The notes under the pieces: generated by a model | What the model was told of the DNA's origin: nothing | Databases searched by the model: none | The model's input: the letters and a program-made list of their open reading frames with translations, nothing else | Source of the DNA: Methylocystis sp. | GTDB taxonomy: Bacteria > Pseudomonadota > Alphaproteobacteria > Rhizobiales > Beijerinckiaceae | Assembly: GCA_036560365.1 (NCBI GenBank) | Contig: DATBRI010000085.1 | Coordinates: forward strand, 5,300 to 69,299 | Direction: 5' to 3' | DNA length: 64,000 nt | Position numbers and translations under genes: made by a program | In this document: positions 1 to 64,000 of the stretch, piece after piece | Layout: each line of letters starts with the position of its first letter | Position numbering within the stretch: the first letter of the stretch is position 1

Positions 1-248
1 CGAAATCAGTGGACATCAACATGCTCCAAAAGCCGTCCTAAAGCGCCTCCGCAGCTGCGCCGAGCGGATCCCTACACCACAAATCAGGGGATTGTCGCAC
101 CATACGTAATTGCAAGCCTGATCTACTTTGCTGGGAACGGCACGGCGGCGTCGCTCCTCAAGCAAATGCAGTGCAAAACTCTCATTCCGTTGTTCCGCCG
201 TTTCGGCGCCGACGCCGGATCCGTTGATGCGCGGCTCGTGCTGAAGCG

Positions 249-1016
249 CTAGTTTGATCTGTCGCTCTCGAACACTTCAGCGCGAGCTTCGACGATCTCT
301 TTTATCGACCCGTCTTGCGCGAATGGCGCCAGCGCATTGAGCACGGCCGTGCGCATCTGCTCGACGCTCGCGCCGAGCCGCTCTGTCGACGAGGAGGATT
401 TCGACAGAACACGCTCGACCAGGAGCTCCATGGGAATCGTCTGCTCCGTTTCCGCGCTAATCTCTTCGGCGCGGCGGCGAAAACGGGTTTCCGCAAAAAA
501 GGCGCTCGGATCCCGCTCGTAACGGTCTGCGCCGCCCGTCTCGGTCCAGCTACCACGCGCCTCGTCATAGGCCGCGAGCCAGGGATTACGACCATCGGCG
601 ACGCTCGCCGCCCGGCAGATGAGAACGCGGCCGTTGGGCGTGACGACACGGTTCAGCTCTGCGCGCGTGGGATCGGGCTTCATCCAGTGGAGCGCGCGCC
701 CGATGGTCACGAGAGTGAAGGACCCCGTGTTCAGCGGCAAGGCCTCGGCCCGAGCGCGGATCAGGCGCAGATCGACCCCCGAGCGTTCCGTCGCCGCGCG
801 CGCGGCCTCGATCATCGCCGGCTCGGGATCAACGCCTACGACTTCGCCGACAAAGGGCGCGAAGCCAATCGCGAGCAGCCCTGGCCCCGCGCCGAGATCG
901 AGGAGACGGTCGTCGCCGCTAAGCCCGAGGATGCCCGCGACTTTTTCGAAGAAGGCGGCGCCGTAGGGTTCTCGAGCCCCCTCGTAGAATGGAATTGTCG
1001 AAGCGAAGCGTCCCAC
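249..1016 (-). CDS. class I SAM-dependent methyltransferase
   Basis: 255-aa ORF. SAM-binding motif I 'LLDLGAGPGLLAIGF' is followed by the acidic loop 'VVGVDPEP'. The other ORFs here are antisense shadows. Confidence 0.8.
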   Translation of the reverse strand: MGRFASTIPFYEGAREPYGAAFFEKVAGILGLSGDDRLLDLGAGPGLLAIGFAPFVGEVVGVDPEPAMIEAARAATERSGVDLRLIRARAEALPLNTGSFTLVTIGRALHWMKPDPTRAELNRVVTPNGRVLICRAASVADGRNPWLAAYDEARGSWTETGGADRYERDPSAFFAETRFRRRAEEISAETEQTIPMELLVERVLSKSSSSTERLGASVEQMRTAVLNALAPFAQDGSIKEIVEARAEVFESDRSN

Positions 1017-1141
1017 CAGATGTTTCCTTAAACGGAATCGCCACTATGGCATCACAATTGGCGCACTTTGGCGTCTCGCTCTGGCGAGACAAATACCTTT
1101 GACATGCGTCGCGCTTACCAGGCGATTTCGGGAGCAGTGAG

Positions 1142-2281
1142 ATGGAGTCAGACCAGGAATTAGCTGCAAAGCGGCTAGACGAAAGAGCTCGCCAATCGGA
1201 AGCGCTTTCTTGGCGGGAAAGCGTCGCGCGCCTGCTTCTCTCGGCGATATTAGTCGTTTTCGGCCTGTATGTGCTGGCGAATTACCTGCGTGCATTGGTA
1301 TGGGCGCTCGTGTTGGCGATCGCCCTCTGGCCGCTCTACGATCGCGTTCGCCAAAAGATGACGCCTTGGGCGGCGAAGGAGATTTTGCCTATCGTCTTTA
1401 CAATCCTCGTCGGTTTGGCCGTCTTTCTGCCGGTAGCGGTTCTCGCGGTCGACGCGGTCCGCGAAGTGCGTGACCTAATCGACTTTGCTCGCAGTGCCGA
1501 AAAATCTGGAATTCCTGTGCCGGAGTTTGCCGTCCGGCTCCCTTTCATTGGACAGTGGGTCGCTAACTGGTGGGGCGAACATCTATCGCATGCCGGATGG
1601 GCCAAAGAGATTCTTGCAAAGGCGAACACCTCGTCACTCCGTGAGTTCGGCGCGAACCTGGGCGCAAATATGCTGCATCGCGGAGTCATCTTTGGCATAT
1701 CTCTGCTGACGCTGTTCTTTTTGTTTCGTCATGGCGAGAGCGTATCAGCGCAATGCCGCGCCGCATCCCAAAAGCTGTTTGGCGAACGGGGCGAACGTGT
1801 CGCCCTGCAGATGGTCGCGTCCGTGCATGGAACAGTTGCTGGACTCGTCTTCGTGGCGATCGGCGAAGGCATGCTGATGGGACTTGTCTACTTCTTCACC
1901 CATTTGCCTCATCCGATTTTATTTGCGACGGCGACCGCACTCGCTGCGATGATCCCCTTCGCAGCGGGAATTGCGGTAAGCGTCGCAGCTGTCGTCCTGC
2001 TCGGAGGAGAAGGATTCGCACCGGCCATGATTGTCGCAATAGCCGGCTTCATTGTTATTTTCCTAGCTGATCACTTTGTGAGGCCGAAGCTGATTGGAGG
2101 CGCTACGAAGCTGCCGTTTTTGTGGGTGCTGCTTGGCATTCTCGGCGGCATTGAAAGCTTCCAACTTCTTGGCCTTTTTTTGGGTCCTGCGATAATGGCG
2201 GCATTGATGCTGCTCTGGCGAGAATTAACGGCCTCTGCGGCCAATTGCTCAGCCCGTCTATGCGAGCCTCCGAACTCCTAA
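1142..2281 (+). CDS. AI-2E family (PerM/UPF0118) transporter
   Basis: 379-aa ORF with about 8 hydrophobic helices and the family-typical C-terminal 'FVRPKLIGGATKLPFLWVLLGILGGIESFQLLGLFLGP'. Confidence 0.75.
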   Translation: MESDQELAAKRLDERARQSEALSWRESVARLLLSAILVVFGLYVLANYLRALVWALVLAIALWPLYDRVRQKMTPWAAKEILPIVFTILVGLAVFLPVAVLAVDAVREVRDLIDFARSAEKSGIPVPEFAVRLPFIGQWVANWWGEHLSHAGWAKEILAKANTSSLREFGANLGANMLHRGVIFGISLLTLFFLFRHGESVSAQCRAASQKLFGERGERVALQMVASVHGTVAGLVFVAIGEGMLMGLVYFFTHLPHPILFATATALAAMIPFAAGIAVSVAAVVLLGGEGFAPAMIVAIAGFIVIFLADHFVRPKLIGGATKLPFLWVLLGILGGIESFQLLGLFLGPAIMAALMLLWRELTASAANCSARLCEPPNS

Positions 2282-2418
2282 AATCTTGTCGCCGCAACCG
2301 CTTTGGAAGTCCTGCGATGCATTGCCTGGGATCCGTGCGCGTCCCGCAGTAAAAGCCACATCATAAAACGACCGCAAAGCCGTCTTATGCGACGTCACCA
2401 AAAGGTTCCGAGAACGCC

Positions 2419-2847
2419 ATGGATCCTCGCCTGAAAAAGCTCTTGGCAGCGACTGTTATGTTCGCATACTGGCTTGCAGCGGCCCAAACAATGGGCGAAC
2501 CAACTCAAGCGCGGCCTGTTGAATCGAAGGCTGGCGCGCGCGCCGCGACTGCATACGCGCACTCAAAAAAAGGGGCAAAGCCGGAGTCGCCTCCATGTCC
2601 GCGAGGGACGTGGAAGGACGATCCCGTCTGTTTCGGGGAAGGGGAACTGGATGGTTTGCCTCTACCCTCGGCAAGTTCCATTCAGCGCAGCAATCCGCCA
2701 AAAGAATTGACGGTTAATCCGACAGCCAACCTGAATCCGAGTCCGTCCTCACCCGGTCCTTATCAGGCTGGCGTTGTCTACCAGCCAAATGGTAACGCAG
2801 TCACATCAAGTTATGGCGGTGGAGTGAGCGTTCAGCTTCCCTTTTGA
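2419..2847 (+). CDS. hypothetical secreted protein
   Basis: 142-aa ORF with a signal-like N-terminus 'KKLLAATVMFAYWLAAAQT' and a Pro/Ser/Gly-rich mature part. No family recognised. Confidence 0.4.
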   Translation: MDPRLKKLLAATVMFAYWLAAAQTMGEPTQARPVESKAGARAATAYAHSKKGAKPESPPCPRGTWKDDPVCFGEGELDGLPLPSASSIQRSNPPKELTVNPTANLNPSPSSPGPYQAGVVYQPNGNAVTSSYGGGVSVQLPF

Positions 2848-3093
2848 GCGTCGAAGGCGCCGCAGGGGGTCGCAGATGCACCTTTCTTTATTTTCTCAAT
2901 TATTAACCGCGAACTCGGCCGCATCAGACGGCACGCGTCGCGAAAGGGGATTTCTCAGTCAGAAGTGAGCGAGCAACGGTCTCATCCTTGCTTGGATAAG
3001 ACGTGGACATAGATGGCACGCGGACGCGAGCGTCGGCTTCCGATCGCAGTCGGCGTAGTCCCTTATCGACGACGTGCTGGAGCGGAGTGACGA

Positions 3094-3699
3094 ATGGCTG
3101 AAACGTCGCAAGCGGTCGATCTCCGGAACACAAATGACGGTCGACAGTTTTCAAACATTCTGTGGCTGATCGCGGCTCTCGCTCTGCTATTTTGCATTTT
3201 GGGTATTGTCTTTGATTGGTTAACCGCCTCGACGAGCTATTTCGAGGACGGTGTCGTTTGGATTTATGACAGCGTAATCTATGGATTGGTGGCGATCTCT
3301 TTCGGGAGAGGAGTTTTCTTGGAGCGAACAGCGGCGATCACGCTTTCGCTCGTTCTTGCTGTCGCCGGATGTCATGGATCCTATGACGTTTTCAGCGAAG
3401 TCGTGCAAAGAGGAACGGACGTAGCGCTCACCTCGCCAATCTCTGCCTCAGTATTTGCAGCTGGCACAATCCTGGAGGCTGCCCTCCTGTTTAGATACCG
3501 AAAGTCAGGGGAGCCATTGATGAAAGGGGCTTGGCTTTCCGCCCGAAACTCTGCGGTGATTGGTCTTGCCGGAGCGGCCGCGCCACTCCTCTTTCGCGCG
3601 CCGACCGCCCTTAGCCCACAGGTTTTCGTTGACTGCTTGGATACGATCCTAGCGTTTCAGGCAGCGTTTTTTGTGGCCCGGGAAACCATCGAAATCTAG
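3094..3699 (+). CDS. hypothetical integral membrane protein
   Basis: 201-aa ORF with 5-6 hydrophobic helices. No family recognised. It converges on the NRPS gene with a 22-nt gap. Confidence 0.5.
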   Translation: MAETSQAVDLRNTNDGRQFSNILWLIAALALLFCILGIVFDWLTASTSYFEDGVVWIYDSVIYGLVAISFGRGVFLERTAAITLSLVLAVAGCHGSYDVFSEVVQRGTDVALTSPISASVFAAGTILEAALLFRYRKSGEPLMKGAWLSARNSAVIGLAGAAAPLLFRAPTALSPQVFVDCLDTILAFQAAFFVARETIEI

Positions 3700-3721
3700 C
3701 GAGCTCCCCGCGCGACGGCGA

Positions 3722-6700
3722 TCATCGAGCGGGCTCCGCGGGGGAGCCGATCCACCGCGACGCTGCAGGGATAGCCTCCCCTTTCATGACAACGGTCAGA
3801 GGGCCGAGCTGCGCATAATCGCCGACACGAGTGTCATACAAAATCGTCGAGCCGGGTCCCACCGTAACGCCTTCGCCCACCTCGATCGACCCAATCTTCA
3901 TCAGCCGATCTTCGTAAAGGTGCGTTTGCAACGCGCTGCCCATATTGAGCGCACAGTAATCTCCGACGCTCACGCAATCGAATTCGGTAAGGTCCGTCAT
4001 GTCCATATAGACGCCTTTGCCGAATTTTGCGCCGAACAGACGCAAGACCCACGGTAGGAACGGCGTTCCCCGCAAATGGTCCAGCAATATGTGGCCCGTC
4101 ATTCCCCAATACAAAACCGTGCTGGTTTCGTTGCGAATGGCCCAAAAGGACCACATCGGCCGGACTTGCGGTTTATAGCTTCCCATCGTGGTCCATTTCA
4201 CCGCAGCGGCCACAAACATAACGGCCAAAGGGATCAGCGTTGCGGCAAGAATGAACAGCCCGATGAAGCCGGGATAATCTCTCGCGACGAGCTTTCCGCC
4301 GAAAATTTCGACGGCCCAAGTGCCGAACGTGATATAGAGCATCGACGGCAATGAGATATTAAGCGCCTCGTAAGCCGCCCTGCCAAATTTTCGCATTCGC
4401 GTCGGGTTGAACGTCAAAGCGACGTCAGCCGAATCCGCTCTCTGGCGCGCCGGCAACAGGATCGGCGGCGAGCCGAACCAAGTCTCGCCGCTATGCACTT
4501 CGCGCCCAGTCGGCGGCTTCGATTTTACGCCAATCAAGGCATCCGACGGCAATGATGTTCCGGGCGGAACAATGGCGTCGTTTCCGATAAATACTCTGTC
4601 TCCTACCGCAACCGGCTTGAGGCGCATCCACCCCCTGCGAATATCCTCATCTCCGAGCGCGACTTCGTCGGCGACGAAGCAATTCTCGCCGATGGCGACA
4701 ATATCGTAGCGACCCGCAAGATTGGTTGCGATCTCGGATCCTTTGCCGATCCGGGCGCCCATGAGCTGGTACCAAGCCCGCATGTACAGCGTTGCGTACA
4801 GAGAGGACAGCGTATCGAGCGCAACTTCGGTCGCTAGGGACACGGCCCAGCGGCGCAGATAGAAGAATGACCATACCGAATATCTACCCGCCTTCGCACG
4901 CGGCAAAACCGTCCAGCGGAAAACGGCGACAAGAGCGATGGTCGTCAACACCAGGACGAACGCGGTGGGCCATGCGAGGAGTGGGATCGCCGCGAGATAA
5001 TAATGGTATTCGGATTCAGAAAACTTCATTGTGGCTTCGATTGCGTCGAACGCCCAGAACGCCGGAAATATAGGCAACAGGCCCAGTACGGGTAGAATGA
5101 GAACCAGAATTGCAGAAACGAGATGTACGGCGATTCGCCTCGCCATCGTCGCTGGCGCCGGGGTTTCGAGCGCCTCAGCACTGACGGTTCCGCTGCGCCG
5201 CCCAGGCGAACCGTCCCATATTTCGCAGGGACCAATACGCGATCCGCTAGGCAGGGAAGTCAGGTCTTCCAGGACGGCGCCATCGCCGATCGCGACTCCT
5301 TCCTCGATCACGCAGCCCGTGCCGATATAAGCATCCGCTCCAATCTCGACAGTTCCAATGACGAGTTCATTTCCTTCAACCCGCGCATTGGCGATTTTGA
5401 GTTTCGAGCCAAGGGACGCGCCAGCGCCAATCGACACGAGATCTATTGCGCCGATCTCAATATCGCTAATTTGCGCGTCGTGACCGATCTTCGCACCTAT
5501 TGCGGCGAGATATAGCGGCATCAGCGGCGAATTTTGCAGCAGTCTTGCGTTCGTGAGCGCCAGGAGCCGCTGCGATAGCCACCATCGAAAAAAATACACG
5601 CCCCACAGCCGGTAACGACCCGGCTGGGTGCGCCCGATGACGAGCCACTTGCCGGCAATAGAGATCACTAAGGTCGACAAAGTGACGCAGAGAATGATGC
5701 CAAAAAGGCTTATCGCCTCTTCCGCAAAGCTTGCGTTTTCCGGAGTGATCAAGATGTAGGAAATGAAGATGGCGAGCCATTGAGCCGCCGAAATCGACAG
5801 CAACAACGGCAAAACGAAGAGCTGCGCCAAACCGCAGAAAACGCGCCTTCGAAGGGGCGGCGGATCGAAGGCAAGATCCTTAGCCGGTTCTATCTGACTT
5901 GCATTCAGATGAGCGGCAAGGCTTCGCAGCGTTCTGAACTCATATAAATCCTGCAGCGTGATCGACGCTAGTCTCGGCGTTTCTCGTATGATCGAAACGA
6001 AGTGCGCGGCGAGAAGCGAATGGCCGCCTAGATCCATAAAAAAATCTGCGTCAAGAGGAGCCGTTGCGGTCGAAAGCACCCTTCGAGCGACCTGTTGGAG
6101 TTGAGCTTCGATTTCGTTGCGCGGTTCGCTTTGTACGTCTTCATCGTACGCCGCTCGTTGCGGCAAAACCATGCTTTTGAGACTTTTTTTATCTATCTTG
6201 CCGGACGTCAGCGTCGGCAACGAGGAGACCGCCAGAAACCTCGAAGGCGTCATGTATGAAGGTAGCGCTTTTCTGAGGGCAGCGCGCAAATCGCCTTCGC
6301 GCGGCTGAGAGTCGTCGGCCACAAAGAAGGCCACGAGTTCGTCGATCCCCGCTTCATTGCGCAATACGACCGCCGCCTGCCGAACACCAGATTGAGTCGC
6401 GAGAACGGCTTCGATTTCTCCGAGCTCGACGCGGAAGCCGCGAATCTTGACCTGATCATCGATTCGTCCGCGAAAAACGAAGTTGCCGCTCTCGTTAAGA
6501 ACAACAGCGTCGCCGGAACGATAGAGAACGGGATCCACGCCGTCCGCGTAAAAAGGGTTCGCAATGAATTTTTCCGCCGTAAGGCTATCACGCTTCAGGT
6601 ACCCCTTCGCGATGCCTGGCCCGCCGATGAGAAGTTCGCCTTCTGTGCCGCGGGGAAGCAGTGAAACCGCTTCATCGACGACGTAGCAGGAATAATTTGG

Positions 6701-7831
6701 AATCGGATTCCCGATGGTCACGGCTTCGCCAGGCCTGACCTCGGCCACGGTCGCCACGACGGTTGCCTCCGTCGGGCCATAGCTATTGTAAATGCGCCGG
6801 CCTTCGCGAGACCAGCGCTCGGCGACGCCGGGAGGGCAGGCTTCTCCGCCCAAGATGATCATTCGTAATGTCGCGATGTCTCGAGGCAGCGCATTTAGCA
6901 GCGTCGGGACAGTATCGAGGATGGTTACGCCAGCCCGCTCCAGAACGATTGGCAACCCCTCCATATCGGTAACAATTTTGGAGGTCGCCACGAACAACGC
7001 CGCTCCGGCGAGATAGCTGATCCAAATTTCCTCCATAGAGAGATCAAAGGCGATAGACGCGCCCTGGAAACTCACATCGGAAGGCAAGAAACCGTAAATC
7101 TCATTGGCTGCCCTCAGATAATGGCAGATATTCCGATTCGTAATGATCGTTCCCTTGGGTTTCCCTGTAGAGCCAGACGTGTAGATGATGTAGGCAGGAT
7201 GCTCGGCGGTCGCTCCCAGCTGTCTTGCCGTCGGCAACTGATCAAACGGGTCAGCCGCGAGTTCGGACGCGAAGATTGCTTCAACCGGTAGACCCTCGAA
7301 GGGCCTACCGGAAAATTCGTGAGCGGTGACAAGAAGGCGCGCGCCGGCGTCCTCAAGGCAAACCGCGACTCGGTCAATCGGCGCTTCCGCATCGAAGGGG
7401 AGCCACGCGGCGCCGGTTTTAGCTATCCCAAGCTGAACGATCAGAACGTCGATGCCCCGCGGCATCCAAAGACCAACGACGTCGCCTGGACCGATCCCGC
7501 GCGCAAGCAGCCCTCTTCGGATAGAGTCCGACCGAACATCGAGCTCGCCGTAGGTCAAGGAATGATCCAAGCTCTTCAAGGCAAGGGCGTCCGGACGGCG
7601 TTCCTTGGTTTCGGCGAAGACTTCGCAGAGCAATTCGTCCCGAAGTAGGTGCCTCGCGGCCTTTCCATGCACGACAGAGAGAGGTAACGCTTCCTCGGCC
7701 GAAATTTGATTGTTGGCAGAGACCAAGTGGAGGCACGCATCGTCCATGATCAAGCAAGCCCACTTTGTGCTGGATGGTGTAAGATCATATGCTTTCATTG
7801 CATCCGACCGTGCTTCATTCGCCGGGAGCAT
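3722..7831 (-). CDS. Pls/PosA-type single-module non-ribosomal peptide synthetase (A-T plus three TM-flanked hexapeptide-repeat domains)
   Basis: 1369-aa ORF. Adenylation motifs occur in order: 'YIIYTSGSTGKPKG' (A3), 'FDLSMEE' (A4), 'NSYGPTEATV' (A5), 'GELLIGGPGIAKGYL' (A6), 'YRSGDAV' (A7), 'GRIDDQVKIRGFRVELGEIE' (A8), 'LPSYMTPS' (A9), 'SGKIDKK' (A10). The carrier motif is 'FFMDLGGHSLLAA'. Three blocks of hydrophobic helices follow, each with a left-handed-beta-helix-like repeat ('IGAKIGHDAQISDIEIGA..', 'MGARIGKGSEIATNLAG..', 'FGAKFGKGVYMDMTDL..'). An alternative start at M13 (7795) is possible. Confidence 0.85.
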   Translation of the reverse strand: MLPANEARSDAMKAYDLTPSSTKWACLIMDDACLHLVSANNQISAEEALPLSVVHGKAARHLLRDELLCEVFAETKERRPDALALKSLDHSLTYGELDVRSDSIRRGLLARGIGPGDVVGLWMPRGIDVLIVQLGIAKTGAAWLPFDAEAPIDRVAVCLEDAGARLLVTAHEFSGRPFEGLPVEAIFASELAADPFDQLPTARQLGATAEHPAYIIYTSGSTGKPKGTIITNRNICHYLRAANEIYGFLPSDVSFQGASIAFDLSMEEIWISYLAGAALFVATSKIVTDMEGLPIVLERAGVTILDTVPTLLNALPRDIATLRMIILGGEACPPGVAERWSREGRRIYNSYGPTEATVVATVAEVRPGEAVTIGNPIPNYSCYVVDEAVSLLPRGTEGELLIGGPGIAKGYLKRDSLTAEKFIANPFYADGVDPVLYRSGDAVVLNESGNFVFRGRIDDQVKIRGFRVELGEIEAVLATQSGVRQAAVVLRNEAGIDELVAFFVADDSQPREGDLRAALRKALPSYMTPSRFLAVSSLPTLTSGKIDKKSLKSMVLPQRAAYDEDVQSEPRNEIEAQLQQVARRVLSTATAPLDADFFMDLGGHSLLAAHFVSIIRETPRLASITLQDLYEFRTLRSLAAHLNASQIEPAKDLAFDPPPLRRRVFCGLAQLFVLPLLLSISAAQWLAIFISYILITPENASFAEEAISLFGIILCVTLSTLVISIAGKWLVIGRTQPGRYRLWGVYFFRWWLSQRLLALTNARLLQNSPLMPLYLAAIGAKIGHDAQISDIEIGAIDLVSIGAGASLGSKLKIANARVEGNELVIGTVEIGADAYIGTGCVIEEGVAIGDGAVLEDLTSLPSGSRIGPCEIWDGSPGRRSGTVSAEALETPAPATMARRIAVHLVSAILVLILPVLGLLPIFPAFWAFDAIEATMKFSESEYHYYLAAIPLLAWPTAFVLVLTTIALVAVFRWTVLPRAKAGRYSVWSFFYLRRWAVSLATEVALDTLSSLYATLYMRAWYQLMGARIGKGSEIATNLAGRYDIVAIGENCFVADEVALGDEDIRRGWMRLKPVAVGDRVFIGNDAIVPPGTSLPSDALIGVKSKPPTGREVHSGETWFGSPPILLPARQRADSADVALTFNPTRMRKFGRAAYEALNISLPSMLYITFGTWAVEIFGGKLVARDYPGFIGLFILAATLIPLAVMFVAAAVKWTTMGSYKPQVRPMWSFWAIRNETSTVLYWGMTGHILLDHLRGTPFLPWVLRLFGAKFGKGVYMDMTDLTEFDCVSVGDYCALNMGSALQTHLYEDRLMKIGSIEVGEGVTVGPGSTILYDTRVGDYAQLGPLTVVMKGEAIPAASRWIGSPAEPAR

Positions 7832-7960
7832 GAATGCGCAGCGTCACTGGCCACGGCGAGAGACAATTCTATGCAACAGACCGGGCCCCGATATAGAGCG
7901 ACATATCGATCCAGCGCCGAGGCGTTTTCGCGTCAATTCGGGCGACTGATCGTTGCGCGC

Positions 7961-8320
7961 ATGAAACAAACTTATCTTGTCGCGCTGCTCGCTTGGGCCA
8001 TTATTTTTCATTCAAGCCTAGCGCTTTCCCAGACAGCTCAATCTGCGGCGGACAAACAGGTTAGCGGTTTTCAGTTTGCAGCTCCCGTTCTTTCAAAGTT
8101 CGAAGCGCGGCGTATTCGCCACCGCTGCCGCGATCAAGTTGGGAAGGCCATGAACAAAGAACTGCGCCACTGCTTCGAAATGCACGTTATTGCAAGGCGG
8201 CTTGCGGCCGAGTGCAGGCATAAGGCGCAAACCGCAAACCTCCACGGGCGCGATAAGGATGAAGCAGTGAAGCACTGCCTCGCCGAAAAACTCGGCAGTG
8301 GTACGCCAAAAGAGCCTTAA
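7961..8320 (+). CDS. hypothetical small secreted protein (4 Cys, basic)
   Basis: An internal ATG of ORF 7706..8320 gives the signal peptide 'MKQTYLVALLAWAIIFHSSLALSQT'. The upstream part of the ORF overlaps the NRPS 5' end and looks non-coding. Confidence 0.45.
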   Translation: MKQTYLVALLAWAIIFHSSLALSQTAQSAADKQVSGFQFAAPVLSKFEARRIRHRCRDQVGKAMNKELRHCFEMHVIARRLAAECRHKAQTANLHGRDKDEAVKHCLAEKLGSGTPKEP

Positions 8321-8668
8321 GCGTCTCCAACGCAAGGCGTCCGCCAGAAGCTTCGTTGATTGATCGCTGGAGACATGTAACCGGAGCCATATAATACGAG
8401 CGCGCCATTTTCTCGTTGCTGCAATGCGTCTCTAATGTTTCCAGTGTTCATGTTGCCTCACGGCAAGATCGCGCTTCGGCGGCGCGCGCTCGGTGGTCCG
8501 AAATGGTTCTGGCGAAAGCGTGACTTTGCAGAAACCGTTCAGCAAAGATCCGGAAAAGCAATTGGTCAGTTGATTGATCCTAGTCTCTTTCGCGGTAATA
8601 AAACGCGTGGTAGGCCTCGCCCATAAGCGCATCGACTTGCAATCGAAGCGATCGTTACAGGCGCTCGA

Positions 8669-9175
8669 ATGCGATGTCTTAGAAAATCATTGGCGAGAAC
8701 GTTTGCTTGTCTCGCGTTTGCTCATTTTTCAATGAGCGCCCTGCGCGCGCAACAGCCTAAAACCTCAAAATATGGCGTCTGGGAATCCCAGTGCGCGGCG
8801 ACGTCCAATGGAAAGGCATGCGCCCTGGTCCAAAAGATGATGTCGGAGGAACAGCCGAGTATCGGCATCATGGTGAGCGTCAGGAAATCGCCGGGCACGC
8901 CCAACGGAGTGATCGAATTTTTTGCCCCGCCGGGAACTTTCTTGCTGGAGGGCGTGGGGATCAAAGTCGATAATTATGAACTCGGGAAGTTGCCATTCTT
9001 CAGATGCAATCAGATTGCATGTGCAGCCGAAGGCCAGATCGGCAACGACGTGCTCGACAAGATGCTAAACGGCAAAACCATGTTAGTAACGATCTACCTT
9101 AATCCAGGCGAGGGAGTTCGTCACATCTTCAAGCTAGATGGCTTCGAAGATGGCTATAAAGCGCTGCGAGAGTGA
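8669..9175 (+). CDS. invasion-associated locus B (IalB) family periplasmic protein
   Basis: 168-aa ORF with a signal peptide and the IalB-like pattern 'YGVWESQC....GKACALVQ', 'FFAPPGTFLLEGVGIKVD', 'FFRCNQIACAAE'. Confidence 0.6.
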   Translation: MRCLRKSLARTFACLAFAHFSMSALRAQQPKTSKYGVWESQCAATSNGKACALVQKMMSEEQPSIGIMVSVRKSPGTPNGVIEFFAPPGTFLLEGVGIKVDNYELGKLPFFRCNQIACAAEGQIGNDVLDKMLNGKTMLVTIYLNPGEGVRHIFKLDGFEDGYKALRE

Positions 9176-9340
9176 ACCGAAGGGCCCTGATCGCGAATGG
9201 AGCGGGAGGCTTTTTGCGATTCAAGGTGGCTTTCGCGCCAGCAAATCAACGTAGGCTCAGCCGGTCTCCTCACGCCAGCGCTTTGAATTCCTGCAAGGCT
9301 CCTTAGCTAATCATCGTTGCGCACGCCACGGAGCCGGCCG

Positions 9341-10612
9341 ATGACGCATTTTATGTTCAGCACAGGCATAGAAAACAGCAGTCCGACCATCAACAACGGC
9401 CGCACGCGCATCGACGAGATGGAATCGTGCAGGCACTATAAATGCTGGCGCGAAGATTTCGCTCTGGTTCAGGACGAGCTTCGTATCGGGTGCCTGCGAT
9501 ACGGCCCGCCGCTCTACAAGGCCTTTTTGGGGCCAAATCGCTTCGACTGGGAATTCGCCGACCTGACCTTTGGCGAACTCGACGCGCGGGGAATCATCCC
9601 CATCGCCGATCTATGTCATTTCGGGGTGCCGGACTGGATCGGGAATTTCCAAAATCCAGACTTTCCGGAGCTCTTCGCGCGTTACGCGCGGGCCTTTGCC
9701 GAGCGCTATCCATGGGTGCAGCTCTATACGCCCGTCAATGAAATGTTCGTCTGCGCCACCTTCTCCGCCGCCTATGGCTGGTGGAACGAGCAACTGCAAA
9801 GCGACAGGAGTTTCGTGACGGCGCTGAAGCATATCGTCAAAGCCAACGTCCTGGCCATGCATGCCATCCTTACGGTGCGGCCCGACGCGATTTTCGTGCA
9901 AAGCGAGTCGACGGAATATTTTCATGCCGCGAACCCAAAAGCGATCGGTCCCGCGGAGATTTTGAACGAGCGCCGTTTTCTTTCGCTCGATCTCAATTAT
10001 GGGCACAGAGTGAATTCCGAGATGTATCGATTCCTGGCGGACAACGGACTGACCGACCAGGAATATGATTTCTTCATGAACGAGCACCTTAAGAGCCACT
10101 GCATCATGGGCAACGACTATTACAGCAGGAACGAACACATGGTCGACGCCGAAGGCGAGACCGACTCCTGTGGAGAAATCTTCGGATACAATGAAATCAC
10201 GCGCCAATATTATGACCGTTATGGTCTACCCGTCATGCATACGGAGACAAACACCTGCGAAGGCGCGGACGGTAACCAAGCGGTGTTTTGGCTCCGCAAG
10301 GAATGGGCGAACGTTCTACGCGTGCGCAACAGCGGCGTGCCGATCGTCGGCTTCACCTGGTATTCGCTGACAGATCAGGTGGACTGGGACATCGCGCTGC
10401 GCGAGAAGCGCGGACATGTAAATCCTCTGGGTCTTTACGACCTCGACCGCAACCCGCGTCCTGTCGGGAAGGCATACAAACAGCTCATCGAGGATTGGCG
10501 AGAGGTCTTGCCGGCGCAGAGCGTGTGCCTCACCGTTCCCCTGGCGCGGCGTCCGCGCGCTCATGACTCGAAAACGTCCAATATCAAGGCCGAGCAGTCG
10601 GAACACGCGTGA
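9341..10612 (+). CDS. glycoside hydrolase family 1-like protein
   Basis: The ATG at 9341 is preceded by GGAG. The N-terminus is 'FMFSTGIENSSP'. Acid/base-type 'TPVNEMF' and nucleophile-type 'MHTETNT' glutamates are in GH1-like positions. No signal peptide. Confidence 0.65.
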   Translation: MTHFMFSTGIENSSPTINNGRTRIDEMESCRHYKCWREDFALVQDELRIGCLRYGPPLYKAFLGPNRFDWEFADLTFGELDARGIIPIADLCHFGVPDWIGNFQNPDFPELFARYARAFAERYPWVQLYTPVNEMFVCATFSAAYGWWNEQLQSDRSFVTALKHIVKANVLAMHAILTVRPDAIFVQSESTEYFHAANPKAIGPAEILNERRFLSLDLNYGHRVNSEMYRFLADNGLTDQEYDFFMNEHLKSHCIMGNDYYSRNEHMVDAEGETDSCGEIFGYNEITRQYYDRYGLPVMHTETNTCEGADGNQAVFWLRKEWANVLRVRNSGVPIVGFTWYSLTDQVDWDIALREKRGHVNPLGLYDLDRNPRPVGKAYKQLIEDWREVLPAQSVCLTVPLARRPRAHDSKTSNIKAEQSEHA

Positions 10613-10699
10613 TCCGTCAAGCCGGATCATGCTCGCGGGGTGATTGATTCCGCCGCCGCCCTAATTTCTAAACCTGCTCGACTCTAATCGAGTTAGATC

Positions 10700-11641
10700 A
10701 TGGCGTCGCGCTTTGAACATCTTGAGCGGGTGGAGCTCGTGCATGACGCGGGCGCGATCACCGGCGAAAACCCGACGTGGTCCGAGCGTGAACAGCGCCT
10801 CTATTGGATTGACATCGAAGAGCCTGCCTTACACAGATTCGATCCCAGCTGCGGCGAGGACGAGCGATGGGTCATGCCGTGCCAGATCGGCGCCTTCGCG
10901 CTGTGCAGCAGCGGGGACGTTCTTGTCGCCTTGCGGCTAGGACTTGCAAGAATTTCGCTGTTTGAAGGCAAGTTCGCCTCGCTCAATGCGCTTCCCTACA
11001 ATCCGCTCACGCACCGGTTCAACGAAGGCAAATGCGACGCTCGCGGCCGCTTTTGGATTGGCGCGAAATATGATCCGCTGCAGAGCGCAACCGGCGAACG
11101 CAGCGCAAGCGCCGCCAGCCCTCTCGGCGGCGCGGCGCCAGTCCATTTTCTTGCTCATGGGCAGGCGCTGACTCCGACGGCCGCGAGCGCCGTGATCGCC
11201 AACGGCATGGCTTGGAGCACTGACAATCGCATCATGTATCTTGCCGATACGCCGACGCGCACGGTGACGGCTTTTGATTTCGACCTTGAAAGCGGCGCAC
11301 TATCATCGCCGCGAGTGTTTGCGCATTTCAAGCGATCGGGGGACGGGAAGCCCGACGGCGCGGCGATCGACAGGGACGGCTTCTACTGGTGCGCGCTTTA
11401 TGGCGGCGGGCGTATCGTGCGCATCGCGCCAGATGGCGCCATTGACCGCCAAATTCATCTGCCCGTCAGTCAACCTACGATGTGCGCATTCGGAGACGCA
11501 GATTATCGCTCGCTCTACATCACCTCCGCATCACAAGGCGTTTCGAAGCAACAGGAGCCTCACGCAGGCGGCATTTTTCGCTGCCGTCCGGGCGTCGAAG
11601 GACGTCCGCCCAATCTCTTCGCGGACGAGGCGCCGTCATGA
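10700..11641 (+). CDS. SMP-30/gluconolactonase/LRE family protein
   Basis: 313-aa ORF with 'GENPTWSEREQRLYWIDI', 'NEGKCDARGRFWIG', 'ANGMAWSTDNRIMYLADT' and 'PDGAAIDRDGFYWCA', typical of the six-bladed lactonase fold. Confidence 0.8.
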   Translation: MASRFEHLERVELVHDAGAITGENPTWSEREQRLYWIDIEEPALHRFDPSCGEDERWVMPCQIGAFALCSSGDVLVALRLGLARISLFEGKFASLNALPYNPLTHRFNEGKCDARGRFWIGAKYDPLQSATGERSASAASPLGGAAPVHFLAHGQALTPTAASAVIANGMAWSTDNRIMYLADTPTRTVTAFDFDLESGALSSPRVFAHFKRSGDGKPDGAAIDRDGFYWCALYGGGRIVRIAPDGAIDRQIHLPVSQPTMCAFGDADYRSLYITSASQGVSKQQEPHAGGIFRCRPGVEGRPPNLFADEAPS

Positions 11642-12915
11642 GGCCGTTGTTGCGCGCTCCGCGCCGTGAGAATGGCGCGTCATCGCAAGTGGAGGCGGAC
11701 GCCGCGGCGGCGCGGCTCGACATAAGCCCCGCAACGGTGAAGGGAACGCCGCGCCGCAAGCTCTACGCTGGCCATACTCTCGAGCATGCGCGCACGATCG
11801 ACGATCTCAGGGCGATGGCGCATCGGCGCATGCCGGATTTTGCCCTCGAATATCTCGAAGGCGGCGCGGAAGAAGAGGCGACGCTTTCGCGCAATCTTTC
11901 GGCGCTCGCCAGCTATCGTCTATTGCCTCACGCCTTAGTCGATGTTTCCCGTCGCGATCTGAGCATCTCCCTGTTCGATCGTTCGACACCGCTGCCATTC
12001 GCGATCGCGCCGACTGGCTTGAACGGATTGTTTTGGAGCAAGGCGGATGTGCTCTTGGCCTCGGCCGCGGCAAAGGCTGGCATTCCATTCATCCAAAGCA
12101 GCATGTCCAATGATCCGATGGAGGAAGTCGCCGCAATTCCTGGTCTGCGGCATTGGTGGCAGCTCTATGTCTTCGGCGAGTGCTGGATACGCGACGACCT
12201 GATCGACCGCGCGAACAAAGCGGGCTGCGAGGCGCTCGTCGTAACGATCGATGCGCAATTTTACGGCGATCGGGAATGGGAGGAGCGTCGCTTTGCGCAT
12301 CCCGGAAGGCTCTCGCTGGCTTCGCTCATTGAGGCCACGCTGCATCCGCAGTGGATCGCGACCACTTTGCGGCGCGGGATGCCCTCTTTCGCCAACCTGA
12401 TCGATTACGTACCCGAAGAGCACAGGGGGTTCTTCGACAGCGCCTTCTGGATTCGCGCGAATATGGATCATGCGCTCGACTGGAACGAGATGGCGCGGAT
12501 TCGCACGCTCTGGCCGCGCAAGCTGCTGATCAAAGGCTTGCTCAATGTTCATGACGTAGAGCGCGCCATGGCGATCGGCGCCGACGGCGTCATTCTCTCA
12601 AATCACGGCGGACGCCAATTGGATTGGACGATCTCCGGATTGGACGCGCTGCCGGCGGCGCGCGGCATTATTCGAAAAGGCAAGACGCTGATCGTCGACG
12701 GCGGCATTCGCCGCGGAACGGACGTCGTCAAGGCGCTCGCGCTTGGCGCCGACGCGGTGCTGCTCGGCCGCGCGACGCTTTACGGCTTGTCGGCCGCAGG
12801 CGCGCCGGGCGTCGAACGCGCAATCCAGATTTTGCGCGAGGAAATCGATCGCGATCTCGGCCTGTTGGGGGCCCCTTCCATCACCGCGCTTGGGCCGGAG
12901 TATCTGACCCGTTAG
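11638..12915 (+). CDS. FMN-dependent alpha-hydroxy-acid dehydrogenase/oxidase (LldD/glycolate oxidase family)
   Basis: An in-frame ATG at 11638 overlaps the stop of the lactonase gene (ATGA). Motifs: 'MPDFALEYLEGGAEEE', 'VVTIDAQFYGDRE', 'SNHGGRQLD', 'VDGGIRRGTDVVKALALGADAVLLGR'. Confidence 0.8.
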   Translation: MRPLLRAPRRENGASSQVEADAAAARLDISPATVKGTPRRKLYAGHTLEHARTIDDLRAMAHRRMPDFALEYLEGGAEEEATLSRNLSALASYRLLPHALVDVSRRDLSISLFDRSTPLPFAIAPTGLNGLFWSKADVLLASAAAKAGIPFIQSSMSNDPMEEVAAIPGLRHWWQLYVFGECWIRDDLIDRANKAGCEALVVTIDAQFYGDREWEERRFAHPGRLSLASLIEATLHPQWIATTLRRGMPSFANLIDYVPEEHRGFFDSAFWIRANMDHALDWNEMARIRTLWPRKLLIKGLLNVHDVERAMAIGADGVILSNHGGRQLDWTISGLDALPAARGIIRKGKTLIVDGGIRRGTDVVKALALGADAVLLGRATLYGLSAAGAPGVERAIQILREEIDRDLGLLGAPSITALGPEYLTR

Positions 12916-12950
12916 GCGCAGGACACGCGCAAAGAACACAGGAGCATCCG

Positions 12951-14051
12951 ATGGAAAACGCCACAGCCGCCAGCGAAAGAGACGCTTCGCCGAATGACGC
13001 CCCCGTCGCCATCGTCACCGGCGGGTCTGCGGGCGTCGGCCGCGCCATCGCCGCAGCTTTCGCTCAGCGAGGCTTCCGAGTCGCCCTTCTTGCGCGGGGA
13101 CAAGCGGGTCTTGACGGCGCACGCGATGAAGTCGAGCGGCTTGGCGGCGAGCCCTTCGCGATAATGACCGACGTCGCCAATGCCAAGGAGGTCGATGCCG
13201 CCGCGCGACAGGTCGCCGACCGCTGGGGCAGGATCGACGTTTGGGTGAACGCCGCCATGGAGACCGTGGTCGGGCCTGTCGACACCATATCGCCTGAAGA
13301 GTTCAAGCGCGTGACGGAAGTCACCTATCTCGGATACGTGCATGGGACGCTGGCGGCGCTTCGCCATATGCGCCCACGCGGCGCAGGAACCATCATTCAG
13401 ATCGGGTCCGCGCTCGCTTACCGCGCCATACCGTTGCAGTCCGCCTATTGCGCGTCGAAATTCGCCATTCGCGGCTTTACGGATTCGCTGCGCACCGAAT
13501 TGCTCCACGACCGCAGCGCCATCCGACTGACGATGGTTCAACTGCCGGGCGTCAACACGCCGCAGTTCGATTGGTCGCACATGCACTTCGCGCATCGGCA
13601 CCAGCCAGTCGGCGCCTGCTATGAGCCGGAAGCGGTGGCGCGGGCGGTCGTAAACATTGCGGTCTCGTCTCACCTCCCGCGTGAGCTGTGGCTCGGCTTG
13701 CCGACTCTGCAGGCGATCGCCGGCGCCATCGCGTCCCCCGGCTTCACCGATCGTTACCTTGCGCGCAACTCGTACGAGCAGCAGATTTCGGACGATCCCG
13801 TCTTGCCTGGAGACCCTGACGAACTCATGGGACCGGACAGCAAGGATCATGGCGCGAGAGGCCGCTTCACCGCGACGGCCAAGAACGACCTCATCGCCGT
13901 CGACCCCTACTATCTTCGCAGCGGCGTATTGCTCGCAGGAGTGGGATTGCTTGCGGGAGCATTTCTGTTCGGCCGTTCGCGGGGAAATGCTGAAGCGCGC
14001 GGCTTGCACCGCCGGAACGGCGTTAGAGCTGTCCCGACGCCGCGAGGCTAG
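12951..14051 (+). CDS. SDR family oxidoreductase with C-terminal hydrophobic tail
   Basis: An internal ATG gives 'VAIVTGGSAGVGRAIA' (TGxxxGxG) and the catalytic 'YCASKFA' (YxxxK). The C-terminal segment 'GVLLAGVGLLAGAFLFG' is hydrophobic. The 3' end overlaps the convergent GMC gene by 29 nt. Confidence 0.8.
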   Translation: MENATAASERDASPNDAPVAIVTGGSAGVGRAIAAAFAQRGFRVALLARGQAGLDGARDEVERLGGEPFAIMTDVANAKEVDAAARQVADRWGRIDVWVNAAMETVVGPVDTISPEEFKRVTEVTYLGYVHGTLAALRHMRPRGAGTIIQIGSALAYRAIPLQSAYCASKFAIRGFTDSLRTELLHDRSAIRLTMVQLPGVNTPQFDWSHMHFAHRHQPVGACYEPEAVARAVVNIAVSSHLPRELWLGLPTLQAIAGAIASPGFTDRYLARNSYEQQISDDPVLPGDPDELMGPDSKDHGARGRFTATAKNDLIAVDPYYLRSGVLLAGVGLLAGAFLFGRSRGNAEARGLHRRNGVRAVPTPRG

Positions 14052-15657
14052 CGATGCGGTCAGAAATACTGCAGGCGAGCGCTTGAATCGTCAAAGAGGG
14101 GTTGACGCCGCCGCAGGTTGGAAAAAGCGAGCCGTCGCAGATCCAGAGATTGGGGATATCCCAGCTGCGGCCATCGGCGTCCACGACGCTCGTTCGCGGA
14201 TCGTCGCCCATGCGGCATGTGCCGAGTATATGGCTGGTGTCGCTGTTGGTCCAGATGTCGTAGCCGCCCGCAGCCTCTAGCATCTGGCTCATGAAGCGAA
14301 CCGCATGGCGCTGCAAGCGAAGATCGTTTTCCGAATATGAGAATATGACGCGCGGAATCCGGAGGCCGAACTGATCCGTGTCCTCCGCAAGCTCGACTCG
14401 GTTTTCGCGCCGCGGCTCCGTCTCGGCGACGGGAACGAATCCGGCCGTATGATTGTATTTCTGCATCTCGCGGCGAAGTTCGTCGCCCCACAGGCCGCGC
14501 GAGGTCGCAAGGACTTGCGCCCAGGCCATCGGCAGGGGTCCCTGGCTCATGAAGGCGTAAGCGCCATGAAAATCCTTGCCCTCGTCCGTGTAGTTCCAGT
14601 GTTCGGTGACCGCCATATTGGGCGGCCCCTTGTACCAGCGAATCTCTTCGTCGAATGTCGCCCAGGCGCCAGGCCCCGCGTGCGTGAGTAGATGCGTGCC
14701 GACCAGGCCGGAGCTGTTCGCGAGACCTTGCGGGAACTGCGCGCATGCCGAGTTGAGCAGGAGCCGCGGCGTTTCGATCGCATAGCCGGCGACGACGACG
14801 TTGCGCGCCTTCTGAAAGCGCCACGCGCCTTCCCGAAAATAATCGACGCCGGCGACGCGCCCCTGTTGATCCAGCTCGATGCGCCCCGCCATCGCCAAAT
14901 CGCGCACCTCCGCGCCAGCACAGAGCGCGCGAGGAATCCAGACGATGAGCGCGCTCTGCTTGGCGTTCGTCGAGCAACCGAAATTACAAAAGCCCCTGTA
15001 GACGCAGGGGGGAGATTTGCCGCGCGGAGCCGAAACTGTCGCAAGCGGCGTCGCGGCCCATTTCACGCCGAGCTTCTCCGCGCCGCGCGCGAGCACGAGT
15101 CCCGCGGCGTTCACTTCATGCGGGCGATAGGGATAGCGCCGGCGTGGGGGGCCCCATGGATAGTTCACCGGCCCGGCGACCTTCAGCGCGTCTTCGGCTT
15201 CCGAATAATAGGGTTCGATTTCCTCGTACGAGATCGGCCAGTCGAATCCATAGCCGAGTTGGCTCCGCGACTTGAACCACTCGGGTCGGAACCGAAGCGA
15301 GATCATGCTGAAGTGGATCGTCGAGCCGCCGACGCCACGGCCCGAGTTATTTCCCCCCAGTGCGATCGGATCTTCTCCGCCGGTGATGCGGTCGTCGGTC
15401 CAGTAGAGCGTCTGCTGCGCCAGTTCGTCGGAGGCGAAATCGTCAAGCGGCCGCCAGAACGGTCCGGCGTCGAGCACGACGACCGAGAAACCCTTCTCCG
15501 CGAGCTTGCATGCGAGCGTCGCGCCGCCTGCGCCGGCGCCGACGATCAAGAAATCGACGGGCTCGGATTCAGCGTATTGTCGCATCGGCGTCCAGCCGCC
15601 CGGCGTGAAAACGTCGGGCGCGCGGCCGTCCTTGGCGCGCGGACGGTCGATGTTCAT
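14023..15657 (-). CDS. GMC family FAD-dependent oxidoreductase (dehydrogenase large subunit)
   Basis: Starting at M61 of ORF 14023..15837 gives 'VDFLIVGAGAGGATLACKLAEKG' (FAD GxGxxG) near the N-terminus. The ATG overlaps the stop of the upstream gene (ATGA). The C-terminal 'HILGTCRMG' is a GMC signature region. Confidence 0.85.
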   Translation of the reverse strand: MNIDRPRAKDGRAPDVFTPGGWTPMRQYAESEPVDFLIVGAGAGGATLACKLAEKGFSVVVLDAGPFWRPLDDFASDELAQQTLYWTDDRITGGEDPIALGGNNSGRGVGGSTIHFSMISLRFRPEWFKSRSQLGYGFDWPISYEEIEPYYSEAEDALKVAGPVNYPWGPPRRRYPYRPHEVNAAGLVLARGAEKLGVKWAATPLATVSAPRGKSPPCVYRGFCNFGCSTNAKQSALIVWIPRALCAGAEVRDLAMAGRIELDQQGRVAGVDYFREGAWRFQKARNVVVAGYAIETPRLLLNSACAQFPQGLANSSGLVGTHLLTHAGPGAWATFDEEIRWYKGPPNMAVTEHWNYTDEGKDFHGAYAFMSQGPLPMAWAQVLATSRGLWGDELRREMQKYNHTAGFVPVAETEPRRENRVELAEDTDQFGLRIPRVIFSYSENDLRLQRHAVRFMSQMLEAAGGYDIWTNSDTSHILGTCRMGDDPRTSVVDADGRSWDIPNLWICDGSLFPTCGGVNPSLTIQALACSISDRIASLAASGQL

Positions 15658-16250
15658 GGATATTCCTTCGCTTCCCACGGATCGCGCTGGTTGAAGCCAA
15701 GACGGACATAGCCGCGTGGACTGGCGGGACCGCCAAAGCCCATGTCGCTCCACGCCGACGGATGCGCGTAGGCGAGGCCCGCGATGGTTTTCAGCAGCGT
15801 ATGGGTGAAGAACGTCGATGCGCGCAGACCCCGCCAAAGATCAACGTCGACATCGCCCTTCTGAATTGCGCGCAACGTCGCGTCCCTTCGAGAGGCGTCG
15901 AGCATGGTGAAGCTCACCGCGAACAAGCGGCGAGCCTCCCCGTCAATCGCCGCGAGTCCTTTACGCCAACTCTCGCGCATCGGCGGCTCGCCCGCATATC
16001 GAAAACCTTCGCCGAGGTTGTTGAACAGGCGATCGTCGATCCAATGCGCAATCGCCAAGCGTTCGCTCTCGCTAAAGATGGGCGCCAGACGCTCGATGAT
16101 CGCGGTGAGAAGCTCGAACTCCTCTTTCGTCAGGAAGCGCCGCTGGTGCGTGTCGCGCAGTCGCCGGGTCAGCTCCTCGCGCGTTCGATCGTCGAACGAC
16201 ACCGTGTCCCATTTGGAGAGGACATCATAGCCACGATAGGGCTTATCCAT
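15654..16250 (-). CDS. gluconate 2-dehydrogenase subunit 3 family protein (small subunit), no TAT leader
   Basis: 198-aa ORF immediately upstream of and overlapping the GMC gene. The pattern 'FLTKEEFELLTAIIERLAP' is typical of this small-subunit family. The N-terminus lacks a twin-arginine signal. Confidence 0.65.
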   Translation of the reverse strand: MDKPYRGYDVLSKWDTVSFDDRTREELTRRLRDTHQRRFLTKEEFELLTAIIERLAPIFSESERLAIAHWIDDRLFNNLGEGFRYAGEPPMRESWRKGLAAIDGEARRLFAVSFTMLDASRRDATLRAIQKGDVDVDLWRGLRASTFFTHTLLKTIAGLAYAHPSAWSDMGFGGPASPRGYVRLGFNQRDPWEAKEYP

Positions 16251-16274
16251 GCTTCGACCTTTGCGACGCTAGCG

Positions 16275-17219
16275 TCAGGCGCCGCCTTCTTCCAAAAGCG
16301 ATAACGCTGTGAGCGCGGAAAGAGAGAGCGCGGAAAAGGCAGGCGGCGCCGGCAAGGGCGGTCCGTCGATGACGTTCTGGCTCCAGTTGCGCCAGCCGCC
16401 CATCGCGCGCGAAACGCCATAGGCGTGAAACCCGACGCCAACGAAGCCCGCGATCGCGGTGACCCACAGCCAGGCGCGCGTCAACGGATGGCTCGGCTGG
16501 GGTGGACGCTCGGTAGAGGCCTTTGCCATGAGCGCCGACGCCACCGGCGGCAGCGTCACCGGAATCCACATGAAGGGATTATGGAAGGCGCCCCTGAAGT
16601 GCAGAAGCGCCGCCTCCGCGACTGTTCCGGCAAGCGCAAGGCTAGTGAGCGCTGCAAGCACGCGACCCGCGGGAAGGCCAAGAAGCCGCGTCGCGCCGAC
16701 GCCGATGCGCTCCGCGCAAAGGCCGAGGACGCCCGCGACGGAAAGCGCCGCCGGCGCGCCGAGCGGCGCGCCATAGAAGAGATTCATCCAGCTCAGCCCG
16801 CCCGGTCGCCGAAACACGTCGTAGACGTGAAACCCGGCGCCAATCGCGCCAACCGCGACGGCCATGGCGAAGGAGCTTTTTCGAAAGGCGCGCGCCCGCG
16901 CCGCGCCGGACGTCGCGCCTTCAACGCCGGCAAGTAGCGTCAGCGCCGAGCTGATCAAAGGCGCGAACATGCCCGGATTTTCAAAAGATCCTCGATAGTG
17001 TTCGACGGCGCTGTCGAGGAGGACGGAGGCGGCAAGCATTCCCGCCGAACCTTCAAGCGCGCGCGCGCTCCCCGTCAAGGCTCGCGACCGGCAAGACTTC
17101 GCTGCAGACGCGCGACGCTTCGAGGCGACGCGCACGAGGCGCGCTCCTTGCGCGCAGACCACTCCCAAAACGAATGCGCCGGCGACCTTCGGCGTCGCCG
17201 CGCGCAGCTGCGAAGTCAT
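16275..17219 (-). CDS. hypothetical integral membrane protein with internal two-fold repeat
   Basis: 314-aa ORF whose start overlaps the stop of the TPP gene (ATGA). It has 6-8 helices. Repeated motifs: 'EHYRGSFENPGMF' / 'LHFRGAFHNPFMW' and 'GAGFHVYDVFRRPGG' / 'GVGFHAYGVSRAMGG'. Confidence 0.6.
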   Translation of the reverse strand: MTSQLRAATPKVAGAFVLGVVCAQGARLVRVASKRRASAAKSCRSRALTGSARALEGSAGMLAASVLLDSAVEHYRGSFENPGMFAPLISSALTLLAGVEGATSGAARARAFRKSSFAMAVAVGAIGAGFHVYDVFRRPGGLSWMNLFYGAPLGAPAALSVAGVLGLCAERIGVGATRLLGLPAGRVLAALTSLALAGTVAEAALLHFRGAFHNPFMWIPVTLPPVASALMAKASTERPPQPSHPLTRAWLWVTAIAGFVGVGFHAYGVSRAMGGWRNWSQNVIDGPPLPAPPAFSALSLSALTALSLLEEGGA

Positions 17220-19003
17220 TCTTCTCGGCCAGGAAGAACGGATGCGAGAACCTGCCTCGCCGTTCCCTTTATCAGACGGCTCTGCTCGGGATCTCCCTTG
17301 AAAAGCGTCGTCGCAAAATTTCGCGCCTGCTCCAGCGAAATATGAGCCGGCAGCGGCGGCACTTCAGGATCGGTCTTGACCTCCAGCACCACCGGACGGT
17401 CGCAGGACAGCGCCTCGTCCCATGCTGCGGCAAGCCGGTTCGGATCGTCGACGAAAATGCCCTTCAGCCCGATCAATTCCGCGAAACGGTGATAGGGAAC
17501 GTCGGGGATATTCTGCGTCGCCTCGAATTTTGGATTGCCCTCCATCACGCGCTGCTCCCACGTGACCTGGTTAAGGTCCTCGTTGTTGAAGACGCAGCAA
17601 ATCCAGCTCGGGCTGCTCCAGTCCCGCCAATATTTCGCGACAGTGATCAACTCGGCCATATTGTTCATCTGCATCGCCCCGTCGCCAACGAGCGCAATGA
17701 CCGGACGCCCCGGATGGGCGAATTTTGCGGCGATCGCGTAAGGCACTGCGGCGCCCATTGAGGCAAGCCCGCCCGAAAGCGAGCACATCATGCCGGGCCG
17801 GATTTTGAGGTCGCGCGCATACCAATTGGCGCAGGAGCCAGAATCGGAGGTGATGATCGCATCGTCCGGAAGCCGCGGCGACAAATCCCAGGCGACTTGC
17901 TGCGGATTTATGGGTTGCGCAAGCGCCATCGCTCGCTGCTCGAGCAACTTCCACCAGTCCCGCACGCCGCTTTCGATATGGTCACGCCACGTAACATCCG
18001 TTTTATCTTCGAGCAAAGGCAAAAGCGCGTCGAGCGTCGCAACGGCATCGCCATGGAGATTGACCTCCATCGGAAACCGAATGCTGAGCATGGACGGATC
18101 GATGTCGATCTGCACGCCCCGCGCCTGCCCCTCCCGCGGAAGAAATTCCGAGTACGGAAAGCCCGAGCCGATCATCAGCAGCGTGTCGCATTCCATCATC
18201 AGGTCGTAGCTTGGCTTCGTGCCAAGCAGTCCGATGGAGCCCGTCACCCACGGCAGCGTATCGGGCAGAGCGGCTTTGCCGAGCAGCGCCTTCGCCACGC
18301 CAGCCTTGAGCCTCTCGGCGACGTCAACGACTTCTTTCGATGCGCCGAGCGCGCCCGCGCCGACGAGAATGGCCACCTTGCGGCCTGTGTTCAACACCTC
18401 GGCGGCGCGCCGCAAGTCTTGCTCCTGCGGCACGATGACGGGACGCGAATAGCCGACGCCTGTCCGCACCGATCCGTGCTTACGCGGCGGCTCCTCATAT
18501 TCGAGGTCCTGCAGATCGGACGGAAAGATGAGCACCGAGACCGCGTGTTCGGACTTGGCGATGCGAATGGCGCGATCGGTCAGCATTCTCACTTGCGAGG
18601 GCGTTTCCGCTTCCTGCACGAAGGCCGCGACGTCGGAAAACATCCGATCGAGGTTGAGTTCCTGCTGGTAGTGCGCGCCGCGCGCCGTTCGGGCCGCCTG
18701 GCCGGCGATCGCGAGAACCGGCATGTGATCGCATTTGGCGTCATAAAGTCCGGTGATGAGATGAGCGGCGCCCGGTCCGCCGGTCGAAAGGCACACGCCC
18801 AACTCTCCCGTGAATTTGGCATGCGCGCTGGCCATGAAAGCGGCCATCTCTTCGTGCCGCACTTGAATAAACTCGATCTTGCCTCTGGCGCGCTGCAACG
18901 CCCCGAGCACGCCGTTGATGCCGTCGCCAGGATAACCGAAAATGCGCCGCACGCCCCATTCGTGCAGCCGGTGGACAAAGTAGTCGCCAACGGTGCCGCT
19001 CAT
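17216..19003 (-). CDS. thiamine-pyrophosphate-dependent enzyme, pyruvate oxidase (PoxB)/acetolactate synthase-like
   Basis: 595-aa ORF. The N-terminal Pyr domain is 'IFGYPGDGINGVLGAL...VRHEEMAAFMASAHAKFTG'. The TPP-binding motif is 'GDGAMQMNNMAELITV'. Confidence 0.85.
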   Translation of the reverse strand: MSGTVGDYFVHRLHEWGVRRIFGYPGDGINGVLGALQRARGKIEFIQVRHEEMAAFMASAHAKFTGELGVCLSTGGPGAAHLITGLYDAKCDHMPVLAIAGQAARTARGAHYQQELNLDRMFSDVAAFVQEAETPSQVRMLTDRAIRIAKSEHAVSVLIFPSDLQDLEYEEPPRKHGSVRTGVGYSRPVIVPQEQDLRRAAEVLNTGRKVAILVGAGALGASKEVVDVAERLKAGVAKALLGKAALPDTLPWVTGSIGLLGTKPSYDLMMECDTLLMIGSGFPYSEFLPREGQARGVQIDIDPSMLSIRFPMEVNLHGDAVATLDALLPLLEDKTDVTWRDHIESGVRDWWKLLEQRAMALAQPINPQQVAWDLSPRLPDDAIITSDSGSCANWYARDLKIRPGMMCSLSGGLASMGAAVPYAIAAKFAHPGRPVIALVGDGAMQMNNMAELITVAKYWRDWSSPSWICCVFNNEDLNQVTWEQRVMEGNPKFEATQNIPDVPYHRFAELIGLKGIFVDDPNRLAAAWDEALSCDRPVVLEVKTDPEVPPLPAHISLEQARNFATTLFKGDPEQSRLIKGTARQVLASVLPGREE

Positions 19004-19611
19004 GGCCGTCTCGCTTTGCTTGGAAGCTGAAGGATGCGCCGACGCGTCCTATGGCGATAACCGACCGCGGGTCCGCATGTTCCGATCGAGGCGAAGGTAT
19101 CGCGATGCTAGGCTCTCGGCAGGAGAAGGATCCGAGAATGCGCGTATTGTCTTAGCGATTTTTAAAGACTTTTTACTTCTCTCCGATCGTCACAAAAGGC
19201 TCTCAGCATCGCGCGACTAGGACCATGTGCGTTCGACACACCCATTTGGCTGCGCAGGCGAACGCATTCAAAACGCCTATGCGGCCGCGCAGGCTCGGGA
19301 ACGACAAACAGCTTAATCGTCGCTAATGGCCAAGCATTCAAAGGAACTAACGCGTGACCATCGCCTCAGCTGCGATATTTTTGCAGTGCCGAGGAAGCGT
19401 TACGAGCGTATTCGTGCGCAAGCCGCGTCGGCGCGCAAAGCGAGGCGCTGGCGCAACTGGCCCATCGCCGCTGCCTTTGCCGGCGCGCGAAACTTCGGCG
19501 GTGTATCTGCAGATGCCGAGCCCAGCGGCGATGACCCATCGGCGTGACTGCGGGCTGCCTCCAAGGGCAAGCAGGAACCACCGGAGTCGCAGTATTTCAC
19601 GGCGCCGCCAA

Positions 19612-20430
19612 TCAATCCTGTCTGTCCTGCTCTTTAGCGGCGGCTTTGCGGAAGATCTCGATGAAGGCGTCGAACTCGGCAGGGGCGATATCGGAAACCG
19701 CCACATAGCCGTGCGCCGAGTCCTTCCAGAAGACGACCGAATAGCCGTCCAACGTGATATGACGCGGCGTCATCGCATAATCGACGGCGCTGGGGCGCAA
19801 CTCTGTCACCGTGAGCAAGTGTTGGCGATGTTTATAGACGAGCGTCGGCACCGGATTTCCGCCGACGACGTCGACGCGCCCGCCGAGCAGCGGAAATCCC
19901 TCCGCCGACAGATCGACGATGAGCGCCGCGACCGGTAGCTTGTTGGCGAGCCACGGCTTCACCGTGTGGCGATCGCTGGAGGCGACATCGACCGGCTTCT
20001 CGGAAATCTGACCGCGCACATAGCCGGCGACGACGGCTCGCGTCGCATCGTCCGGCGACAAGGCCGACCGAATTAGCGTCTGCGCGCCGACGCTGACGAC
20101 AACTGTGGCGGCGATCGCCGAGGCGAACATCCGCCAGGACGGACGGTCAATCATGTGACGAGCTGGCGTGGGCGTGGGCCGCAAGGGCGATGCCTCGTCG
20201 GCCGACGCCGCCGCGACGAGGCGCGCCCGCAGCGCTTCCGGCGCACTCTCGCGAGGCGTATGAGTTCGGATCACGGTGCGCAGCACCTGAAGCCGGGCGT
20301 ATTCGACCTGAGCCTGTGGATCGGCGGCGAGCCGATGCTCGGCCTCGACCGCGCCAGCCGCGTCGAGTTCACCGTCGAGCATGGCGTGCAGTAAGAGCGT
20401 GCGATCGTCGCGCTCAGAGCTGGCAGTCAC
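19612..20430 (-). CDS. anti-sigma factor (single-pass, periplasmic C-terminal domain)
   Basis: 272-aa ORF overlapping the ECF sigma stop by 4 nt. It has an N-terminal anti-sigma helix 'LLLHAMLDGELDA', a central TM segment 'MFASAIAATVVVSVGA', and a periplasmic domain. Confidence 0.7.
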   Translation of the reverse strand: MTASSERDDRTLLLHAMLDGELDAAGAVEAEHRLAADPQAQVEYARLQVLRTVIRTHTPRESAPEALRARLVAAASADEASPLRPTPTPARHMIDRPSWRMFASAIAATVVVSVGAQTLIRSALSPDDATRAVVAGYVRGQISEKPVDVASSDRHTVKPWLANKLPVAALIVDLSAEGFPLLGGRVDVVGGNPVPTLVYKHRQHLLTVTELRPSAVDYAMTPRHITLDGYSVVFWKDSAHGYVAVSDIAPAEFDAFIEIFRKAAAKEQDRQD

Positions 20431-20960
20431 GACGGCCTCCCGAGTTTTTCGATCATCAGCGCCCGCGCGCGCGCTAGCCGCGACATCACCGTGCCGATCG
20501 GCGCGCCAGTCGCTTCCGAAATCTCGCGATACGAAAGGCCGTTGATCTCACGCATGATCAACGTCTCCTTGAAAGCAAGCGGCAAATCGTCGATCGCGGC
20601 GGTGACGCAGGCTCGATCCGCGTTGGCGATAAGAGATTCCTCCTGCGTCGCCCCGGGGTCTGATGTAAATACGCTTCCGTGAGATTTCGCCTCTTCCGGA
20701 CCGCCGACCAGGACGAGCATATGGGATCGGTTCTTCGCGAGCCAACTGAACGCTGTGTTGCGCGTGATGGTGAGCAGCCACGCCCGCGGGCGCTCCACGG
20801 GGGCGCCGTCTAACGCCTTCAGCGCACGCAGGCAGGCGTCTTGCACCACGTCCTCTGCGTCGGTCGCGCTGCCCGTCAACCAGCGCGCGAGCGAAAAGGC
20901 GTCGTCGAGATGCGGCAGCACTTGTTCGGTGAAGCGCCGCCGCGCCGTCTCGCTGGTCAC
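20427..20960 (-). CDS. ECF-type RNA polymerase sigma-70 family factor
   Basis: 177-aa ORF. Region 2 is 'AEDVVQDACLRALKAL...WLLTITRNTAFSWL'. The region 4 HTH is 'LSYREISEATGAPIGTVMSRLARAR'. Confidence 0.85.
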   Translation of the reverse strand: MTSETARRRFTEQVLPHLDDAFSLARWLTGSATDAEDVVQDACLRALKALDGAPVERPRAWLLTITRNTAFSWLAKNRSHMLVLVGGPEEAKSHGSVFTSDPGATQEESLIANADRACVTAAIDDLPLAFKETLIMREINGLSYREISEATGAPIGTVMSRLARARALMIEKLGRPS

Positions 20961-20980
20961 GTGTCACCATCGTCACTCGT

Positions 20981-21295
20981 TTAGGGGGTCACGATGACCT
21001 TCCCCTTCATCTGCGGATGCAGGCCACAGAAATAGACGATCTCGCCAGCTTTGTCGAAGACATGAGAGTAGCTTTCATCCGTATCGAGCGCTTTGGATTT
21101 GAAAGCGGCTTTCTCTTCCACGATGTTGTGCGGAAGATCATCGTGATTGACGAAAGTGATCTTCGTTCCCTTTTTCACGGTAATCGTCGCGGGAGTGAAT
21201 GCGAAATTGTCGATCGCCACCTGCACGTCGTCCGCGCGCGCTGACGTGACAGCGAAGACGCTTGCGACGAAAGCGAGTGAGAGTGCTTTTTTCAT
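20981..21295 (-). CDS. cupredoxin (amicyanin/plastocyanin-like type-1 copper protein)
   Basis: 104-aa ORF with a signal peptide. Cu ligands are arranged as 'PHNIV' ... 'FCGLHPQM' (H, C-x2-H-x2-M). Confidence 0.75.
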   Translation of the reverse strand: MKKALSLAFVASVFAVTSARADDVQVAIDNFAFTPATITVKKGTKITFVNHDDLPHNIVEEKAAFKSKALDTDESYSHVFDKAGEIVYFCGLHPQMKGKVIVTP

Positions 21296-21323
21296 TATGA
21301 TCTCCTTTTTTATTATGGTCTCA

Positions 21324-22253
21324 TTAATCAGCCAGCGTGGAGTCGACGATCGCCAGCGGCTGCTTGCCCTTGGCGACAGTGACGCTGGAGACGCCGAGGA
21401 CTCCGCGCAGTTCTCCCGGAGGCACGGTCTTGGGGCCGGGCGAGGGAGCGGTTCCAGGCGCCGGCTGTGGGAACGCGGTCGAGCGCGCGGTGTGGAAGGT
21501 CACATTGCCTTCGACTTTTTGCATGACCTGGTGAATATGACCGTTCAGCACGGTCACTGAACCAAAGCGCGCGAGATGCTTCAGCGCCTCGACGCCGTCC
21601 GAGGTGCCCCAGCCCCAATCGGCGGCGATGATCCACAGCGGGATATGCGCGAAAACGACGATTGGCGTCGAAGCGCTCTTGCGTCTGAGATCGTCGGCGA
21701 GCCACGCGAGCTGCTCGGCGCCCAGATTGCCCATGCCGCCGGCTTTGAGATCATAGACGTTGACGAGGCCGACGAAATGCACGCCGGAGTGGTCAAAGCT
21801 ATACCAGCCCTTGCCCCTGGAGCGTTTGCCGTAACGATCGAGATAGGCTTGGCCCTGCTTCTCGTCGATAACGTCATGCTCGCCCGGAACGTAATGCATG
21901 TCGAGCTTGGCGCCGCGGACGATCTGATCGAAATCGTCGAACTCTTTCGGCCTGGAAAGATGCGAGATGTCGCCCGTGTGAATCATGAAGGCGGGCTTTT
22001 CCGGCAACGCGTTGATCTTGGCGATGGCCTCTCCGAAGGTCGCGGACGGATCAGGATTGGCGGGCTTGTTGAAGCCGATATGGCTGTCGGAAATCTGCAC
22101 GAAGGAAAAGCCCTTCGTCGACGCTTCCGCGAAGCCGATGAGTTTCGCTCCCGGAACGCCCTCGGAGAGGGTCCACACGAGTCCGGTTCCAGCCCAGGCC
22201 ATGCATCTTAAAGCCTCCCGCCGGCTGACGTCGCGATCTTTATCCCGATCCAT
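21324..22253 (-). CDS. TAT-exported metallophosphoesterase
   Basis: 309-aa ORF with twin-arginine leader 'SRREALRCMAWAGTGLV'. Calcineurin-like motifs: 'VQISDSH', 'HTGDISH', 'GEHD', 'VFAHIP', 'NGHIH'. Confidence 0.8.
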   Translation of the reverse strand: MDRDKDRDVSRREALRCMAWAGTGLVWTLSEGVPGAKLIGFAEASTKGFSFVQISDSHIGFNKPANPDPSATFGEAIAKINALPEKPAFMIHTGDISHLSRPKEFDDFDQIVRGAKLDMHYVPGEHDVIDEKQGQAYLDRYGKRSRGKGWYSFDHSGVHFVGLVNVYDLKAGGMGNLGAEQLAWLADDLRRKSASTPIVVFAHIPLWIIAADWGWGTSDGVEALKHLARFGSVTVLNGHIHQVMQKVEGNVTFHTARSTAFPQPAPGTAPSPGPKTVPPGELRGVLGVSSVTVAKGKQPLAIVDSTLAD

Positions 22254-22293
22254 CTTCGCCTCCTTATGCCGGCCCGATGCCGGTCATGAGGGA

Positions 22294-22320
22294 GGACTCC
22301 GAAAGTGGCGAGGTTATTCC
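22294..22320 (-). promoter_or_regulatory. candidate ECF-type promoter upstream of the phosphoesterase-cupredoxin-sigma-antisigma operon
   Basis: On the minus strand: GGAAT-N18-GTCC, about 40 nt upstream of the ATG at 22253, which has an AAGGAGG Shine-Dalgarno. This is only a motif-level match and the spacing is 1-2 nt longer than classical. Confidence 0.25.
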
Positions 22321-22550
22321 GGTGCGAGCGAGTCTTTTCCGAAAAAATTTTACCATGCCTGGACCGATCAGCGGGGAATAGAGCAGGCCGATCGCGCCAC
22401 GCCGCAGTTCAATCGAACAACCGTTTCATATGAGACTTCGAGAAATTTTTTTTTGGCTGCGGAATAATAATCGATCGAATGAAGTCTTCTCAGCAAGGCT
22501 GGATTTCCTCTTTCTTGCTGGAACCGCCGAGAGGGAATGGAGAAGGCGTT

Positions 22551-22715
22551 ATGGCGATAAAACCCACGGCGATGCTCGCTGCAGCGCTTGCCACCGGAGC
22601 TTTGATGATAACCGCAAATCAGGAAGCCTTCGCGCGCGGCGGCCGTTGGTCCCACAGCGGATATGGACGCGACATCGGATCATTGGAAACCGGAAGGCGC
22701 GCAACGCGCGTGTAA
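22551..22715 (+). CDS. possible small secreted peptide
   Basis: 54-aa reading frame from an internal ATG preceded by GGAGAAGG. It has a signal-like 'MAIKPTAMLAAALATGALMITANQEAFA'. Short and unsupported by homology. Confidence 0.3.
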   Translation: MAIKPTAMLAAALATGALMITANQEAFARGGRWSHSGYGRDIGSLETGRRATRV

Positions 22716-22877
22716 CAAATCGGCCGTTCGATACGAAAATGAGGTGGACGCATAGCGGGTCGCCCATAGTTCTCCGGGCTTCTTGTCTCGCGTCTTAAAT
22801 GAGGATCGATGTCCGCGCGCAGCAGCCAACGCGGAGTGGGCAGGGTCCGCACATCTGTAATCGACGAAAGGCTCACA

Positions 22878-23264
22878 ATGTTTACGCGTCGCGCGCTCCT
22901 TGCTGCCGCCATTGTTTTCGGCGTTTCCACTCCGGTATCCACTGCTGAAAATCTTGCCTTCACTCAAGCCGACTTCGCCAAGGCGCAGGCCGATGGTCGA
23001 TCGATCCTGGTCGAGATTCACGCCCCTTGGTGTTCAATCTGCATGGCGCAACAGCCGATCCTTGATCGGTTGGAGCGCGATCCCAATTTCGCCAGTCTGA
23101 CCGTGTTGCGCATCGACTTCGACAGCCAGAAAAGCGCAGTGCGTTCATTCAAGGCGACGTCGCAAAGCACATTGATCGTCTTCAAGGGCTCCAAGGAAAC
23201 GGGTCGCTCCGTTGGAGACACCGATCCCACGTCAATCGCAGCCCTGCTCGACAAGGCCCTCTAA
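22878..23264 (+). CDS. periplasmic thioredoxin-fold protein
   Basis: An internal ATG gives the signal peptide 'MFTRRALLAAAIVFGVSTPVSTA' and the active site 'HAPWCSICMAQ' (WCxxC). Confidence 0.75.
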   Translation: MFTRRALLAAAIVFGVSTPVSTAENLAFTQADFAKAQADGRSILVEIHAPWCSICMAQQPILDRLERDPNFASLTVLRIDFDSQKSAVRSFKATSQSTLIVFKGSKETGRSVGDTDPTSIAALLDKAL

Positions 23265-23276
23265 AGGGAGAACGAA

Positions 23277-23999
23277 GTGATTTCGGCCGGCTTTGGCCTC
23301 GCATTTGTTGCAAGCGTTCTATCGATCCTCTCTCCCTGCGTTCTGCCGCTGCTGCCAATCGTGTTCGGCACGGCGGCCTCAGAGCACAGGTTTGGACCGT
23401 TGTTCTTGGCTGGGGGCGTCGCAGCGTCCTTTGTCGCAATCGGTTTGTTCGTTGGGACGATCGGGTTCGGCATCGGCTTAGATGGCTCGGTTTTCCGGAC
23501 CGGAGCGGCGATGGTGATGATCTTTGTCGGCGTCGTGCTCGCCTCGCGGACTTTGCAGGTCCGTCTTGCCGCCCTCGGCGGCCCGCTGAGCAACAGGCTC
23601 GATGCGAAATTCGGCGGATCTTCTCTTGTCGGCCCATCGGGTCAGTTCGTCGTTGGCTTGCTCCTCGGAGCGGTTTGGAGCCGCTGTGTTGGCCCGACTC
23701 CGGGAGCCGCCTCGGTGCTTGCGACGCGAGGCGAGAATCTCGGACAAGTCGGACTAATCATGGCCGCCTTCGGCGGCGGCGCCGCGCTCCCTCTCGTTGC
23801 GCTCGGCGCGATGTCGCGGCGGATGACGGCCCGCTGGCGCGACAAACTTCTCGTTGCGGGGAAGGGCATGAAGACCGCGCTTGGGGTGGTTCTCGTTGCG
23901 GGCGGGTTTATGGCCGTAACAGGCGTCGACAAGGACATCGAGGCCTTCATCCTCTCTGCGTCACCCGAATGGCTGACGGCGCTGACGACCCGTTATTGA
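23277..23999 (+). CDS. cytochrome c biogenesis CcdA/DsbD-family thiol-disulfide transporter
   Basis: 240-aa ORF (GTG start), 6 TM helices, with Cys-containing helices 'LSILSPCVLPLLP' and 'AVWSRCVGPTPG'. Starts 12 nt after the thioredoxin gene. Confidence 0.8.
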   Translation: MISAGFGLAFVASVLSILSPCVLPLLPIVFGTAASEHRFGPLFLAGGVAASFVAIGLFVGTIGFGIGLDGSVFRTGAAMVMIFVGVVLASRTLQVRLAALGGPLSNRLDAKFGGSSLVGPSGQFVVGLLLGAVWSRCVGPTPGAASVLATRGENLGQVGLIMAAFGGGAALPLVALGAMSRRMTARWRDKLLVAGKGMKTALGVVLVAGGFMAVTGVDKDIEAFILSASPEWLTALTTRY

Positions 24000-24082
24000 A
24001 GCGGCAAGACACGTCTCCATCAGGCGGCCATGTAAATTTCAGAAGCGCGTCTGAGGAAGGCAAGGGACGAGGGAGGCAAGCA

Positions 24083-24568
24083 GTGATCCGGTCATCTCGA
24101 GCGTCAGATGGTCCAGCCGTCGTCGAAATCTGGCGGCGCGCGGTCGACGCGACGCATGATTTCCTGACGGCGCAGGATCGGGCGGCGATAGATCTCGATG
24201 TGGCGCGCGACCTGCCGCAAGCGCCCTTGTGGCTGGCGATCGATGACCGAGGCTATGCGATCGGGTTCATGGGGCTGTCTGGATCTCATCTCGACTGCCT
24301 GTTCATCGATCCCAGACATCACCGGCAGGGCGTCGGGCGCAAATTGGTGGCCCATGCGCAAAGCTTCCATCCCGTGCTCGAAACCGAGGTCAACGAACAA
24401 AATCATGGCGCGAGAGCCTTTTATGCCCGGATCGGATTCAAGCCATTTGCCTGGACGCCGATCGACGAGCAGGGGCGAGCCTACCCACTCCTGTATTTGA
24501 GGCGAGACTCTCAAGATTCCGCGAAGGATCGGGAAGATGCGACGAACAAAATGACGAGTGCGCCGTAA
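24083..24568 (+). CDS. GNAT family N-acetyltransferase
   Basis: Uses the in-frame GTG at 24083 of ORF 23675..24568. The acetyl-CoA motif is 'LFIDPRHHRQGVGRKLV' plus 'NHGARAFYARIGFKP'. The upstream part of the ORF overlaps ccdA and is Arg-rich junk. Confidence 0.75.
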   Translation: MIRSSRASDGPAVVEIWRRAVDATHDFLTAQDRAAIDLDVARDLPQAPLWLAIDDRGYAIGFMGLSGSHLDCLFIDPRHHRQGVGRKLVAHAQSFHPVLETEVNEQNHGARAFYARIGFKPFAWTPIDEQGRAYPLLYLRRDSQDSAKDREDATNKMTSAP

Positions 24569-24616
24569 CCGAGCGGTGCGTCCGCTCGAATGCCTTGCCG
24601 CCAAAGAGGAGGAAGC

Positions 24617-25129
24617 ATGACCCTATATTCTTTCCGCAAACTATTGATTTTGCCATGGCCGATCGGTGCCGATTGGTACGCGCTCCCGCTGCGGTTGATT
24701 GTCGGCTATGGGTTTTTCTTGCACGGCTATGCCAAGTTTGCGCGCGGACCGGAGCATTTCGCGGCGATCCTGCAGGCGATCGGCCTGCCCTTTGCGGAGC
24801 TGCTCGGCTGGGCGACGGTGATCGTCGAGCTGGTCGGCGGCGTCATGATCCTCTTAGGTGTCTTCATCCCAATCGCCGCCGTGCCGATGATCGTTGTCCT
24901 CTTAGTGGCGATTTTCACCGTCCACCTTCCCAACGGGTTCAGCTCGATCAAGCTTATGTCCTATGACGCCGCCGGCGCGCATTTCGGCCAGCCGGGCTAT
25001 GAGACGGACGTGCTGTACGTGGCGGGGCTGCTGGCGCTCTGCTTCGCCGGAGCCGGGCCGATCTCGCTCGACGCCTATCTGAGCGCCCGGCGAGACCCGC
25101 CGGTGGTCAGCGGATCGCAGCACCGATAA
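24617..25129 (+). CDS. DoxX family membrane protein
   Basis: The ATG at 24617 is preceded by GAGGAGG. Four helices, with 'LRLIVGYGFFLHGYAKF' typical of DoxX. Confidence 0.8.
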   Translation: MTLYSFRKLLILPWPIGADWYALPLRLIVGYGFFLHGYAKFARGPEHFAAILQAIGLPFAELLGWATVIVELVGGVMILLGVFIPIAAVPMIVVLLVAIFTVHLPNGFSSIKLMSYDAAGAHFGQPGYETDVLYVAGLLALCFAGAGPISLDAYLSARRDPPVVSGSQHR

Positions 25130-25382
25130 TCGGCATGGAGATCGCGCCTCGACCATTTCGTTTCTCCTTGTACGGAAGGGCTGGGATGATTGACCGTCGC
25201 GCCCTGATCATGTCCGCCGGAGCGATGATGCCGTGCGCGCCTGCAGCGCGGGCCGCCGGTTATGGTGATCGGGCGACATCTGTGACGCGTTTAGCAATCT
25301 GCGACACAGCTCGACATCTCAGCTGGGCGGATCGATCGTGTGTTCGCCGAGAGGGCGAGCGAAATTCTAAGGGATAGAGTTC

Positions 25383-25778
25383 ATGTCGACACCTCCAGTT
25401 CTCCGCGTCGCACGGCCCAGCGACGATCTCGATGCGTTGCTTAGCTTCTATCGCGATGGGCTCGGCCTGGACCTCCTCTATCGGTTCGAAAATCATGATG
25501 GCTTCGATGGCGTTATGCTCGGCCGCCGGGGCGCGCCCTATCATCTGGAGTTTACGCGGGCGCATGGGCGCCCTGCCGGGCGGTCGCCGAGCCAGGATCA
25601 TCTACTGGTCTTCTATCATCCCGAACCGGAGAGCTGGCGGGATGCGATTACCCGCATGCGGGCGGCCGGGTTCGAGCCGGTGGCGGCGTTAAACCCTTAT
25701 TGGGAAGAGGCGGGAGCGACCTTCGAGGATCCAGACGGTTATCGCGTCGTGCTGCAGCAGTCGCGCTGGGAACTTTGA
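25383..25778 (+). CDS. VOC (glyoxalase/bleomycin-resistance/dioxygenase) family protein
   Basis: 131-aa ORF with 'FYRDGLGLDLLYRFENHDGFDGVMLG' ... 'HLEF' and 'FEDPDGYRVVL', typical paired beta-alpha-beta-beta-beta modules. Confidence 0.7.
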   Translation: MSTPPVLRVARPSDDLDALLSFYRDGLGLDLLYRFENHDGFDGVMLGRRGAPYHLEFTRAHGRPAGRSPSQDHLLVFYHPEPESWRDAITRMRAAGFEPVAALNPYWEEAGATFEDPDGYRVVLQQSRWEL

Positions 25779-25780
25779 GC

Positions 25781-26311
25781 GTGACGGTCCGCGCCATCTG
25801 GTTGATCAGGGTGGCCGAGGCGCGCGACGCCGAGGCCCTGCCGACGCTTGAGAACTCGGCGGGCGCCCTGTTCCGAAGCTTTCCGTCGCTTGAATGGCTC
25901 GCAGATGGCGAGGATTTGTCCGTCGGCCGCTATCGCGAGCTCATTGCGGCGGGCGCGAGCTGGGTCGCTATCGACCCGGACGATCGGCCAATCGCCTTTC
26001 TAAGCGGCAGCATCGAAGAAAATGATCTGCATATCTGGGAATTGGGCGTGCGCCGGGATCTTCAACGCTTCGGGATCGGGCGCAACCTGCTTCTTGCTGC
26101 GATTCGTGATGCCCGTTGTCGCCGCCTCGCGGCGGTGACGCTCACCACCTTTCGGGACGTTCCCTGGAACGCCCCCTTCTATGCCCGTCTGGGGTTCGAA
26201 TCTCTCGCGGGCGAAGCGATCGGCGATCGGCTTGAGCGCATTTTGCGCGCGGACGCCAGGCGGGGGCTGCCAATGCATGCCCGCTGCGCCATGCGCCTTC
26301 GGCTCAGCTGA
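25781..26311 (+). CDS. GNAT family N-acetyltransferase
   Basis: The in-frame GTG at 25781 lies directly after the VOC stop. Motifs: 'IWELGVRRDLQRFGIGRNLL' and 'NAPFYARLGFE'. Confidence 0.7.
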   Translation: MTVRAIWLIRVAEARDAEALPTLENSAGALFRSFPSLEWLADGEDLSVGRYRELIAAGASWVAIDPDDRPIAFLSGSIEENDLHIWELGVRRDLQRFGIGRNLLLAAIRDARCRRLAAVTLTTFRDVPWNAPFYARLGFESLAGEAIGDRLERILRADARRGLPMHARCAMRLRLS

Positions 26312-26875
26312 ATTCCCACACGTTGTGATCAAAGCCGAAGCATCAGCAAATGACGGAAAGCGCTCTCCTATGTCGCCGAGCTTTTTTCGGTCTGCTAAAA
26401 ACGGCCCCCGTCGGGCAAATCGTTCGCGATGTCGTCGAAGAAATCGACAAAGGCGCTCGCGTGACGTCTCGACGCCATCTTCGATCACGTCGCGCACCGG
26501 CTCGTCGCTGCTCCGCCCTTGCGTTGGTCGAAATTGACCTTTGCTACGCGCGAGAAATCGCCCGATCAGGACCATACGCTGCGCGATGGTCCAGCGCGAC
26601 GCCTCTCAAAATTTTCTATCGCGCACACTTTAATTCGGCTGACGCATCCACGGAGTGTAACGAACAAATGATCTCGGCCGAAATGGTGTTTAAGCATCCA
26701 TGCAAGGAGCGCGTTCATGTCAATTTTCGCCAAGACGCATCCGCAAGCGAAAAATCGCATTCATTGCGCTCGCAAACATTTGGGGCAAGACGCCCTTGGC
26801 CCCGACCTCAAGAAAGAGTTTGGCCTGCGACCCTAGCCGTGGTTCGGCAGATCAACAGCGACAGGGAGTGACCAC

Positions 26876-27676
26876 ATGACCAAGAATTCAGTCGACGCAG
26901 GTGCGATCGATCGTCGCCAGCTGCTGACGCAAGCGGGGACGGCCGTCGCCGCCGGGATGTTGACGAAGGTTGCGCCCGCGCGCGCCCGCGCCCTGGGATT
27001 CGAAGCCATCGGTTTCGACGCGTTCACCATTTTCGATCCGCGCTCCCCTGCCGTCGCCGTCGAAGAAAGCTTCCCGGGCAAGGGCAAGGAAATCTTCGCG
27101 ACCTGGCGTTTGCGGCAGTTCGAATATTGCTGGTTGCGAACCCTCAGCAAGAATTACGCGGACTTCCGCAAGGTTACGGAAGATGCGCTGCTCTATGCAT
27201 GTAAGGCGGCGAAAGTGGATCTGGACGCGTCCGCGCGCGCCAGGCTGATGGAGGCGGCGTTTCGGTTCAAGCCATGGCCCGACTCGGTCGCAGCGTTAAA
27301 ATCGATGCGAGATGCGGGAATCCGGCTCGCCTATGTGTCCAACCTCACACCGGAGATACTGGCCCGGCTGAGCGACGACGCGGGAATTGCGGAGCTGTTC
27401 GAACACCGACTGAGCACCGATCTGGTCGGGGCCTTCAAACCCGATCCGCGCGCCTATCAGATGGCGGAGAAAGCCTTCGGTCTGCCGCGGGACAAGATCC
27501 TCTTCGCTGCGTTTGGCGGTTGGGACGCGGCTGGCGCAAAGTCCTTCGGCCTCGCTACTTTTTGGGTCAACCGGCTCGATGCGCCTGTCGAGGAGTTGGG
27601 TGCAAGGCCGGACGCAATCGGCGACGATCTCGTGCAGCTGGCGAAATTCGTAGGCGCGTATCGCGGCGGCGGCTAG
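26876..27676 (+). CDS. haloacid dehalogenase type II-like HAD hydrolase with twin-arginine leader
   Basis: 266-aa ORF. The leader is 'IDRRQLLTQAGTAVAAGMLTKVAPARARA'. The HAD motif I-like sequence is 'IGFDAFTIFD', followed by 'VSNLT', 'AFKPDPRAY' and 'FGGWDAAGA'. Confidence 0.7.
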   Translation: MTKNSVDAGAIDRRQLLTQAGTAVAAGMLTKVAPARARALGFEAIGFDAFTIFDPRSPAVAVEESFPGKGKEIFATWRLRQFEYCWLRTLSKNYADFRKVTEDALLYACKAAKVDLDASARARLMEAAFRFKPWPDSVAALKSMRDAGIRLAYVSNLTPEILARLSDDAGIAELFEHRLSTDLVGAFKPDPRAYQMAEKAFGLPRDKILFAAFGGWDAAGAKSFGLATFWVNRLDAPVEELGARPDAIGDDLVQLAKFVGAYRGGG

Positions 27677-27899
27677 ACTGTCGCACGTCCGATCTCGCGC
27701 TTCGCCAGAGCGCTCGACTATTTGCGGTCGATTTGTTCGAAGACCCTTGCTTACGCGCCCGGCCTAACCTCTCCGAACCTTATGCGCGTTGTCCTCGCGA
27801 TAAAGCTAACCAAGAAGCCCGACGTCCGTTACCGTCTTTACGGCGACGGATTCGGAGAATGGAACGTCTGCTCCGGGCCTGGCGTACGCGGCGGCGACG

Positions 27900-29273
27900 T
27901 CAATTCGATTTCGCTCTTGGAAACGACATCTTGAAAGTCGCGCCGCCGCCGGGGGTCTCTTCGACCCAGACCCGCCCTTGAAATTTGTCCATCAGCTCCT
28001 TCGCGATAGCGAGGCCCAACCCCGTGCCGGGCGTCGCTTCGCTCCTCCGCCAGAAGGGTTCGAAAATCATCTCGCGATCGGATGGCGCGACGCCTTCGCC
28101 ATGATCGATGACTTCGACCACGGCATCGTCGCCAACCCGGACCAGCACTGTCCCGCTCTCCGGTTCCGCGCGTAAAGCGTTGTCGATGAGATTGGCGACA
28201 ACGCATTCGATCGCGCGTTGGTTGCCGCGCGTGACGACCGGCGAGGCGCTCGCTTCGAACTCGATCTTGCGGTCACACTCGATCACGAGTGGCAAATAGT
28301 CGGAAACGATCTGCCGGATCGTCTTTACGAGATCGACTTCCTGATCGAGCGCGGCCTGACGTTCGGTCAATCGCGCGGCGATGAGCATCTGTTCGACGAT
28401 GGCCTGAAGTTGGCTCGCGTCGCGCATCAGATCGCTCTTGAAAGTCGGCTCTTCCGTATCTTCGAGCCGCGCGCGCATGATCGCCAGCGGCGTGCGCAAT
28501 TCATGCGCGGCGTTGGCGGTGTAGCGGCGCATCCGCATGGCGCTGGCGTCGAGCCGCGCCAGCGCGCCGTTCATCGCATCGACAAGAGGCGTGATTTCGG
28601 CGGGGACGCCGCCGAGCGGAAGGCGCTGATGAAGCGAGTTCATATCGATGTGCGCAGCCTTGCCCGCGACGGCGCGCAAGGGCGTCATTCCTCGCTGCAC
28701 TGCGAACCAGGCGGCTCCGACCGACATGAGGATTGCCGCGATAAGGTACGCGGCCAGCCACTGCAGTTCATCCAGGATTGCGTGAAAGATGTCGTCCCAC
28801 CGGAATTTCTGCCGGTAAACCGCTATATGCAGCCGACCGAAAGGGGTCCATCTGGGCTCCACAAGTCCCAGGGACGTCGTCCTTGGATCGCCGGGCAGGA
28901 TGAAGTGCGTATGAATCGGGCTGATTTGAATCACGCCCGCCAGAGCCGCCGCCAGTTCTGGGGACGAGCCTGCAACAGGCTCGTTTCGCGCGGTGTCGAA
29001 CGCGCCGAATTTCAGGCCGGCGGCGCGTAGGGCTTCCGCGCGCAATTCGGGGATGGGTTCGATATGGACGAGCCTGTCGTCGCCGCGAACCAGCGATGCG
29101 ATCACCAGTTTGCTCACACGAACCGCAGCCAGCTCATCGAACGACGTCTTGAAATATCCAACGTCGGCGAGTCCCAGGCCGATCGTGACAATCCACCCGA
29201 TCGCGAATGCGACGAGCTGCGCGATGACGAGATAGCCGACGACGCGGCGCGCCAGCGATGGGGCTCTCGTCAC
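27900..29273 (-). CDS. sensor histidine kinase (periplasmic sensor, HAMP, HisKA, HATPase_c)
   Basis: 457-aa ORF with two TM helices flanking a domain of about 140 aa. H-box 'NAAHELRTPLAIM', N-box 'NLIDNALRA', G-boxes 'DHGEGV' and 'GTGLGLAI'. Overlaps the regulator gene by 4 nt. Confidence 0.85.
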   Translation of the reverse strand: MTRAPSLARRVVGYLVIAQLVAFAIGWIVTIGLGLADVGYFKTSFDELAAVRVSKLVIASLVRGDDRLVHIEPIPELRAEALRAAGLKFGAFDTARNEPVAGSSPELAAALAGVIQISPIHTHFILPGDPRTTSLGLVEPRWTPFGRLHIAVYRQKFRWDDIFHAILDELQWLAAYLIAAILMSVGAAWFAVQRGMTPLRAVAGKAAHIDMNSLHQRLPLGGVPAEITPLVDAMNGALARLDASAMRMRRYTANAAHELRTPLAIMRARLEDTEEPTFKSDLMRDASQLQAIVEQMLIAARLTERQAALDQEVDLVKTIRQIVSDYLPLVIECDRKIEFEASASPVVTRGNQRAIECVVANLIDNALRAEPESGTVLVRVGDDAVVEVIDHGEGVAPSDREMIFEPFWRRSEATPGTGLGLAIAKELMDKFQGRVWVEETPGGGATFKMSFPRAKSN

Positions 29274-29959
29274 GTCTTTACCGTCGCCTTGGTCTTCGCG
29301 ATCATGTATCCGAGGCCGCGCGCCGAGTGAATCTCCACGCCAGCGTTCAGTTCGAGCAGTCGTGCGCGCAGGCGCGACACCAGCGTCGTCAACGAATGCG
29401 ACTGTATCTCCTCGTCGAGCTCATAGATTGCCGAGATAAGCGTCTCCCGCGACACCACGCGGCCGGCGCGCCTGACCAGCGCTTCGAGCAGCGCTAGTTC
29501 GCGACGCAAGAACACGGCCGGACGGTTCGCGACCGAGGCCGTGCGCGCGTCGAGATCGAAGGATAGCGCGCCGATTTCAACGGGCGGCGCAGGGTCGCCT
29601 CCGGGCCGCCTCAGACTGGCGCGGATGCGCGCCATCATCTCATCGAGGTTGAACGGCTTTGTCAGATAATCGTCGGCGCCGGCGTCCAGGCCCTCGATTC
29701 TATTGTCGATGGCGTCGAGCGCCGTCAGCATCAGGATGCGGCTGCCCGGTTGTTTCTCGCGGATACGCGAAATCAGAGACAGCCCGTCGCCATCGGGCAG
29801 TTTTCGGTCCAGCAAGGTGACGGAATAGCGAAAATCGTCGAGCGCGAAAGCGGCGCCTTCGATCGTTTCGACATGATCGACGATATAGCCCGCGCGCTTG
29901 ATCCGCCTGGCGATCCGGCTCGCCAAATCCACATGATCCTCAACCAACAGAATTCGCAT
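29270..29959 (-). CDS. OmpR-family response regulator
   Basis: Starts at 'MRILLVEDH' (M21 of the ORF). The receiver Asp is in 'VTLLDRKLPDGDG'. The C-terminal winged helix is 'LSRLRARL...IHSARGLGYMI'. Confidence 0.85.
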   Translation of the reverse strand: MRILLVEDHVDLASRIARRIKRAGYIVDHVETIEGAAFALDDFRYSVTLLDRKLPDGDGLSLISRIREKQPGSRILMLTALDAIDNRIEGLDAGADDYLTKPFNLDEMMARIRASLRRPGGDPAPPVEIGALSFDLDARTASVANRPAVFLRRELALLEALVRRAGRVVSRETLISAIYELDEEIQSHSLTTLVSRLRARLLELNAGVEIHSARGLGYMIAKTKATVKT

Positions 29960-30255
29960 GGGGCCGCTCCCAGCTGGCCTGCGTTCGAGGTTCGGCGCTT
30001 GTTCCGAACGACCCGTCACGCCGCTATTTCATAGCGAAGAGGAAGATGTTTGCAACGACCCAGGCGCATGACCAGAAAATCGAACCAGGACGAGGATCGT
30101 CCGGACTGTGGCGTCATTGCCACAGCCACCGCATTTTTGATGCGCGCTTTCCCACGTAACTTTCGCGGGACCATTTCCCCCTACGTCTGCAAATAAGGAC
30201 GCTGCCCGAATCGGGCGCTTCGGACGGGCAAGACGACTTCGGGCGTGGAGCAGGC

Positions 30256-30687
30256 ATGATGATCGAGCGAAAGGAGACGAGCCGCCGCCAAGCGCCCTCG
30301 CCGCGCCCGCTCGTCGCGATCGTCGTCGCTCTCTTCGTCGTTTTGCAGGGTCTTGCGGCGATCGGCGCGTCTCTTGCGCATTCCAATCGCGGCGATGGGG
30401 GAACGAGCTTCGTTGGCTCCTTTCTTGGCGCGACTTGCGCGTCGGACACGCATGGCGGCGATAGGTCGCCGGCGCCAGGCCGCGACCATTCCCAATGCTG
30501 CGTCCTGTGCGGCGCGCGCAACTTCGACGGCGCGTCGTTTCATGACATAGCGCAAGGCGCCGTGGCGATAACGCTGCCGTGCAGGGCGCTCGTCTCAATA
30601 GCGCGCCAGTTCGACGACGCTCCCGACTCGCCGCCGATTGGCTGGGCGAGTTCGTGGTCGTCGCAAGCGCCGCCCTTTTTCTCCTGA
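30256..30687 (+). CDS. DUF2946-like small membrane-anchored Cys-motif protein
   Basis: 143-aa ORF with an N-terminal anchor 'LVAIVVALFVVLQGLAAIGA' and a Cys/His cluster 'HSQCCVLCGA'. Its position in front of a TonB receptor and a PepSY protein matches the usual DUF2946 context. The family call is from memory only. Confidence 0.45.
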   Translation: MMIERKETSRRQAPSPRPLVAIVVALFVVLQGLAAIGASLAHSNRGDGGTSFVGSFLGATCASDTHGGDRSPAPGRDHSQCCVLCGARNFDGASFHDIAQGAVAITLPCRALVSIARQFDDAPDSPPIGWASSWSSQAPPFFS

Positions 30688-30697
30688 CCGACTGAAC

Positions 30698-30715
30698 GCG
30701 GCCACGAAAGGCCGC
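30698..30715 (+). terminator. short intercistronic hairpin (possible attenuator)
   Basis: GCGGCC-acgaaa-GGCCGC perfect 6-bp stem between the DUF2946-like gene and the receptor gene. No clear U-tract follows. Confidence 0.2.
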
Positions 30716-30770
30716 ATCCCTTCGTCTTCAGTTCGCGCGGGCGCAAGTCGCAGCGTCAGGAGAATTACGA

Positions 30771-33131
30771 ATGTTTCGCTCGATATTGTTGCGCGGCGTT
30801 TCCGCCGGCGCGCTGGTGTTCGCCTTCGCCTCTGAATGCGCCCATGCTCAGCAAGCGTTGCCTACGATCAGCATCGGCGGGCGCCAGCGCCCGCCATCAA
30901 CTCACATGTCGGGACCACCAACGGGAGATCCCGCCACATCCGATTCCGGTCCATCGTCCAATTTTCCGAGCGAGCCGAAGACGCCCGCCGAAGGCTATGT
31001 GGTGAACGACGCCACTACCGCCACCAAGACCGACATTCCAATCAAGGAAACTCCCGTGTCGGTGAACGTCGTCCCCAAGCAAGTGATGCTCGACCAGAAC
31101 GATACAACCGTCCAGGAAGCCTTAGAGAATGTGCCAGGCGTACGATCCAACAACAACGAAGTGGAAGGTTACAACTTCAAGATTCGCGGCTTCCAGAGCC
31201 TCAACATCTATCGCAACAATCTGTCCTTCGGCAACGTCAACCCCGGTATGCTCGATACCGCCAATCTGGAGCGCATCGAGGTGCTTAAGGGGCCCGCGTC
31301 GATACTTTACGGACGTGCCGAGCCCGGAGGATTGATCAATCTGGTGACCAAGCAGCCGCTCGATCGCGCCCGCTATGTTGTCGATCAACAGTTCGGATCG
31401 TTCAGCTGGTATCGCACGCAGTGGGATTTTACCTCGCCTGTTGCTGAGGTTCCGGGGCTCGCCTATCGCGTCTCAGGCGCCTATCAGAACAATGGCTCAT
31501 TTCGCGGATATTCAGGGGGCGGAGAGCGCGTACTCGTCGCGCCGGTGGTGAGCTACCGTCCGAGCGCCTGGACCGAGTTCACGCTCGAAGGACAATATTC
31601 AGGTCTGAAGGCGCAAAGCGACGTCGGGATCCCGACAATCGGACCGCGACCCGCGCCGGTCCCGTTGAGCCGCTCGTTCCAGGAGGCAAATGATCCGCGC
31701 GACCGCTTTGAGAACTATCTAATCAGTTATAAATTCCGCCAGAATCTCAATGAGGATTGGAAGGTCACCAACCGCTTTCTTTACGCCGCCGCCCCCATTT
31801 CCGATAAGCCCAATATCACGCCACTCTGCGTCACGCCGACGTGCGTCGACACGGATGGGCGAACGCTGCAACGCGTCGGGCAATACCAGTTCGCCTCCGC
31901 CCAGACATTCTCGACGAATATTGACCTAGAAGGAAAGTTTGAGGCGCTCGGCGGCAAACACACATTTCTGATGGGGCTCGATTATCTGAACACCTATTAC
32001 GACTATTACTTCGCTAATGGCGCCGCCCTGTATCCGATAGACATTTTTTCCCCGATCTATGGAACGGTCCCCTCCTTCGCCTATTTCGATTCACAAATTG
32101 GATCGGGAGGCAAATTTCATTCGTCTGTTCTCGCCAGACAAAAAGGGCTTTATGTCCAGGATTATGTCACTTGGTTTGACCGTCTGCATGTGCTCGTCGG
32201 CGTCCGCTACGACATAGCGGACCAAACGATAGGAACGTCTTCAAGCTTTGAAAACGGCGGCGGCGTTTATGATGCGAGCAAGGACTTGGCGATAGCGAGT
32301 CGACTGAGGTCGCCGACAGCCATCGACACGGGATGGAGTCCGCGCGCTGGCGTCGTCTACGATGTCCTTCCCCAGGTCAGCGTTTACGGCAGCTACTCAA
32401 GATCTTTTGGTCAGAACAACGGCTTTACCGCCGACCGACAACCGTTGGGGCCGCAGCGCGGCCTGCAATGGGAGGTTGGCTTGAAAGCCGAGCCTCTACC
32501 GGGCCTGAGCGCCACGCTCGCCTTCTTCCAAATCACCAAATCCGGGGTGCCGACACGGGATTTCGCGTCATTGACCCCGATTGCGCAGAAGCTTGCCGGA
32601 TTGCAGCGAAGCCGCGGCATCGAGGTTAACGTACTCGGCCGCATTACCGATCGCATGACGATCGTGGGCAACTACGCGCTCATCGACGCGAAGGTTATCG
32701 CCGACAATTCGGTGAATCGATTGAACCCTTTTGGTTTTTTCGATCCCACAATCTTCGGCGAAGGGGGCGGCCTTCTCGGCAATCATCTCGACAATGTTCC
32801 GCGTCATTCGGGCAAAATCTTTCTAACCTATTCTTTTGGCGACAACGGCCTCGGATTGCGAGTCGGCGGCGGCGTGACGGCCTCGACGCGGGCGTGGGGC
32901 GATATCCAAAATACCTTTGTGCTGCCGGGATGGGCGCGTCTCGACGCCTTCGCGAGCTACGCGACGCTGGTCGACGGCTATAAGCTCACGGCGCAACTCA
33001 ATCTCAAGAACATCAATAACGCGCAGTATTTCACCGGTGTGGACAATTTCTTCAACTACAATGTTCCACCGCTGAATGCCATTCCCGCTAATCCCTTCAC
33101 GGCGACCGGCCAGATCAGAGTGGAGTTCTAA
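30771..33131 (+). CDS. TonB-dependent outer-membrane receptor (siderophore/metal type)
   Basis: 786-aa ORF with AGGAGA 8 nt upstream and a signal peptide. Plug motifs: 'PVSVNVVPKQVMLDQN', 'ALENVPGV', 'IRGF', 'IEVLKGPASILYGRAEPGGLINLVTK'. The C-terminal residue is aromatic ('IRVEF'). Confidence 0.9.
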   Translation: MFRSILLRGVSAGALVFAFASECAHAQQALPTISIGGRQRPPSTHMSGPPTGDPATSDSGPSSNFPSEPKTPAEGYVVNDATTATKTDIPIKETPVSVNVVPKQVMLDQNDTTVQEALENVPGVRSNNNEVEGYNFKIRGFQSLNIYRNNLSFGNVNPGMLDTANLERIEVLKGPASILYGRAEPGGLINLVTKQPLDRARYVVDQQFGSFSWYRTQWDFTSPVAEVPGLAYRVSGAYQNNGSFRGYSGGGERVLVAPVVSYRPSAWTEFTLEGQYSGLKAQSDVGIPTIGPRPAPVPLSRSFQEANDPRDRFENYLISYKFRQNLNEDWKVTNRFLYAAAPISDKPNITPLCVTPTCVDTDGRTLQRVGQYQFASAQTFSTNIDLEGKFEALGGKHTFLMGLDYLNTYYDYYFANGAALYPIDIFSPIYGTVPSFAYFDSQIGSGGKFHSSVLARQKGLYVQDYVTWFDRLHVLVGVRYDIADQTIGTSSSFENGGGVYDASKDLAIASRLRSPTAIDTGWSPRAGVVYDVLPQVSVYGSYSRSFGQNNGFTADRQPLGPQRGLQWEVGLKAEPLPGLSATLAFFQITKSGVPTRDFASLTPIAQKLAGLQRSRGIEVNVLGRITDRMTIVGNYALIDAKVIADNSVNRLNPFGFFDPTIFGEGGGLLGNHLDNVPRHSGKIFLTYSFGDNGLGLRVGGGVTASTRAWGDIQNTFVLPGWARLDAFASYATLVDGYKLTAQLNLKNINNAQYFTGVDNFFNYNVPPLNAIPANPFTATGQIRVEF

Positions 33132-33133
33132 CG

Positions 33134-34369
33134 ATGGCGCGCGCGCTGTTCGTATGGCTGCATCGCTGGGCGGGACTGGCGATGACGGGCTTCCTGATCG
33201 TGGTCGGGCTGACGGGAAGCCTGCTCGCGTTCTGGGGCGAGTTGAACCACTGGCTGACGCCGGAACTTTATCCCGCTCAACGCGCTGGGATAGAACTCGA
33301 CGCGGCGACGCTGGCGCGCCGCGCCGAATCCATCGTCCCGCAGGCGCGCGCAGCGACCGTCTACATGGGCCATCCAGGCTCGGTCTCGATCGGTATGGAG
33401 GCGCGCGACGGCGCGCCGCCGCTCGATTTCGAGTTTCTGCACCTCGATCCGGTCGACGGCCATGAACTGGGGCGCGTCACATGGCATGGGCTGCCGAGAC
33501 GCAAGAACGACATCATGCCCTTCGTCTACGGCCTGCACATGTATCTCGCGATGAGCGTCATCGGCGAGTGGATTCTCGGCGCCGTGGCGGTCATCTGGAC
33601 GATCGACTGTTTCGTCGGCTTCTATCTGACGCTGCCGGCGCCGAGCGAGCGCTCACGCAAAGGCTTCTTCGCGCGCTGGACGCCGTCATGGCAGGTGAAG
33701 CTCAGGAGCTCTTTCTATCGCGCCAACTTCGATCTGCATCGCGCGAGCGGACTGTGGCTCTGGGCGATGCTCCTCGTCTACGCTTGGTCGAGCGTGTTTT
33801 TCACGCTGCCGAATTTCTATACGCGCGCGACGCAGCTCGTTCTCGATTACGAGCCGCCGGTCTGGGCGCAGGCGGGAACGTCGCAGACCGACGCGCGTCC
33901 GCCGATGGAATGGGAGGCGGCGCAGGCGACCGGCGAGCGGCTGATGGCCGAAGAGGCGCGCAAACACAACTTTGCGATCGAACGACCGCTGGCGCTTTAT
34001 CACCTGCGCGGAAAGGGACTTTACGAATATCGCGTGCGCTCGTCGCGCGACATTGGCGACAAGGCGGGCTCGACCTCGATCCTTTTTGACTCGCGCTCGG
34101 GCGAACTGAGGACCCTTAGCCTGCCGACGGGGCATCGCAGCGGAACGACGCTGACCACCTGGCTCGTCGAGCTGCACACGGCCAATCTCTTCGGTCTTCC
34201 CTACAGACTTCTGGTCTGCCTTCTGGGCCTCGTCATCACAATGCTTTCCGTCACCGGCGTTTACATCTGGTGGAAGAAGCGTTCGGCGCGGCTGGCGCAT
34301 GTGCGCGGACGGCGCCGCGGCCGGCGCCGGCGGAGTGAAGGCGCGCTGATTTTGATGCGCATGGATTGA
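33134..34369 (+). CDS. PepSY-associated TM helix protein (PiuB/FoxB-like)
   Basis: 411-aa ORF starting 2 nt after the receptor stop. The N-terminus 'LFVWLHRWAGLAMTGFLIVVGLTGSLLAF' is typical of the family, and it has 4 TM helices. Confidence 0.8.
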   Translation: MARALFVWLHRWAGLAMTGFLIVVGLTGSLLAFWGELNHWLTPELYPAQRAGIELDAATLARRAESIVPQARAATVYMGHPGSVSIGMEARDGAPPLDFEFLHLDPVDGHELGRVTWHGLPRRKNDIMPFVYGLHMYLAMSVIGEWILGAVAVIWTIDCFVGFYLTLPAPSERSRKGFFARWTPSWQVKLRSSFYRANFDLHRASGLWLWAMLLVYAWSSVFFTLPNFYTRATQLVLDYEPPVWAQAGTSQTDARPPMEWEAAQATGERLMAEEARKHNFAIERPLALYHLRGKGLYEYRVRSSRDIGDKAGSTSILFDSRSGELRTLSLPTGHRSGTTLTTWLVELHTANLFGLPYRLLVCLLGLVITMLSVTGVYIWWKKRSARLAHVRGRRRGRRRRSEGALILMRMD

Positions 34370-34376
34370 CTTATTG

Positions 34377-34709
34377 ATGGAGCGACAAATGGATTTCGAT
34401 CCGATCAAACGCGGTCATTTCATCCAAAATCTGCGCCGCGCGCTGCCGCTGTCGGCCCATCCGCGGCCGGCGCTCCTCGGCTTTCTGCGCGAACGCGGCG
34501 TCATCGGGCGCGGCGCGCCGCGGCTCGTCGTCATCGATATTTTCGACGCCGGAGCGGCCCGCGGCGTCATGTGCCGCTTCGCCATCGCCGAGGATTGCGA
34601 GGCCGCGAGCTTCATCGCGCCGCTCGCGCAACTCGCGCTCGAGCGCAGACATCCCGCCCGCTTGCGCGTCGGGCGCCGTCGACAGGCGCCGGCTCCAGGC
34701 GCCGCATGA
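34377..34709 (+). CDS. hypothetical small cytoplasmic protein, translationally coupled to the second TonB receptor
   Basis: 110-aa frame with strong GC3 bias. The ATG lies 7 nt after the PepSY stop, and the stop overlaps the receptor ATG (ATGA). No family recognised. Confidence 0.45.
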   Translation: MERQMDFDPIKRGHFIQNLRRALPLSAHPRPALLGFLRERGVIGRGAPRLVVIDIFDAGAARGVMCRFAIAEDCEAASFIAPLAQLALERRHPARLRVGRRRQAPAPGAA

Positions 34710-36808
34710 AGGCGACGCTCGCCGCTTTGCTTTGTGCATGCGTCGGCGCCTCGCAGGCGTTCGCTGAAGCGTCGCGGGAGGATGAAGGCAAAGACAAGGT
34801 GCAGAGCCACGGCAAGCGGCGCGCAAAGGAAGAGGCCGGCGCGAAGAACCGAGCCGAAGCACAGGCCGGGCGGCAGGGCAAGGAGCCGGAGAACGCCGAA
34901 CCGCGCGGCGTTGCGCCCAACGCGCAGACGCTCGGGCGCGATCAGAGCGGCGTCTATGTCAACGCGCCGGCCGCCAACAGCGCTTTTTCGCCGGAGTTCG
35001 TCATGCGCGGCTTTCCCGCAGGCGTCACGCTCTTCGACGGGGCATCGCGCGGCTTCACGGCCCAGGAGGTCGATCTCTCCACCGTCGACCATGTCGAGTT
35101 CTACAAGGGGCCAAGCTCCATGTTGTTTGGCAAGGCGCTGGGCGGCTACGGCGGCGCCGCCAATTACATCCGCAAGGCGCCGACGCAAGAGACTTTCGCC
35201 CGCGCTGTCGCCACGAACGCCAGTTTCGCCGTCACAAGGCTGACCGCAGACGTCAACGCGCCGCTCAATGACTCCAAGAGTCTCTTGTTTCGAATGACGG
35301 GCTCGGCGCAGAGCCTCGGCAGCTTCGTCCAGTTCACACGCTCGCGCAGCTTCGACATTGCGCCGATGCTCGCCTTCACCGCAGACAATGGCGATCGCGC
35401 CAGCCTGCGCGTCGAGCATAATGGCAGGCGGCTCGTCTATCGCGACGGCGTGCCGGCAGATCCGATCTTCCTGCACATCCGGCGCGAGTTCTACGCTGGT
35501 ATTCCCGCCAACGAACACGAGACTCCCTTCTTCGATGACATCACCTTGCGGTACGAGCACGCCTTCAACGCCGACTGGAAGATCGCGGCCGTCGCCGATT
35601 ATTTCCTGAATGCGAACCGCTGGGGCTGGTTCACCGGCTGGGGCTATGATGGCTTCCAATCGGTCGTCTTCGGCAATCCCGTGCGCGCCCGCACCGCCAA
35701 CCGCAGCTTCGACGCGCAATTGCGCCTCAGCGGCCGTTTTGATACGGGCTTCCTGTCGCACACCGTCTTTCTCGGTCTCGAACATTGGGACTACTATTTC
35801 GGCTACAACAACGACGTCGCGCGCTACGAGGCGGCGCCGCTTAACATCGTCGCACCCATCTATTCGCCGGGCGTCAGCTATACCGGGGCCTATTGGTCGA
35901 ATGGCGTAGCGCGCGCCATCAGCCGCTCGGTCTATGGCCAGGACCTCATCGATCTGAGCGAGAACTGGCGCATTCTAATCGGCGGGCGTTACGATCTTCT
36001 CGCCCAGCGCGAGCGCGTCTTCGATCCGTTGGGCGCGCTGACGGGCGAACCCACAGCAAGTCTGAGCAAAGGGATCAAGGGCTATTTCAGCCCACGCGCC
36101 GGCATTCTCTATCAGCCGGACGAGGAGGATCAGTTCTTCGCCGCTTACGGCAAATCGCTGATCCCCAACACCGGCGTGCGCATTCAAAGCGGCGACGCGC
36201 CGCCGCCGCAGCAGGACACCCAATATGAAATCGGCTTCCGGCGCGAGTTTCTCGATCGTAAGATGAGCCTCGAAGTCGGGCTCTTCGACATCACCCGCGA
36301 CAATGTCGCCATTCCCAATCCGGCCAATCCCAGCGGGTTCTACTCGGTCGTCACCGGCCAGCAGCATAGTCACGGCGTCGAGATCAATCTCGGCGGCGAG
36401 ATTTTGCCCAACCTCAGAATCAACGCCGTCGCCACCTTCCTGCACGCGCTCGTGTCGAAGGACGATAATATTCCTTCGCAGCAAGGCAGCGATCTTTTGG
36501 GCGCGCCGCGTCGCGTCTATAGTTTCAACGCCAATTACACATTCGACACCGGCGACCTCAAGGGCCTCGAACTCGGCGCGAGCTATTATTACGCCAGCCG
36601 CCTGGAGGCGACGCTGCCCAACACTTATGGCTTCACGCTCGCGCCGCAGCAAATGCTCGGCGCCTCGCTCGCCTATAGCTTCAACGACAATCTCAAGCTC
36701 GAAATCAACGCCGCCAATTTCACCAATCGGCCGAACTGGACCTCAAACGGCGCCCTCTTCCATGGCGAGCCAAGGTCCGTGTCCGCCAGCCTTAGTTATA
36801 AATATTGA
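34706..36808 (+). CDS. TonB-dependent outer-membrane receptor
   Basis: Starts at the internal ATG 34706, giving the signal peptide 'MKATLAALLCACVGASQAFA'. A charged linker of about 60 aa follows, then plug motifs 'FVMRGF' and 'VEFYKGPSSMLFG', and a terminal 'SLSYKY'. Confidence 0.85.
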   Translation: MKATLAALLCACVGASQAFAEASREDEGKDKVQSHGKRRAKEEAGAKNRAEAQAGRQGKEPENAEPRGVAPNAQTLGRDQSGVYVNAPAANSAFSPEFVMRGFPAGVTLFDGASRGFTAQEVDLSTVDHVEFYKGPSSMLFGKALGGYGGAANYIRKAPTQETFARAVATNASFAVTRLTADVNAPLNDSKSLLFRMTGSAQSLGSFVQFTRSRSFDIAPMLAFTADNGDRASLRVEHNGRRLVYRDGVPADPIFLHIRREFYAGIPANEHETPFFDDITLRYEHAFNADWKIAAVADYFLNANRWGWFTGWGYDGFQSVVFGNPVRARTANRSFDAQLRLSGRFDTGFLSHTVFLGLEHWDYYFGYNNDVARYEAAPLNIVAPIYSPGVSYTGAYWSNGVARAISRSVYGQDLIDLSENWRILIGGRYDLLAQRERVFDPLGALTGEPTASLSKGIKGYFSPRAGILYQPDEEDQFFAAYGKSLIPNTGVRIQSGDAPPPQQDTQYEIGFRREFLDRKMSLEVGLFDITRDNVAIPNPANPSGFYSVVTGQQHSHGVEINLGGEILPNLRINAVATFLHALVSKDDNIPSQQGSDLLGAPRRVYSFNANYTFDTGDLKGLELGASYYYASRLEATLPNTYGFTLAPQQMLGASLAYSFNDNLKLEINAANFTNRPNWTSNGALFHGEPRSVSASLSYKY

Positions 36809-37035
36809 TGCGTCGCCATGGCGCGACATAATACGCTTGCAATAGTGACCCCTTGAGAGCGGCTTTTCGCGTCCAATACCGATCTTTTGAAGCTTTGTGT
36901 CAGCGTCCTTCCCTTTGGCCATGATGGCCGGGCAGGTCTGCAGGTCATCGACGGCAAGCAGACTCCCGGCGTCAGGAGCGGATCAATTTTCATCGCGATG
37001 GCGGGGAGAGAGCGGGGTCGCTTACCGCGGCGATC

Positions 37036-37425
37036 CTAAGACCGAACAGAATCGAGCGCTTTGCAACTTAAGGCGGCCGCGATCGCGGCGCTTAACGCAA
37101 CCTTGCTAAATGGCTTTTGCACGCTGGGCGCGCCTTGGAAGGACAGTTGAAAATTTGACTGTTGATATCCGGTCGCGAAAACAAGTGGAATCTTTCGGTT
37201 CCTGACGATCTCGGCAACAGGAAAGCTCGTCACGCCGTTGAGATTAACATCCAAAATCGCGAGTCCATAGTCGGCTTCCGCCGCCAGTTGCAGCGCATCT
37301 TCAATGCACTGCGCATAACCGGCGATCTCGTATCCAAGTTCGCTCAACATTTCTTCAAGAAGAAGCCCGACCAGCCCTTCGTCCTCAACCATCAATACGC
37401 GAATCTTTCTGGCTGAGTCCGTCAT
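37036..37425 (-). CDS. single-domain response regulator (CheY-like receiver)
   Basis: 129-aa ORF with 'IRVLMVEDEGLVG', the phospho-acceptor in 'LAILDVNL', and 'PLVFATGY'. Confidence 0.85.
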   Translation of the reverse strand: MTDSARKIRVLMVEDEGLVGLLLEEMLSELGYEIAGYAQCIEDALQLAAEADYGLAILDVNLNGVTSFPVAEIVRNRKIPLVFATGYQQSNFQLSFQGAPSVQKPFSKVALSAAIAAALSCKALDSVRS

Positions 37426-37428
37426 CTC

Positions 37429-38799
37429 TCACTCGAAGTCGATAGGGGCGCTAATTGCGCAGGTAACGCCATCGGGAGAAAAGTCGAGGGATATCGTTCC
37501 CTTTAAGTCGCTGGCAAGCGATCGCTCAAGCAGCTTCGAGCCGAACCCGCGATGCGCCGGCCGTCCGACCAAGGGTCCGCCTGTTTCTTTCCAAATCAAG
37601 CTTAACCGCGGCGCGCCGTTTTCACGTTCGAGGCTCCAGCAAACGTTCACCTGACCCTCACTGCTCGATAGAGCTCCGTATTTGAGCGCATTGGTGCAGA
37701 GTTCATGCAATCCCATAGCGAGCGCTAAGGCCGCTTTAGGCCTGAGTTTCAGATCGGGACCTTCGATGCTGAATCGATCGGCCGCCCCATGAAGCTGCGC
37801 CGCCTTGACCACGATCTCTCTGAGATCCGCAGTCCGCCAGCTGCCGCGCGTCAAAACGTCATGCGCCGCCGAAAGCGCGCAGAGTCTGTTCTCGAACGCC
37901 TCGACTTTCGCTTCATCGACGCCGGCGCCTCGAAATGTCTGCGACGCGAGCGACTGCACGATGGTCAGCGTGTTCTTCACCCTGTGGTCGAGTTCATTGA
38001 TCAGCGTTTCTTTATGCTGTTCAGCTCTCTTCCGCTCTGAAATATCGACCGCCCAACAGCCCGCGGTTGTGATGTCGTTTGAGGCGTCCCGCACAGGGAA
38101 AAACCCCGCCAACCAGTGCTGGTCGCCGGCGTTGAAGCCCTCGGAAAGCTCCAAATTTTGCAAGGAAGCTCCAGTTGAGAAAATCTCGCCGAGGGAATTT
38201 TCGAGAGAACTGGCGCTGTTTGGAAAGAGTTCCTTGATTGTGCGGCCGATGTGGCCCTTCGCCGAGAGCGCGCTGATGCCGGCGAACTCGTTGTTGATCC
38301 GCGTGCAGCGACCCGCCTTGTCGAAAAACGCAAGCCCGATCGGTGCGCTAGAGAGCAGCGCTTCCAACTCGAGGGTTCGAGCGAGGAGGCGTTCGTTCGC
38401 GACGCGCAGCTGATCCTCGGCGCTTTTTGCGCGTAACAAGGCCCTGACCGTTGCGACCAGCACCGGCGCTTCCGCTGGCTCCACCAAATATGCGTCGGCG
38501 CCCGCGTCAAGCGCCGTCACCTTGGCGTCAGCGCCGATAAACGTCGCCGAGGTCTGCAGCACCATGATGTCGGGCCGCTTTCGTTTGATCTCTCGACAAA
38601 CTTCCGTGCCCAGAATGTCAGGCAGCATCGTATCGAGAACGACGAGGTCCGTCGGGCGCGAAGCGACGAAGGCGAGCGTCTCCTCGCCGCCGCTCGTTTC
38701 ACTGACTGACCAGCCCGCCTTTTGCAGCGCCCGCACCTTGGCGTAGCGCGCCTCGGCAATGTCGTCGACGACCAGCAGACGGGCGCTCTCAACATTCAT
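37429..38799 (-). CDS. receiver-PAS-HWE/HisKA_2 histidine kinase
   Basis: Starts at 'MNVESARLLVVDD' (M107 of ORF 37429..39117), overlapping the upstream stop (ATGA). Receiver Asp is in 'LVVLDTMLPD'. A PAS-like middle domain follows. The H-box 'ELDHRVKNTLTIVQSL' and 'HELCTNALKYGA' are typical of HWE/HisKA_2 kinases. Confidence 0.8.
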   Translation of the reverse strand: MNVESARLLVVDDIAEARYAKVRALQKAGWSVSETSGGEETLAFVASRPTDLVVLDTMLPDILGTEVCREIKRKRPDIMVLQTSATFIGADAKVTALDAGADAYLVEPAEAPVLVATVRALLRAKSAEDQLRVANERLLARTLELEALLSSAPIGLAFFDKAGRCTRINNEFAGISALSAKGHIGRTIKELFPNSASSLENSLGEIFSTGASLQNLELSEGFNAGDQHWLAGFFPVRDASNDITTAGCWAVDISERKRAEQHKETLINELDHRVKNTLTIVQSLASQTFRGAGVDEAKVEAFENRLCALSAAHDVLTRGSWRTADLREIVVKAAQLHGAADRFSIEGPDLKLRPKAALALAMGLHELCTNALKYGALSSSEGQVNVCWSLERENGAPRLSLIWKETGGPLVGRPAHRGFGSKLLERSLASDLKGTISLDFSPDGVTCAISAPIDFE

Positions 38800-40208
38800 G
38801 GCTGGGCTCCCGCGCCCAGCGCCTCGGCCACGATTGGGGCGAGCGACTCTTTCGACAGCCCGGCTTTTGCAATGACTTGCTTGGCGCACCCGAGGCGTCC
38901 GAGATCCTGCTCGTTTAAAGCTGTCGCGGTGACGACGACGATCGGGACCTGCGCTGTTTTTGGGTTGTCCGTCAGCCGGTCGAGCACATCGAAGCCGCTG
39001 ATGCCTGGTAATTTGAGGTCGAGCAACACCAGATCCGGGGGCTGTTTGGCGGCGCTCTCCAGCCCCGCTTCGCCCGTCGCGGCTTCGCTGAGAACGTAGG
39101 GCTCGTCCGCGAGACACCTACGAATGATATAGCGCGAGGCCTCGTCGTCGTCGATCAGAAGGACGCGCTTTACGTCTGTCTCGTCGATCAATTGATGCAG
39201 CTTTGCGAGGAGCCAAGCGCGTTCGATGGGCTTTATTCCGTAGCCGTCAGCGCCAAGCCGCGCTGCTTTCGCGCGGTCCTCAATCGTTGAGACGACAATA
39301 ACGGGAATCTCCTGCGACTCCGGCGCGCTCTTGAGATCGGCCAGCAGCGCCCAAGTGTCTGCGCCTTCGAGCAAGAGATCGAGAATAATCGCGCGCGGTT
39401 TGACGTCCTGGATTTTCCGCCGCGCCTCCTTCAAGGTTCGCGCGGCGACGAGCCTGTATGGAGAGTGGCGCAGAGTGGCTTCATAGACGATCATATCTGC
39501 GGGGTCGTCTTCGATCGCAAGAACTGGAATGCGCGCATCTTCCGGCGGCGGCTCGGTTGAAGGCTCGGCAGGGTCTGTCGCGGAGCCAGCGTAGGCGGCC
39601 GGCAGCGTAAAGGAGAAGGTCGATCCCTTGCCCACCGCGCTGTCGACGTAGATATCGCCGCCCAAAAGTTTGCACAGCCGTTTCGACAAGGGGAGCCCCA
39701 GTCCCGTGCCCCTCACCTTGCGTTGTATCGGGCTATCGAGTTGTGAGAACTCCTGAAAAATGAGCTCATGATGCTCTGAGGCGATGCCAATGCCGTCGTC
39801 CTTAACCGTGAATGTGAAACACCCATCGGATAGCGATGCGCTGACGCGAATTTCCCCTGCCTCAGTGAATTTCAGCGCATTCGAAATCAGATTACGCAGC
39901 ACCTGTGAAATCTTGGCCTCATCGCTATACATCTCCGGCAGCGACGATGCGTCCTCGAAGACGAGGTTGACCTTGTCTCCAACGAGCAGCGGCCGGAGCA
40001 TGCCGCGCAAGGCGCCGAAGAGATCGCCGATCCGGAATTCGACGGGCCTGATCTCGATCCTGCCGGCTTCGACTTTCGCGAGATCGAGAAGGTCATTGAC
40101 GAGTTCGGTCAGGCTCTCCGCCGATTTTCGGATGAACGAGACTTGGCGCTCCTGCTCAGGCATGAGCTCGCCGTCGCAGCGATCGAGCAGCAGGTGGGTG
40201 AGCGCCAA
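38796..40208 (-). CDS. hybrid kinase core (DHp remnant without the phospho-acceptor His, HATPase_c) plus two receiver domains; 5' end disrupted
   Basis: The 470-aa ORF can only start at a TTG inside the H-box remnant ('..RTPLNSI-L-ALTHLLLD'). N-box 'NLISNALKFT', G-boxes 'DDGIGI' and 'GTGLGLPL'. The receivers are 'IPVLAIEDD...IILDLLL' and 'KRVLLIDDD...LVLLDLKLPG'. Confidence 0.7.
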   Translation of the reverse strand: MALTHLLLDRCDGELMPEQERQVSFIRKSAESLTELVNDLLDLAKVEAGRIEIRPVEFRIGDLFGALRGMLRPLLVGDKVNLVFEDASSLPEMYSDEAKISQVLRNLISNALKFTEAGEIRVSASLSDGCFTFTVKDDGIGIASEHHELIFQEFSQLDSPIQRKVRGTGLGLPLSKRLCKLLGGDIYVDSAVGKGSTFSFTLPAAYAGSATDPAEPSTEPPPEDARIPVLAIEDDPADMIVYEATLRHSPYRLVAARTLKEARRKIQDVKPRAIILDLLLEGADTWALLADLKSAPESQEIPVIVVSTIEDRAKAARLGADGYGIKPIERAWLLAKLHQLIDETDVKRVLLIDDDEASRYIIRRCLADEPYVLSEAATGEAGLESAAKQPPDLVLLDLKLPGISGFDVLDRLTDNPKTAQVPIVVVTATALNEQDLGRLGCAKQVIAKAGLSKESLAPIVAEALGAGAQP

Positions 40209-40356
40209 GATCGAGTTGAGCGGCGTCCGCGAGTTCAGTGGCGACGATGGCTATTTTGCCGACCGCTTCCTCCGGAAAATCAAATGACGACGCCAATTGC
40301 GTCGCCGCCCTGCGAACTTCCGCGACTCGCGAAGGATCATCCACCGGCAACAGCAT
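40156..40356 (-). pseudogene. 5' remnant of an RsbT/RsbW-like ATPase-domain gene, out of frame with the downstream kinase core
   Basis: The ATG lies 1 nt after the rsbT-like stop. 'MLLPVDDPSRVAEVRRAATQLASSFDFPEEAVGKIAIVATEL' parallels the N-terminus of the adjacent RsbT-like protein up to the N-box. It then runs into an Arg/Ala-rich out-of-frame tail and stops at 40156. Confidence 0.55.
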
Positions 40357-40357
40357 G

Positions 40358-40762
40358 TCACTTCCAACGAATGAGTGAGACGCGCGTTCCATCGCCCGGC
40401 CGAGATTCGATCTCGAACTCATTGACCAGCCGCTTGGCGCCGCCCAAACCCAGCCCAAGTCCCCCGCCCGTCGTGAAGTGATCGCGCATCGCCTGTTCAA
40501 TGTCCGCGATGCCGGGACCCTCGTCTGAAAACGTCAATCGCAACCCTCGGCGCGCGCCGTCGCGAAGGAGCTCCAAAAGCAGCTCGCCGCCTCCGCCATA
40601 CTCGAAGGTGTTTCGCGCGATTTCGCTCGCCGCGGTGATGATTTTGGTCTGATCGATAAGACTCATGCCCATCGCGTTAGCTTGGAAGCGCACTTTCTGC
40701 CGCACGCGAACGATGTCTTCCGAGCTTCGAATCGGAACGGTATCAATCGTCTCCATCAGCAT
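40358..40762 (-). CDS. RsbT-like anti-sigma regulatory factor (serine kinase, HATPase_c_2)
   Basis: 134-aa ORF with 'IITAASEIARNTFEYGGGGELLLE', 'FSDEGPGI' and 'GGGLGLGLGGAKRLVNEFEI'. It follows two STAS genes. Confidence 0.8.
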   Translation of the reverse strand: MLMETIDTVPIRSSEDIVRVRQKVRFQANAMGMSLIDQTKIITAASEIARNTFEYGGGGELLLELLRDGARRGLRLTFSDEGPGIADIEQAMRDHFTTGGGLGLGLGGAKRLVNEFEIESRPGDGTRVSLIRWK

Positions 40763-41072
40763 CGGTCGACTCTGACTGCTCGATCAGCCTGTTGATCGTC
40801 TCCAGGCCCTTGTCGACGTTGCGGGCGGTCTGAATGCCGCTCAGCTGTACGCCCAGTTCGACGAGGGTGATCGCGACATGCGGCCGCATCCCCACGACAA
40901 TGGTGACGGCGTCAAGCACCCTTGATGCGCTGGCTATGTTGCTAAGCATGCGGCCAATGAAGGAATCGACGATCTCGAGCGCGGAAACGTCAATCAAGAC
41001 GCCCTTGGCCCTGGTGGAAACGATCGCGTTGGTGAGATCGTCCTGCAGCGCCATGGCGAGGCGGTCATGCAT
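40743..41072 (-). CDS. RsbS-like single STAS domain protein
   Basis: 109-aa ORF with 'GVLIDVSALEIVDSFIGRML' (conserved Ser in the D-x-S context). Overlaps the rsbT-like gene by 20 nt. Confidence 0.8.
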   Translation of the reverse strand: MHDRLAMALQDDLTNAIVSTRAKGVLIDVSALEIVDSFIGRMLSNIASASRVLDAVTIVVGMRPHVAITLVELGVQLSGIQTARNVDKGLETINRLIEQSESTDADGDD

Positions 41073-41134
41073 GTCGATGTGAATTGACGAGAAGGCACTT
41101 GCCGACTTTGAGGATCGGGATCTTGTCCACCGCG

Positions 41135-41995
41135 TCAGCCTCGCGCCGCTACGCGTTCCACCTTCTGACCCGTCTTTTTCAATGCCATGGAGAGGGCATC
41201 GGCCATCGTCGCTTTAGAGACCACTTGAAGATCGAGTCCCAGATGAACGATCGTCTGGGCGATCTGCGGACGGATGCCGCTGATGATGCAATCTGCCCCC
41301 ATGAGCCGCGCCGCCGCCACCGTCTTGATCAAATGCTGCGCGACCAACGTATCGACGGCCGGCACGCCCGTGATGTCGATGATGGCGATTTCCGCCTCCG
41401 CGTCGACGATCGTTTGTAGAAGATTCTCCATCACGATCTGCGTCCGTGCGCTATCGAGCGTGCCTATGAGCGGCAGCGCGAGAATCTTGTCCCAAAGCTG
41501 GATGACCGGAGTCGACAGCTCCAACAATTCGTCCTGTTGACGCTTGATGAGCTCTTCGCGGCTCTTCTGATAAACCTCGGTGGTGAATAAGCCGAGACGA
41601 TCGAGAAGCACGCCCGAGGCGATCACCACGTCTGTCAGGTTCTCTTCGCCGGCCAGCATTTTCCGCAGCAGATCGAACAGCGGCTCTTTCAGCGAGAACA
41701 CAAATAGCGCAGTCTCGACGGGACTGTATCCACGCAGCGCACGGGCCGTCGAAATTTCTTCGAGCACCTCGCGCGCGTCTTGCCACTGTTGGCCGGTGAT
41801 ATCTTCTCCGGCGCCATTTTTAAGAGCGCTGCGTAACTCTTTCAGGAATCGCCCGCAGGCGTCCTTCAAATCCTTATCTGACGTCTGACCGCTGCGCGTG
41901 GCGCCCGCCGCGGTCAGCGTGGCGATCCATCGGCCAAGCAGGTCCTTTTCGCTCTGTTCGATAGCGTTGGCGAGCGCGTCAAAGTTTGCCGGCAT
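41135..41995 (-). CDS. RsbR-like stressosome sensor (N-terminal non-haem globin-like domain + STAS)
   Basis: 286-aa ORF. The C-terminal STAS is 'LSTPVIQLWDKILALPLIGTLDSARTQ...IIDITGVPAVDTLVAQHL'. The N-terminal helical domain is about 150 aa. Confidence 0.8.
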   Translation of the reverse strand: MPANFDALANAIEQSEKDLLGRWIATLTAAGATRSGQTSDKDLKDACGRFLKELRSALKNGAGEDITGQQWQDAREVLEEISTARALRGYSPVETALFVFSLKEPLFDLLRKMLAGEENLTDVVIASGVLLDRLGLFTTEVYQKSREELIKRQQDELLELSTPVIQLWDKILALPLIGTLDSARTQIVMENLLQTIVDAEAEIAIIDITGVPAVDTLVAQHLIKTVAAARLMGADCIISGIRPQIAQTIVHLGLDLQVVSKATMADALSMALKKTGQKVERVAARG

Positions 41996-42284
41996 GACTC
42001 ATTCCTTGAATGACCCGAACAACTGGCTAATAACGCTTCGATAAAGCTTCCCATAAATAGCCCACTCTGTAGCTTGAGGCAAACCATGTGGATGGGCCGT
42101 ATGCGGGCGACACAGGTGGATAAGCGCGTGGAAAGGGTAGCGCCGAATTCCGAGAATTCAATAATTTAGCGGCGCATATTAGAGGGTTGCTTAAATTTGA
42201 TAGTATGTTGCACCTTATTTGATCTCGGCGCGCATTTCATGCGCCGATCAGCGGTAAGCTAGAACGCCTGATCCAATGTAAAAG

Positions 42285-43031
42285 GTGGAAAAGACGGTGA
42301 GCGGAGATGTCGGCCCTTCTGCCTTTTTCAAGGCCACGTCGCATGCCTTCAGCGAGACGATAGGCTCCCGCGGGGGGTGCCCGGAGCTTGTCGCGCTGCT
42401 TTGCGCGCAGGCTTTCGACAGTTTCACGCAAAACGTCGCCATTCAGGCGGCGGGCGCGCCGGCGCTCGCCTGTCAGGGAGAATGCGCGGCCTGTTGCCGC
42501 CTTCGCGTCGTCGCGACGGCTCCGGAAATATTTCTGCTCGCGCGATTCATTTCCGTTAACGCCGCCGCCTTTAGGGAGCGCGGCATAATGCTCCCTAAGC
42601 GCATCGCCGACGCCGATCAGGCCGTTGGCGGCCTGTCTGAAGACCAGCGACTGACCGCCCAGCATGCCTGCCCGCTGATCGAAGGCGAATTATGCCTCGC
42701 CTATAGGATTCGTCCGCTTGCTTGCCGCGGTCATGCGGCGTTCGATAAGGCGTTATGCCTTGCCGCTGTGGGAGGCGAAGCCGTTGACGCGCCGATCTCC
42801 ACGCCGCAGCTCGTTGTCCGCAGCCTCGTTCAGAACGCCCTGATGGCGGCGCTGCGGCGCGCCGGACTGGCTTGGGAACTTTACGAACTCAACAGAGCGC
42901 TCAACTGCGCGCTCTCGACGCCGCATGCGCTCGAACAATGGATCTCGGGCGAAGATCCATTGACGAACGCGCGAATTCCAGACTTCGACCTTATTGAAGC
43001 AGGGGCGATTTTCGATGCCGCCACCGCGTAG
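42285..43031 (+). CDS. YkgJ/UPF0153-like cysteine-cluster (Fe-S/Zn) protein
   Basis: 248-aa ORF (GTG start). Cys clusters 'CQGECAACCRL' and 'ACPLIEGELCLAYRIRPLACRGH' match the CxxCxxCC-family pattern. The start codon is uncertain. Confidence 0.55.
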   Translation: MEKTVSGDVGPSAFFKATSHAFSETIGSRGGCPELVALLCAQAFDSFTQNVAIQAAGAPALACQGECAACCRLRVVATAPEIFLLARFISVNAAAFRERGIMLPKRIADADQAVGGLSEDQRLTAQHACPLIEGELCLAYRIRPLACRGHAAFDKALCLAAVGGEAVDAPISTPQLVVRSLVQNALMAALRRAGLAWELYELNRALNCALSTPHALEQWISGEDPLTNARIPDFDLIEAGAIFDAATA

Positions 43032-43094
43032 CGCGCGAGTCCTTATCGATCACATGAGCCCATGTGATCCATAAGGACTCCAAGGCTCCCGCCT

Positions 43095-44495
43095 TCAGTG
43101 CGGCGGCATCCAGATCCAGAGTGGAGGCGGCCCAGGAAATCGGACATCTTTTGCGATCGTCGCGTCGTCGACATTGTCCGGTTTCAGATAGACATAATAA
43201 TTGTCGACGCGCTGAAATAACTCGTTCGTGGGTGTGCTCTCGGGACTGACAAGCATGTTGTTGCTGAAGCGCACATGCATGTAGTGCGGCAATAACTCGG
43301 TGAATTTCGCCAAACGGGCCTCAAAAACGAAGCGATAGAGCTGCCGGCCGGTTACTTTCAGCACCGCGGCGGTCGCGTCGTCGATGGGCGTCAGCGGCGC
43401 TTCCTGCCAGCCGGCTCCAACCTGAACGAAACCCTGCACGCTCGGCGACATGACGTAAATGGGTTGTTCGGGTTTTGTGTTCTCCAGATAAATCGTCACC
43501 TCGTAACGGCCCTCGCCCAATGACGAAATCGACGCGACGTCGCTACGCAAGGTGGACGTCGCAAGTTCTTCGAGGGCGGCGAGTCGCTGTCGACCGGCGT
43601 CGAGTTCATACTGTTGGTAGCGCGCCACGCCGTAATTTGCCGAGGACGCTAAGACGAATATCAGCGCCGCGGCGGCGAAGATGCGTCCCGCTGTCGCCCA
43701 CAGCGTCTTGCCAAGTCTTTCGAAATCGCGAGCGCCGTCCGCATCGGCGCCGACCGGCGCGGACGCCTTTGCCGCACTCGGCTCGGGGCGCCAGATCGGC
43801 GTGGCGACGAAGTCGCGCGGCGCGTCTCTCGGAAGGAGAATTCCTTGCCGCATCTCGAACATTCGGTCAGCGCGTTGAGCAAGCGCATGATTATGCGTGA
43901 CGAGCACCACTGCGAAATTTTCTTCTTGCCGCAAATTATCGAGCAGCTCGAAAATCTCTTCTTCCGTCTCTTCGTCGAGATCGCTTGTCGGTTCGTCTCC
44001 GAGAAGCAATCGCGGCTCATTGATCAAGGCCCGAGCGATGACGACGCGACGCTGCTCGCCGCCGGACATCTGTCCTGGAAAGGCTGCCATCCGGTCAGAG
44101 AGGCCGACGCGGGCGAGAAGGCCTTGCGCGCGGGCATAGGCGCCTTCCGGCGTCACCTCATCCCCCAGCAGAGCTGGCAAGGCGACGTTGTCGATGGCCC
44201 GAAGATTTGGAAGGAGGCTCGGGAATTGAAAGACGAAACCGATGCGCTCCCGCCGCACATCGGCAAGCTGCGCCTCTGAAAGATCCCAGATCTCTTCCCC
44301 CGAGAGTTGAACCCTACCCTCAGTCGGCGGCGTCAGCCCGCCGACCATGGCGAGCAGCGTCGATTTGCCGGAGCCGGATCGTCCGACGATTGAAACGAAC
44401 TCGCCTGCGCCAAGGACGAAATCGGCGCCGATCACCGCATCCACGCCAGGATCGCCGCCGTAACGCTTGCGCAAACCCTGGGCGGAAAGGATCAT
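43095..44495 (-). CDS. ABC transporter ATP-binding protein fused to a C-terminal TM helix and extracytoplasmic domain
   Basis: Starts at 'MILSAQGLRKRYGG' (M42 of the ORF), overlapping the permease stop (ATGA). Walker A 'GRSGSGKST', signature 'MSGGEQRRV', Walker B 'LLLGDEPTSDLD'. Then comes a linker, the TM helix 'IFAAAALIFVLASSANYGV', and a domain of about 190 aa with no family recognised. Confidence 0.8.
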   Translation of the reverse strand: MILSAQGLRKRYGGDPGVDAVIGADFVLGAGEFVSIVGRSGSGKSTLLAMVGGLTPPTEGRVQLSGEEIWDLSEAQLADVRRERIGFVFQFPSLLPNLRAIDNVALPALLGDEVTPEGAYARAQGLLARVGLSDRMAAFPGQMSGGEQRRVVIARALINEPRLLLGDEPTSDLDEETEEEIFELLDNLRQEENFAVVLVTHNHALAQRADRMFEMRQGILLPRDAPRDFVATPIWRPEPSAAKASAPVGADADGARDFERLGKTLWATAGRIFAAAALIFVLASSANYGVARYQQYELDAGRQRLAALEELATSTLRSDVASISSLGEGRYEVTIYLENTKPEQPIYVMSPSVQGFVQVGAGWQEAPLTPIDDATAAVLKVTGRQLYRFVFEARLAKFTELLPHYMHVRFSNNMLVSPESTPTNELFQRVDNYYVYLKPDNVDDATIAKDVRFPGPPPLWIWMPPH

Positions 44496-45799
44496 CGTGC
44501 GCTTTCCATCTGGATCATCGCATAGGGTTCGAGACGCCGTGTCCGCCAAGCGGCGACAAAAGCGCCTCCGACGCCGATCGCGACGCCGCAGAGCGCGGCG
44601 ATGCCCGCGGCAATCCATATGATTCCAGCGGGCGGGGCGTTGAAGGGCACGTCGAGGGACGAGAAATAAAAGCCGAGCGAACGGGAAAAAACGAAGATCA
44701 GCGAGAAACCCGCGCCGATGCCTAACACGCCGCCAAAGCCTGTGATGAGCCCCGCCTCGATCAGGGTGATCGATATGATCTGCGCCGGCCTCGCGCCCAT
44801 GGCCCGCAGCACGCCGATTTCGCGATAGCGCTCTTGGACGATGGCGGAAAACAACAACGACACGAGAAAGAATATCGCGAGCATCAGCAATCCAGCGAAA
44901 ATCGCAACACCCCAGAATAGACTGCTCAGGGATTGGCGCGCCGCGGTGAAGATCGGATTGCCTGTGACGATTTTGATTGCCGGGATCTGTCCAATGGCGA
45001 AACGCGCTTGCTCAGCCGAGGCGCCGGGCGACAGTTGCAAGAGAAACGCAGAGACACGATCCGGCGCGATTGACGGAAGGCATTCGGCTCGTCCTGCGGC
45101 GTGATGATGATGCGTCGCGTCGACCCCTTCCGAAGGCGAAGACGCGGGCGGATGAACTGCGACGTTCGCAGGGCGCGCCCGGATCGCGGCCGCGACAAGT
45201 TCGTCGAGCGCGGAAAAGGTGATGAAATAGGATTCGTCAAAGGGGCCGACGCCCGTTCGACCCAATCGTCCCGTCACGATCAGCGACCGGCCACAAATCG
45301 TCACAGCTTCGCCGATCTTCAGCGCGACCCGCTCGCCAACGAGCAGCCCGCCCGTGGCGGCCACCGGTTTCTGCGCCGTGGGAAGCCAAGATTCGACGGT
45401 GAAATCCGTCGCCTGATCATAGGCGATCAGATTGATCGCGCGCCCCTCGACGTTTGCGCGGATGAGACGCTGCGCGGCGACCTTCGCCACGCCGGGAACG
45501 GCTCTCAGCCTCTCGCCCAGAGCAGCATCCAGATCGAGGTCCGTCGGCTGTATCGTGAGCAGCGTGCTAGTGATGTTCACCAAAGCGCCTTGCGGCACGA
45601 CAAGGAGATCGGCGCCCATGCGCGAAAAGGTCGTCAAGATTCCTTCCCGCAGCGACCAGCCGGCGACAAAGCCGGAGAAGACAACGCCGACGGCGATCAT
45701 CACCGCCATGCCGAGCAAGAGACTCCGCAACAGCCGACGTCCGACGTTCTGGGCGCCGAGCCGCACCAGCAGGAAGCGCGCGCGATGGCGTTTGGTCAT
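44492..45799 (-). CDS. FtsX/MacB-type ABC transporter permease
   Basis: Starts at 'MTKRHRARFLLVRLGAQNVGRR' (M34; the ORF extends to 45898). It has one TM helix, a periplasmic domain of about 230 aa, then three TM helices with 'ERYREIGVLRAMGARPAQI' (FtsX core). Confidence 0.8.
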   Translation of the reverse strand: MTKRHRARFLLVRLGAQNVGRRLLRSLLLGMAVMIAVGVVFSGFVAGWSLREGILTTFSRMGADLLVVPQGALVNITSTLLTIQPTDLDLDAALGERLRAVPGVAKVAAQRLIRANVEGRAINLIAYDQATDFTVESWLPTAQKPVAATGGLLVGERVALKIGEAVTICGRSLIVTGRLGRTGVGPFDESYFITFSALDELVAAAIRARPANVAVHPPASSPSEGVDATHHHHAAGRAECLPSIAPDRVSAFLLQLSPGASAEQARFAIGQIPAIKIVTGNPIFTAARQSLSSLFWGVAIFAGLLMLAIFFLVSLLFSAIVQERYREIGVLRAMGARPAQIISITLIEAGLITGFGGVLGIGAGFSLIFVFSRSLGFYFSSLDVPFNAPPAGIIWIAAGIAALCGVAIGVGGAFVAAWRTRRLEPYAMIQMESAR

Positions 45800-45936
45800 A
45801 GCGGAACCGTTACCTGCAGTTCGATGCGGCCTCGCTTGTGAGCGGCGCCGCTCGTTGACCAGCCGAGACAGCTTGAGACGCTCGTCCTCCCGAAACAAAG
45901 CGAGGTGAACGATCCCCTTGCGGGTTCGCCGATCCG

Positions 45937-47601
45937 TCAGACAGTGGTGCAGCGGCTGTGGATCAGTTCCTGATTGTTCCGCGGAACAATGACGCAGTCG
46001 TGGTGACCGCCGAAGTTCGGGATATAACCCACGGGCTCCAGCGTATCCTGAGTGAAGACGAATGTTCCTCCTTCGAGCCGCTGGAATCCGCTGAAGATCG
46101 CGAGCACATATTTGCCGTCATAGGTGACGTGCATCGTCTGCAGGTCGACGCCGACATTCTCGAAGCGCTTGATTGTCGCCCAGGTGTTGGTGTCGACGAC
46201 GACGATGGCGCTTTTCGCCGGCTTCTGATGCAGCTCGGAGACAAACATCTTTGAGCCGTCCATCGAATAGGTGATGTGGAACGGGCTTGGCGTCGAGCCG
46301 ACCCAGTGCGAGTCCTTGAACTCAGCGACTCGCTTCCAGTTGCGCGGATCGCGGTCCGAACAATCGAATATGCCCATGCTGTTTTGCCGGGTGTTGTTCG
46401 TCATGGCGAACCATTTGCCCTGCGGGCCAAAGCCGCATTCGTGTCCCGACGACACAACATTGTCGAGCTTGATGTCCCAAATGCCGTCGGCGATTTTTTT
46501 GACCGGAATGCTTTCCTTCGTCGTGCCGTCAGGCGAAGAGATGCACGCAACCGGCTCCATCGTCGTCCGGTCGATGACGACGCCCACAGCGAACATGCGA
46601 AGCGTCACCAGCGAGAGTGGATGGATCGGATGGTGGACGCAATTATCGGCGCCGGTCAGCGTCTTCACCGAATCCCCCGGAAGCTGTCCCGTATAGGCGA
46701 GATACTCGCCCATCGGCACCATCTCCCAGTCGAGCTTGTTTCCCTTGACGCCGCGATAATCGTAGAGCCCGGTGTCAGGCGCCTTTATGAGACGGGAAAC
46801 GCGAACGGTTCCGCCCTTGAACCAGTTGTCCTCGAGCACGCCGTCGGGTTCGTTTCCACGCCAATCGAAACGGAAGGCGTCGATCACCGTCGTCTTCTGG
46901 TTTCCGGTCGCGCGATTGAAGAAGGCGACCACATCCTTTTGTCCGTCCGCGACGGTGAAACCAGACGCATCCGGGAAGATCACGGTGTGCACGCCAAGTC
47001 CGATCCCCGTGGTCTCGGCGACATTCTCGAGCAAATTCATCTGCTGCCCGTCGAAACCGACGCGATAGATCTGATTGCCCTGGCCCCACAAAGGATCGAG
47101 CATTCCATGTTCCCGGATCTGCGTGGGAATGCCATAAATCAAGACGTTCTGCCCGCCCTGGGTCGAGTTTACGAACTCGAAGCCTTTGCGCGGGTCGGCC
47201 GAAGGAAAGGCCGCGAGATGATGGGCGATGGGGCAGCTGTCGCCGTAATTCCAATATTCGATCCAGGCCATTGTCTTGCCGGTCGCAAGATCCTGCACCT
47301 GAGCGCCTCCGCCGAGCTTCGTCGGAGTCAGCCAGACGTAATCGCCGAGCGTCGCAAGACGCGGCGCATTCGCCTCCGCCGCCGACGCTGAGTCTCCCAT
47401 CAGACGTGACAACAGCCCTGTCGCATTGGCGGATTTGCCGCCGAAAATGGTCCCGATGATTCCGGCGGTAGCGGCGCGTAGCACCTCTCTTCGTTCAACC
47501 CGGCCACGCTGATTGAGTGGCGGCGCAACCTGTGGCGCGGCGATCTCCGATATCACGCAATGTCCAACTTTTTCCGACGGGACGTTTTGATCGGTAAACA
47601 T
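45937..47601 (-). CDS. TAT-exported histidine-rich beta-propeller protein, NosZ-N-domain / thiocyanate dehydrogenase-like (putative multicopper centre)
   Basis: The ATG at 47601 is preceded by GGGAGAG (the ORF extends to 47658). Twin-arginine leader 'VERREVLRAATAGIIGTIFGG'. His motifs recur about every 45-55 aa: 'IAHHLAAFP', 'GVHTVIFPD', 'VHHPIHP', 'SGHECGFGP', 'FHITYSMDG', 'MHVTYDGK', 'GGHHDCVIVP'. There is no CuA/cupredoxin tail and no CxxCH. Confidence 0.55.
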   Translation of the reverse strand: MFTDQNVPSEKVGHCVISEIAAPQVAPPLNQRGRVERREVLRAATAGIIGTIFGGKSANATGLLSRLMGDSASAAEANAPRLATLGDYVWLTPTKLGGGAQVQDLATGKTMAWIEYWNYGDSCPIAHHLAAFPSADPRKGFEFVNSTQGGQNVLIYGIPTQIREHGMLDPLWGQGNQIYRVGFDGQQMNLLENVAETTGIGLGVHTVIFPDASGFTVADGQKDVVAFFNRATGNQKTTVIDAFRFDWRGNEPDGVLEDNWFKGGTVRVSRLIKAPDTGLYDYRGVKGNKLDWEMVPMGEYLAYTGQLPGDSVKTLTGADNCVHHPIHPLSLVTLRMFAVGVVIDRTTMEPVACISSPDGTTKESIPVKKIADGIWDIKLDNVVSSGHECGFGPQGKWFAMTNNTRQNSMGIFDCSDRDPRNWKRVAEFKDSHWVGSTPSPFHITYSMDGSKMFVSELHQKPAKSAIVVVDTNTWATIKRFENVGVDLQTMHVTYDGKYVLAIFSGFQRLEGGTFVFTQDTLEPVGYIPNFGGHHDCVIVPRNNQELIHSRCTTV

Positions 47602-47936
47602 CGGTCTCTCCCTAAGTGCGCGGCAAGCTCGATCCGATCCATTGGATCGAGAAGTCATAAAGGTCTGCGGTATAGTTCTTCGCCCGGCAAGCGCTTTTGT
47701 GATTTTTTAGCCTCGCGCGAAGAAAGATATGTAAGCGACGATGTGGACCCGAAACCCTTTGTCACGACTCGCAAGATATTATGTATGCGCATAAGTCGCT
47801 TGAGCGAGGCGTTTGCGCGCCGCTGCGACCTCGATCTCGGACGCTGAGCTAACGCGTATTAAGCCCTGCAGGTCAATCGACGCGCGCGCGTGAAGTCGTG
47901 AAAGCTCCATCACCGCATGACTGACCCGACCGCGAG

Positions 47937-49100
47937 CTACGTCCCGGAACCATAATCCGACCTTTCGCCGGCGACCCAAGCGTTGGAGACCGAAATATCT
48001 GTCGGGTCGAACGCCACCATGTCGGCGCGATAGCCCGGCGCGAGGCGGCCGAGCGAAGCTCCAAGACCCAGAAACTCGGCAGGGTGGCGGGAGGCGCAGC
48101 GCAGCGCACGCTCCAGAGGCAGTCCTAAAAGCCGCACGTAGTTGCGAACCGCGCTCGCCATCTCGATCGACGATCCTGCAAGCGCGCCCTCCGGCGTGCG
48201 GCAACTGCCGTCGCGGACCATGATCCCCCTTCCAAGGAGATCGAACGCTGCTTTTGTCCCGCCGACCGGCGGCATGGCGTCGCTCACCAGCATGGGACGC
48301 CCGACGCCGCGCATCGCCAATCCCAGCATGGCCGGGGCGACGTGCTCTCCATCGACGATCATCCCGTAATAGGCGTGCGGCGATTCGAGCGCGGCCGCGA
48401 CAGGTCCGGGCTCGCGGGCGGAAAGCGGGCGCATGGCGTTGAACAAATGCGTGAAGCCCGTCAGGCCTTGCGCCATTGCGGCGCGGGTTTCCTCATAAGT
48501 CGCCGTCGAATGACCGAGCGAGACCTTCGCGCCCGCAGCGACAAGTTCGGCGATGAAGCCATCGGGCATTTCCTCTGGCGCGAGCGTCACGAGCAGGACG
48601 CCCGCGCGAAATGCGCCGAGCATTTGGCGATGATGGAATTGTGGGCGCCGGATAAATTCTCGCCGATGAACGCCTGGCTTTTGCGGAGACAAAAACGGTC
48701 CCTCGAGATGAATTCCGAGAATGCCGGGCTCGCGCACCATGATTGCGCTTACGGCGCCAAGCGCGGCGGCCATCGCCTCGTCGCTGTCCGTGATGAGCGT
48801 CGGCAAAAACGACGTCACGCCGAACTTGCGATGCGCCTGCGCCATCTTCGTCAAAGCGGAGGGCGTCGGATCGGCGTTGAAAAGGACGTCGCCTCCGCCG
48901 TTGACCTGAATGTCGATAAAGCCCGGCGCGAGCCACGCGCCTTGAGGAACGTTGTGAATTTCAACCGAAGATGGGAGGTCCGAGCGCAACGTCAGCGCCG
49001 CGATTTGCGCGCCTTCAATGATGACCGCGGCATCATCGTGCCTTTTCTCGCCGTCGAAGACGACGTCGGCGGCCACTGCATATCGGGAGGGGCCGTTCAT
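47937..49100 (-). CDS. nagA: N-acetylglucosamine-6-phosphate deacetylase
   Basis: 387-aa ORF with 'LAPGFIDIQVNGGGD', 'GIHLEGPFLS', 'VSLGHS', 'THLFNAM' and 'LVSDAM', typical NagA metal and substrate motifs. Confidence 0.85.
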   Translation of the reverse strand: MNGPSRYAVAADVVFDGEKRHDDAAVIIEGAQIAALTLRSDLPSSVEIHNVPQGAWLAPGFIDIQVNGGGDVLFNADPTPSALTKMAQAHRKFGVTSFLPTLITDSDEAMAAALGAVSAIMVREPGILGIHLEGPFLSPQKPGVHRREFIRRPQFHHRQMLGAFRAGVLLVTLAPEEMPDGFIAELVAAGAKVSLGHSTATYEETRAAMAQGLTGFTHLFNAMRPLSAREPGPVAAALESPHAYYGMIVDGEHVAPAMLGLAMRGVGRPMLVSDAMPPVGGTKAAFDLLGRGIMVRDGSCRTPEGALAGSSIEMASAVRNYVRLLGLPLERALRCASRHPAEFLGLGASLGRLAPGYRADMVAFDPTDISVSNAWVAGERSDYGSGT

Positions 49101-50161
49101 CGCGTGCGCGTGATCTTGCGCAGGTGGCGCGGCTGGTCGGCGTTCTTTCCGCGCATCGCGGCCAAGCGGACGACCATGGCGTAAAAGCTCTGGATCAGAC
49201 AGATCGCGTCGGTTTCAGGATGGTGAGGGGGCAATGCGGGAAGCTGGTCCGCCGTTCCCTCCTTCGAGGAGGTGATGAAGACCGCCGCGCCTTTCGCCTT
49301 AAGATCCGCGGCGAGCTGCGTCATGCCCGCGGCGGCGGCGTCGGTCGGCGCAAACATGAGCACGGGATAGTCGGGCGCCACCAGAGCGACCGGGCCGTGG
49401 AGGAATTCGGCTGACGAAAAGCATTCCGCGTGGAGATCCGAGGTTTCCTTCAGTTTCAAGGCGGCTTCGCGCGCGATGGCGAGCGTCGGACCGCGTCCGA
49501 TCGTGACGAGGCTTTCCGCGCCTGCAATCCGATCCAGTACGCAGCTCCAGTCGAGGTCGCCGGCGGCGGCGAGACGATCCGGCAACGACTCCAACGCGCT
49601 CGCGAGCGCTCTGTCCTCGGCCCAAAGCGCGACCAGTCGGGCAAGCGCCGCCGCCGATGCGACAAAGGTCTTGGTCGCAGGGATGCTCAGTTCAGGGCCG
49701 GCCGCCATCGGCAACACGAATTCACAGGCCTGCGCGAGCCCGCTCGCCGGGTCGTTTGTGACGCAGGCGGTCACCGCGCCGCAGGAGCGCGCCGCAACAG
49801 CCTGTTCGATGATATCGCTGCTTTCGCCCGACTGTGAAATCGCCAGAAAGAACTGATCAGCCAGTCGCAGAGGCTGATGATAGATTGTCGTAATGCTGGG
49901 CGCGGCGGCGGCGGCGACAATCCCAAGGTATCGCTCGATCAGATGCTTGCCGAAGGTCGCCGCATGCGCCGAACTGCCACGCGCGCAGGTGACGACCACT
50001 TGAGGCGGCTTGCGCCGTAACCGATCCGCGAGAACAGGAAGAACCTTTGCGAGCGCCTCATCCTGTCGTCGCACGGCCGCGGGGGCCTCTCGCATGTCGG
50101 AAGTCATCTGCGCGTCGAGGACGGTCATTATTTTTCCGCTTCCGGTCGAACTCATCCGCAC
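49097..50161 (-). CDS. SIS-domain sugar-phosphate isomerase/deaminase (GlmS C-terminal-like, NagB-II type)
   Basis: 354-aa ORF overlapping nagA by 4 nt. It has two SIS modules ('VVTCARGSSAHAA', 'FFLAISQSGESSDI'). The start may be one of several nearby Met codons. Confidence 0.75.
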   Translation of the reverse strand: MRMSSTGSGKIMTVLDAQMTSDMREAPAAVRRQDEALAKVLPVLADRLRRKPPQVVVTCARGSSAHAATFGKHLIERYLGIVAAAAAPSITTIYHQPLRLADQFFLAISQSGESSDIIEQAVAARSCGAVTACVTNDPASGLAQACEFVLPMAAGPELSIPATKTFVASAAALARLVALWAEDRALASALESLPDRLAAAGDLDWSCVLDRIAGAESLVTIGRGPTLAIAREAALKLKETSDLHAECFSSAEFLHGPVALVAPDYPVLMFAPTDAAAAGMTQLAADLKAKGAAVFITSSKEGTADQLPALPPHHPETDAICLIQSFYAMVVRLAAMRGKNADQPRHLRKITRTR

Positions 50162-50306
50162 AGAAGATTGAGCCGACCGGCCAGGAAGGCAAGTTCCGGC
50201 GCGGCATGCGCCTTGCGGCTACCGTCACGAAGCCGGCTCATAGGAAGCTTCGCTTGAACTCTTCCCGCCACTGGCCATATGCGGCCTATCAGCTGGAATT
50301 TCGCCG

Positions 50307-51260
50307 ATGTGCCCCACGGAGACTGAACGCCAAAGTCCGCGCTACGCCAAGATCGACGTCTGGGAGCCGGCCGAGATCCTGGACTCCATGATCGAAGGGC
50401 AATTTTCCGCCGTCGCCGCCGTTCGGGCCGCGCGCCCTGCTATCGAGCGGGCGGCGCTCGCGATTGAGCGCCGGCTGCGTGGGCCTGGACGGCTCGTTTA
50501 CGTCGGCGCCGGCACGTCGGGACGTTTGGCGGCTCAAGACGGGGCGGAGCTCATGCCGACCTTCGGCTGGCCGCAAGATCGGCTTCTGCTGCTCATGGCG
50601 GGCGGACAAAACGCGCTCTTATGCGCTGTTGAAGGCGCTGAAGACCAGGACCAGCAGGCGATCGAACTCGTTCGACGGCATGAGATCGGCGCTTCCGATG
50701 TGACTCTTGCGGTGGCCGCAAGCGGCACGACGCCTTTCACGCTCGCCTGTTTGCGCGAGGCGAAAAAAAGAGGCTCTTTGACAGTCGGCGTCGCCAATAA
50801 TCGCGTGACGCCGCTTCTCCAGGACGCCGATCATTCGATTTTTCTCGAAACGGGCGCGGAACCGATCGCCGGCTCGACGCGTATGAAGGCGGGAACCGCC
50901 CAGCGAATTACGCTTATTCTGCTGTCGTCTCTCGTCATGATCCTGCTCGGGCGCGTCTACGACGGTCTCATGGTGGACGTGCAGGCGTCGAACAAGAAAC
51001 TGGTCCGAAGGAGCGAAAAAATCCTGTCGCGGCTGACCGGTCGCGGCGACGAGGAGATCCATGAGGCCTTACAGCGGGCCGGCGGAAGCGTGAAGCTCGC
51101 CTTTCTGCTGCTGCAGGGTTACGGGCTCGCCGAGGCGGCGGCGGCGCTGGATGAGGCGGAAGGCCATTTACGTCGCGCCATGAGCTTGATGGTCGAGCGG
51201 CCGAAGTCGGAACTTAGAGAGACCCAGCCATATCTCCGAGAGGATGCGAGGCACGAGTAG
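50307..51260 (+). CDS. murQ: N-acetylmuramic acid 6-phosphate etherase
   Basis: 317-aa ORF with 'TETERQSPRYAKIDVW' and 'GRLVYVGAGTSGRLAAQDGAELMPTFGW', plus 'GSTRMKAGTAQ', typical of MurQ. Confidence 0.85.
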   Translation: MCPTETERQSPRYAKIDVWEPAEILDSMIEGQFSAVAAVRAARPAIERAALAIERRLRGPGRLVYVGAGTSGRLAAQDGAELMPTFGWPQDRLLLLMAGGQNALLCAVEGAEDQDQQAIELVRRHEIGASDVTLAVAASGTTPFTLACLREAKKRGSLTVGVANNRVTPLLQDADHSIFLETGAEPIAGSTRMKAGTAQRITLILLSSLVMILLGRVYDGLMVDVQASNKKLVRRSEKILSRLTGRGDEEIHEALQRAGGSVKLAFLLLQGYGLAEAAAALDEAEGHLRRAMSLMVERPKSELRETQPYLREDARHE

Positions 51261-51332
51261 TGCTACGCCCAGTTCGTGTGCTAGCCCCACTTTGGCGACT
51301 GCGATTTAGCCTCCTCGTTGGCGCTCCGCGCT

Positions 51333-52328
51333 TCACCCAGATTTCAGCATTCTAATCCGTTTGATGGACGCCTCGGCGTGAGCCCGCATGGACGCATCCT
51401 GCGCGCAGGCCGAGAGCAGCCGACGCGCAAACGCGGTCGCCTGCTGTTGCTCGTCTTTCATGTTGTTGCCGATGAGAATCAAATCCGCGCCGGCGCGAAC
51501 CGCCTTCACGCAGGCATCGCCCGTCGACATCAGCTTTTGCACGCCCTGCATTTGCAAGTCGTCGGTCAGGATGCAGGCGTCCGGCGCCCAGGCGCGCATT
51601 TTATTCACGGCGACGGTCGAGAGGCAGACCGGCGTGTCCTTCTCCCATTGGTTGACGATGCCGTGGCTGAACAGCGCCATCGGCACGCGTGAAATCAGAT
51701 CCCTGAACACGTTCACCTGAGTGTCGGTCAGGCAGTCGGAAAGATCCATCACATGGTCGTGGGGGTTGACCTTTGCGCCGCCGGTTCCGGGAAAGTGCTT
51801 CAAACAAAGTTTCAAATTCACCGAACCGGCGACGTCCGCCAGCGCCTCTACGCATGCTTTTACAACTTCCGGATCGCTGGAATAGCTGCGCTGGACCGAC
51901 CCCACATCCGGGCTGTCCGGGTTGATGTCGAGATCGACGACCGGCGACAGGTTCACATCGATGCCGAGCTGTCGCATCTGCGCGTAGGACGGGCGTAAAA
52001 CGTCGCGCCGCTCCGAGTCTGTCAATCGCCCGAACTGGCGGGCGCTAGGTAGCGGGACGAAGCCCCGCTCTTCCTTCAACCGGCGGACCTTGCCGCCTTC
52101 CTGATCGATAAAGATGAGGGGACGCGAGGGGAGAGCGTGAAGACTCTCGCAAAGCTCCTCGAGCTGAGCCGGAGAAAAGACGTTCCGCTCGTATCTCTGA
52201 TCAGTACAGTCGTAGTCGAAAAGGATGACTCCGCCGAGGCCGAAGTTACGGGCGAAATCCTGCAACCAAGCCGGTATGAGCGGGTCGCGGAAGCCCAAGA
52301 TGAAGAGTTCGCCGATCGGGAGATCCAT
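51333..52328 (-). CDS. nagZ: beta-N-acetylhexosaminidase (GH3, NagZ-like)
   Basis: 331-aa ORF with 'IDQEGGKVRRL', 'NLSPVVDL', 'KHFPGTGG' and 'FSHGIV', GH3 N-terminal-domain motifs. Confidence 0.8.
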   Translation of the reverse strand: MDLPIGELFILGFRDPLIPAWLQDFARNFGLGGVILFDYDCTDQRYERNVFSPAQLEELCESLHALPSRPLIFIDQEGGKVRRLKEERGFVPLPSARQFGRLTDSERRDVLRPSYAQMRQLGIDVNLSPVVDLDINPDSPDVGSVQRSYSSDPEVVKACVEALADVAGSVNLKLCLKHFPGTGGAKVNPHDHVMDLSDCLTDTQVNVFRDLISRVPMALFSHGIVNQWEKDTPVCLSTVAVNKMRAWAPDACILTDDLQMQGVQKLMSTGDACVKAVRAGADLILIGNNMKDEQQQATAFARRLLSACAQDASMRAHAEASIKRIRMLKSG

Positions 52329-52495
52329 GAGCGTAAAATAGTAATGGTCGGAGGACTGTCAAAGCAGTCGCTCGACTTGGATCCACGTCAAGGTTGCGCC
52401 GATCGCCGGCTCACGCGGCGGGATGGATCGTTGTCGCTAAATCGTTAAGCAGCAGTCTAGCGATAGCGGCGCGGCGTGAAGAACATCACAACAAT

Positions 52496-52915
52496 TTAAT
52501 TGCCGCCGCCAAAAAGGCGCACGCCAAACAGGACCCACATCGCGAGCAGCGTCGCCGCTCCGGCGGCGAAGAGCAAAAATCTTGCGCGCAGCTGATTCGA
52601 TGTCACGTGGACATAGGCATGGGCAAGACGCAGGATCACGAATTGCCACTCGAGAAATTTGAAGCCCGCAGGATGCGCGCCGGTTACGATGACGAGGCAG
52701 ACGAGCGCATAAAACAGGAGGGGAAGCTCAAATTGATTGTGATAGGCGCGATCAATCTGAGTGAGACGACGCGGCCATGCCGGCTGGCCTAGCGCAATAT
52801 CCGAAATTCTCACCTCCCGATTTCGGAGGCTCAAATAGCGCGAACCTCCCAACCAGAACAGCAATGTGAAGGTCAATGAGACAAGCACGAAAACGGGCGC
52901 CAGAAACCCCGCCAT
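52496..52915 (-). CDS. MAPEG family membrane protein
   Basis: Starts at 'MAGFLAPVFVLVSL' (M21 of the ORF). It has four helices, and 'RAYHNQFELPLLFYA' and 'RLAHAYVHV' fit MAPEG. Confidence 0.65.
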   Translation of the reverse strand: MAGFLAPVFVLVSLTFTLLFWLGGSRYLSLRNREVRISDIALGQPAWPRRLTQIDRAYHNQFELPLLFYALVCLVIVTGAHPAGFKFLEWQFVILRLAHAYVHVTSNQLRARFLLFAAGAATLLAMWVLFGVRLFGGGN

Positions 52916-53081
52916 GTCAACGCGTCCCTCCAGAATTGCACTGAAGCCAGCGTGAAGCCGACAGGTGCGCAGCAACTCTATCTGATCCGCTCCATCTCCA
53001 GCAAGAACAGGCGAGCATCGATGATCTACGTCGATGGTCAGCCAGGGCGCGTGGACGGGCGTGGCGGCGGCGGCCGCATGC

Positions 53082-53849
53082 CTAGTCCACGGGGAGGAGC
53101 GCCACGAGCTTGTAGGAGGGCGCCTCTGATGGCGTGTAGGAATGCTGCTCGAACAGTAGCTCCTGTTGCGCGTGGCGGAAGGCTCTCAGCCCTCCCTCAC
53201 GATACTGCACCCCCTGCTCGTCCCATGCTCTCGAAAAGAATTCGCTGTCACCTCGAAGGTCGTGCACAAATCGCTTGACCCGCTCGTCGCGAAACATGTG
53301 CCCATAATCCGCTCTAAACTCTGCGAGCAGTCGCCGGGCTCGGTCCTCCCAATTCGGTAGAAGATGGCGCGCGCTGCTTTCCTGAAAAACGAAGCGGAGC
53401 AGATTGCGTTGATGGTCTCCATCGAGCCAACCCCGAAAGAGCCACGCGGCTGCGTCGTTCCAGCAAACCGCGCTCCAGCAGCAGTCGAGGCCATAGGCCG
53501 GGTGTTCGAGAGCGCCAATTATGGCGCGCAGCGACGCAGGCGCCTCCTCTTGCGGTGGCGCAGCCGCCTCAGGATCCAGCCGTCCAGCGAGTTCGAACAA
53601 ATAGGAGCGCTCCGCCGGCGTCAGGGAGAGCGCTTGCGCGATACGAACGAGGGCCTCCGGCGAGGCCTGAACGGCGCGCCCCTGTTCAATCCAGGCGCAC
53701 CAGGTCACACTGATGCCGGCCTGCGCAGCCAGTTCCTCCCGCCGCAAGCCAGGCGTGCGCCGTCTTCCGCTAGCAACGTCAGGCCGCGCCCGCTCCCGAT
53801 GAGCGCGGATGAAGTTCCCTAGAAGTCGTCTTTCGTCCGCATCGAGCAT
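53082..53849 (-). CDS. MmyB-like XRE-family transcriptional regulator
   Basis: Starts at 'MLDADERRLLGNFIRAHRE' (M70 of the ORF). The HTH is 'LRREELAAQAGISVTWCAWIEQGR', followed by 'LTPAERSYLFELAG' and a ligand-binding-like C-terminal domain. Confidence 0.75.
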   Translation of the reverse strand: MLDADERRLLGNFIRAHRERARPDVASGRRRTPGLRREELAAQAGISVTWCAWIEQGRAVQASPEALVRIAQALSLTPAERSYLFELAGRLDPEAAAPPQEEAPASLRAIIGALEHPAYGLDCCWSAVCWNDAAAWLFRGWLDGDHQRNLLRFVFQESSARHLLPNWEDRARRLLAEFRADYGHMFRDERVKRFVHDLRGDSEFFSRAWDEQGVQYREGGLRAFRHAQQELLFEQHSYTPSEAPSYKLVALLPVD

Positions 53850-53935
53850 GGAAGTAAATATAATAGGATAATAATCATAATTGTAATCGTTTGTTATCGG
53901 CCACAACCTGCTCCAATAAGAAAAGGAGCCGATCG
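53850..53935. promoter_or_regulatory. AT-rich divergent promoter/operator region
   Basis: 86-bp intergenic region between the regulator and the methyltransferase. It holds TATAAT at 53859-53864, repeated ATAAT units ('ataataggataataatcataatt'), and an AAGGAG Shine-Dalgarno 7 nt before ATG 53936. Confidence 0.4.
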
Positions 53936-54706
53936 ATGAACAGACTCCACGAAACCGTGGTTGAAGCGCAGTTCGGACCCCGCGCCAGGGCCTATGTCGA
54001 GAGCGCCGTTCACGCCGACGGGGAAGACCTGAAAGCCCTCGAAGAGCTCGTCGCAACGGTCCGTCCCAAGAACGCCCTCGACCTTGGAGCCGGCGGCGGT
54101 CACGTCTCCTATCGCATGGCGCCCTTCGCGGGTCGGGTGTCTGCGGTCGACCTGTCGAGCGAAATGCTCGCCACGGTTTCGGCGACCGCGCGGGAAAGGC
54201 GCCTATCGAACATCACGACCCTGAGAGCCACGGTGGAGGCCTTGCCCTTCACCGACGGCGCCTTCGATTTTCTGGCATGCCGTTACTCAGCGCATCACTG
54301 GCGACACTTCGACGCCGGCCTACGCGAGGCCCGGCGCGTATTGAAAAAGCAAAGCCGAGCGGTGTTCATCGACGTCTGTGCGCCGGCATCGCCGCTCTTC
54401 GACACGCATCTGCAAACTGTCGAACTCCTCCGCGACGCCTCTCATGTACGAAACTACAGACTGGCCGAATGGGCCGCGGCCTTGTCAAACGCCGGCTTTG
54501 CGATCGACCGGCTTTGGACATCACGTTTGCGCATGGACTTTCCCATTTGGACGGCGCGGATGCGAACGCCAGTGGAAAATGTTCAGGCCATTCGCTCCGT
54601 GCAGCGCGCAGCCTCGGCGGCGACAAAAGCGCATTTTGAAATTGAGGCCGACGGCTCCTTCGTGATTGACGTGATGTTCGCCAGCGTGAAAGTAGAAGAG
54701 GGTTGA
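53936..54706 (+). CDS. class I SAM-dependent methyltransferase
   Basis: The ATG has a strong Shine-Dalgarno. Motif I is 'ALDLGAGGGHVSYRM', with 'VSAVDLSSEML' and 'FDFLACRYSAHHW'. Confidence 0.8.
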   Translation: MNRLHETVVEAQFGPRARAYVESAVHADGEDLKALEELVATVRPKNALDLGAGGGHVSYRMAPFAGRVSAVDLSSEMLATVSATARERRLSNITTLRATVEALPFTDGAFDFLACRYSAHHWRHFDAGLREARRVLKKQSRAVFIDVCAPASPLFDTHLQTVELLRDASHVRNYRLAEWAAALSNAGFAIDRLWTSRLRMDFPIWTARMRTPVENVQAIRSVQRAASAATKAHFEIEADGSFVIDVMFASVKVEEG

Positions 54707-54786
54707 CGCCGTCACCAAGTCTGAAATCGGGAAATGTCAGCCCTCACGCCGATAGAGCTTCTTCAAGAAACTCACGTGGGATTCTC

Positions 54787-55212
54787 ATGACCGAATATCT
54801 GGGAAAGTGCCCGTGCGGACAGGTCGAGTTGATCTTGTGCAGCGAGCTTGCGGCTGGAAACTTCAGACCGCGGTCGGACGCGCGAACCTGCGAGTTCTGT
54901 CGAGCGCATGACGGCGTGTGGATTTCGGACCCGAAAGGTTCGATCGGCTTTCGCGCCCGTGACCGCACGCGCGTCACGACCTTTGCTTCGGGGCGGGTCC
55001 AGTTCCATTTTTGCGCAGACTGCGGGGTGCTGGCCTATGCTTTGTTCGACGATCCGATTCAAAGAGTAAGGGTCGCCGTCGCACGCCTGGCGTTGTTCGA
55101 CGCGCTCGCGCAACAAAAGCTTCCTATGACCGAATTCTGCTTCGACGGAGAAACCCTCGAAGCGGCTCGGCGCCGACGTCTGTTGAGCTGGACGCCGATT
55201 CGCGGCCCCTGA
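54787..55212 (+). CDS. GFA/CENP-V family Cys-rich protein
   Basis: Starts at 'MTEYLGKCPCGQVE'. Cys clusters 'CPCG', 'CEFC' and 'FCADCG' are in GFA-like spacing. The family call is moderate. Confidence 0.6.
   Translation: MTEYLGKCPCGQVELILCSELAAGNFRPRSDARTCEFCRAHDGVWISDPKGSIGFRARDRTRVTTFASGRVQFHFCADCGVLAYALFDDPIQRVRVAVARLALFDALAQQKLPMTEFCFDGETLEAARRRRLLSWTPIRGP
54978..55204 (+). repeat. direct repeat copy 1 (3' part of the GFA-like gene)
   Basis: Aligns by eye, at roughly 85-90% identity, with 55729..55954 ('ccagttccatttttgcgca...gaagcggctcggcgccgacg.ctgttgag.tggacgccg.ttcgcg'). Confidence 0.8.
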
Positions 55213-55238
55213 ATGGCTCCATGCTTCATCAAAGCACT

Positions 55239-55664
55239 TTAGTTGACATTTAATCGAGGAACAAAAGTCGTCCCATTGGACGGCGTGTATAATATATGTT
55301 TGTACATATCGAGAAAGATATAATAGTCCATCGAATCCGCTATGATTAGCAGCGCAGCGCTGTGATCACCAAGATACACATCGTGGAGGTTTTTGAACGC
55401 TGATTTTAGCAGCGCATTCCAATATTTATCGATGCCATGTGTCATAATTATTGATTTTATTAGATCGCCAGAGCCCCCTGGAATGTAGCAGACCATGTAA
55501 CGATGGCCAGCTTCGAGCTTTAGTTCGGCTACATCCTCCTTACGGCTGACGTCTACTGTGTTAGGATACGCCATTAGAAGCTCTCCAATGTCGATTTGGA
55601 AAGCGTATAGAAAAAGGCCTGCAACCAACACCGCTGATACAAGAGTAGAAATCAGCATTCTCAT
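55239..55664 (-). CDS. low-GC orphan membrane-anchored protein
   Basis: 141-aa ORF in a segment of about 45% GC. The N-terminal helix is 'MLISTLVSAVLVAGLFLYAF'. No family recognised. It sits between the two repeat copies. Confidence 0.5.
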   Translation of the reverse strand: MRMLISTLVSAVLVAGLFLYAFQIDIGELLMAYPNTVDVSRKEDVAELKLEAGHRYMVCYIPGGSGDLIKSIIMTHGIDKYWNALLKSAFKNLHDVYLGDHSAALLIIADSMDYYIFLDMYKHILYTPSNGTTFVPRLNVN

Positions 55665-55728
55665 TTTCTACCATTCCGGCCCGACGCCGTCGGCCTCGCG
55701 GCTGAGTTCGATCGCAACGCAAACGGAA

Positions 55729-55954
55729 AACCTTCGCTTCAAGTTGCGGCCAGTTCCATTTTTGCGCAACTGTGAGGCGCTGGCCTACGCTTTATTCGAC
55801 GATTCCAGCCAAAGAGCAAAGGTCGCCGTCGCACGCATGGCGTTGTTCGACGCGCTCGCGCGACAAAAGCTTCCTGTGACTGAATTCCGCTTCGACGGAG
55901 AAATCCCCGAAGCGGCTCGGCGCCGACGACTGTTGAGGTGGACGCCGGTTCGCG
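55729..55954 (+). pseudogene. direct repeat copy 2: truncated 3' fragment of a GFA-like gene
   Basis: Encodes 'LAYALFDDSSQRAKVAVARMALFDALARQKLPVTEFRFDGEIPEAARRRRLLRWTPVR', paralogous to the C-terminus of 54787..55212. It lacks the N-terminal Cys clusters and a credible start. Confidence 0.7.
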
Positions 55955-56243
55955 CGTCGGCGCAGTCGAAAACTGCCCCGCAAAAGTGACCCTATCGGCC
56001 TGCCGCTTTCCAAAGCTTTGTCAAGGAAGCGCAGCGGGCTGATCCGCGCGTCGAATGACCGCATTGCGGCAGATGGCGGTCCTCAGTCAGGGTTAGCTGG
56101 ACTCCTTCCTCGACCCATAGGCGCGCCCGCTCGATCAGGCGTTTTTGTCCCGAGGATTTGCGTCGGCCGGACCTTTTCCCACGCTCCAACAGGGCTTTGT
56201 GAGCGCGGACGTCATGGCCATGTCAAATTAGGGGTCAGAATGG

Positions 56244-56867
56244 TTGCCGAGAATGGATGCGGCCGTGAAAACCGTTTCAGTCAAACTAACACAGCTGCGA
56301 CCGACCCAGATGGCGGTTGGATATGAGGAGGTCGGCGCCAAGCGCGCGAAATGGCGGGCCTTGTCGGCTGAAGCAAGACGCGGCTTTCTCGCATCTCACC
56401 CCTTCCCGGCGGTCTGCGGGCCCGGCGCGCAATATTTCCTGACTGACGGTCACCACATGGCTCTCGCGCTTCTTCAGGAGAGAGTCGAGTTGGTTTCAGT
56501 GCGTCAGATCGAAGACTTCTCCAACCTCGACGCGCATCAGTTCTTTTTGGCGCTGCGGAAACGCGGCTTGATCTGCTCGAGCGGCGCGCCGCAGACCCTT
56601 TCGGAGTTGCCGCATGCGCTCCAGGACTTGGCGGACGATCCCTTCCGGAGCCTCACAGCCCGCCTTCGCCGGGACTGCGGATGCCCGAAGGATCATGCGC
56701 CTTTCGCTGAATTTCGATGGGCCGATTTCCTACGCGCCCATCTCAAGCTCGGGTTACGTCGAAGCGATCCGGCCCTTGCGATCAAAGCAGCCAAAAGGCT
56801 GATTCGCCGCGCGTGGTGCAAAGACCCGTGCGCCGACTGCCGCTGCTCGGAAGAAGTGGCCTCATAG
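56244..56867 (+). CDS. ParB-like nuclease domain (ParBc_2-like) protein
   Basis: 207-aa ORF with 'LTQLRPTQMAVGYEEV' and 'YFLTDGHHMALAL', resembling the stand-alone ParB-like family. The start is uncertain (an alternative Met is 3 codons in). Confidence 0.55.
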   Translation: MPRMDAAVKTVSVKLTQLRPTQMAVGYEEVGAKRAKWRALSAEARRGFLASHPFPAVCGPGAQYFLTDGHHMALALLQERVELVSVRQIEDFSNLDAHQFFLALRKRGLICSSGAPQTLSELPHALQDLADDPFRSLTARLRRDCGCPKDHAPFAEFRWADFLRAHLKLGLRRSDPALAIKAAKRLIRRAWCKDPCADCRCSEEVAS

Positions 56868-56962
56868 CCGTGGACGGAAGATAAGGTCGATCAGGAGCGT
56901 TTGGGACGGGCGATGGCGAGCGTCAAAAAACACGCCCTCAGATCACCACCCGCTCCGCCGTT

Positions 56963-57466
56963 TTAAGCGCTCGCCTTCGGCTTGCGCCCGCGCTTTGCCG
57001 GGGCGGCCTTGTCGCGCGATTGACCGAGCCCCATGCTCTTCGCAAGGTCCGAGCGCCGCGCCGCATAGTTCGCCGCGACCATGGGATAGTCGGCGGGCAA
57101 GCCCCACTTGGCGCGATACTCCTCCGGCGTCATCCCGAGCGTTGCGAGATGCCGCTTGAGCGATTTGAACCGCTTTCCGTCATCCAGACAGATCAGATGG
57201 TCCGCGGTAACCGATTTGCGGATGGAGACCGCGGGCGTGGGTTGCTCGGCTGGCGTCGCTGGCGTCGCCGGCGCGCCCGTGGCGAGACGGCGCAACGTCG
57301 CATCCACGGACAAGATCAGAGCGGGAAGCTCCGATACGGGAAGCGAATTGCGAGAGACGAAGGCCGCCACGATTTCGGCGGCGAGCTCGGTCGTATTCGG
57401 CTGATCTGTATTTGATGTCACGGAAAGATCCTCGAAGCGGGGGCGCCCCTTCGAATACGCGGACAT
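56963..57466 (-). CDS. Ros/MucR family transcriptional regulator
   Basis: 167-aa ORF with '[65 protein letters not shown]', unmistakably the Ros/MucR DNA-binding domain. Confidence 0.85.
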
Positions 57467-57832
57467 CGGGTCCGCGTCGATAGGCGACCTTGTCCACGCG
57501 CCGCAAATACGGCAGCTCCAAACTCTGGGCGACGACGCCCTGTCGTGTCGTCGCTTGCTTACCCGACGTCCGCGCTAGGCTAAAGGGCGGGCGTCAAGCG
57601 AAGGTCGAGGCGCTTCCAGAGCCGCAGATTCGCAGCGCGGATCTCCAAATAAATGGAGCGCCGGCCTCAAGCCCGCTCCTAAACCCCAAAGAGCTAAAGG
57701 GCGCAGCAGCCTGTGCGCCCTCCATTAGGTTTGACTCTTGAGCGCCCGTCTGAACTGGCTAGTCAGGTCTCAAGTGCATCACCCGGAGGCGCTATGTCCT
57801 CGGGGTGTTTTGCACTGGCTAAAGCGAGATGA

Positions 57833-58051
57833 CTACCTGCGGTAGACCCTTCCAGTAGCCTGCCCGCCGGCTCGGCAACCGCCATATGGGCCACGGTGTC
57901 CGTACACGCCACATCCCCCATAAACTTTCTCGATCGGAGCCTGAACCGCAGCATTCAAAGAGGCCGCCGGCATGGCGTTCGAGGCCGAAGGGGCGAAAGC
58001 AAAACCAAGACCAAGCGTAGCCGCGGTGACCAGAATTCGGAAGTGTGCCAT
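57833..58051 (-). CDS. small secreted Gly/Cys-rich protein (GCG...CR-type motif)
   Basis: Starts at 'MAHFRILVTAATLGLGFAFAPSASNA' (M28 of the ORF). The mature part contains 'YGGCGVYGHRGPYGGCRAGG'. Confidence 0.5.
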   Translation of the reverse strand: MAHFRILVTAATLGLGFAFAPSASNAMPAASLNAAVQAPIEKVYGGCGVYGHRGPYGGCRAGGQATGRVYRR

Positions 58052-58121
58052 AAGTTCTCCTGCAGTTATCCGCGACACGCTATCTCCTAATTCGCAATTG
58101 CGCCACGCGTTTCGCGCGCGC

Positions 58122-59231
58122 TCAGCCGCCAAAGTACTTTTTTCGTAAACGGTCGATCAGGCCGGTCTCCCAGGCAAGCATCACCTGTTTCGAGAGCTTC
58201 ACGCGGATTGGGCTCCCGGCTCTCAGGGCGAATCCATACTTTTCGTGTTTTATGACCTTGCCTACTGGAACGATGGGTAAACCAGGGTGCTGATGTAGGT
58301 GATAAATCAGGGAAGGCTGGTCGCCTACAATCGCATCCACGCGATTTTCTGCTAGCGCCTTGACGAGATTGCCGAGGGTGTCGAAACCTCTGCCAGACAG
58401 GCCGGCCTTCGCAACATACATGTTGGCGACACTCCCTTTAAGTGTGCCAACAAGCCTGCCTTTGAGATCGGGTAAATCCTCGATCCTGTCCTTGTTTGCG
58501 ACCCATATGCGCCGCTCCAGAGTGTTCACAGTCATGACGCTGGTGATCGAGGACGTTATGTACGCGACAACGCCCGCGCCGACGACGAGCCAGATGCCTG
58601 CGATCATGGTCCCGTAAGTTCCGAACACCAGCTTGTGATTTGTTTTCCCCGACGTCAGAACCGAGAGGACGTGATAAAAGCTTTCGGAAAAGCCTTTCTT
58701 CCACTCTGTTGGAAACTCGGGGTCCACGCGCCTATCAAGCGCTGTCAGCAGAATAGAAGCGGTGATCACGCCGAGCCCCATCCATAGATACACTCTAAGA
58801 TGGCCGTTCTCCTCAAGCTGCTCGAAGAAACTGGAGACACCGGCCTGGGGCGCTTGATGGATCATAATCTGCAAGCCCGCATCGAACCAGGGCTGAGAAA
58901 AATCCATCCGCTCCATCCGCTCCGCGTTTATGGTCAACTCGGTGACCGCAACGTCGGATTTTCCGGTGGTTAACGAATCGAGAAGCTCTTGGAGGGTTGA
59001 TGCTTCCCGGTATTCGTATTCCAAGCCCATGCGTTTGGCGCTCTCCTCCCAAAGGTCGATCGCAAATCCAGTAAACCCCTGGGCGGTCTTCATGACGAAC
59101 GGAGGACTTTCCAAAACAACAACCTGCATCTTTTTTGCCGGAGGTGCGCTGGTTTCCGCGCATGCGGGCGTGGACGCAACGACGGCGAAGCAGGCGAAGA
59201 TCATGGACAGTAAGACGCTGATTTTGATCAT
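58122..59231 (-). CDS. prokaryotic ionotropic-glutamate-receptor-like protein (periplasmic binding domain split by a two-TM pore module)
   Basis: Starts at 'MIKISVLLSMIFACFAVVAS' (M61 of the ORF). Lobe 1 is 'VVVLESPPFVMK..GFAIDLWEE'. The inserted module is 'LRVYLWMGLGVITASILLTAL' - 'FSESFYHVLSVLTSGKT' - 'YGTMIAGIWLVVGAGVVAYITSSITSVMTV'. Lobe 2 is 'LKGRLVGTLKGSVA...DAIVGDQPSLIY...KYGFALRAGSP'. Confidence 0.7.
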   Translation of the reverse strand: MIKISVLLSMIFACFAVVASTPACAETSAPPAKKMQVVVLESPPFVMKTAQGFTGFAIDLWEESAKRMGLEYEYREASTLQELLDSLTTGKSDVAVTELTINAERMERMDFSQPWFDAGLQIMIHQAPQAGVSSFFEQLEENGHLRVYLWMGLGVITASILLTALDRRVDPEFPTEWKKGFSESFYHVLSVLTSGKTNHKLVFGTYGTMIAGIWLVVGAGVVAYITSSITSVMTVNTLERRIWVANKDRIEDLPDLKGRLVGTLKGSVANMYVAKAGLSGRGFDTLGNLVKALAENRVDAIVGDQPSLIYHLHQHPGLPIVPVGKVIKHEKYGFALRAGSPIRVKLSKQVMLAWETGLIDRLRKKYFGG

Positions 59232-59514
59232 CTGTTCCGGCCGGGAGGTTGCTCTCTTTAGCTTGAATGTCTCAAGCACGGTCGGCGATTTATAACGCGC
59301 CGGGGCGGTCTCGCCAAAGCCCACGCCCGAGGCGCTGCGTGGCTGCGCTCGGCAGAACGTGGCGATCTTCGAAAGCGACCGGAACACTCCTTTTTCGAGC
59401 TTCGCTCGCAATCGAAATGTTTGAGCGGGTCCTCATAAAGAAGTCAGTGAACTTTTTCGTCGCGGATGGCGGCGCTGCGCTTGCCGCGAGGCGCGATTCG
59501 CTCGGCGGGCGCCA

Positions 59515-61638
59515 CTATTGTTCGCGCGCGCGGCTGTGCTCGAGCGCGACTGAATCGCGCGAGAATTTCTCTGTGACGAGGCTGTGCCCGCGTCCGCTCA
59601 GCAGCGCCCGCAGCAGGACGGCGATCGTCGTCCCATTGTGCAGCGTGGCGGCGGCGAGAGGAGAAAGACGTCCGAACGCCGCCGCGGCCAGAATCGCCGA
59701 ATTGACGCCAACGGCGATCTGGAAGTTCGAATGGATCAGACCCATAGCCTTTTGGGCGATCGCGAGCATCGTGGCGATTGAATCCAGTCTGTCTTCCAGC
59801 AGAACAATGTCGGCGGTGGCGCGGGCGATGTCGGCGGCCCGCGGCATAGAGAGGCCAACATCGGCCGCCATCAATGCGGGACCATCGTTCACGCCATCGC
59901 CGATATAAGCGACGCGGCGCCCCTCCCGCTTGAGCGCCGCTATGATGTTGGCCTTATCTTCCGGCTGCTGTTCGTAATGCACCGCATCGATGCCAAGCAT
60001 TTCCGCAAAGGCCAGCGCGGGAGCTCGATGATCGCCGGTGATCATCACCAGCCGCTTGACGCCCAGGGCGCGCAACCGCGCGAGCGTGCTGGCGCTCTCC
60101 GGGCGCAGTCGGTCGCGCAAGGCGAAGACCGCAAGAGGGCGCTCATCGGCCGCGACGTAGAGGAGCGACTTGCCTTCCTCTTGAAACGCTCTCACCGTCT
60201 TGCGGGCGTCGGCGAATGAAATATGCTCGTCGTCTTCGAGGAAATGTCTGCTGCCGAACCGAATGCGACGTCCATCGACATTCGCTTCCACGCCGTGACC
60301 GATAATGAAATTGACGTCCTCGTGCGGGATGTGCGCAAGCCGGCGCTGCTGCGCGAGCCCGACAACGGCGCGCGCGATGGGATGATTCGTGTGCTCGCCG
60401 AGCGACGCCACCATGGCCGCCGCCCGCTCTTCGTCGACGCCAGGGTCGAGCGGACAAATGTCCGTGACCTCCAGCGTATTGTGGGTAAGCGTGCCGGTCT
60501 TGTCGAAGACGATCGTATCGACGCCGGCGAGCGTTTCGAGGGCCGTTCCGCTCTTGACCAGACAGCCCGCTTGCGCGGCCCGATACATCGCGGATTTTAT
60601 GGCGATCGGCGTGCCGAGCTTCACGGCGCAGGAATAGTCGACCATGAAGACGGACTCAATCCGCCGCCAGTCGCGGGTAAGCGCAAACACGGCCGCAGCC
60701 GTGGCCAGCGTGATGCCCACGCGCCGGTCCGCAAAGACGCTGGACGCGGTCTGGATGTCGGCCGGACGGTTGAGCGCGTCCTGAATGTAATGAGAAATGC
60801 GTCCCGTCGTCGTGGCCTCGCCCACGCGCTCAGCCCGGATCACGAGCCTTCCGTCAGTGAGAGTGCTGCCGGCGAGCGCCTGATCCCCGACCGTGCGCGG
60901 CAAGGGAAGGCTTTCGCCGGTCACCGTCGACTGATCGACGTAGGCGTCCCCGGCCACGACCTCGCCGTCGACCGGAATGGTCTCGCCGGCGCCGATGACG
61001 ACGCGCTCGCCGCCTTTAAGCTGGCCGAACGGCACGCGGGCGAGTTCGCCGTCGCCGCGTTCCACCCAGACGTCGCCAGGCGTCTGTCGCAAGAGCGAAC
61101 GCAGCAGCTCGTCCGACTGCTGAACCGTGGTCGCCTCGATATACTCGGCCAATCCGAGCAGGAAGCGGGTCACATTAGCGGTCGCATATTCGCCGCGCGC
61201 CGCCGGCACGCCGATGGCGAGCGCATCAAGAACGTCGGTCTTCAGCGTGCCGCGCAAAACGGCGACGACGCCGCGGGCGAGATTGTCGGCGACGTTCAGC
61301 CAAGTGATCGCGGCGGCGAGAGGCGCTGGCAGAAGCAGCGCGGCGGCGATCGCGCCGGCCGCGAGCATCAAACGCCCCCTTTCGATGGTCGGGGGAGGTC
61401 GCCACGTGTCCGCCGCCATAGTTGGAGTTCGATGGGCGGTGGCGAGAATGGAGGCGCGGACCTCCGGCCGTCCGTCATAGACCAGCGTCAACGACGCGCA
61501 GGCGCGATTGGCGCGCACATCAGCGACGCCGGGAAGCTGTCGAAGCGTAACTTCCGTCTGCGCGAAATCATCCGCATCCGACAAAAGCCGCAACCTCAGA
61601 CGCTTGTCCAGCTCGTGGACAATTTCTACGCACGCCAT
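59515..61638 (-). CDS. P1B-type heavy-metal-translocating ATPase with SCA transmembrane motif
   Basis: 707-aa ORF with 'TVTGESLP', 'VFDKTGTLT', 'HTNHPIARAV', 'MITGDH' and 'GDGVNDGPAL'. The TM metal site reads 'DYSCAVKLGTP' where CPC is usual. The N-terminal HMA-like fold has no CxxC. Confidence 0.9.
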   Translation of the reverse strand: MACVEIVHELDKRLRLRLLSDADDFAQTEVTLRQLPGVADVRANRACASLTLVYDGRPEVRASILATAHRTPTMAADTWRPPPTIERGRLMLAAGAIAAALLLPAPLAAAITWLNVADNLARGVVAVLRGTLKTDVLDALAIGVPAARGEYATANVTRFLLGLAEYIEATTVQQSDELLRSLLRQTPGDVWVERGDGELARVPFGQLKGGERVVIGAGETIPVDGEVVAGDAYVDQSTVTGESLPLPRTVGDQALAGSTLTDGRLVIRAERVGEATTTGRISHYIQDALNRPADIQTASSVFADRRVGITLATAAAVFALTRDWRRIESVFMVDYSCAVKLGTPIAIKSAMYRAAQAGCLVKSGTALETLAGVDTIVFDKTGTLTHNTLEVTDICPLDPGVDEERAAAMVASLGEHTNHPIARAVVGLAQQRRLAHIPHEDVNFIIGHGVEANVDGRRIRFGSRHFLEDDEHISFADARKTVRAFQEEGKSLLYVAADERPLAVFALRDRLRPESASTLARLRALGVKRLVMITGDHRAPALAFAEMLGIDAVHYEQQPEDKANIIAALKREGRRVAYIGDGVNDGPALMAADVGLSMPRAADIARATADIVLLEDRLDSIATMLAIAQKAMGLIHSNFQIAVGVNSAILAAAAFGRLSPLAAATLHNGTTIAVLLRALLSGRGHSLVTEKFSRDSVALEHSRAREQ

Positions 61639-62005
61639 AGTCAGCGAGGAGGCTCCTTTCCTCGAGAGGGCTCGCGGAGCTGCGGCTGAGGCGGCGATTT
61701 CCGACTCCCGCCTTCACGCAACCGCTAACTTTCGCTCCTAACTTAGTTTGACGGCCCGGTCCATAAATGGGTTTGCAGTCTTAGCGGGGTCGCCGCCGAC
61801 AGGCATGAAGCGCTGCCATATTTCCGACGACTGCTCATCACGCCACTCGCGGCGAACGCCAAGACCAGGAACCAACGCGTCGCCATCGACTCCAAGCCGC
61901 CAAAAACCGGCTGCGCGGCGCAACCATGTTCTTTGCCTTTCGCTTTGGGGGCGATTAGCTAATGACCGTGGCGGCGCCCGCCAGGCAACGACAGGAGCCC
62001 GAATT

Positions 62006-62347
62006 ATGTTTGTCGCAATGAACCGCTTCAAAATCGTCAAGGGAAAGGAACAGGCCTTCGAGGACGTCTGGCGGTCGCGTCAGTCACGGCTTCAGGAAAG
62101 GCCCGGCTTCATCGTCTTCCATCTGCTCAAGGGGCCCGAGCGGGAGGACCACACACTCTATGCGTCGCATGCGCTGTGGGAGACGCGGCAGCACTTCATC
62201 GATTGGACGCATTCCGAACATTTCCGCGAGGCTCACAAAAACGCTGGTCAGAATCGCGACCTCTATATGGGCGGTCCAGAGTTCGAAGGCTTCGACGCGG
62301 TTCTCACCGAAACCAATCCAAATTATGCGCCGACGGCCGCAGAATAG
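62006..62347 (+). CDS. antibiotic biosynthesis monooxygenase (ABM) domain protein
   Basis: The in-frame ATG is preceded by AGGAG. The protein is 113 aa, beginning 'MFVAMNRFKIVKGKEQAFEDVW...GFIVFHLLKG', with 'WETRQHFIDWTHSEHFREAH', a ferredoxin-like ABM fold pattern. Confidence 0.75.
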   Translation: MFVAMNRFKIVKGKEQAFEDVWRSRQSRLQERPGFIVFHLLKGPEREDHTLYASHALWETRQHFIDWTHSEHFREAHKNAGQNRDLYMGGPEFEGFDAVLTETNPNYAPTAAE

Positions 62348-62462
62348 GATCGGTATGCCGCGAGAAACACGGGGCGTCAGCCCCCCGAGGAGTGAGGCGG
62401 TCGGATAGGCGATCGTATCCTAGCCGCGTTGACAGGTCGGACACGCCTCGATGCGGACCAGT

Positions 62463-64000
62463 TCAGCGGGAGCTGATCGCCGGAGCGTCTGTCTCCGTCC
62501 CTTTCGGAGGTTGGCAGGCGCCGATATCCGCGAGCGGCAACCGGATGATGAACTCGCTGCCCTGGCCCGCGCCCTCGCTGCGCGCTTCCACCCGGCCGCC
62601 GTGGATTTCCACGAGGCTGCGCACAAGCGCGAGGCCGATGCCGAGCCCTCCTTCGGAAAGCCGATTTTGGCCGTCCGTTTGCGCAAAGAGATCGAAGACG
62701 CGCGGCATCATGGCCGCGCTGATACCCACGCCATTGTCGCGAACCCGAAGAACGACTTCGTCGTCCTCGCGCGCGGCGTCGATTTCAATGCGCCCGCCAG
62801 GCGGCGTGTATTTCGCCGCGTTGTTGATGATATTGGCCGCAATCTGCGCGAGACGGACGGAGTCCCCGAAAACCCGCAGCGGCTCATCCGCGACCTTCAC
62901 GGTTACGTGGTGGCTCTTGTTTTCCATGAGCGGCTGACACGACTCCAAAGCGTGCCGCAAGAAATCCGACACGGCGACGTTTTCCTGGCGCAAGTCCACC
63001 TTGCCACTGCTGATCCGGGAGATTTCCAGAAGGTCATCGACAAGGCGCACAAGATGGTCGACCTGTCGCTGAACCATCGCGAGCAGCGGAGTGTCAGGGA
63101 ATTGGGGACCATATTTCTTCTTCAAGATATGCACGGCGTTCCGGATCGGGGTGAGCGGGTTGCGTAATTCATGCGCCAGAGTGGCGAGGAACTCGTCCTT
63201 GCGGCGGTCGGCCTCTTGCAACGCGCTTTCGGCCTCATGGCGCGCCGTGACGTCGGCATGCGTGCCGATCGCCCTTAGCGGCCGGCCATCGGAGTCCCGC
63301 TCCACCACTCGTCCGCGGTCTAAAATCCAGCGCCAGGAACCGTCTTTGTGGAGCAAACGGTGCTCGCATTCGTAGAATTCGGTCCGCCCCTCCAGATGCG
63401 CAGACACTTTCGCCGCTACTTCTTCCCTCTCGTCGGGATGAATCAGCGCTTCCCAGGCCCGGACATGGGGTTCGATCTCGTTGAGTTCGTAGCCCAGCAT
63501 TGAAGCCCAGTGGCCGCCGAACTGGACCCTGCCGCTGGGCACGTCCCAGTCCCACACCCCGAGTTGGCCGGCCTCCAACGCCAGTGCGAGCTGTTGCTGG
63601 CTTTCCCGGAGCGCCAGTTCGGCATGCTTGCGCTCGGTGACGTCCCAGGTGATTCCCGCGACGCGCACCGGCCGGTCCGCGCTGTCGCAGATCACGCGGC
63701 CTTCCCTGTGCAGCCAGCGCACCTCGCCATGGCGAACAATACGAAACTCGATGCTCTGCACATCGCGTGTCTCGACCGCGCGCTCATATTCAGATTTCAC
63801 ACGCGACCGGTCATCTGGATGAATGCTGGCGAGCCAGCTCTCAATCGAGGGCTCAAGACTGCGCGCGAGGCCAAACAGCTCGTAAAACGGCTCCGACCAT
63901 GTGACGCGATTGGCGATCAGATCAAAATCCCAGATGCCGGCGAGCGCGCAGCGCTGTGCGTCAAGCAGTCTCTCCTCGCTTGCCCGAAGTTTTTCTTCAG
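62463..64000 (-). CDS. multi-PAS sensor histidine kinase (5' end outside the window)
   Basis: The frame stays open to the window edge, so the listed start at 63800 is an internal GTG. It has at least three PAS-like repeats ('WDFDLIANRVTWS', 'EFRIVRHGEVRWLH', 'WDWDVPSGRVQFG...HRLLHKDGSWRW'). H-box 'LATLAHELRNPLTPI', N-box 'NIINNAAKYT', G2 'GGLGIGLALV'. Confidence 0.85.
   Translation of the reverse strand, partial: EEKLRASEERLLDAQRCALAGIWDFDLIANRVTWSEPFYELFGLARSLEPSIESWLASIHPDDRSRVKSEYERAVETRDVQSIEFRIVRHGEVRWLHREGRVICDSADRPVRVAGITWDVTERKHAELALRESQQQLALALEAGQLGVWDWDVPSGRVQFGGHWASMLGYELNEIEPHVRAWEALIHPDEREEVAAKVSAHLEGRTEFYECEHRLLHKDGSWRWILDRGRVVERDSDGRPLRAIGTHADVTARHEAESALQEADRRKDEFLATLAHELRNPLTPIRNAVHILKKKYGPQFPDTPLLAMVQRQVDHLVRLVDDLLEISRISSGKVDLRQENVAVSDFLRHALESCQPLMENKSHHVTVKVADEPLRVFGDSVRLAQIAANIINNAAKYTPPGGRIEIDAAREDDEVVLRVRDNGVGISAAMMPRVFDLFAQTDGQNRLSEGGLGIGLALVRSLVEIHGGRVEARSEGAGQGSEFIIRLPLADIGACQPPKGTETDAPAISSR

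Follow-up and report, generated by a model that had tools for sequence, protein, structure and literature searches.

A Methylocystis sp. gene encoding a probable membrane-embedded, cationic homo-poly(amino acid) synthetase of the Pls/PosA family

Enzymes of the Pls/PosA family build short polymers of an antimicrobial type out of one positively charged amino acid. [quoted passage not shown] 2008; A-domain structure 7wew), in which six transmembrane (TM) helices lie between three tandem domains. Another member is PosA, the delta-poly-L-ornithine synthetase of Acinetobacter baumannii (Patel and Gulick 2023, PMC10522769; A-domain structures 8g95-8g98), which needs no more than amino acid and ATP to form 7-12-mers in vitro, and which was described as a single-gene operon (PMC10522769). 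Every characterised member has Asp235 and Glu239 in its pocket, and in PosA neither is dispensable (PMC10522769). Here we describe a gene of this family located in the window, which is the 64,000-nt stretch of Methylocystis sp. DNA that was analysed. The family is already well known; what is new is a further member from its alphaproteobacterial branch with a DLED specificity code. An earlier note on this DNA had described an open reading frame with an adenylation-carrier (A-T) didomain followed by three TM-flanked repeat blocks, and this layout was borne out by the reading frame, by Pfam and by the NCBIfam TIGR02353 match:

3722..7831, minus strand: whole open reading frame, 1369 aa counted from the first ATG, with the stop codon at 3722-3724
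6596..7618, minus strand: adenylation domain, N-terminal core (aa 72-412); Pfam PF00501 AMP-binding, E 2.5e-76; TIGR01733
6197..6418, minus strand: adenylation C-terminal subdomain (aa 472-545); Pfam PF13193 AMP-binding_C, E 2.9e-10
5906..6103, minus strand: carrier (thiolation) domain (aa 577-642); Pfam PF00550 PP-binding, E 2.7e-09
3737..5827, minus strand: Pls/PosA-type terminal polymerisation domain (aa 669-1365); NCBIfam TIGR02353
5147..5854, minus strand: repeat unit 1 (aa 660-895); hydropathy, internal repeats, AlphaFold2; Hexapep match at 828-854
4427..5146, minus strand: repeat unit 2 (aa 896-1135); hydropathy, internal repeats, AlphaFold2
3725..4426, minus strand: repeat unit 3 (aa 1136-1369); hydropathy, internal repeats, AlphaFold2

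Because the identical protein in public databases is called from Met29 (1341 aa, 3722..7747), and the orthologue alignments begin on the query side at about residues 24-28, the true start is probably at 7747, which would make the real gene 3722-7747. The adenylation domain is complete (its TIGR01733 score of 385 bits exceeds the cutoff, which is 317), and its core motifs follow one another in the expected order: A3 YTSGSTGKPKG (217-227), A4 FDLSMEE (262-268), A5 NSYGPTE (349-355), YRSGD (437-441), GRIDDQVKIRGFRVELGEIE (455-474) and SGKIDKK (543-549), the last of which contains the A10 lysine K545 that closes the C-terminal subdomain. The carrier domain contains the phosphopantetheine-attachment serine within DLGGHSL (aa 600-606, window 6014-6034). 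The A3-A10 motifs and the carrier motif read earlier from the letters could thus be placed at named residues with Pfam support. The scan of the whole protein with Pfam at E<=0.1 found no condensation, epimerase or thioesterase family, in agreement with the same reading, and Hexapep was the sole further named repeat. Likeness to multimodular non-ribosomal peptide synthetases (NRPSs) is limited to the A-T region, and a canonical modular NRPS was ruled out, as the protein has neither a condensation domain for the peptide bond nor a TE/R release domain. No phosphopantetheinyl transferase was seen within the 64,000-nt window.

The C-terminal half of the protein matches TIGR02353 ("NRPS_term_dom, Pls/PosA family") at model positions 2-695 of 695, with a score of 590.3 bits versus the curated cutoff of 423.1 (E 5e-177), which by sequence is far beyond chance. 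The HMM comparison that the earlier note had proposed for the C-terminal repeats therefore gave a match to the Pls-type domain over its full length. The three blocks of hydrophobic and beta-helix-like sequence noticed there were also confirmed by hydropathy, internal homology and the AlphaFold2 model (pLDDT 82, pTM 0.86), in which two long helices stand ahead of each beta-helix. In repeat unit 1 the model has a helical hairpin (~660-695 and 702-731) followed by a left-handed beta-helix (~791-882) with the conserved loop NARVEGN (815-821). Repeat unit 2 consists of helices at ~896-935 and 939-975 and a beta-helix at ~1045-1126 with the invariant loop GDEDIRRGW (1060-1068), and this stretch also gives weak gamma-carbonic-anhydrase/LbH matches. 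Repeat unit 3 has helices at ~1145-1182 and 1186-1215, and a beta-helix at ~1287-1361 with the invariant QTHLYEDR (1302-1309), which includes His1304, a candidate general base. The three blocks are homologous to one another (25-27% identity), and the motifs W..GR.PGRY.W, GAK[IF]GKG and W.GSP are common to them. Of the membrane segments in the hydropathy profile, five are strong (peaks at 664-690, 707-725, 904-925, 958-976 and 1189-1207) and one is weaker; the weaker one, the fifth membrane helix, is nonetheless modelled as the long helix 1145-1182. Hence, the protein has the family trait of six TM helices arranged as three pairs between three homologous soluble (C1-C3) segments, and the published PosA model (PMC10522769) matches the three units, each of two long helices and a beta-helix, that are seen here. 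A sequence search of the PDB found no terminal-domain structure of the Pls/PosA family, and in a PDB fold search, where the best TM-score relative to the query was 0.18, only single beta-helices were matched.

Comparison with PosA extends this likeness to the whole protein. The two share the A-T-terminal-domain architecture, both are encoded by stand-alone genes without co-transcribed partners, and their alignment, which spans 1336 columns and stays collinear between the A domain and the final beta-helix, shows 41% identity and 58% similarity (the PosA sequence was taken from Supplementary Table 3 of PMC10522769, where it is OCR-imperfect). The motifs QTHL[YF]EDR[LI]MKIG, GDE[DE]I..GWM.LK and NA[RK]VE are common to both terminal domains. 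The best single-domain match in the PDB was the PosA A domain 8g95 (375.7 bits over 407 aa), while the Pls A domain 7wew gave 265 bits, which places the A domain of this protein farther from Pls than from PosA.

The earlier note had read D235, L236 and E239 from the A4 motif, which proved correct, and the complete 10-residue specificity code is DLEDIGSVVK. Nine of its residues lie in the N-terminal core (D263, L264, E267, D306, I326, G328, S350, V358 and V359), and the extraction was cross-checked on the PosA alignment; D263 and E267 correspond to Asp235 and Glu239, the pocket residues kept in all characterised members. The code is identical at 8 of 10 positions to the predicted-Lys code DAESIGSVVK, and at 7 of 10 to each of four others: that of Pls (DAESIGTVVK), an Orn/Lys code (DMEDVGSVDK), a Lys code (DGEDHGTVVK) and the consensus for Arg (D[AV]ED[IVL]GA[VI][TD]K). 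This closeness to Lys, Orn and Arg codes, together with a pocket that has a pair of acidic residues, E267 and D306, and the serine S350 at its distal end, points to a cationic substrate, which strengthens the guess made earlier from the A4 motif.

The PosA pocket DMEHNGTVSK agrees with DLEDIGSVVK at 5 of 10 positions: the gate Met is replaced by Leu, His260 by Asp, giving a second acidic residue, Asn280 by Ile, Thr304 conservatively by Ser, and the amine-binding Ser313 by Val. The protein consequently falls outside the strict PosA pattern DMEHNG[TS]V[ST]K, in which Met218, Thr304 and Ser313 contact the substrate; it could still use ornithine, as this mismatch says only that the pocket differs. 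Bulky Leu264 occupies the published "chain-length gate", the position that in PosA sterically limits chain length, where the M218A mutation raised the efficiency with Lys ~10-fold, and every Lys enzyme has Ala at this code position 2 (PMC10522769). Replacement of PosA Ser313 by Ala lowered efficiency 183-fold (PMC10522769), and with Val at this site and the low overall match to the PosA pocket an ornithine assignment is not secure. Our guess from the pocket sequence is that L-ornithine is favoured, with L-lysine close behind; the leaning towards ornithine is explained by Leu264 at the gate and by the fact that none of 68 loci had precursor genes for Dab, Dap or beta-Lys beside the gene. We know of no characterised enzyme tested with Leu at code position 2. 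The pockets DLEDIGTVVK and DLEDLGTVTK were marked "#", for uncharacterised, by Patel and Gulick (2023, PMC10522769), and no demonstrated product of any member with this DLED code was found in published work.

The code is kept as DLED[ILV]G[STG]VVK in ~163 of 174 orthologue sequences across Alphaproteobacteria. Orthologues of the DLED branch, which share 50-81% identity, are present in Methylocystis, Methylosinus, Rhodoblastus, Methylocella, Bosea, Methylobacterium, Azospirillum and further genera, and among the named relatives those of Methylocystis spp. rank best (79-81%). In NCBI they carry the name "Pls/PosA family non-ribosomal peptide synthetase", and antiSMASH types them as NAPAA. The earlier note had left room for a widespread, already characterised orthologue, and the gene did turn out to be widespread, but not biochemically characterised. 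In more than 20 genomes it is a single-copy gene in a housekeeping locus with His_Phos_1/fabI upstream and aroC downstream, while the window gene lies elsewhere, away from the position that is syntenic in other genera. The survey of related loci for conserved neighbours, also proposed there, found no biosynthetic, export or hydrolase partner, no tailoring gene, and no resistance or degradation gene conserved with the synthetase gene. The claim that the gene has no partners stood in this sense, but it had overlooked an AI-2E-family transporter at 1142-2281, two genes away, which is kept beside the synthetase gene in none of the related loci examined. Isolation is also no anomaly, since standing alone is the norm in the Pls/PosA family. 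In S. albulus the gene directly after pls encodes an epsilon-PL-degrading enzyme; no peptidase gene adjoins the synthetase gene of the window.

The TIGR02353 match, the A-T-terminal architecture, the three TM-hairpin/beta-helix units, the D235/E239 pair and the 41% identity to PosA uphold the earlier assignment to the Pls/PosA-type template-independent synthetases, and we consider it likely that the protein is a self-sufficient, membrane-embedded, single-module NRPS that makes a cationic homo-poly(amino acid) (antiSMASH NAPAA). By analogy with Pls and PosA, the cytoplasmic A domain would adenylate a single basic amino acid, and this would be loaded as a thioester onto the phosphopantetheine arm of the carrier domain. 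We infer the catalytic mechanism of the terminal domain from its relatives: it would form one pseudo-threefold unit atop six membrane helices and pass the aminoacyl group again and again to a side-chain amine, either that of a free monomer or that of the lengthening chain. The product would be a short, isopeptide-linked polycationic homopolymer, made with no template and no condensation or thioesterase domain.

Other readings of the gene differ mainly in what it would make. The pocket is two positions off the predicted-Lys code DAESIGSVVK and three off that of Pls, an Asp at position 278 is also found in the Lys code DGEDHGTVVK, and lysine, a primary metabolite, fits with the lack of precursor genes nearby. 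Even so, a plain epsilon-PL synthetase, functionally orthologous to Pls and making the known polymer, is a rather unlikely explanation, because Ala is replaced by Leu at position 2, the chain-length-limiting site in PosA (PMC10522769), the DLED code was not counted as Lys in that survey, and the whole protein is nearer to PosA than to Pls. It is doubtful, too, that the pocket is genuinely new and the clade makes an undescribed homopolymer, for example of arginine or another cationic residue. Although E239 and D278 with Ile299/Gly301 form an Arg-type arrangement with 7 of 10 positions matching the Arg consensus, the DLED code is catalogued as uncharacterised (PMC10522769), and a Bdellovibrionales family member with an unusual code preferred L-Arg in vitro, polymerisation through the guanidino group is chemically unfavourable (argued also in bioRxiv 10.64898/2026.04.09.717421), position 2 of the Arg codes is Ala or Val rather than Leu and their position 322 is Ala, and the neighbourhood has no conserved tailoring or precursor genes. 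We would likewise give little credence to the idea that the DLED branch makes a polycationic homopolymer undescribed from any organism, with a physiological rather than antibiotic role; such a polymer could act, for example, on the charge of the envelope or of biofilms, in the handling of metals or in protection against stress. On that reading, the gene is vertically inherited and single-copy, and in Hyphomicrobiales and Rhodospirillales alike it is wedged into a housekeeping locus.

It is improbable that the protein is no polymerase at all, and that its beta-helix domain transfers a single basic aminoacyl group to lipid, glycan or peptidoglycan with Dlt/MprF-like logic. The hexapeptide acyltransferase fold of the terminal domain would suit such a transfer, and a single-copy housekeeping-locus gene (>20 genomes) under purifying selection, with no self-resistance or degrading enzyme nearby, looks more like physiology than antibiosis; against this, PosA, with 41% identity and the same motifs, makes 7-12-mers in vitro (PMC10522769), TIGR02353 is an equivalog-domain model scored well over its cutoff, and no sequence feature specifically indicates another acceptor. 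An inactive relic, or a chance architecture from mis-assembly, is hardly credible. The gene stretch has the lowest GC in the window (0.55-0.57, compared with 0.60-0.65 elsewhere), it lies outside the syntenic position of other genera, and the search at the gene gave no convincing promoter or ribosome-binding site; however, the 1369-codon frame is unbroken, every catalytic motif is intact, dN/dS is ~0.11 versus an 81%-identical orthologue, and the same architecture recurs in 60+ independent genomes. Judged from its sequence, this is a working gene maintained by purifying selection.

The cationic homopolymer synthetase proposed here can be set beside several known systems. The sole structural matches in the PDB are trimeric hexapeptide-repeat acyltransferases (e.g., maltose O-acetyltransferase, 1ocx/3hjj) and proteins like gamma-carbonic anhydrase, with 13-20% sequence identity. 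They contain a left-handed beta-helix like the three soluble segments. The three beta-helices around a pseudo-threefold axis mimic the acyltransferase homotrimer, but they are fused in one chain among membrane hairpins, and a carrier-protein thioester would take the place of acyl-CoA as acyl donor. The actinomycete poly-Dap, poly-Dab and poly-beta-Lys synthetases (codes DFEYVGTVTK, DFECLSAVTK, DFECLSCVSK and DGESVSVVNK) share the family, the architecture and D235/E239, with 4-5 of 10 code positions in common; they carry Phe or Gly at code position 2, and their non-proteinogenic substrates require dedicated precursor enzymes, none of which is conserved beside the window gene. Pls has the same domain logic and an essentially identical distal pocket half (I299, G301, [T/S]322, V330, V331, K517). 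The strict Pls pattern DAESIG[TS]V[VI]K was rejected, as Leu replaces Ala at position 2 and Asp replaces Ser at position 4. The closest likeness is to the "DLEDIGTV[TVI]K" branch, which was recorded as an uncharacterised pocket from Rhizobium hainanense and Methylobacterium sp. (PMC10522769, Supplementary Table 2). The Bosea NAPAA cluster, with the code DLedLgTVvK, goes with this branch, and antiSMASH reports NAPAA in all complete genomes of this genus (PMC10508160). The window gene belongs to the DLEDIGTV[TVI]K branch, with the same code save Ser for Thr at position 7, and it is distinguished by its Methylocystis-like methanotroph host and its genomic context, while nothing else of substance differs.

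The synthetase is encoded on the minus strand by an open reading frame at 3722..7831, which translates without a break into 1369 residues. An identical protein in the public collection begins at Met29 (1341 aa), and the alignments of orthologues to the synthetase also start at about residue 24-28; hence, the real gene is likely 3722..7747, with Met29 as its start. The following domains were assigned in the 1369-residue frame:

aa 72-412, minus strand, AMP-binding domain (Pfam, E 2.5e-76)
aa 472-545, minus strand, AMP-binding_C domain (Pfam)
aa 577-642, minus strand, PP-binding domain (Pfam)
terminal region, minus strand, hexapeptide repeats (Pfam)
aa 669-1365, minus strand, Pls/PosA terminal domain (NCBIfam TIGR02353)

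The core motifs of the adenylation domain and the DLGGHSL attachment site were all intact and in the correct order. The TIGR02353 model ('NRPS_term_dom, Pls/PosA family non-ribosomal peptide synthetase') was matched over all of its 695 positions with 590.3 bits, where the curated cutoff is 423.1. The alignment to PosA, the delta-poly-L-ornithine synthetase of Acinetobacter baumannii, showed 41% identity and 58% similarity over 1336 columns, with every domain present, and the A domain of PosA was also the best single-domain match in the PDB (375.7 bits, compared to 265 bits for the A domain of Pls, the epsilon-poly-L-lysine synthetase of Streptomyces albulus). By every criterion that can be applied at the sequence level, the protein is a member of the Pls/PosA family. 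The family HMM and the identity to PosA thus uphold the assignment made in the earlier note, and the A-T didomain with three transmembrane/beta-helix units described there was recovered by Pfam, TIGR02353 and AlphaFold2, its C-terminal repeats matching the Pls-type tandem domains over the whole family model. Condensation, epimerase and thioesterase families were not found in the Pfam scan at E<=0.1, as that note had stated. Because the catalytic motifs are intact and dN/dS against an 81%-identical orthologue is ~0.11, a pseudogene reading was rejected; on these comparisons, purifying selection acts on an intact protein in which an A-T didomain is joined to a Pls/PosA terminal domain.

The approximately 710 C-terminal residues comprise three homologous units (aa 660-895, 896-1135 and 1136-1369), which share 25-27% mutual identity and have in common W..GR.PGRY.W after the membrane hairpin, GAK[IF]GKG at the beta-helix entry and W.GSP at its close. 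A Kyte-Doolittle scan located strong hydrophobic segments at 664-690, 707-725, 904-925, 958-976 and 1189-1207, the fifth helix being weaker. The AlphaFold2 model of aa 650-1369, which was based on an alignment of 45 orthologues, was confident (mean pLDDT 82, pTM 0.86), and in it one pattern occurs three times: a pair of long helices, then short helices, then a left-handed beta-helix. This arrangement is the same as in the PosA model of Patel & Gulick, where six bent membrane helices lie below three beta-helices in approximate threefold packing (PMC10522769). The PDB sequence search with the terminal domain found no such domain solved, only weak beta-helix matches (E>=5e-5) to gamma-carbonic-anhydrase-like proteins and hexapeptide acyltransferases, and Foldseek of the PDB returned only single beta-helix proteins, with a best query-relative TM-score of 0.18. 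Since an even number of helices precedes each soluble unit, and a Lys/Arg-rich stretch follows each hairpin, all three beta-helices are predicted to lie on the cytoplasmic side, the same as the carrier domain. Within the loops that interrupt the beta-helices, GDEDIRRGW in unit 2 and QTHLYEDR in unit 3 are invariant in 46 sequences and are kept in PosA too; His1304 is a plausible candidate for a general base.

The protein search detected thousands of relatives, the best 120 of which were of the same length and 58-81% identical. Among them were proteins of Methylocystis (sp. MJC1, 81%; sp. Sn-Cys, 79%), Methylosinus, Rhodoblastus, Methylocella and Beijerinckiaceae, many already named 'Pls/PosA family non-ribosomal peptide synthetase'. 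When the query included the A domain, the best 150 matches in the representative library were mostly giant multimodular NRPSs, whose scores are sums over their A domains, and the only family member was the database protein P0086. A scan of one genome per species gave 68 loci with 50-81% identity, including Bosea (~18 species), Methylobacterium, Lichenihabitans, Xanthobacter, Azospirillum, Telmatospirillum and Pseudoroseomonas. One further copy, 53% identical, occupies 2497-5607 of a 5.6-kb contig that had been assigned to a 'Patescibacteria group bacterium' bin (L040, DATGZW010000525.1), which is most likely mis-binned alphaproteobacterial DNA.

The surroundings of the synthetase gene contain the following features:

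1142-2281, plus strand, AI-2E family transporter (PF01594, E 4.6e-32), two genes downstream of the synthetase
2419-2847, plus strand, small signal-peptide-like protein, no family match, flanking the synthetase
3094-3699, plus strand, polytopic membrane protein of 201 aa, no Pfam or NCBIfam match
~7961-8320, plus strand, small signal-peptide-like protein, no family match, divergent from the synthetase; the longest ORF for it, 7706-8320, runs into the 5' end of the synthetase
8669-9175, plus strand, IalB (invasion-associated locus B) family protein (PF06776, E 2e-22), upstream
9317-10612, plus strand, weak glycoside-hydrolase-family-1-like ORF (E 2.7e-13), upstream

The gene of the 201-aa membrane protein converges on the synthetase gene, with 22 nt between its end and the synthetase stop codon, and adjoins the synthetase only in three very close loci; recurrence of the window neighbours is limited to 2-3 very close Methylocystis loci. 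The AI-2E transporter corrects the claim that there was no exporter nearby, and is probably unrelated to the synthetase, because it has a counterpart in none of the 68 related loci. In 21-25 other loci the synthetase follows a histidine-phosphatase-family gene and fabI (enoyl-ACP reductase) and precedes aroC (chorismate synthase), which is a housekeeping setting; other recurrent neighbour 'ORFs' were rejected as antisense artefacts of housekeeping genes. A relative with 31% best-segment identity and fragmented ORFs, in a long-read MAG (L064, CAVPAB010000001.1, 8001-12010), has the histidine-phosphatase/aroC surroundings that the 50-60% orthologues also have, and is either a decaying copy or a product of sequencing indels. 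Because the orthologue in most other genera lies between histidine-phosphatase/fabI and aroC, the synthetase seems to have moved, or to have been acquired anew, in the Methylocystis-like lineage. Consistent with relocation, 2000-10500 has the lowest sustained GC content in the window (0.546-0.573 versus ~0.60-0.65 elsewhere), and holds the synthetase, several family-less small ORFs, the IalB protein and the glycoside-hydrolase-family-1-like ORF. The tRNA and Rfam scans of the whole window found nothing, and so gave no hint of a mobile element or a riboswitch. No hydrolase, exporter, precursor or resistance gene was conserved beside the synthetase in the related loci surveyed. The framing of the gene as an orphan was overstated: PosA forms a single-gene operon as well (PMC10522769), which the stand-alone synthetase matches.

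Around the gene no convincing sigma-70 promoter or terminator scored above shuffles, and no regulatory motif was shared across genera in the upstream regions of 61 loci. An approximately 25-nt block, CCTAACGCAATCTACATCTCTC, is found 20-77 nt upstream of the synthetase start in Bosea only (L018, L019, L020, L038, L041, L045, L046 and L049), and may be a lineage-specific promoter or operator element.

The specificity code was read by aligning the A domain to a GrsA-PheA reference sequence, which we take to be correct because it reproduces all ten published code residues, DAWTIAAICK, at positions 235-517, and because the independent PosA alignment, which pairs the code residues with D217 M218 E221 H260 N280 G282 T304 V312 S313, yields the same ten residues. 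The code is DLEDIGSVVK (D263 L264 E267 D306 I326 G328 S350 V358 V359 K545), in agreement with the partial reading D235/L236/E239 of the earlier note.

Matches of DLEDIGSVVK to other codes (Pls, PosA, Dab, Dap and beta-Lys enzymes from PMC10522769, Supplementary Table 2)
Predicted Lys, DAESIGSVVK: 8/10
Pls, Lys, DAESIGTVVK: 7/10
Published Orn/Lys, DMEDVGSVDK: 7/10
Published Lys, DGEDHGTVVK: 7/10
Arg consensus, D[AV]ED[IVL]GA[VI][TD]K (PMC12283262): 7/10
PosA, Orn, DMEHNGTVSK: 5/10
Poly-Dab, DFECLSAVTK; poly-D-Dab, DFECLSCVSK; poly-Dap, DFEYVGTVTK; poly-beta-Lys, DGESVSVVNK: 4-5/10

Because the code is nearest to Lys, Orn and Arg codes (7-8/10), a cationic substrate, as guessed in the earlier note, is well supported at the level of the pocket, and the code leaves a choice among these three. 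It fits neither the strict Pls (Lys) pocket, from which it departs twice, at positions 2 and 4, nor the strict PosA (Orn) pocket. Position 2 was proposed by Patel & Gulick to gate chain length, with Phe for Dap/Dab, Met for Orn and Ala for Lys, and the M218A mutation of PosA raised Lys efficiency ~10-fold (PMC10522769). The synthetase has Leu there, with a bulk similar to the Met of PosA, and its Asp at position 4 provides a second carboxylate, which is also seen in Arg codes and in some Lys/Orn codes. The absence of conserved partner genes, as in PosA, favours a primary metabolite (Lys, Orn, Arg) as substrate over Dab, Dap or beta-Lys. As a matter of judgement, not computation, we lean tentatively towards ornithine, consider lysine possible but doubtful, hold arginine or another cationic residue to be unlikely, and give Dab/Dap only a slim chance.

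The pattern DLED[ILV]G[STG]VVK was present in ~163/174 orthologue sequences, the remainder being mis-picked ORFs, and exactly DLEDIGSVVK in 114/174. This pocket is already noted in the literature: 'D L E D I G T V T/V/I K' was listed as an uncharacterised signature of Rhizobia, Methylobacterium and Archaea (PMC10522769), an antiSMASH NAPAA cluster with the code DLedLgTVvK was reported in 8/8 complete Bosea genomes in a genome note (PMC10508160), and NAPAA clusters were tallied across methanotroph genomes (PMC11964084). The NCBI family model and antiSMASH annotate such genes routinely, and a specialist would find the synthetase itself unsurprising. Of the earlier note's concern that the gene might be a widespread, characterised orthologue, the first part holds (68 loci), while no assay of the DLED branch was found in the literature searched, up to 2026, where its code appears only as uncharacterised or as the Bosea NAPAA read-out.

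Polycationic isopeptide polymers are of use both against microbes and for cell penetration; epsilon-polylysine is a food preservative and delta-polyornithine an antifungal. To our knowledge, only about seven are known. The synthetase represents a large, strongly conserved alphaproteobacterial branch (methanotrophs, methylotrophs, Bosea, Azospirillum), and knowing the product of any member would either bring in a new polymer or widen the specificity rule to cover Leu at position 2 with Asp at position 4, and would provide a product for thousands of database entries that so far carry just the label 'Pls/PosA family' or 'NAPAA'. A new polymer whose role is physiological and not antibiotic is an outside prospect in our view. 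By analogy to Pls/PosA biochemistry, the cytoplasmic A domain would adenylate a basic amino acid and thioesterify it onto the carrier arm, and the terminal domain, as one pseudo-trimeric beta-helix assembly on six membrane helices, would hand the aminoacyl group on to a side-chain amine, either that of a free monomer or that of the chain being extended, iterative transfer giving a short isopeptide-linked polycation. At the position believed to determine monomer length, the pocket of the synthetase is unlike that of any enzyme assayed.

Follow-up and report, generated by a model that had tools for sequence, protein, structure and literature searches.

A probable recent deletion of ~1.55 kb in the output part of a stressosome-type operon from a Methylocystis-like bacterium

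The minus strand of a 64-kb stretch of metagenomic DNA from a Methylocystis-like bacterium, referred to here as the window, very probably carries the scar of a real and evolutionarily recent deletion of ~1.55 kb that affects the output genes of a stressosome-type operon (Table 1). The deletion joined the beginning of a phosphatase gene to the distal part of a hybrid histidine kinase gene. The scar is an ordinary loss of gene function of an already known kind, and not a new kind of protein.

Table 1. Features of the operon and of the deletion scar, in window coordinates and in operon order.
Feature	Positions	Strand	Remarks
rsbR, 286 aa, RsbRD_N + STAS, intact	41135..41995	-	First in operon; Pfam; orthologues equally long
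rsbS 5' end, GTG start, frameshifted, reads VDKIPILKVGKCLLVNSHRHA and then a stop	41065..41130	-	Comparison with five relatives
rsbS remainder, 109-aa ATG ORF, 20 residues shorter at the N terminus than the 129-aa orthologues	40743..41072	-	
rsbT, 134 aa, HATPase_c / HATPase_c_2, intact	40358..40762	-	Pfam
Retained 5' end of 328-aa phosphatase gene, 43 codons (MLLPV...IAIVATELA)	40228..40356	-	93% identical to L002 8300-8428; blastn left arm stops at 40228
Deletion junction	40227..40228	-	G 40228 is the sole base common to both breakpoints
Out-of-frame tail of the 66-aa fusion ORF, DAAQLDLGAHPPAARSLRRRAHA and then a stop	40156..40227	-	Kinase DNA in wrong frame
Retained 3' kinase part, 477 codons plus stop (RTPLNSIL...GAQP)	38796..40229	-	Distal DHp, CA domain, two receivers
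REC-PAS-HWE histidine kinase gene, 456 aa, intact	37429..38799	-	Orthologue in L002
Single-domain receiver gene, 118 aa (JGI call)	37036..37392	-	Last of cassette

The region was re-read on the minus strand, and the coordinates and reading frames given in an initial annotation of this DNA were correct throughout. A 66-aa ORF starts at ATG 40356-40354 and stops at TGA 40158-40156, and its translation is MLLPVDDPSRVAEVRRAATQLASSFDFPEEAVGKIAIVATEL, followed by ADAAQLDLGAHPPAARSLRRRAHA up to the stop. The frame +1 to this ORF reads AK, a stop and then PSSPLNSRTPLNSILALTHLLLD, and leads into a 470-aa ORF that extends from TTG 40208 to a stop at 38796; this kinase frame has a TAG at 40253-40251 and is without ATG, GTG or TTG ahead of 40208. 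Taking out G 40230 gives GAA CTC CGG ACG, that is, TELRTPLNSIL, with Thr in place of His, just as had been described. The proposal that half of an H-box runs, one base out of frame, into the 470-aa ORF was also borne out, the ORF matching HisKA profile positions 22-66 of 66 with 29.4 bits, versus positions 2-66 and 66.3 bits for an orthologue (Pfam).

The first 43 residues of the 66-aa ORF, which are the only native ones left, show 93% identity with the N terminus of an intact 328-aa orthologue at locus L002 (tblastn E = 7e-19), a resemblance that is not fortuitous. The ORF matches positions 4-39 of the 127 of the HATPase_c_2 profile (17.8 bits versus a family cut-off of 27.4; Pfam) and is without a complete Bergerat fold (N-box Asn, G1 and G2 boxes). 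The initial annotation had regarded it as the start of a second RsbT-like gene, by parallel with the adjacent RsbT. Direct BLASTP of the 43-residue fragment against that protein was not significant on its own (E = 0.47), while the full-length 328-aa orthologue gave 36.8% identity over 95 aa (E = 4e-7). The RsbT-like domain therefore stands, but the gene is not a plain rsbT, since its orthologue is a fusion of HATPase_c_2 with PP2C/SpoIIE. Its natural start lies directly after the rsbT stop (TGAcATG).

The intact form of the operon was studied in five Methylocystis-type loci of about 90% nucleotide identity (L001, L002, L006, L021 and L022). In these loci the order of genes is rsbR, rsbS, rsbT, phosphatase, ~706-aa kinase and REC-kinase gene, followed by a REC gene. 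The phosphatase gene encodes 328 aa comprising an RsbT-like HATPase_c_2 domain and a PP2C/SpoIIE domain, both above cut-off in the L002 protein (40.4 bits and 41.8 bits, respectively). The kinase is of 706-709 aa with the architecture HATPase_c_2-HisKA-HATPase_c-REC-REC, has a coiled coil in its N-terminal part, and begins with an RsbT-like domain that is 42% identical to RsbT. Neither the 328-aa nor the 706-aa protein had a model of its own in NCBIfam, where the generic hybrid-kinase matches were below cut-off. The same five-gene order was found in an Acidobacteriota MAG (L003, Pfam), and a second MAG (L007) showed it as far as the sizes of its ORFs indicate. All four domains were present in 108 of the 120 kinase homologues among the matches listed, most of them about 700-730 aa in length, and the H-E-F-R-T-P-L-N H-box was invariant in an aligned sample. 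Taken together, the gene order in the MAGs and the prevalence of four-domain homologues indicate that the long form is ancestral. The intact cassette, present for example in M. rosea SV97, has three successive RsbT-like domains and is itself conserved across phyla; it is experimentally uncharacterized and is the more useful by-product of this analysis.

Within the 90% cluster, every other complete member has 706-709 aa, and the truncated form is found in one lineage only; the 66-aa ORF and a TTG-initiated kinase are thus not conserved as separate genes, the orthologues being 328 aa and 706-709 aa. An indel is formally symmetrical, and on that ground alone the relatives could be said to have gained 1.55 kb by insertion, with the window representing an ancestral short state. 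The chance of this is practically negligible. Both remnants in the window are truncated domains (HATPase_c_2 4-39 of 127 and HisKA 22-66 of 66), which already refutes an insertion; in addition, the two pieces are out of frame with each other, and the long forms are conserved across phyla in the same gene order.

Alignment to the orthologous loci made the deletion directly visible. With blastn against the five intact loci, the window aligned as two blocks, from 42014 to 40228 and from 40228 to about 37000, which lie 1552 bp apart in L001 and 1553 bp apart in L002, L006, L021 and L022. The left breakpoint falls after codon 43 of the phosphatase gene, within the N-box and between Ala and Thr-Asn (TELA/TN), where the intact sequence reads GAACTCGCGACCAAC. 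The right breakpoint falls within the Arg codon of the kinase H-box, after His-Glu-Phe (HEF/RTP), and the Arg codon CGG at 40229-40227 in the window is a hybrid of both breakpoints. The phosphatase gene has thereby lost 285 codons, including the whole PP2C domain, and the kinase gene its first 229 codons, which encode the RsbT-like domain, the coiled-coil linker and the phospho-acceptor His. At 3n+2 bp (3n+1 versus L001), the deleted stretch is not a multiple of three; the two remnants are therefore out of frame, and the offset arises from the deletion and not from a base-calling error. A deletion between the TEL(ATN) of an N-box and a downstream H-box had been one of the two explanations offered initially, and it was confirmed here, although the GAACTC microhomology put forward with it was not: the H-box codons in all five relatives are CAC GAG TTC AGG (HEF R), and in the window GAACTC is still followed by GCG (Ala), which places the crossover beyond that codon. 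Microhomology at the breakpoints amounts to 1 nt (G).

The breakpoints suggest illegitimate recombination, of the end-joining or slippage type, rather than a homologous event. Recombination between paralogous HATPase_c_2 domains was rejected because the breakpoints are non-homologous, one being in the N-box of such a domain and the other in a HisKA H-box. The scar resembles bacterial pseudogenes generated by deletion, in which illegitimate recombination involves a microhomology of 0 to a few nt, in being a single internal deletion over two adjacent genes, with 1 nt in common and a length that is not a multiple of three. It differs in nothing essential. The only oddity is that both breakpoints lie in signature motifs, the N-box and the H-box; this is coincidental, and it makes the scar resemble a designed fusion. 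No mobile element or repeat was found at the junction. The deleted DNA was absent from the rest of the 64-kb window, which excludes a translocation within it: the PP2C part of the 328-aa orthologue had no tblastn match in the window, residues 1-43 matched only at the scar, and the one other match was the paralogous rsbT gene (residues 34-127). Programmed ribosomal frameshifting was likewise discarded, as in the relatives the two genes are separate, in frame and free of any such junction, and the arrangement occurs in one lineage only.

It could be argued that the junction is an artefact, either a mis-joined intact operon or a single-base error giving the frame offset, the latter being the sequencing frameshift raised in the initial annotation. 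The window is indeed a metagenome contig. An identical junction was, however, found in three assemblies of differing contig size, namely a 115-kb JGI contig, a 2.2-kb Logan contig and a 157-kb NCBI contig. Across the junction, 2225 bp of the Logan contig (SRR11673296) match the window at 100% identity, and an NCBI-sourced 480-aa protein on the 157-kb contig starts with MNSRTPLNSIL and equals the junction-spanning translation of the window at all 479 residues past the start codon. JGI 3300035072, SRR11673296 and the NCBI contig may derive from one read set or one culture, so that the three assemblies may have reads in common. Nevertheless, the difference from the relatives is 1552/1553 bp and not a single base, which also accounts for the offset; the breakpoints are not repeats and have 1 nt in common, so that an assembler without spanning reads lacks cause to join them; and the flanking genes (about 6 kb) contain no uncompensated indels versus L006. 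An artefact is therefore highly improbable. Exact-match scans of metagenome contigs identified no further carrier of the 27-nt junction and, with the window-specific left flank, no near-identical (> 98% identity) intact ancestor; an intact allele may coexist in the population.

Translation from the phosphatase start would produce a 66-aa nonsense peptide, and the kinase remnant, predicted to be without a proper start or ribosome-binding site, would be incapable of autophosphorylation, so that both genes would be null and the stressosome would be deprived of its feedback phosphatase and presumed output kinase. The remnant itself is 91-92% identical, in the kinase frame, to the C-terminal two thirds of the 706-709-aa orthologues. 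As first noted, no canonical acceptor His is left: the kinase frame begins R-T-P-L-N, the His-Glu-Phe codons lie within the deleted DNA, and the sole nearby His (in THLLLD) is not conserved in the family. The complete DHp dimerization domain is also absent. In contrast to these losses, the 470-aa ORF contains a full HATPase_c (CA) domain (1.3e-29, Pfam), with legible N, G1, F and G2 boxes (RNLISNALKFT, DDGIGI, FQEFSQ and GTGLGL), and two stretches matching Response_reg (1.5e-31, Pfam), the receiver motifs of which (EDD...ILDLLL...VVST...IKP and DDD...LLDLKLP...VVVT...IAK) leave both Asp pockets legible. The remnant contains no stops or uncompensated indels, and its window-specific changes comprise 28 synonymous and 9 nonsynonymous ones, a ratio of 0.32 that is within the range of the intact orthologues. 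This undecayed state indicates that either the deletion is recent or the remnant is still under constraint. As a rough estimate, neutrality of the remnant would date the deletion to at most about 10-15% of the terminal branch.

An intact ORF with such strong purifying-selection signatures is equally compatible with a truncated protein that still functions. One interpretation is that the remnant has been re-purposed, a His-less CA-REC-REC protein being made from CTG 40238, TTG 40208 or ATG 40163. In favor of this, the ORF of 1.4 kb is intact with its kinase motifs and receiver pockets, its substitution ratio is not elevated, and ATG 40163 precedes the 66-aa ORF's stop by 2 nt (ATGCCTGA), an arrangement that could permit termination-reinitiation. 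However, none of the three candidate starts is preceded by a recognizable Shine-Dalgarno sequence, the Met at 40163 shows no conservation within the family, a recent deletion would give the same selection signature, and no other lineage has the truncated form. Moreover, half of DHp helix 1 is missing, the HisKA profile being matched from position 22 only, which makes dimerization of the remnant doubtful. Re-purposing is thus considered unlikely. If true, the protein could serve as a phosphate sink or receiver scaffold, one conceivable partner being the downstream REC-PAS-HWE kinase, the gene start of which overlaps the stop of the remnant; the two-component branch would then be uncoupled from the stressosome. 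The results neither favored nor contradicted the suggestion in the initial annotation of a pseudokinase/receiver scaffold or of phosphorylation in trans.

The remainder of the operon was then compared with the relatives. RsbR and RsbT of the stressosome core are intact in the window, with dN/dS values of 0.15-0.16 for rsbR and about 0.1 for rsbT, and RsbS is represented by a 109-aa ORF without residues 1-20. The rsbS lesion is an uncompensated 2-bp deletion between 41085 and 41084, with loss of frame after codon 15; the five relatives have two extra bases at this point and read VDKIPILKVGKCLLVTI(H/Q)IDMHD. Their RsbS N terminus can be aligned to B. subtilis RsbS (6jhk) at residues 7-24 and to the RsbS chain in 6qcm from residue 3 onward. 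The conserved DSF serine motif is kept in the window. At the DNA level the 2-bp deletion was read only in the JGI contig, while an identical 109-aa gene call on the NCBI contig lends it indirect support. A 109-aa RsbS is also recorded for 'unclassified Methylocystis' (WP_210330624.1). A second lesion of this kind fits an operon undergoing loss, and selection may have favored one of the two lesions as suppressing the effect of the other. In a more elaborate scenario, the large deletion would be an adaptive rewiring that followed the rsbS frameshift. The frameshift would leave RsbT permanently free, with a harmful constitutive signal that falls silent once the phosphatase and the front half of the kinase, the part facing the stressosome, are lost. 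The remnant, still translated by reinitiation at ATG 40163, would be maintained by selection as a partner, receiver or phosphate sink, for the REC-PAS-HWE kinase encoded downstream. Such a history is decidedly improbable.

The intact cassette resembles the rsbRSTX stressosome module with a two-component downstream module of Vibrio vulnificus (VvRsbR/S/T/X and VvD1/VvD2; PMC9237108, PMC10014275, and Pane-Farre et al. 2005 as cited in those two papers). In both, genes for RsbR (STAS), RsbS (STAS) and RsbT (GHKL Ser/Thr kinase) are directly followed by a PP2C gene, sensor-kinase and receiver genes come next in place of sigma-B partners, and the genes of the compact operon overlap at their stop and start codons. 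The cassette differs in that RsbR bears an RsbRD_N domain instead of a haem globin, the phosphatase combines PP2C with an RsbT-like HATPase_c_2 domain at its N terminus, RsbX consisting of a PP2C domain alone, and the kinase begins with an RsbT-like domain and ends with two receivers; in the window, moreover, the PP2C gene and the kinase front are deleted and rsbS is frameshifted.

Two further systems were compared. Caulobacter DivL is a conserved, histidine-less pseudo-histidine kinase with sensor domains and a complete DHp, in which Tyr replaces His. By likeness to it, the lack of a phosphorylatable His need not keep a DHp-CA protein from binding receivers; in the remnant, however, the cut in helix 1 falls within the H-box, 229 residues are missing from the N terminus, there is no proper start, and the form occurs in one lineage. 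In the sigB operon of B. subtilis, loss of RsbS or RsbX gives unrestrained RsbT signaling, and downstream suppressor mutations are selected. The window is similar in having two lesions in one operon, in a negative regulator (rsbS, and also the phosphatase at the RsbX position) and in the presumed output, which here is a kinase and not RsbU/sigma-B. The roles of RsbX and RsbS in the B. subtilis operon are summarized in PMC9237108.

A methanotroph lineage would here have a natural knock-out affecting the output of a Gram-negative stressosome operon. In V. vulnificus, deletion of the stressosome or of its downstream kinase is reported to be able to enhance growth in limited medium (PMC10014275), and such losses may therefore be selected. 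For annotation, the 66-aa and 470-aa JGI calls are the two halves of the scar and should be flagged as pseudogenes, not labelled as a small ATPase-like protein or a 'response regulator/kinase'. The 470-aa Logan and 480-aa NCBI calls are the same kinase remnant and likewise a pseudogene.

The scar downstream of rsbT is a deletion pseudogene of an ordinary sort; both the event and the operon are of familiar types. Two reading frames meet there: a 66-aa ORF, which matches HATPase_c_2 over profile positions 4-39 at a score below the Pfam threshold, and, in another phase, a kinase frame that runs into a 470-aa ORF containing a HisKA match confined to profile positions 22-66, a complete HATPase_c domain and two receiver domains. 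Pfam searches also identified rsbR (RsbRD_N and STAS), rsbS (STAS) and rsbT (HATPase_c/HATPase_c_2) upstream, and a REC-PAS-HWE kinase followed by a single receiver downstream. The initial annotation of this junction is confirmed: the kinase frame carries a TAG at 40253-40251 and no ATG or GTG (nor any earlier TTG) before TTG 40208, and dropping G 40230 gives TEL-RTPLNSIL. The scar does not qualify as a histidine kinase, having no His and an incomplete DHp domain, nor as a GHKL ATPase, of which 43 residues and no N-box Asn are left, nor as a PP2C phosphatase, whose domain is absent.

The two readings, fused conceptually, served as the query in a homologue search. The architecture HATPase_c_2-HisKA-HATPase_c-REC-REC was found in 108 of the 120 best homologues listed, most being ~700-730 aa, and alignment of six of the 108 gave the H-box M-[ST]-H-E-F-R-T-P-L-N-S-I, invariant from the Arg onward. 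A genome scan located three Methylocystis loci at 91-92% protein identity, in M. rosea SV97 (L002), sp. H62 (L001) and sp. L43 (L006), and the nearest protein, P0001, led to two further intact loci, L021 and L022, both from Logan assemblies. All five share the order of the first seven cassette genes. The first five, checked with Pfam, recur in that order at ~49% identity in an Acidobacteriota metagenome-assembled genome (MAG; L003), and a Candidatus Acidiferrales MAG (L007) has the same gene order as judged by ORF sizes only. The long two-gene state is thus ancestral and widespread. NCBIfam holds no specific model for either the 328-aa phosphatase or the ~706-aa kinase.

Features of the scar, of rsbS and of the intact cassette (window coordinates unless a locus is named)
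Feature	Location	Strand	Size or reading
66-aa ORF	ATG 40356, stop 40158-40156	minus	MLLPVDDPSRVAEVRRAATQLASSFDFPEEAVGKIAIVATEL then ADAAQLDLGAHPPAARSLRRRAHA
Kinase frame, one base further in phase	into 470-aa ORF, TTG 40208 to 38796	minus	...AK*PSSPLNSRTPLNSILALTHLLLD...
ATG/TGA pair, scar	40156-40163	minus	ATGCCTGA
ATG/TGA pair, rsbS	41065-41072	minus	ATGCATGA
rsbS, frameshifted 5' part	41065-41130, from conserved GTG 41130	minus	VDKIPILKVGKCLLVNSHRHA*
Cassette gene 1, rsbR	five intact loci		286 aa
Cassette gene 2, rsbS	five intact loci		129 aa
Cassette gene 3, rsbT	five intact loci		134-141 aa
Cassette gene 4, phosphatase	five intact loci		328 aa, HATPase_c_2 + SpoIIE/PP2C; N-terminus MLLPVDDPSRVAEVRRAATQLA...
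Cassette gene 5, kinase	five intact loci		706-709 aa
Cassette gene 6, REC-PAS-HWE kinase	five intact loci		456 aa
Cassette gene 7, receiver	five intact loci		single REC domain
Triple RsbT-like stretch, intact cassette	L002 7873-11413; L021 1450-4969; L003 7831-11452

Alignment with these five loci (blastn) revealed the undeleted two-gene form and supported the proposed deletion between an ATPase N-box and a downstream H-box: window 42014->40228 and 40228->~37000 match two separate blocks, spaced by 1553 bp in L002, L006, L021 and L022 and by 1552 bp in L001. In the relatives the left breakpoint reads ...ACT GAA CTC GCG | ACC AAC (T-E-L-A | T-N, the N-box of the phosphatase ATPase domain) and the right ...CAC GAG TTC AG|G ACG CCG (H-E-F-R-T-P), while the window reads ...GAA CTC GCG GAC GCC..., so that the Arg of 'RTPLN' is a hybrid codon with CG from the left side and G from the right. 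A deletion, one of the two alternatives given in the initial annotation, is supported, but the identities of the fused genes and its extent require revision, as the upstream gene is the phosphatase, which has lost residues 44-328 (the remainder of its ATPase domain plus the entire PP2C domain), and the kinase has lost residues 1-229 (P0001 numbering), comprising its RsbT-like domain, a coiled coil and His227. The kinase core thus indeed lacks the canonical acceptor His, which lay in the missing DNA. The deleted segment was not found elsewhere in the 64-kb window.

The GAACTC microhomology proposed for the event does not hold, as the relatives have GAGTTC and the window keeps the GCG following GAACTC; the two sides share one G (40228) and nothing more. 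With a single shared nucleotide, the natural inference is that the segment was lost by end-joining or a slippage-type illegitimate event. Homologous recombination between paralogous ATPase domains was rejected, since the breakpoints fall in two unrelated motifs whose positions are not homologous.

The alternative of a sequencing frameshift was also considered. The phosphatase and kinase genes share a frame in L021, and loss of 3n+2 bases predicts the kinase remnant at +1, as seen; the offset is therefore a property of the deletion length (1552/1553 bp) and not a base-calling problem. In ~6 kb of flanking genes compared with L006, all indels are compensated, 3n or intergenic, and the assembly is therefore not indel-prone. 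The window belongs to contig Ga0373476_0000031 (115 kb; 100% identical) of JGI metagenome 3300035072, and a Logan contig of SRR11673296 spans the junction with 2225 bp at 100% identity. In addition, a 480-aa protein of NCBI origin, encoded on a 157-kb contig, begins MNSRTPLNSIL and agrees with the window, translated from CTG 40238 through the junction, at 479/479 residues after the start codon. The junction thus agrees in three assemblies of differing contiguity, although these are possibly not independent samples, and it contains no feature that would lead an assembler to link its sides unless reads crossed it.

The age of the lesion was explored in codon alignments of the window with three relatives. 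Pairwise dN/dS for the remnant was 0.12-0.16, like that of intact orthologues among themselves (0.09-0.18); changes specific to the window lineage numbered 28 synonymous and 9 nonsynonymous (ratio 0.32), against 0.23-0.50 in the three intact lineages. No stops or uncompensated indels were found in the 1.4 kb of remnant. If the remnant is neutral, the deletion would span, as a rough estimate, at most ~10-15% of the terminal branch, assuming a background omega of ~0.1 and a Poisson upper bound on 9. These substitution data fit a recent pseudogene and a still-constrained remnant alike and cannot separate them. That the remnant is a selected, reinitiated receiver scaffold lacking the His is improbable. 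In favour of expression, the 66-aa ORF still has the start context of the native gene (GGAAGTGACATG), with coupling to the stop of rsbT, and its TGA lies 2 nt past ATG 40163, which makes reinitiation conceivable. Against function, no Shine-Dalgarno-like sequence precedes CTG 40238, TTG 40208 or ATG 40163, half of DHp helix 1 is lost, and all complete 90% cluster members are 706-709 aa, the window's own product (in three assemblies) aside.

A second, probably disabling lesion was located in rsbS, whose ORF is 109 aa in the window versus 129 aa in relatives. Alignment with the five relatives showed two bases absent between 41085 and 41084 on the minus strand (relatives CTCGTCAC(A/G)AT(T/C)CA; window CTCGTCA--ATTCA), the sole uncompensated coding indel from 42014 to 37045 besides the large deletion. 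From the same GTG, relatives read VDKIPILKVGKCLLVTI(H/Q)IDMHD..., whereas the window frame ends after 21 aa, leaving the 109-aa ORF without the first 20 residues. Residues 7-24 of B. subtilis RsbS (6jhk) align position by position with the lost part, as does the RsbS chain of entry 6qcm from its residue 3; the lost part therefore belongs to the conserved RsbS domain and is not an annotation artefact. At the DNA level the 2-bp deletion was read in the JGI contig only, with indirect support from the 157-kb NCBI contig, where an identical gene of 109 aa is called. WP_210330624.1 (RefSeq MULTISPECIES, unclassified Methylocystis) is also a 109-aa RsbS, four residues off the window's, and other genomes are annotated with the 129-aa form. 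Either the start site was chosen differently or a wider clade has the truncated rsbS, in which case the rsbS lesion would predate the large deletion. The two lesions share a layout: the reading that is out of frame runs to a TGA placed 2 nt past an ATG, and this ATG is in frame with the remnant downstream. Such a layout could permit termination-reinitiation, or it may be coincidence.

Two hits in one operon fit the operon being lost. The cassette is a member of the rsbRST(X) modules coupled to two-component outputs, a known class for which PMC9237108 and PMC10014275 cite Pane-Farre 2005. In the Bacillus paradigm RsbT is kept in check by RsbS (PMC9237108), and the deleted PP2C would, by analogy with its position in the RSTX modules of that paper, be a feedback phosphatase; selection may therefore have favoured one lesion for silencing what the other had caused. 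In V. vulnificus, loss of the module or of the downstream kinase VvD1 affected motility as well as growth, and in limited medium the stressosome was reported to be disadvantageous for growth (PMC10014275). The intact cassette of Methylocystis and Acidobacteriota differs in having an RsbRD_N domain rather than a globin in RsbR, an N-terminal RsbT-like ATPase on the PP2C, and an RsbT paralogue as the kinase N-terminus, the last being 42% identical to RsbT over 130 aa (E = 1e-15).

Three RsbT-like HATPase_c_2 domains stand in a row in the intact cassette (RsbT, the phosphatase N-terminus and the hybrid kinase N-terminus), all with the N, G1 and G2 motifs kept. This order is held from Methylocystis to Acidobacteriota, and the kinase architecture is common to most of the 120 homologues listed; the sequences suggest that phosphatase and kinase dock on the stressosome through these domains. 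Gene 6 is a REC-kinase in both phyla with differing cores, HisKA_3 and HATPase_c in the Acidobacteriota MAG (L003 11449-12708) versus PAS and HWE_HK in Methylocystis (window 37429-38799), which means that the cassette can exchange its distal part. Finally, M. rosea SV97 carries an inverted 273-bp segment (L002 4429-4700, opposite strand) ~1.9 kb upstream of rsbR, 89% identical to window 38561-38833 at the boundary where the 3' end of the kinase meets the 5' end of the REC-PAS-HWE kinase; the inverted segment is possibly a piece of a receiver-kinase gene that was duplicated.

Follow-up and report, generated by a model that had tools for sequence, protein, structure and literature searches.

Thiocyanate dehydrogenase (TcDH, EC 1.8.2.7), an enzyme with three copper ions, is among the few copper enzymes whose reaction does not involve oxygen. 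It is represented by the enzymes of Thioalkalivibrio paradoxus (PDB 5F75) and Pelomicrobium methylotrophicum (PDB 8Q9X). The published active site comprises K103, H135, H136, Q156, H206, E288, D314, H381, H437, H482, H528, D529 and R544 (PMC6504805, Fig. 4 legend). ABC permease/ATPase pairs encoded with TcDH were described for Thioalkalivibrio in 2017 (PMC5328954, PMC5744179), with thiocyanate raising the expression of the ABC genes beside TcDH 4.5- to 6.7-fold in this organism (PMC5744179). Nitrous oxide reductase, NosZ, with its maturation system NosDFY-NosL, is a second point of comparison, as this Tat-exported seven-bladed propeller carries a hub His-ligated multicopper centre and is encoded alongside a dedicated ABC complex and a periplasmic component. 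A third is provided by the type VII ABC complexes, which include MacB, LolCDE and FtsEX. These complexes do not transport a substrate over the inner membrane, and their ATP hydrolysis is instead converted into movement of periplasmic domains.

The window analysed here, a stretch of 64,000 nucleotides from the methanotroph Methylocystis sp., contains three co-directional ORFs on the minus strand (45937..47601, 44492..45799/45898 and 43095..44495). Gene 1 encodes 554 aa counted from the ATG that is preceded by AGGGAGAG. It is separated from gene 2 by 38 nt, or by 137 nt with the permease start at 45799, and genes 2 and 3 are joined by an ATGA overlap. The public gene calls for the source contig have identical starts and give products of 554, 435 and 466 aa, so that the layout described in the initial annotation is borne out. 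Its statement that the window holds no cyanase, sox, nosR/nosL or cytochrome c gene also agrees with the present survey: neither the called genes of roughly 10 kb to each side nor the scanned ORFs of the window included a recognisable cyanase, sox, nos or cytochrome c gene. Scans for promoters and terminators in the operon gave no useful information. Downstream of it, the window contains stressosome-like and two-component genes. The features of the locus are as follows.

45937..47601, minus strand: gene 1, predicted Tat-exported seven-bladed beta-propeller of the TcDH family, Gln-482 branch (phmmer, AF2/Foldseek, alignment)
47353..47601, minus strand: leader of gene 1, residues 1-83, with the twin-arginine pair RR at 37-38, ERREVLRAATAG (sequence, conservation, model)
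46630..46635, minus strand: His323-His324 pair, specific to the sub-branch, where TcDH has F/Y/W-D (alignment, model, translation)
46138..46140, minus strand: codon of Gln488, at the position of the TcDH active-site residue His482 (alignment, translation)
44492..45799, minus strand: gene 2, FtsX/MacB-type permease of 435 aa with TM1, a periplasmic core domain and TM2-4 (Pfam, synteny)
43791..44495, minus strand: N-terminal half of gene 3, ABC ATPase with a LolD/MacB/FtsE-like nucleotide-binding domain (Pfam ABC_tran 3e-31; NCBIfam LolD 222 bits, below the cut-off of 308)
43638..43712, minus strand: single predicted TM helix of gene 3 linking the ATPase to the periplasmic domain, hydrophobic stretch LWATAGRIFAAAALIFVLASSA, within the long helix 16-80 of the model
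43095..43790, minus strand: C-terminal half of gene 3, membrane-anchored stalk helix and beta-sandwich accessory domain with YMHVR and C-terminal MPPH (homology, AF2)

Gene 1 is a bona fide homologue of TcDH. In a phmmer search against the PDB, residues 83-553 matched pmTcDH (8q9x/8yu5) with an E-value of 1e-129 and tpTcDH (5f75) with 1e-116, and identity to the characterised enzymes is 42-46%. The AF2 model (pLDDT 77.9) was compared by Foldseek with known structures and superposes as a propeller on twenty TcDH chains with a TMt of 0.91-0.93 (0.93 to 8z75), while the next fold family reaches 0.60. The leader, which like that of TcDH is of the Tat type, contains the motif ERREVLR, in which, across 41 homologues, R38 never varies and R37 is conserved to at least 90%, pointing to export via the Tat pathway. 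Residues 1-82 have a pLDDT below 50, leaving the leader unstructured in the model, and homology to mature TcDH begins at residue 83. Motif and Pfam scans found no CxxCH motif, no cupredoxin tail and no cupredoxin or other Pfam domain. The initial annotation had thus been right about the twin-arginine leader, the missing CxxCH and CuA/cupredoxin tail, the fold and the hub-histidine design, and its lead to TcDH proved correct.

The same cannot be said of the likeness to NosZ that it had drawn, which is a generic propeller similarity only: NosZ (6rl0) ranks 45th in the Foldseek comparison with a TMt of 0.39. No sequence homology of gene 1 to NosZ was detected, with no match in the PDB sequence search even at an E-value of 10, and it has no CuA cupredoxin domain. 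What the two share is the Tat-exported seven-bladed propeller with a hub His-ligated multicopper centre, the latter predicted for gene 1, and, as a functional analogy, the ABC complex and periplasmic component encoded alongside. The ABC genes are here of the FtsX/MacB type (type VII) and not of the NosY/NosF type. There is no NosD beta-helix and no NosL, and the survey of the called genes (about 10 kb to each side) and the scanned window ORFs recognised none of nosDFY, nosL and nosR.

Alignment with TcDH indicates that gene 1 keeps 12 of the 13 published active-site residues, namely K95, H127, H128, Q148, H205, E293, D319, H387, H442, H534, D535 and R550, which are near-invariant across 120 homologues. 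The one exception is His482, replaced by Gln488. In TcDH, His482 is a ligand of the third copper. Engineered TcDH structures with the substitutions H482Q (6SJI) and H447Q (8YU5/8YU6) are present in the PDB, according to the titles of Foldseek matches. The replacement co-varies with Q382E, G292M, F104L, D319H and other differences from TcDH. Equivalence to the TcDH residues, as suggested in the initial annotation, holds for 12 of the 13, whereas Gln488, which had been missed, takes the position expected to carry the sixth-blade ligand. From the list of proposed histidine ligands, H127/128, H205, H387, H442 and H534 align with TcDH active-site residues, while three others are unconserved or lie away from the copper site. 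H327 and H491, like H548, show no conservation beyond close relatives. The pair HH323/324, which had been proposed as hub ligands, is indeed conserved in 118 of the 120 homologues, yet it corresponds to no active-site position of TcDH. In the model, H323 would be the last residue of strand 318-323, as placed by strand registry only, and the ligand D319 is at the start of this strand; the pair is thus predicted at the opposite end of the strand from D319, a difference from TcDH. Two substitutes for known ligands were considered and rejected: HH323/324 does not stand in for Asp314, as D319 aligns with that residue, and H491 is not a shifted His482, as Ala or Ser is found there in 104 of the 120 homologues.

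Glutamine at position 482 defines a large branch of the family. It is present in 165 of the 245 sequences compared, which makes it about twice as common as the His type (n=76) in this sampling. All 162 sequences of the Gln branch carry Gln at this position and all 76 classical sequences carry His. The Gln sequences all cluster together, the distant outgroups have His, and the branch also differs consistently from the classical enzymes at positions beside K103, E288 and H381. Motifs derived from sequences of the Gln branch have at least 317 matching stretches in species-representative genomes; the best 80 of these were inspected, and the Gln signature was found in all 79 that could be aligned. 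The hosts include methanotrophs, Melainabacteria, Planctomycetes and others, none of these three groups being known to us as thiocyanate oxidisers or as having a thiocyanate metabolism. Atmospheric-methane oxidisers are also among the hosts. A literature search found no experimental report on any member of the Gln branch.

Gene 2 has Pfam matches above the cut-offs to FtsX (PF02687, 67 bits, 1.7e-18) and MacB_PCD (PF12704, 38 bits, 2.3e-9), and shares 34% identity with the permease that comes first in a classical TcDH cluster. The four-helix FtsX permease, MacB-like periplasmic core and LolD/FtsE-like ATPase resemble those of MacB, LolCDE and FtsEX. All NCBIfam scores of genes 2 and 3 are nevertheless far below the family cut-offs (LolD 222 versus 308, LolC/E 23 versus 362, FtsE 169 versus 265, FtsX 21 versus 255 bits). 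For MacB the scores are 25-178 bits against a cut-off of 966, and the ATPase is here a separate gene. The partners MacA/TolC, LolA/B or amidase activators of those systems are missing, and no conserved HlyD or OEP gene was found near the module in the neighbour survey and the called genes.

Gene 3 (466 aa) begins with an ABC_tran domain, in which Walker A, Walker B and the signature motif are conserved; some 230 additional residues come after it and include a single hydrophobic helix. Its C-terminal domain has homologues among the small proteins that classical TcDH clusters encode separately (E-values of 4e-44, 9e-30 and 3e-34). Gene 3 is therefore a fusion of the ATPase with the small "hypothetical" protein of these clusters, which is a new finding. 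We know of no described architecture in which an ATPase bears its own TM helix and a periplasmic beta-sandwich. The AF2 model of the domain (pLDDT 89.4) has a long stalk helix, and mechanotransmission to a long-helix periplasmic partner, as in FtsEX-EnvC, would be expected here. YMHVR and the terminal MPPH are conserved motifs; the conserved residues of the domain are Met, His, Tyr and Arg, with no conserved cysteine among them. A known chaperone fold was considered for this domain and rejected, as it has no Pfam and no PDB-sequence match and resembles only generic Ig-like folds with a TM of at most 0.5.

In 70 of the 80 inspected genome loci, which represent at least six phyla, gene 2 is the next gene downstream of gene 1, and gene 3 comes after gene 2 wherever the contig extends. 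The remaining ten loci, eight of them from Methylococcales, have an intact active-site signature and no ABC genes nearby; those from Methylococcales are flanked by unrelated genes. A Gln-type homologue in Tautonia, located inside a copper-resistance island with multicopper oxidases, CopB and Csp, is likewise without ABC genes. A neighbouring ABC set is therefore not an absolute requirement for the enzyme gene. The neighbour survey found no further conserved neighbour in the Gln branch, be it a cytochrome, cyanase or copper chaperone. Classical His-type TcDH clusters also contain FtsX/MacB_PCD permeases, ABC ATPases and homologues of the gene 3 C-terminal domain after the enzyme gene, so that the ABC set at TcDH loci is of the FtsX/MacB type and family-wide. 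In these clusters there are two ABC pairs, compared with one here, and the accessory protein is fused to the ATPase only in the latter. YtkA-domain genes occur in two classical clusters, one of which is adjoined by tatABC, and copCD adjoins the Thioalkalivibrio TcDH. The Methylocystis locus, by comparison, has no copCD, cytochrome c, fccAB or sigma-54 regulator next to it. The initial annotation had correctly recognised the permease type and the ATPase with its extra TM helix and extracytoplasmic domain, and its association of the three genes holds across phyla. Its designation as a new copper-cluster enzyme system does not, since the fold, the cluster and the ABC association were already known for TcDH (PMC5328954, PMC5744179).

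The three genes probably belong together as a module that serves a periplasmic copper enzyme of the TcDH family, with the ABC machine most likely loading or activating its copper centre. Gene 1 would be exported by Tat and fold as a seven-bladed propeller, whose central tunnel would hold the metal and catalytic residues of TcDH. We infer that it contains copper, in a centre with an altered third site, and that it may oxidise thiocyanate or a closely related small sulfur or pseudohalide substrate. Genes 2 and 3 would form a type VII (MacB/FtsX/LolCDE-like) ABC complex, in which the ATPase would be tied via TM helix and stalk helix to the periplasmic beta-sandwich domain. This machine would act on the exported enzyme, in analogy to the action of NosDFY-NosL on nitrous oxide reductase. 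The Met/His motifs of the fused domain and the copper-chaperone genes of classical clusters lean towards such an assembly role. Further hints of copper are the tatABC and copCD genes beside classical TcDH genes and the copper-resistance island around the Tautonia homologue. Against maturation stand the loci without ABC genes, the lack of detectable similarity between the accessory domain and known copper chaperones, the titles of PDB entries, which separate 'non-activated' TcDH from TcDH, and the loading of recombinant TcDH with copper in vitro without ABC or accessory proteins. Hosts not known to oxidise thiocyanate and a window without a cyanase or cytochrome c gene also count against this explanation.

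It is unlikely that the ABC/accessory set handles the sulfur product and not copper, either by removing or handing over zero-valent sulfur at the copper centre or by MacB-like extrusion of hydrophobic sulfur from the periplasm. Such a role would suit the TcDH products cyanate and elemental sulfur (PMC9456337), the expulsion of periplasmic substrates by MacB-type machines (PMC5985334), and the co-induction of the ABC genes with the enzyme on thiocyanate, not on copper limitation. However, no membrane-fusion protein or outer-membrane duct is conserved beside the module, the accessory domain offers no conserved cysteine for sulfane sulfur, and ten homologues with no ABC genes beside them still function or have at least remained intact. 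The long stalk helix would also be compatible with a BceAB/FtsEX-like sensor or regulator, which reports the status of substrate or enzyme or switches the periplasmic enzyme and has no part in assembly, much as FtsEX controls periplasmic enzymes through a coiled-coil partner (PMC7668044). The downstream stressosome-like and two-component genes point the same way, but across the Gln branch they do not consistently accompany the module and are replaced by other neighbours in close Methylocystis relatives. As the permease also lacks the ten-helix BceB architecture, regulation appears quite improbable.

A different alternative concerns the enzyme itself. Gene 1 may have lost the third copper and become a binuclear or re-purposed protein that does not oxidise thiocyanate. 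It might then detoxify or scavenge some other small molecule, or bind copper in methanotrophs with their high demand for this metal. The uniform Gln at the His482 position, the switched second-shell positions beside K103, E288 and H381, a host range unlike that of thiocyanate oxidisers and the Tautonia homologue in its copper-resistance island are in line with this scenario. It is nevertheless given little credence. The residues that coordinate copper and water and shape the cavity (PMC6504805), K95, H128, E293, Q148, D535 and R550, are invariant, which argues for retained TcDH-like chemistry. Furthermore, Gln is able to ligate copper, for example in stellacyanin. A more far-reaching form of the module hypothesis is possible, if doubtful: the Gln-482 branch would be a widespread copper enzyme with a function of its own, acting on another substrate with a cluster that is re-ligated or smaller and may involve the tunnel residues His323/His324, and the FtsX-type ABC complex with its fused beta-sandwich would be an unrecognised mechanotransmission-driven machine for metallocentre assembly.

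Gene 1 is not a new enzyme family and belongs to the known TcDH family, of which, to our knowledge, only the His-482 type has been studied so far. Since hosts of the Gln type have no known thiocyanate metabolism, automatic "thiocyanate desulfurase" labels on Gln-type genes may over-call thiocyanate degradation in metagenomes. Beside the ABC genes described in 2017, the small hypothetical proteins emerge as a conserved third component with invariant Met/His motifs, fused to the ATPase in this locus, and lead to a testable model in which a type VII ABC machine would mature a copper centre in the periplasm. If the Gln branch is indeed a distinct enzyme with an ABC assembly machine, this would be a second, unrelated solution to the problem that NosDFY-NosL solves for NosZ.

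Three co-directional ORFs occupy 43095–47601 on the minus strand of the Methylocystis sp. contig:

45937–47601, minus strand: gene 1, Tat-exported beta-propeller (554 aa), start ATG at 47601 with AGGGAGAG ahead of it
44492–45799, minus strand: gene 2, FtsX/MacB permease, most plausibly starting at the ATG at 45799 (435 aa)
43095–44495, minus strand: gene 3, ABC ATPase with a C-terminal domain, start ATG overlapping the gene 2 stop codon (466 aa)

The three-gene arrangement recognised in the initial annotation is real and well above chance, and its ORFs match public gene calls, with identical lengths on the source contig (JGI metagenome, 115 kb; 554/435/466 aa) and 550/435/466 aa in near-identical Methylocystis genomes. 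Gene 1 is 93–96% identical to homologues of M. silviterrae, M. rosea, M. suflitae and others.

Gene 1 is matched by no Pfam or NCBIfam model. In a search of solved-structure sequences, its residues 83–553 match thiocyanate dehydrogenase (TcDH) of Pelomicrobium methylotrophicum (8Q9X/8YU5) with an E-value of 1e-129, and Thioalkalivibrio TcDH (5F75 and others) with ~1e-116. An AlphaFold model with 41 homologues as input (pLDDT 77.9, pTM 0.79, low confidence in the leader) superposes on twenty TcDH chains with a target-normalised TM of 0.91–0.93. The next fold family is NirF (TM 0.60), and NosZ follows at rank 45 (TM 0.39). On the basis of these matches and the superposition, the TcDH lead of the initial annotation is correct, and the resemblance to NosZ is the generic likeness of two seven-bladed propellers. 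The term "new copper-cluster enzyme system" was too strong, as gene 1 is a TcDH family member with family-typical ABC partners.

The TcDH active site, as given in the legend of Fig. 4 of PMC6504805 (5F75 numbering), consists of K103, H135, H136, Q156, H206, E288, D314, H381, H437, H482, H528, D529 and R544. In the alignment, the gene 1 equivalents are, in the same order, K95, H127, H128, Q148, H205, E293, D319, H387, H442, Q488, H534, D535 and R550. Twelve of the thirteen residues are thus retained, the sole change being His482 to Gln488. Among the hub histidines proposed earlier, H127/128, H205, H387, H442 and H534 map to this active site, and the remaining ones fail as hub ligands. At the position of H491, the suggested sixth-blade ligand, 104 of 120 homologues have Ala or Ser; in this set, H327 and H548 are restricted to close relatives and HH323/324 is kept in 118. 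HH323/324 is ruled out as the Asp314 counterpart, since D319 aligns with Asp314. In the model, strand 318–323 has D319 as its second residue and ends at H323; strand geometry would place this residue, four positions beyond D319, facing the central tunnel.

The change at position 482 was followed in a pooled set: the top 120 relatives of gene 1, the top 120 of the Thioalkalivibrio paradoxus enzyme (tpTcDH) and several distant representatives. This position holds either His or Gln, apart from four sequences with a gap or Arg. The other twelve residues are invariant in 119 aligned tpTcDH relatives and near-invariant among the 120 gene 1 relatives. Average-linkage clustering yields one cluster of 165 (161 with Gln and the four with a gap or Arg) and a separate cluster that takes in every one of the 76 His sequences, among them both crystallised enzymes. 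Together with His in four distant outgroups (25–40% identity), the single Gln cluster indicates that Gln is derived and arose once. Within it, positions 323/324 are His-His in the gene 1 sub-branch and Trp-His, His-Asp or Phe-Asp elsewhere. The Gln and His clusters also differ consistently at further positions, several adjoining active-site residues (His to Gln cluster):

F104L: adjoins K103
G292M: four residues past E288
Q382E: adjoins H381
D319H (TcDH numbering): gene 1 position 324
W452L, N459S, Y500F, K502R

Such co-varying changes are the pattern of coordinated remodelling, not drift. Crystal structures exist for engineered H482Q and H447Q mutants of the classical, His-type enzymes (PDB 6SJI, 8YU5, 8YU6).

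When each species, represented by a single genome, was scanned with two peptide motifs from the Gln-branch alignment, 317 encoding stretches were found. The best 80 come from methanotrophs (Methylocystis, Methylocapsa, USC-alpha; Methylococcales) as well as Chromatiales, Solibacteraceae, Melainabacteria/Obscuribacterales, cyanobacterial MAGs, Planctomycetes, Nitrospirota and Actinomycetota. Of these 80, 79 are alignable; 75 carry the full KHHQHED-HH-HH-Q-HDR signature, and the other four are truncated or deviate solely at position 324. Retention of the listed copper- or water-coordinating and cavity-shaping residues argues for TcDH-like chemistry; the Gln switch, second-shell changes and host range argue for caution. 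In Methylotetracoccus oryzae (9821–11464), the homologue is apparently split into ORFs of 221 and 317 aa, and either a pseudogene or a frameshift from assembly may explain this; this lineage also lacks adjacent ABC genes. Tautonia sociabilis (795–13344) has a Gln-type homologue of the Phe-Asp sub-branch, labelled "methanethiol oxidase" in UniRef, without ABC genes; it lies within a copper-resistance island that also encodes two multicopper oxidases, CopB, the copper-storage protein Csp, an outer-membrane factor and an adjoining P-type ATPase.

The MacB/FtsX-type assignment of the ABC genes was borne out. Gene 2 contains FtsX and MacB_PCD domains (Pfam), and the N-terminal part of gene 3 is a LolD/MacB/FtsE-like ATPase with intact motifs. 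Every NCBIfam score lies far under the LolCDE, MacB and FtsEX cut-offs, and the pair is therefore a type VII ABC lineage of its own. A four-His run (DATHHHHAAG) in the gene 2 periplasmic domain (residues ~229–232; 45100–45111, minus strand) lies within a variable insertion and shows no conservation across the 68 aligned family members. The initial annotation had proposed checking synteny in other genomes: the permease gene directly follows gene 1 in 70 of 80 loci (the contig ends within it in four), and the ATPase gene is next wherever the contig reaches that far. Its C-terminal extension is lacking solely in a few loci that are truncated where the contig stops. When the flanking ORFs were all clustered, no further neighbour proved widely conserved. 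In the ten loci without ABC neighbours (eight Methylococcales, one Nitrospirota MAG, one Schlesneria contig) the adjacent genes are unrelated; as the Methylococcales homologues show, ABC adjacency is not obligatory.

Elsewhere in the window, the following features were observed:

40358–41995, minus strand: stressosome-like set just downstream of the module (RsbR-like protein with RsbRD_N and STAS, STAS protein, RsbT-like kinase)
37429–40208, minus strand: hybrid histidine kinase and response-regulator genes (HWE_HK, PAS), after that set
42285–43031, plus strand: convergent 248-aa ORF adjoining the gene 3 end, weak CxxCxxCC motif (YkgJ-like, PF03692)
59515–61638, minus strand: heavy-metal P1B-type ATPase ~12 kb from gene 1 (TIGR01525, 482 bits; copper-subfamily score under its cut-off)
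30771–36808, plus strand: PepSY_TM protein between two TonB-dependent siderophore-type receptors
22430–22798, plus strand: sole window ORF with CxxCH (122 aa)

The stressosome-like set is ruled out as part of the module, since close Methylocystis relatives have other genes there. No NCBIfam model matches the 248-aa ORF, and its homologues occur in just a minority of related loci. A P-type ATPase also adjoins the Tautonia homologue. The receptor region, a cluster for uptake of iron or another metal, has no syntenic link to the module. The 122-aa ORF is probably not a cytochrome c, because no Pfam or NCBIfam model matches it.

The link between TcDH and ABC genes is already known from Thioalkalivibrio. 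Berben and co-workers described two permease/ATPase pairs after TcDH, with permeases of one plus three helices; next come one or two genes for hypothetical proteins, together with a sigma-54 two-component system, all of them thiocyanate-induced (PMC5328954, PMC5744179). Each of three retrieved His-type loci encodes TcDH, two or three FtsX/MacB_PCD permeases, two short ATPases (221–243 aa) and two or three small proteins (174–230 aa) without Pfam domains; tatABC is adjacent in one. Two of the three contain a YtkA-domain gene. In the Nitrospirota-like MAGs, this YtkA-domain (PF13115) protein closes the cluster (16368–16781 in L089, 15239–15640 in L090) and bears a PWM(P/T)xHxHG motif. Bacillus YtkA/CtaK is a copper chaperone in CuA assembly, and these genes support a copper-delivery theme for TcDH clusters.

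BLASTP detects homology between the C-terminal 231 residues of gene 3 and two small proteins in every classical locus (E-values 4e-44, 9e-30, 3e-34, 8e-21, 9e-21 and 1e-15), and by this homology the small hypothetical proteins are a conserved third part of the system. This component is free-standing in classical clusters, whereas in the Gln branch, a Trp-His sub-branch locus included, it is joined to the ATPase in one polypeptide; this fusion argues that it physically works together with the ABC complex. Modelled with pLDDT 89.4, the domain consists of a long helix (membrane span and stalk) and then a beta-sandwich, and no Pfam, PDB-sequence or specific fold relative was found for it. Two motifs, Y-M-H-V-R and M-P-P-H at the extreme C-terminus, are conserved among 67 family members taken from the genome loci and again in a second, independent set (39 members), and also occur in one accessory protein of every classical cluster.

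In type VII ABC proteins, ATP hydrolysis drives motions of the periplasmic domains; these proteins act on partners in the periplasm and do not carry out inner-membrane transport (PMC5985334, PMC7668044). In the best-supported reading, the ABC complex would act on the exported gene 1 enzyme via the tethered beta-sandwich domain. The ABC set may possibly handle product sulfur or have a regulatory role. Met and His are typical Cu(I) ligands. Copper loading or activation of the enzyme is the favoured, inferred role, because the conserved accessory-domain residues are Met and His and because classical clusters add copCD or YtkA-type genes. The closest functional precedent for the module's ABC set is NosDFY–NosL (PMC6530538, PMC8457098). 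New for the TcDH family are the uniform Gln-482 branch with its wide, unexpected distribution, the MacB/FtsX classification of the TcDH partners, and the identification of the accessory domain and of its fusion.
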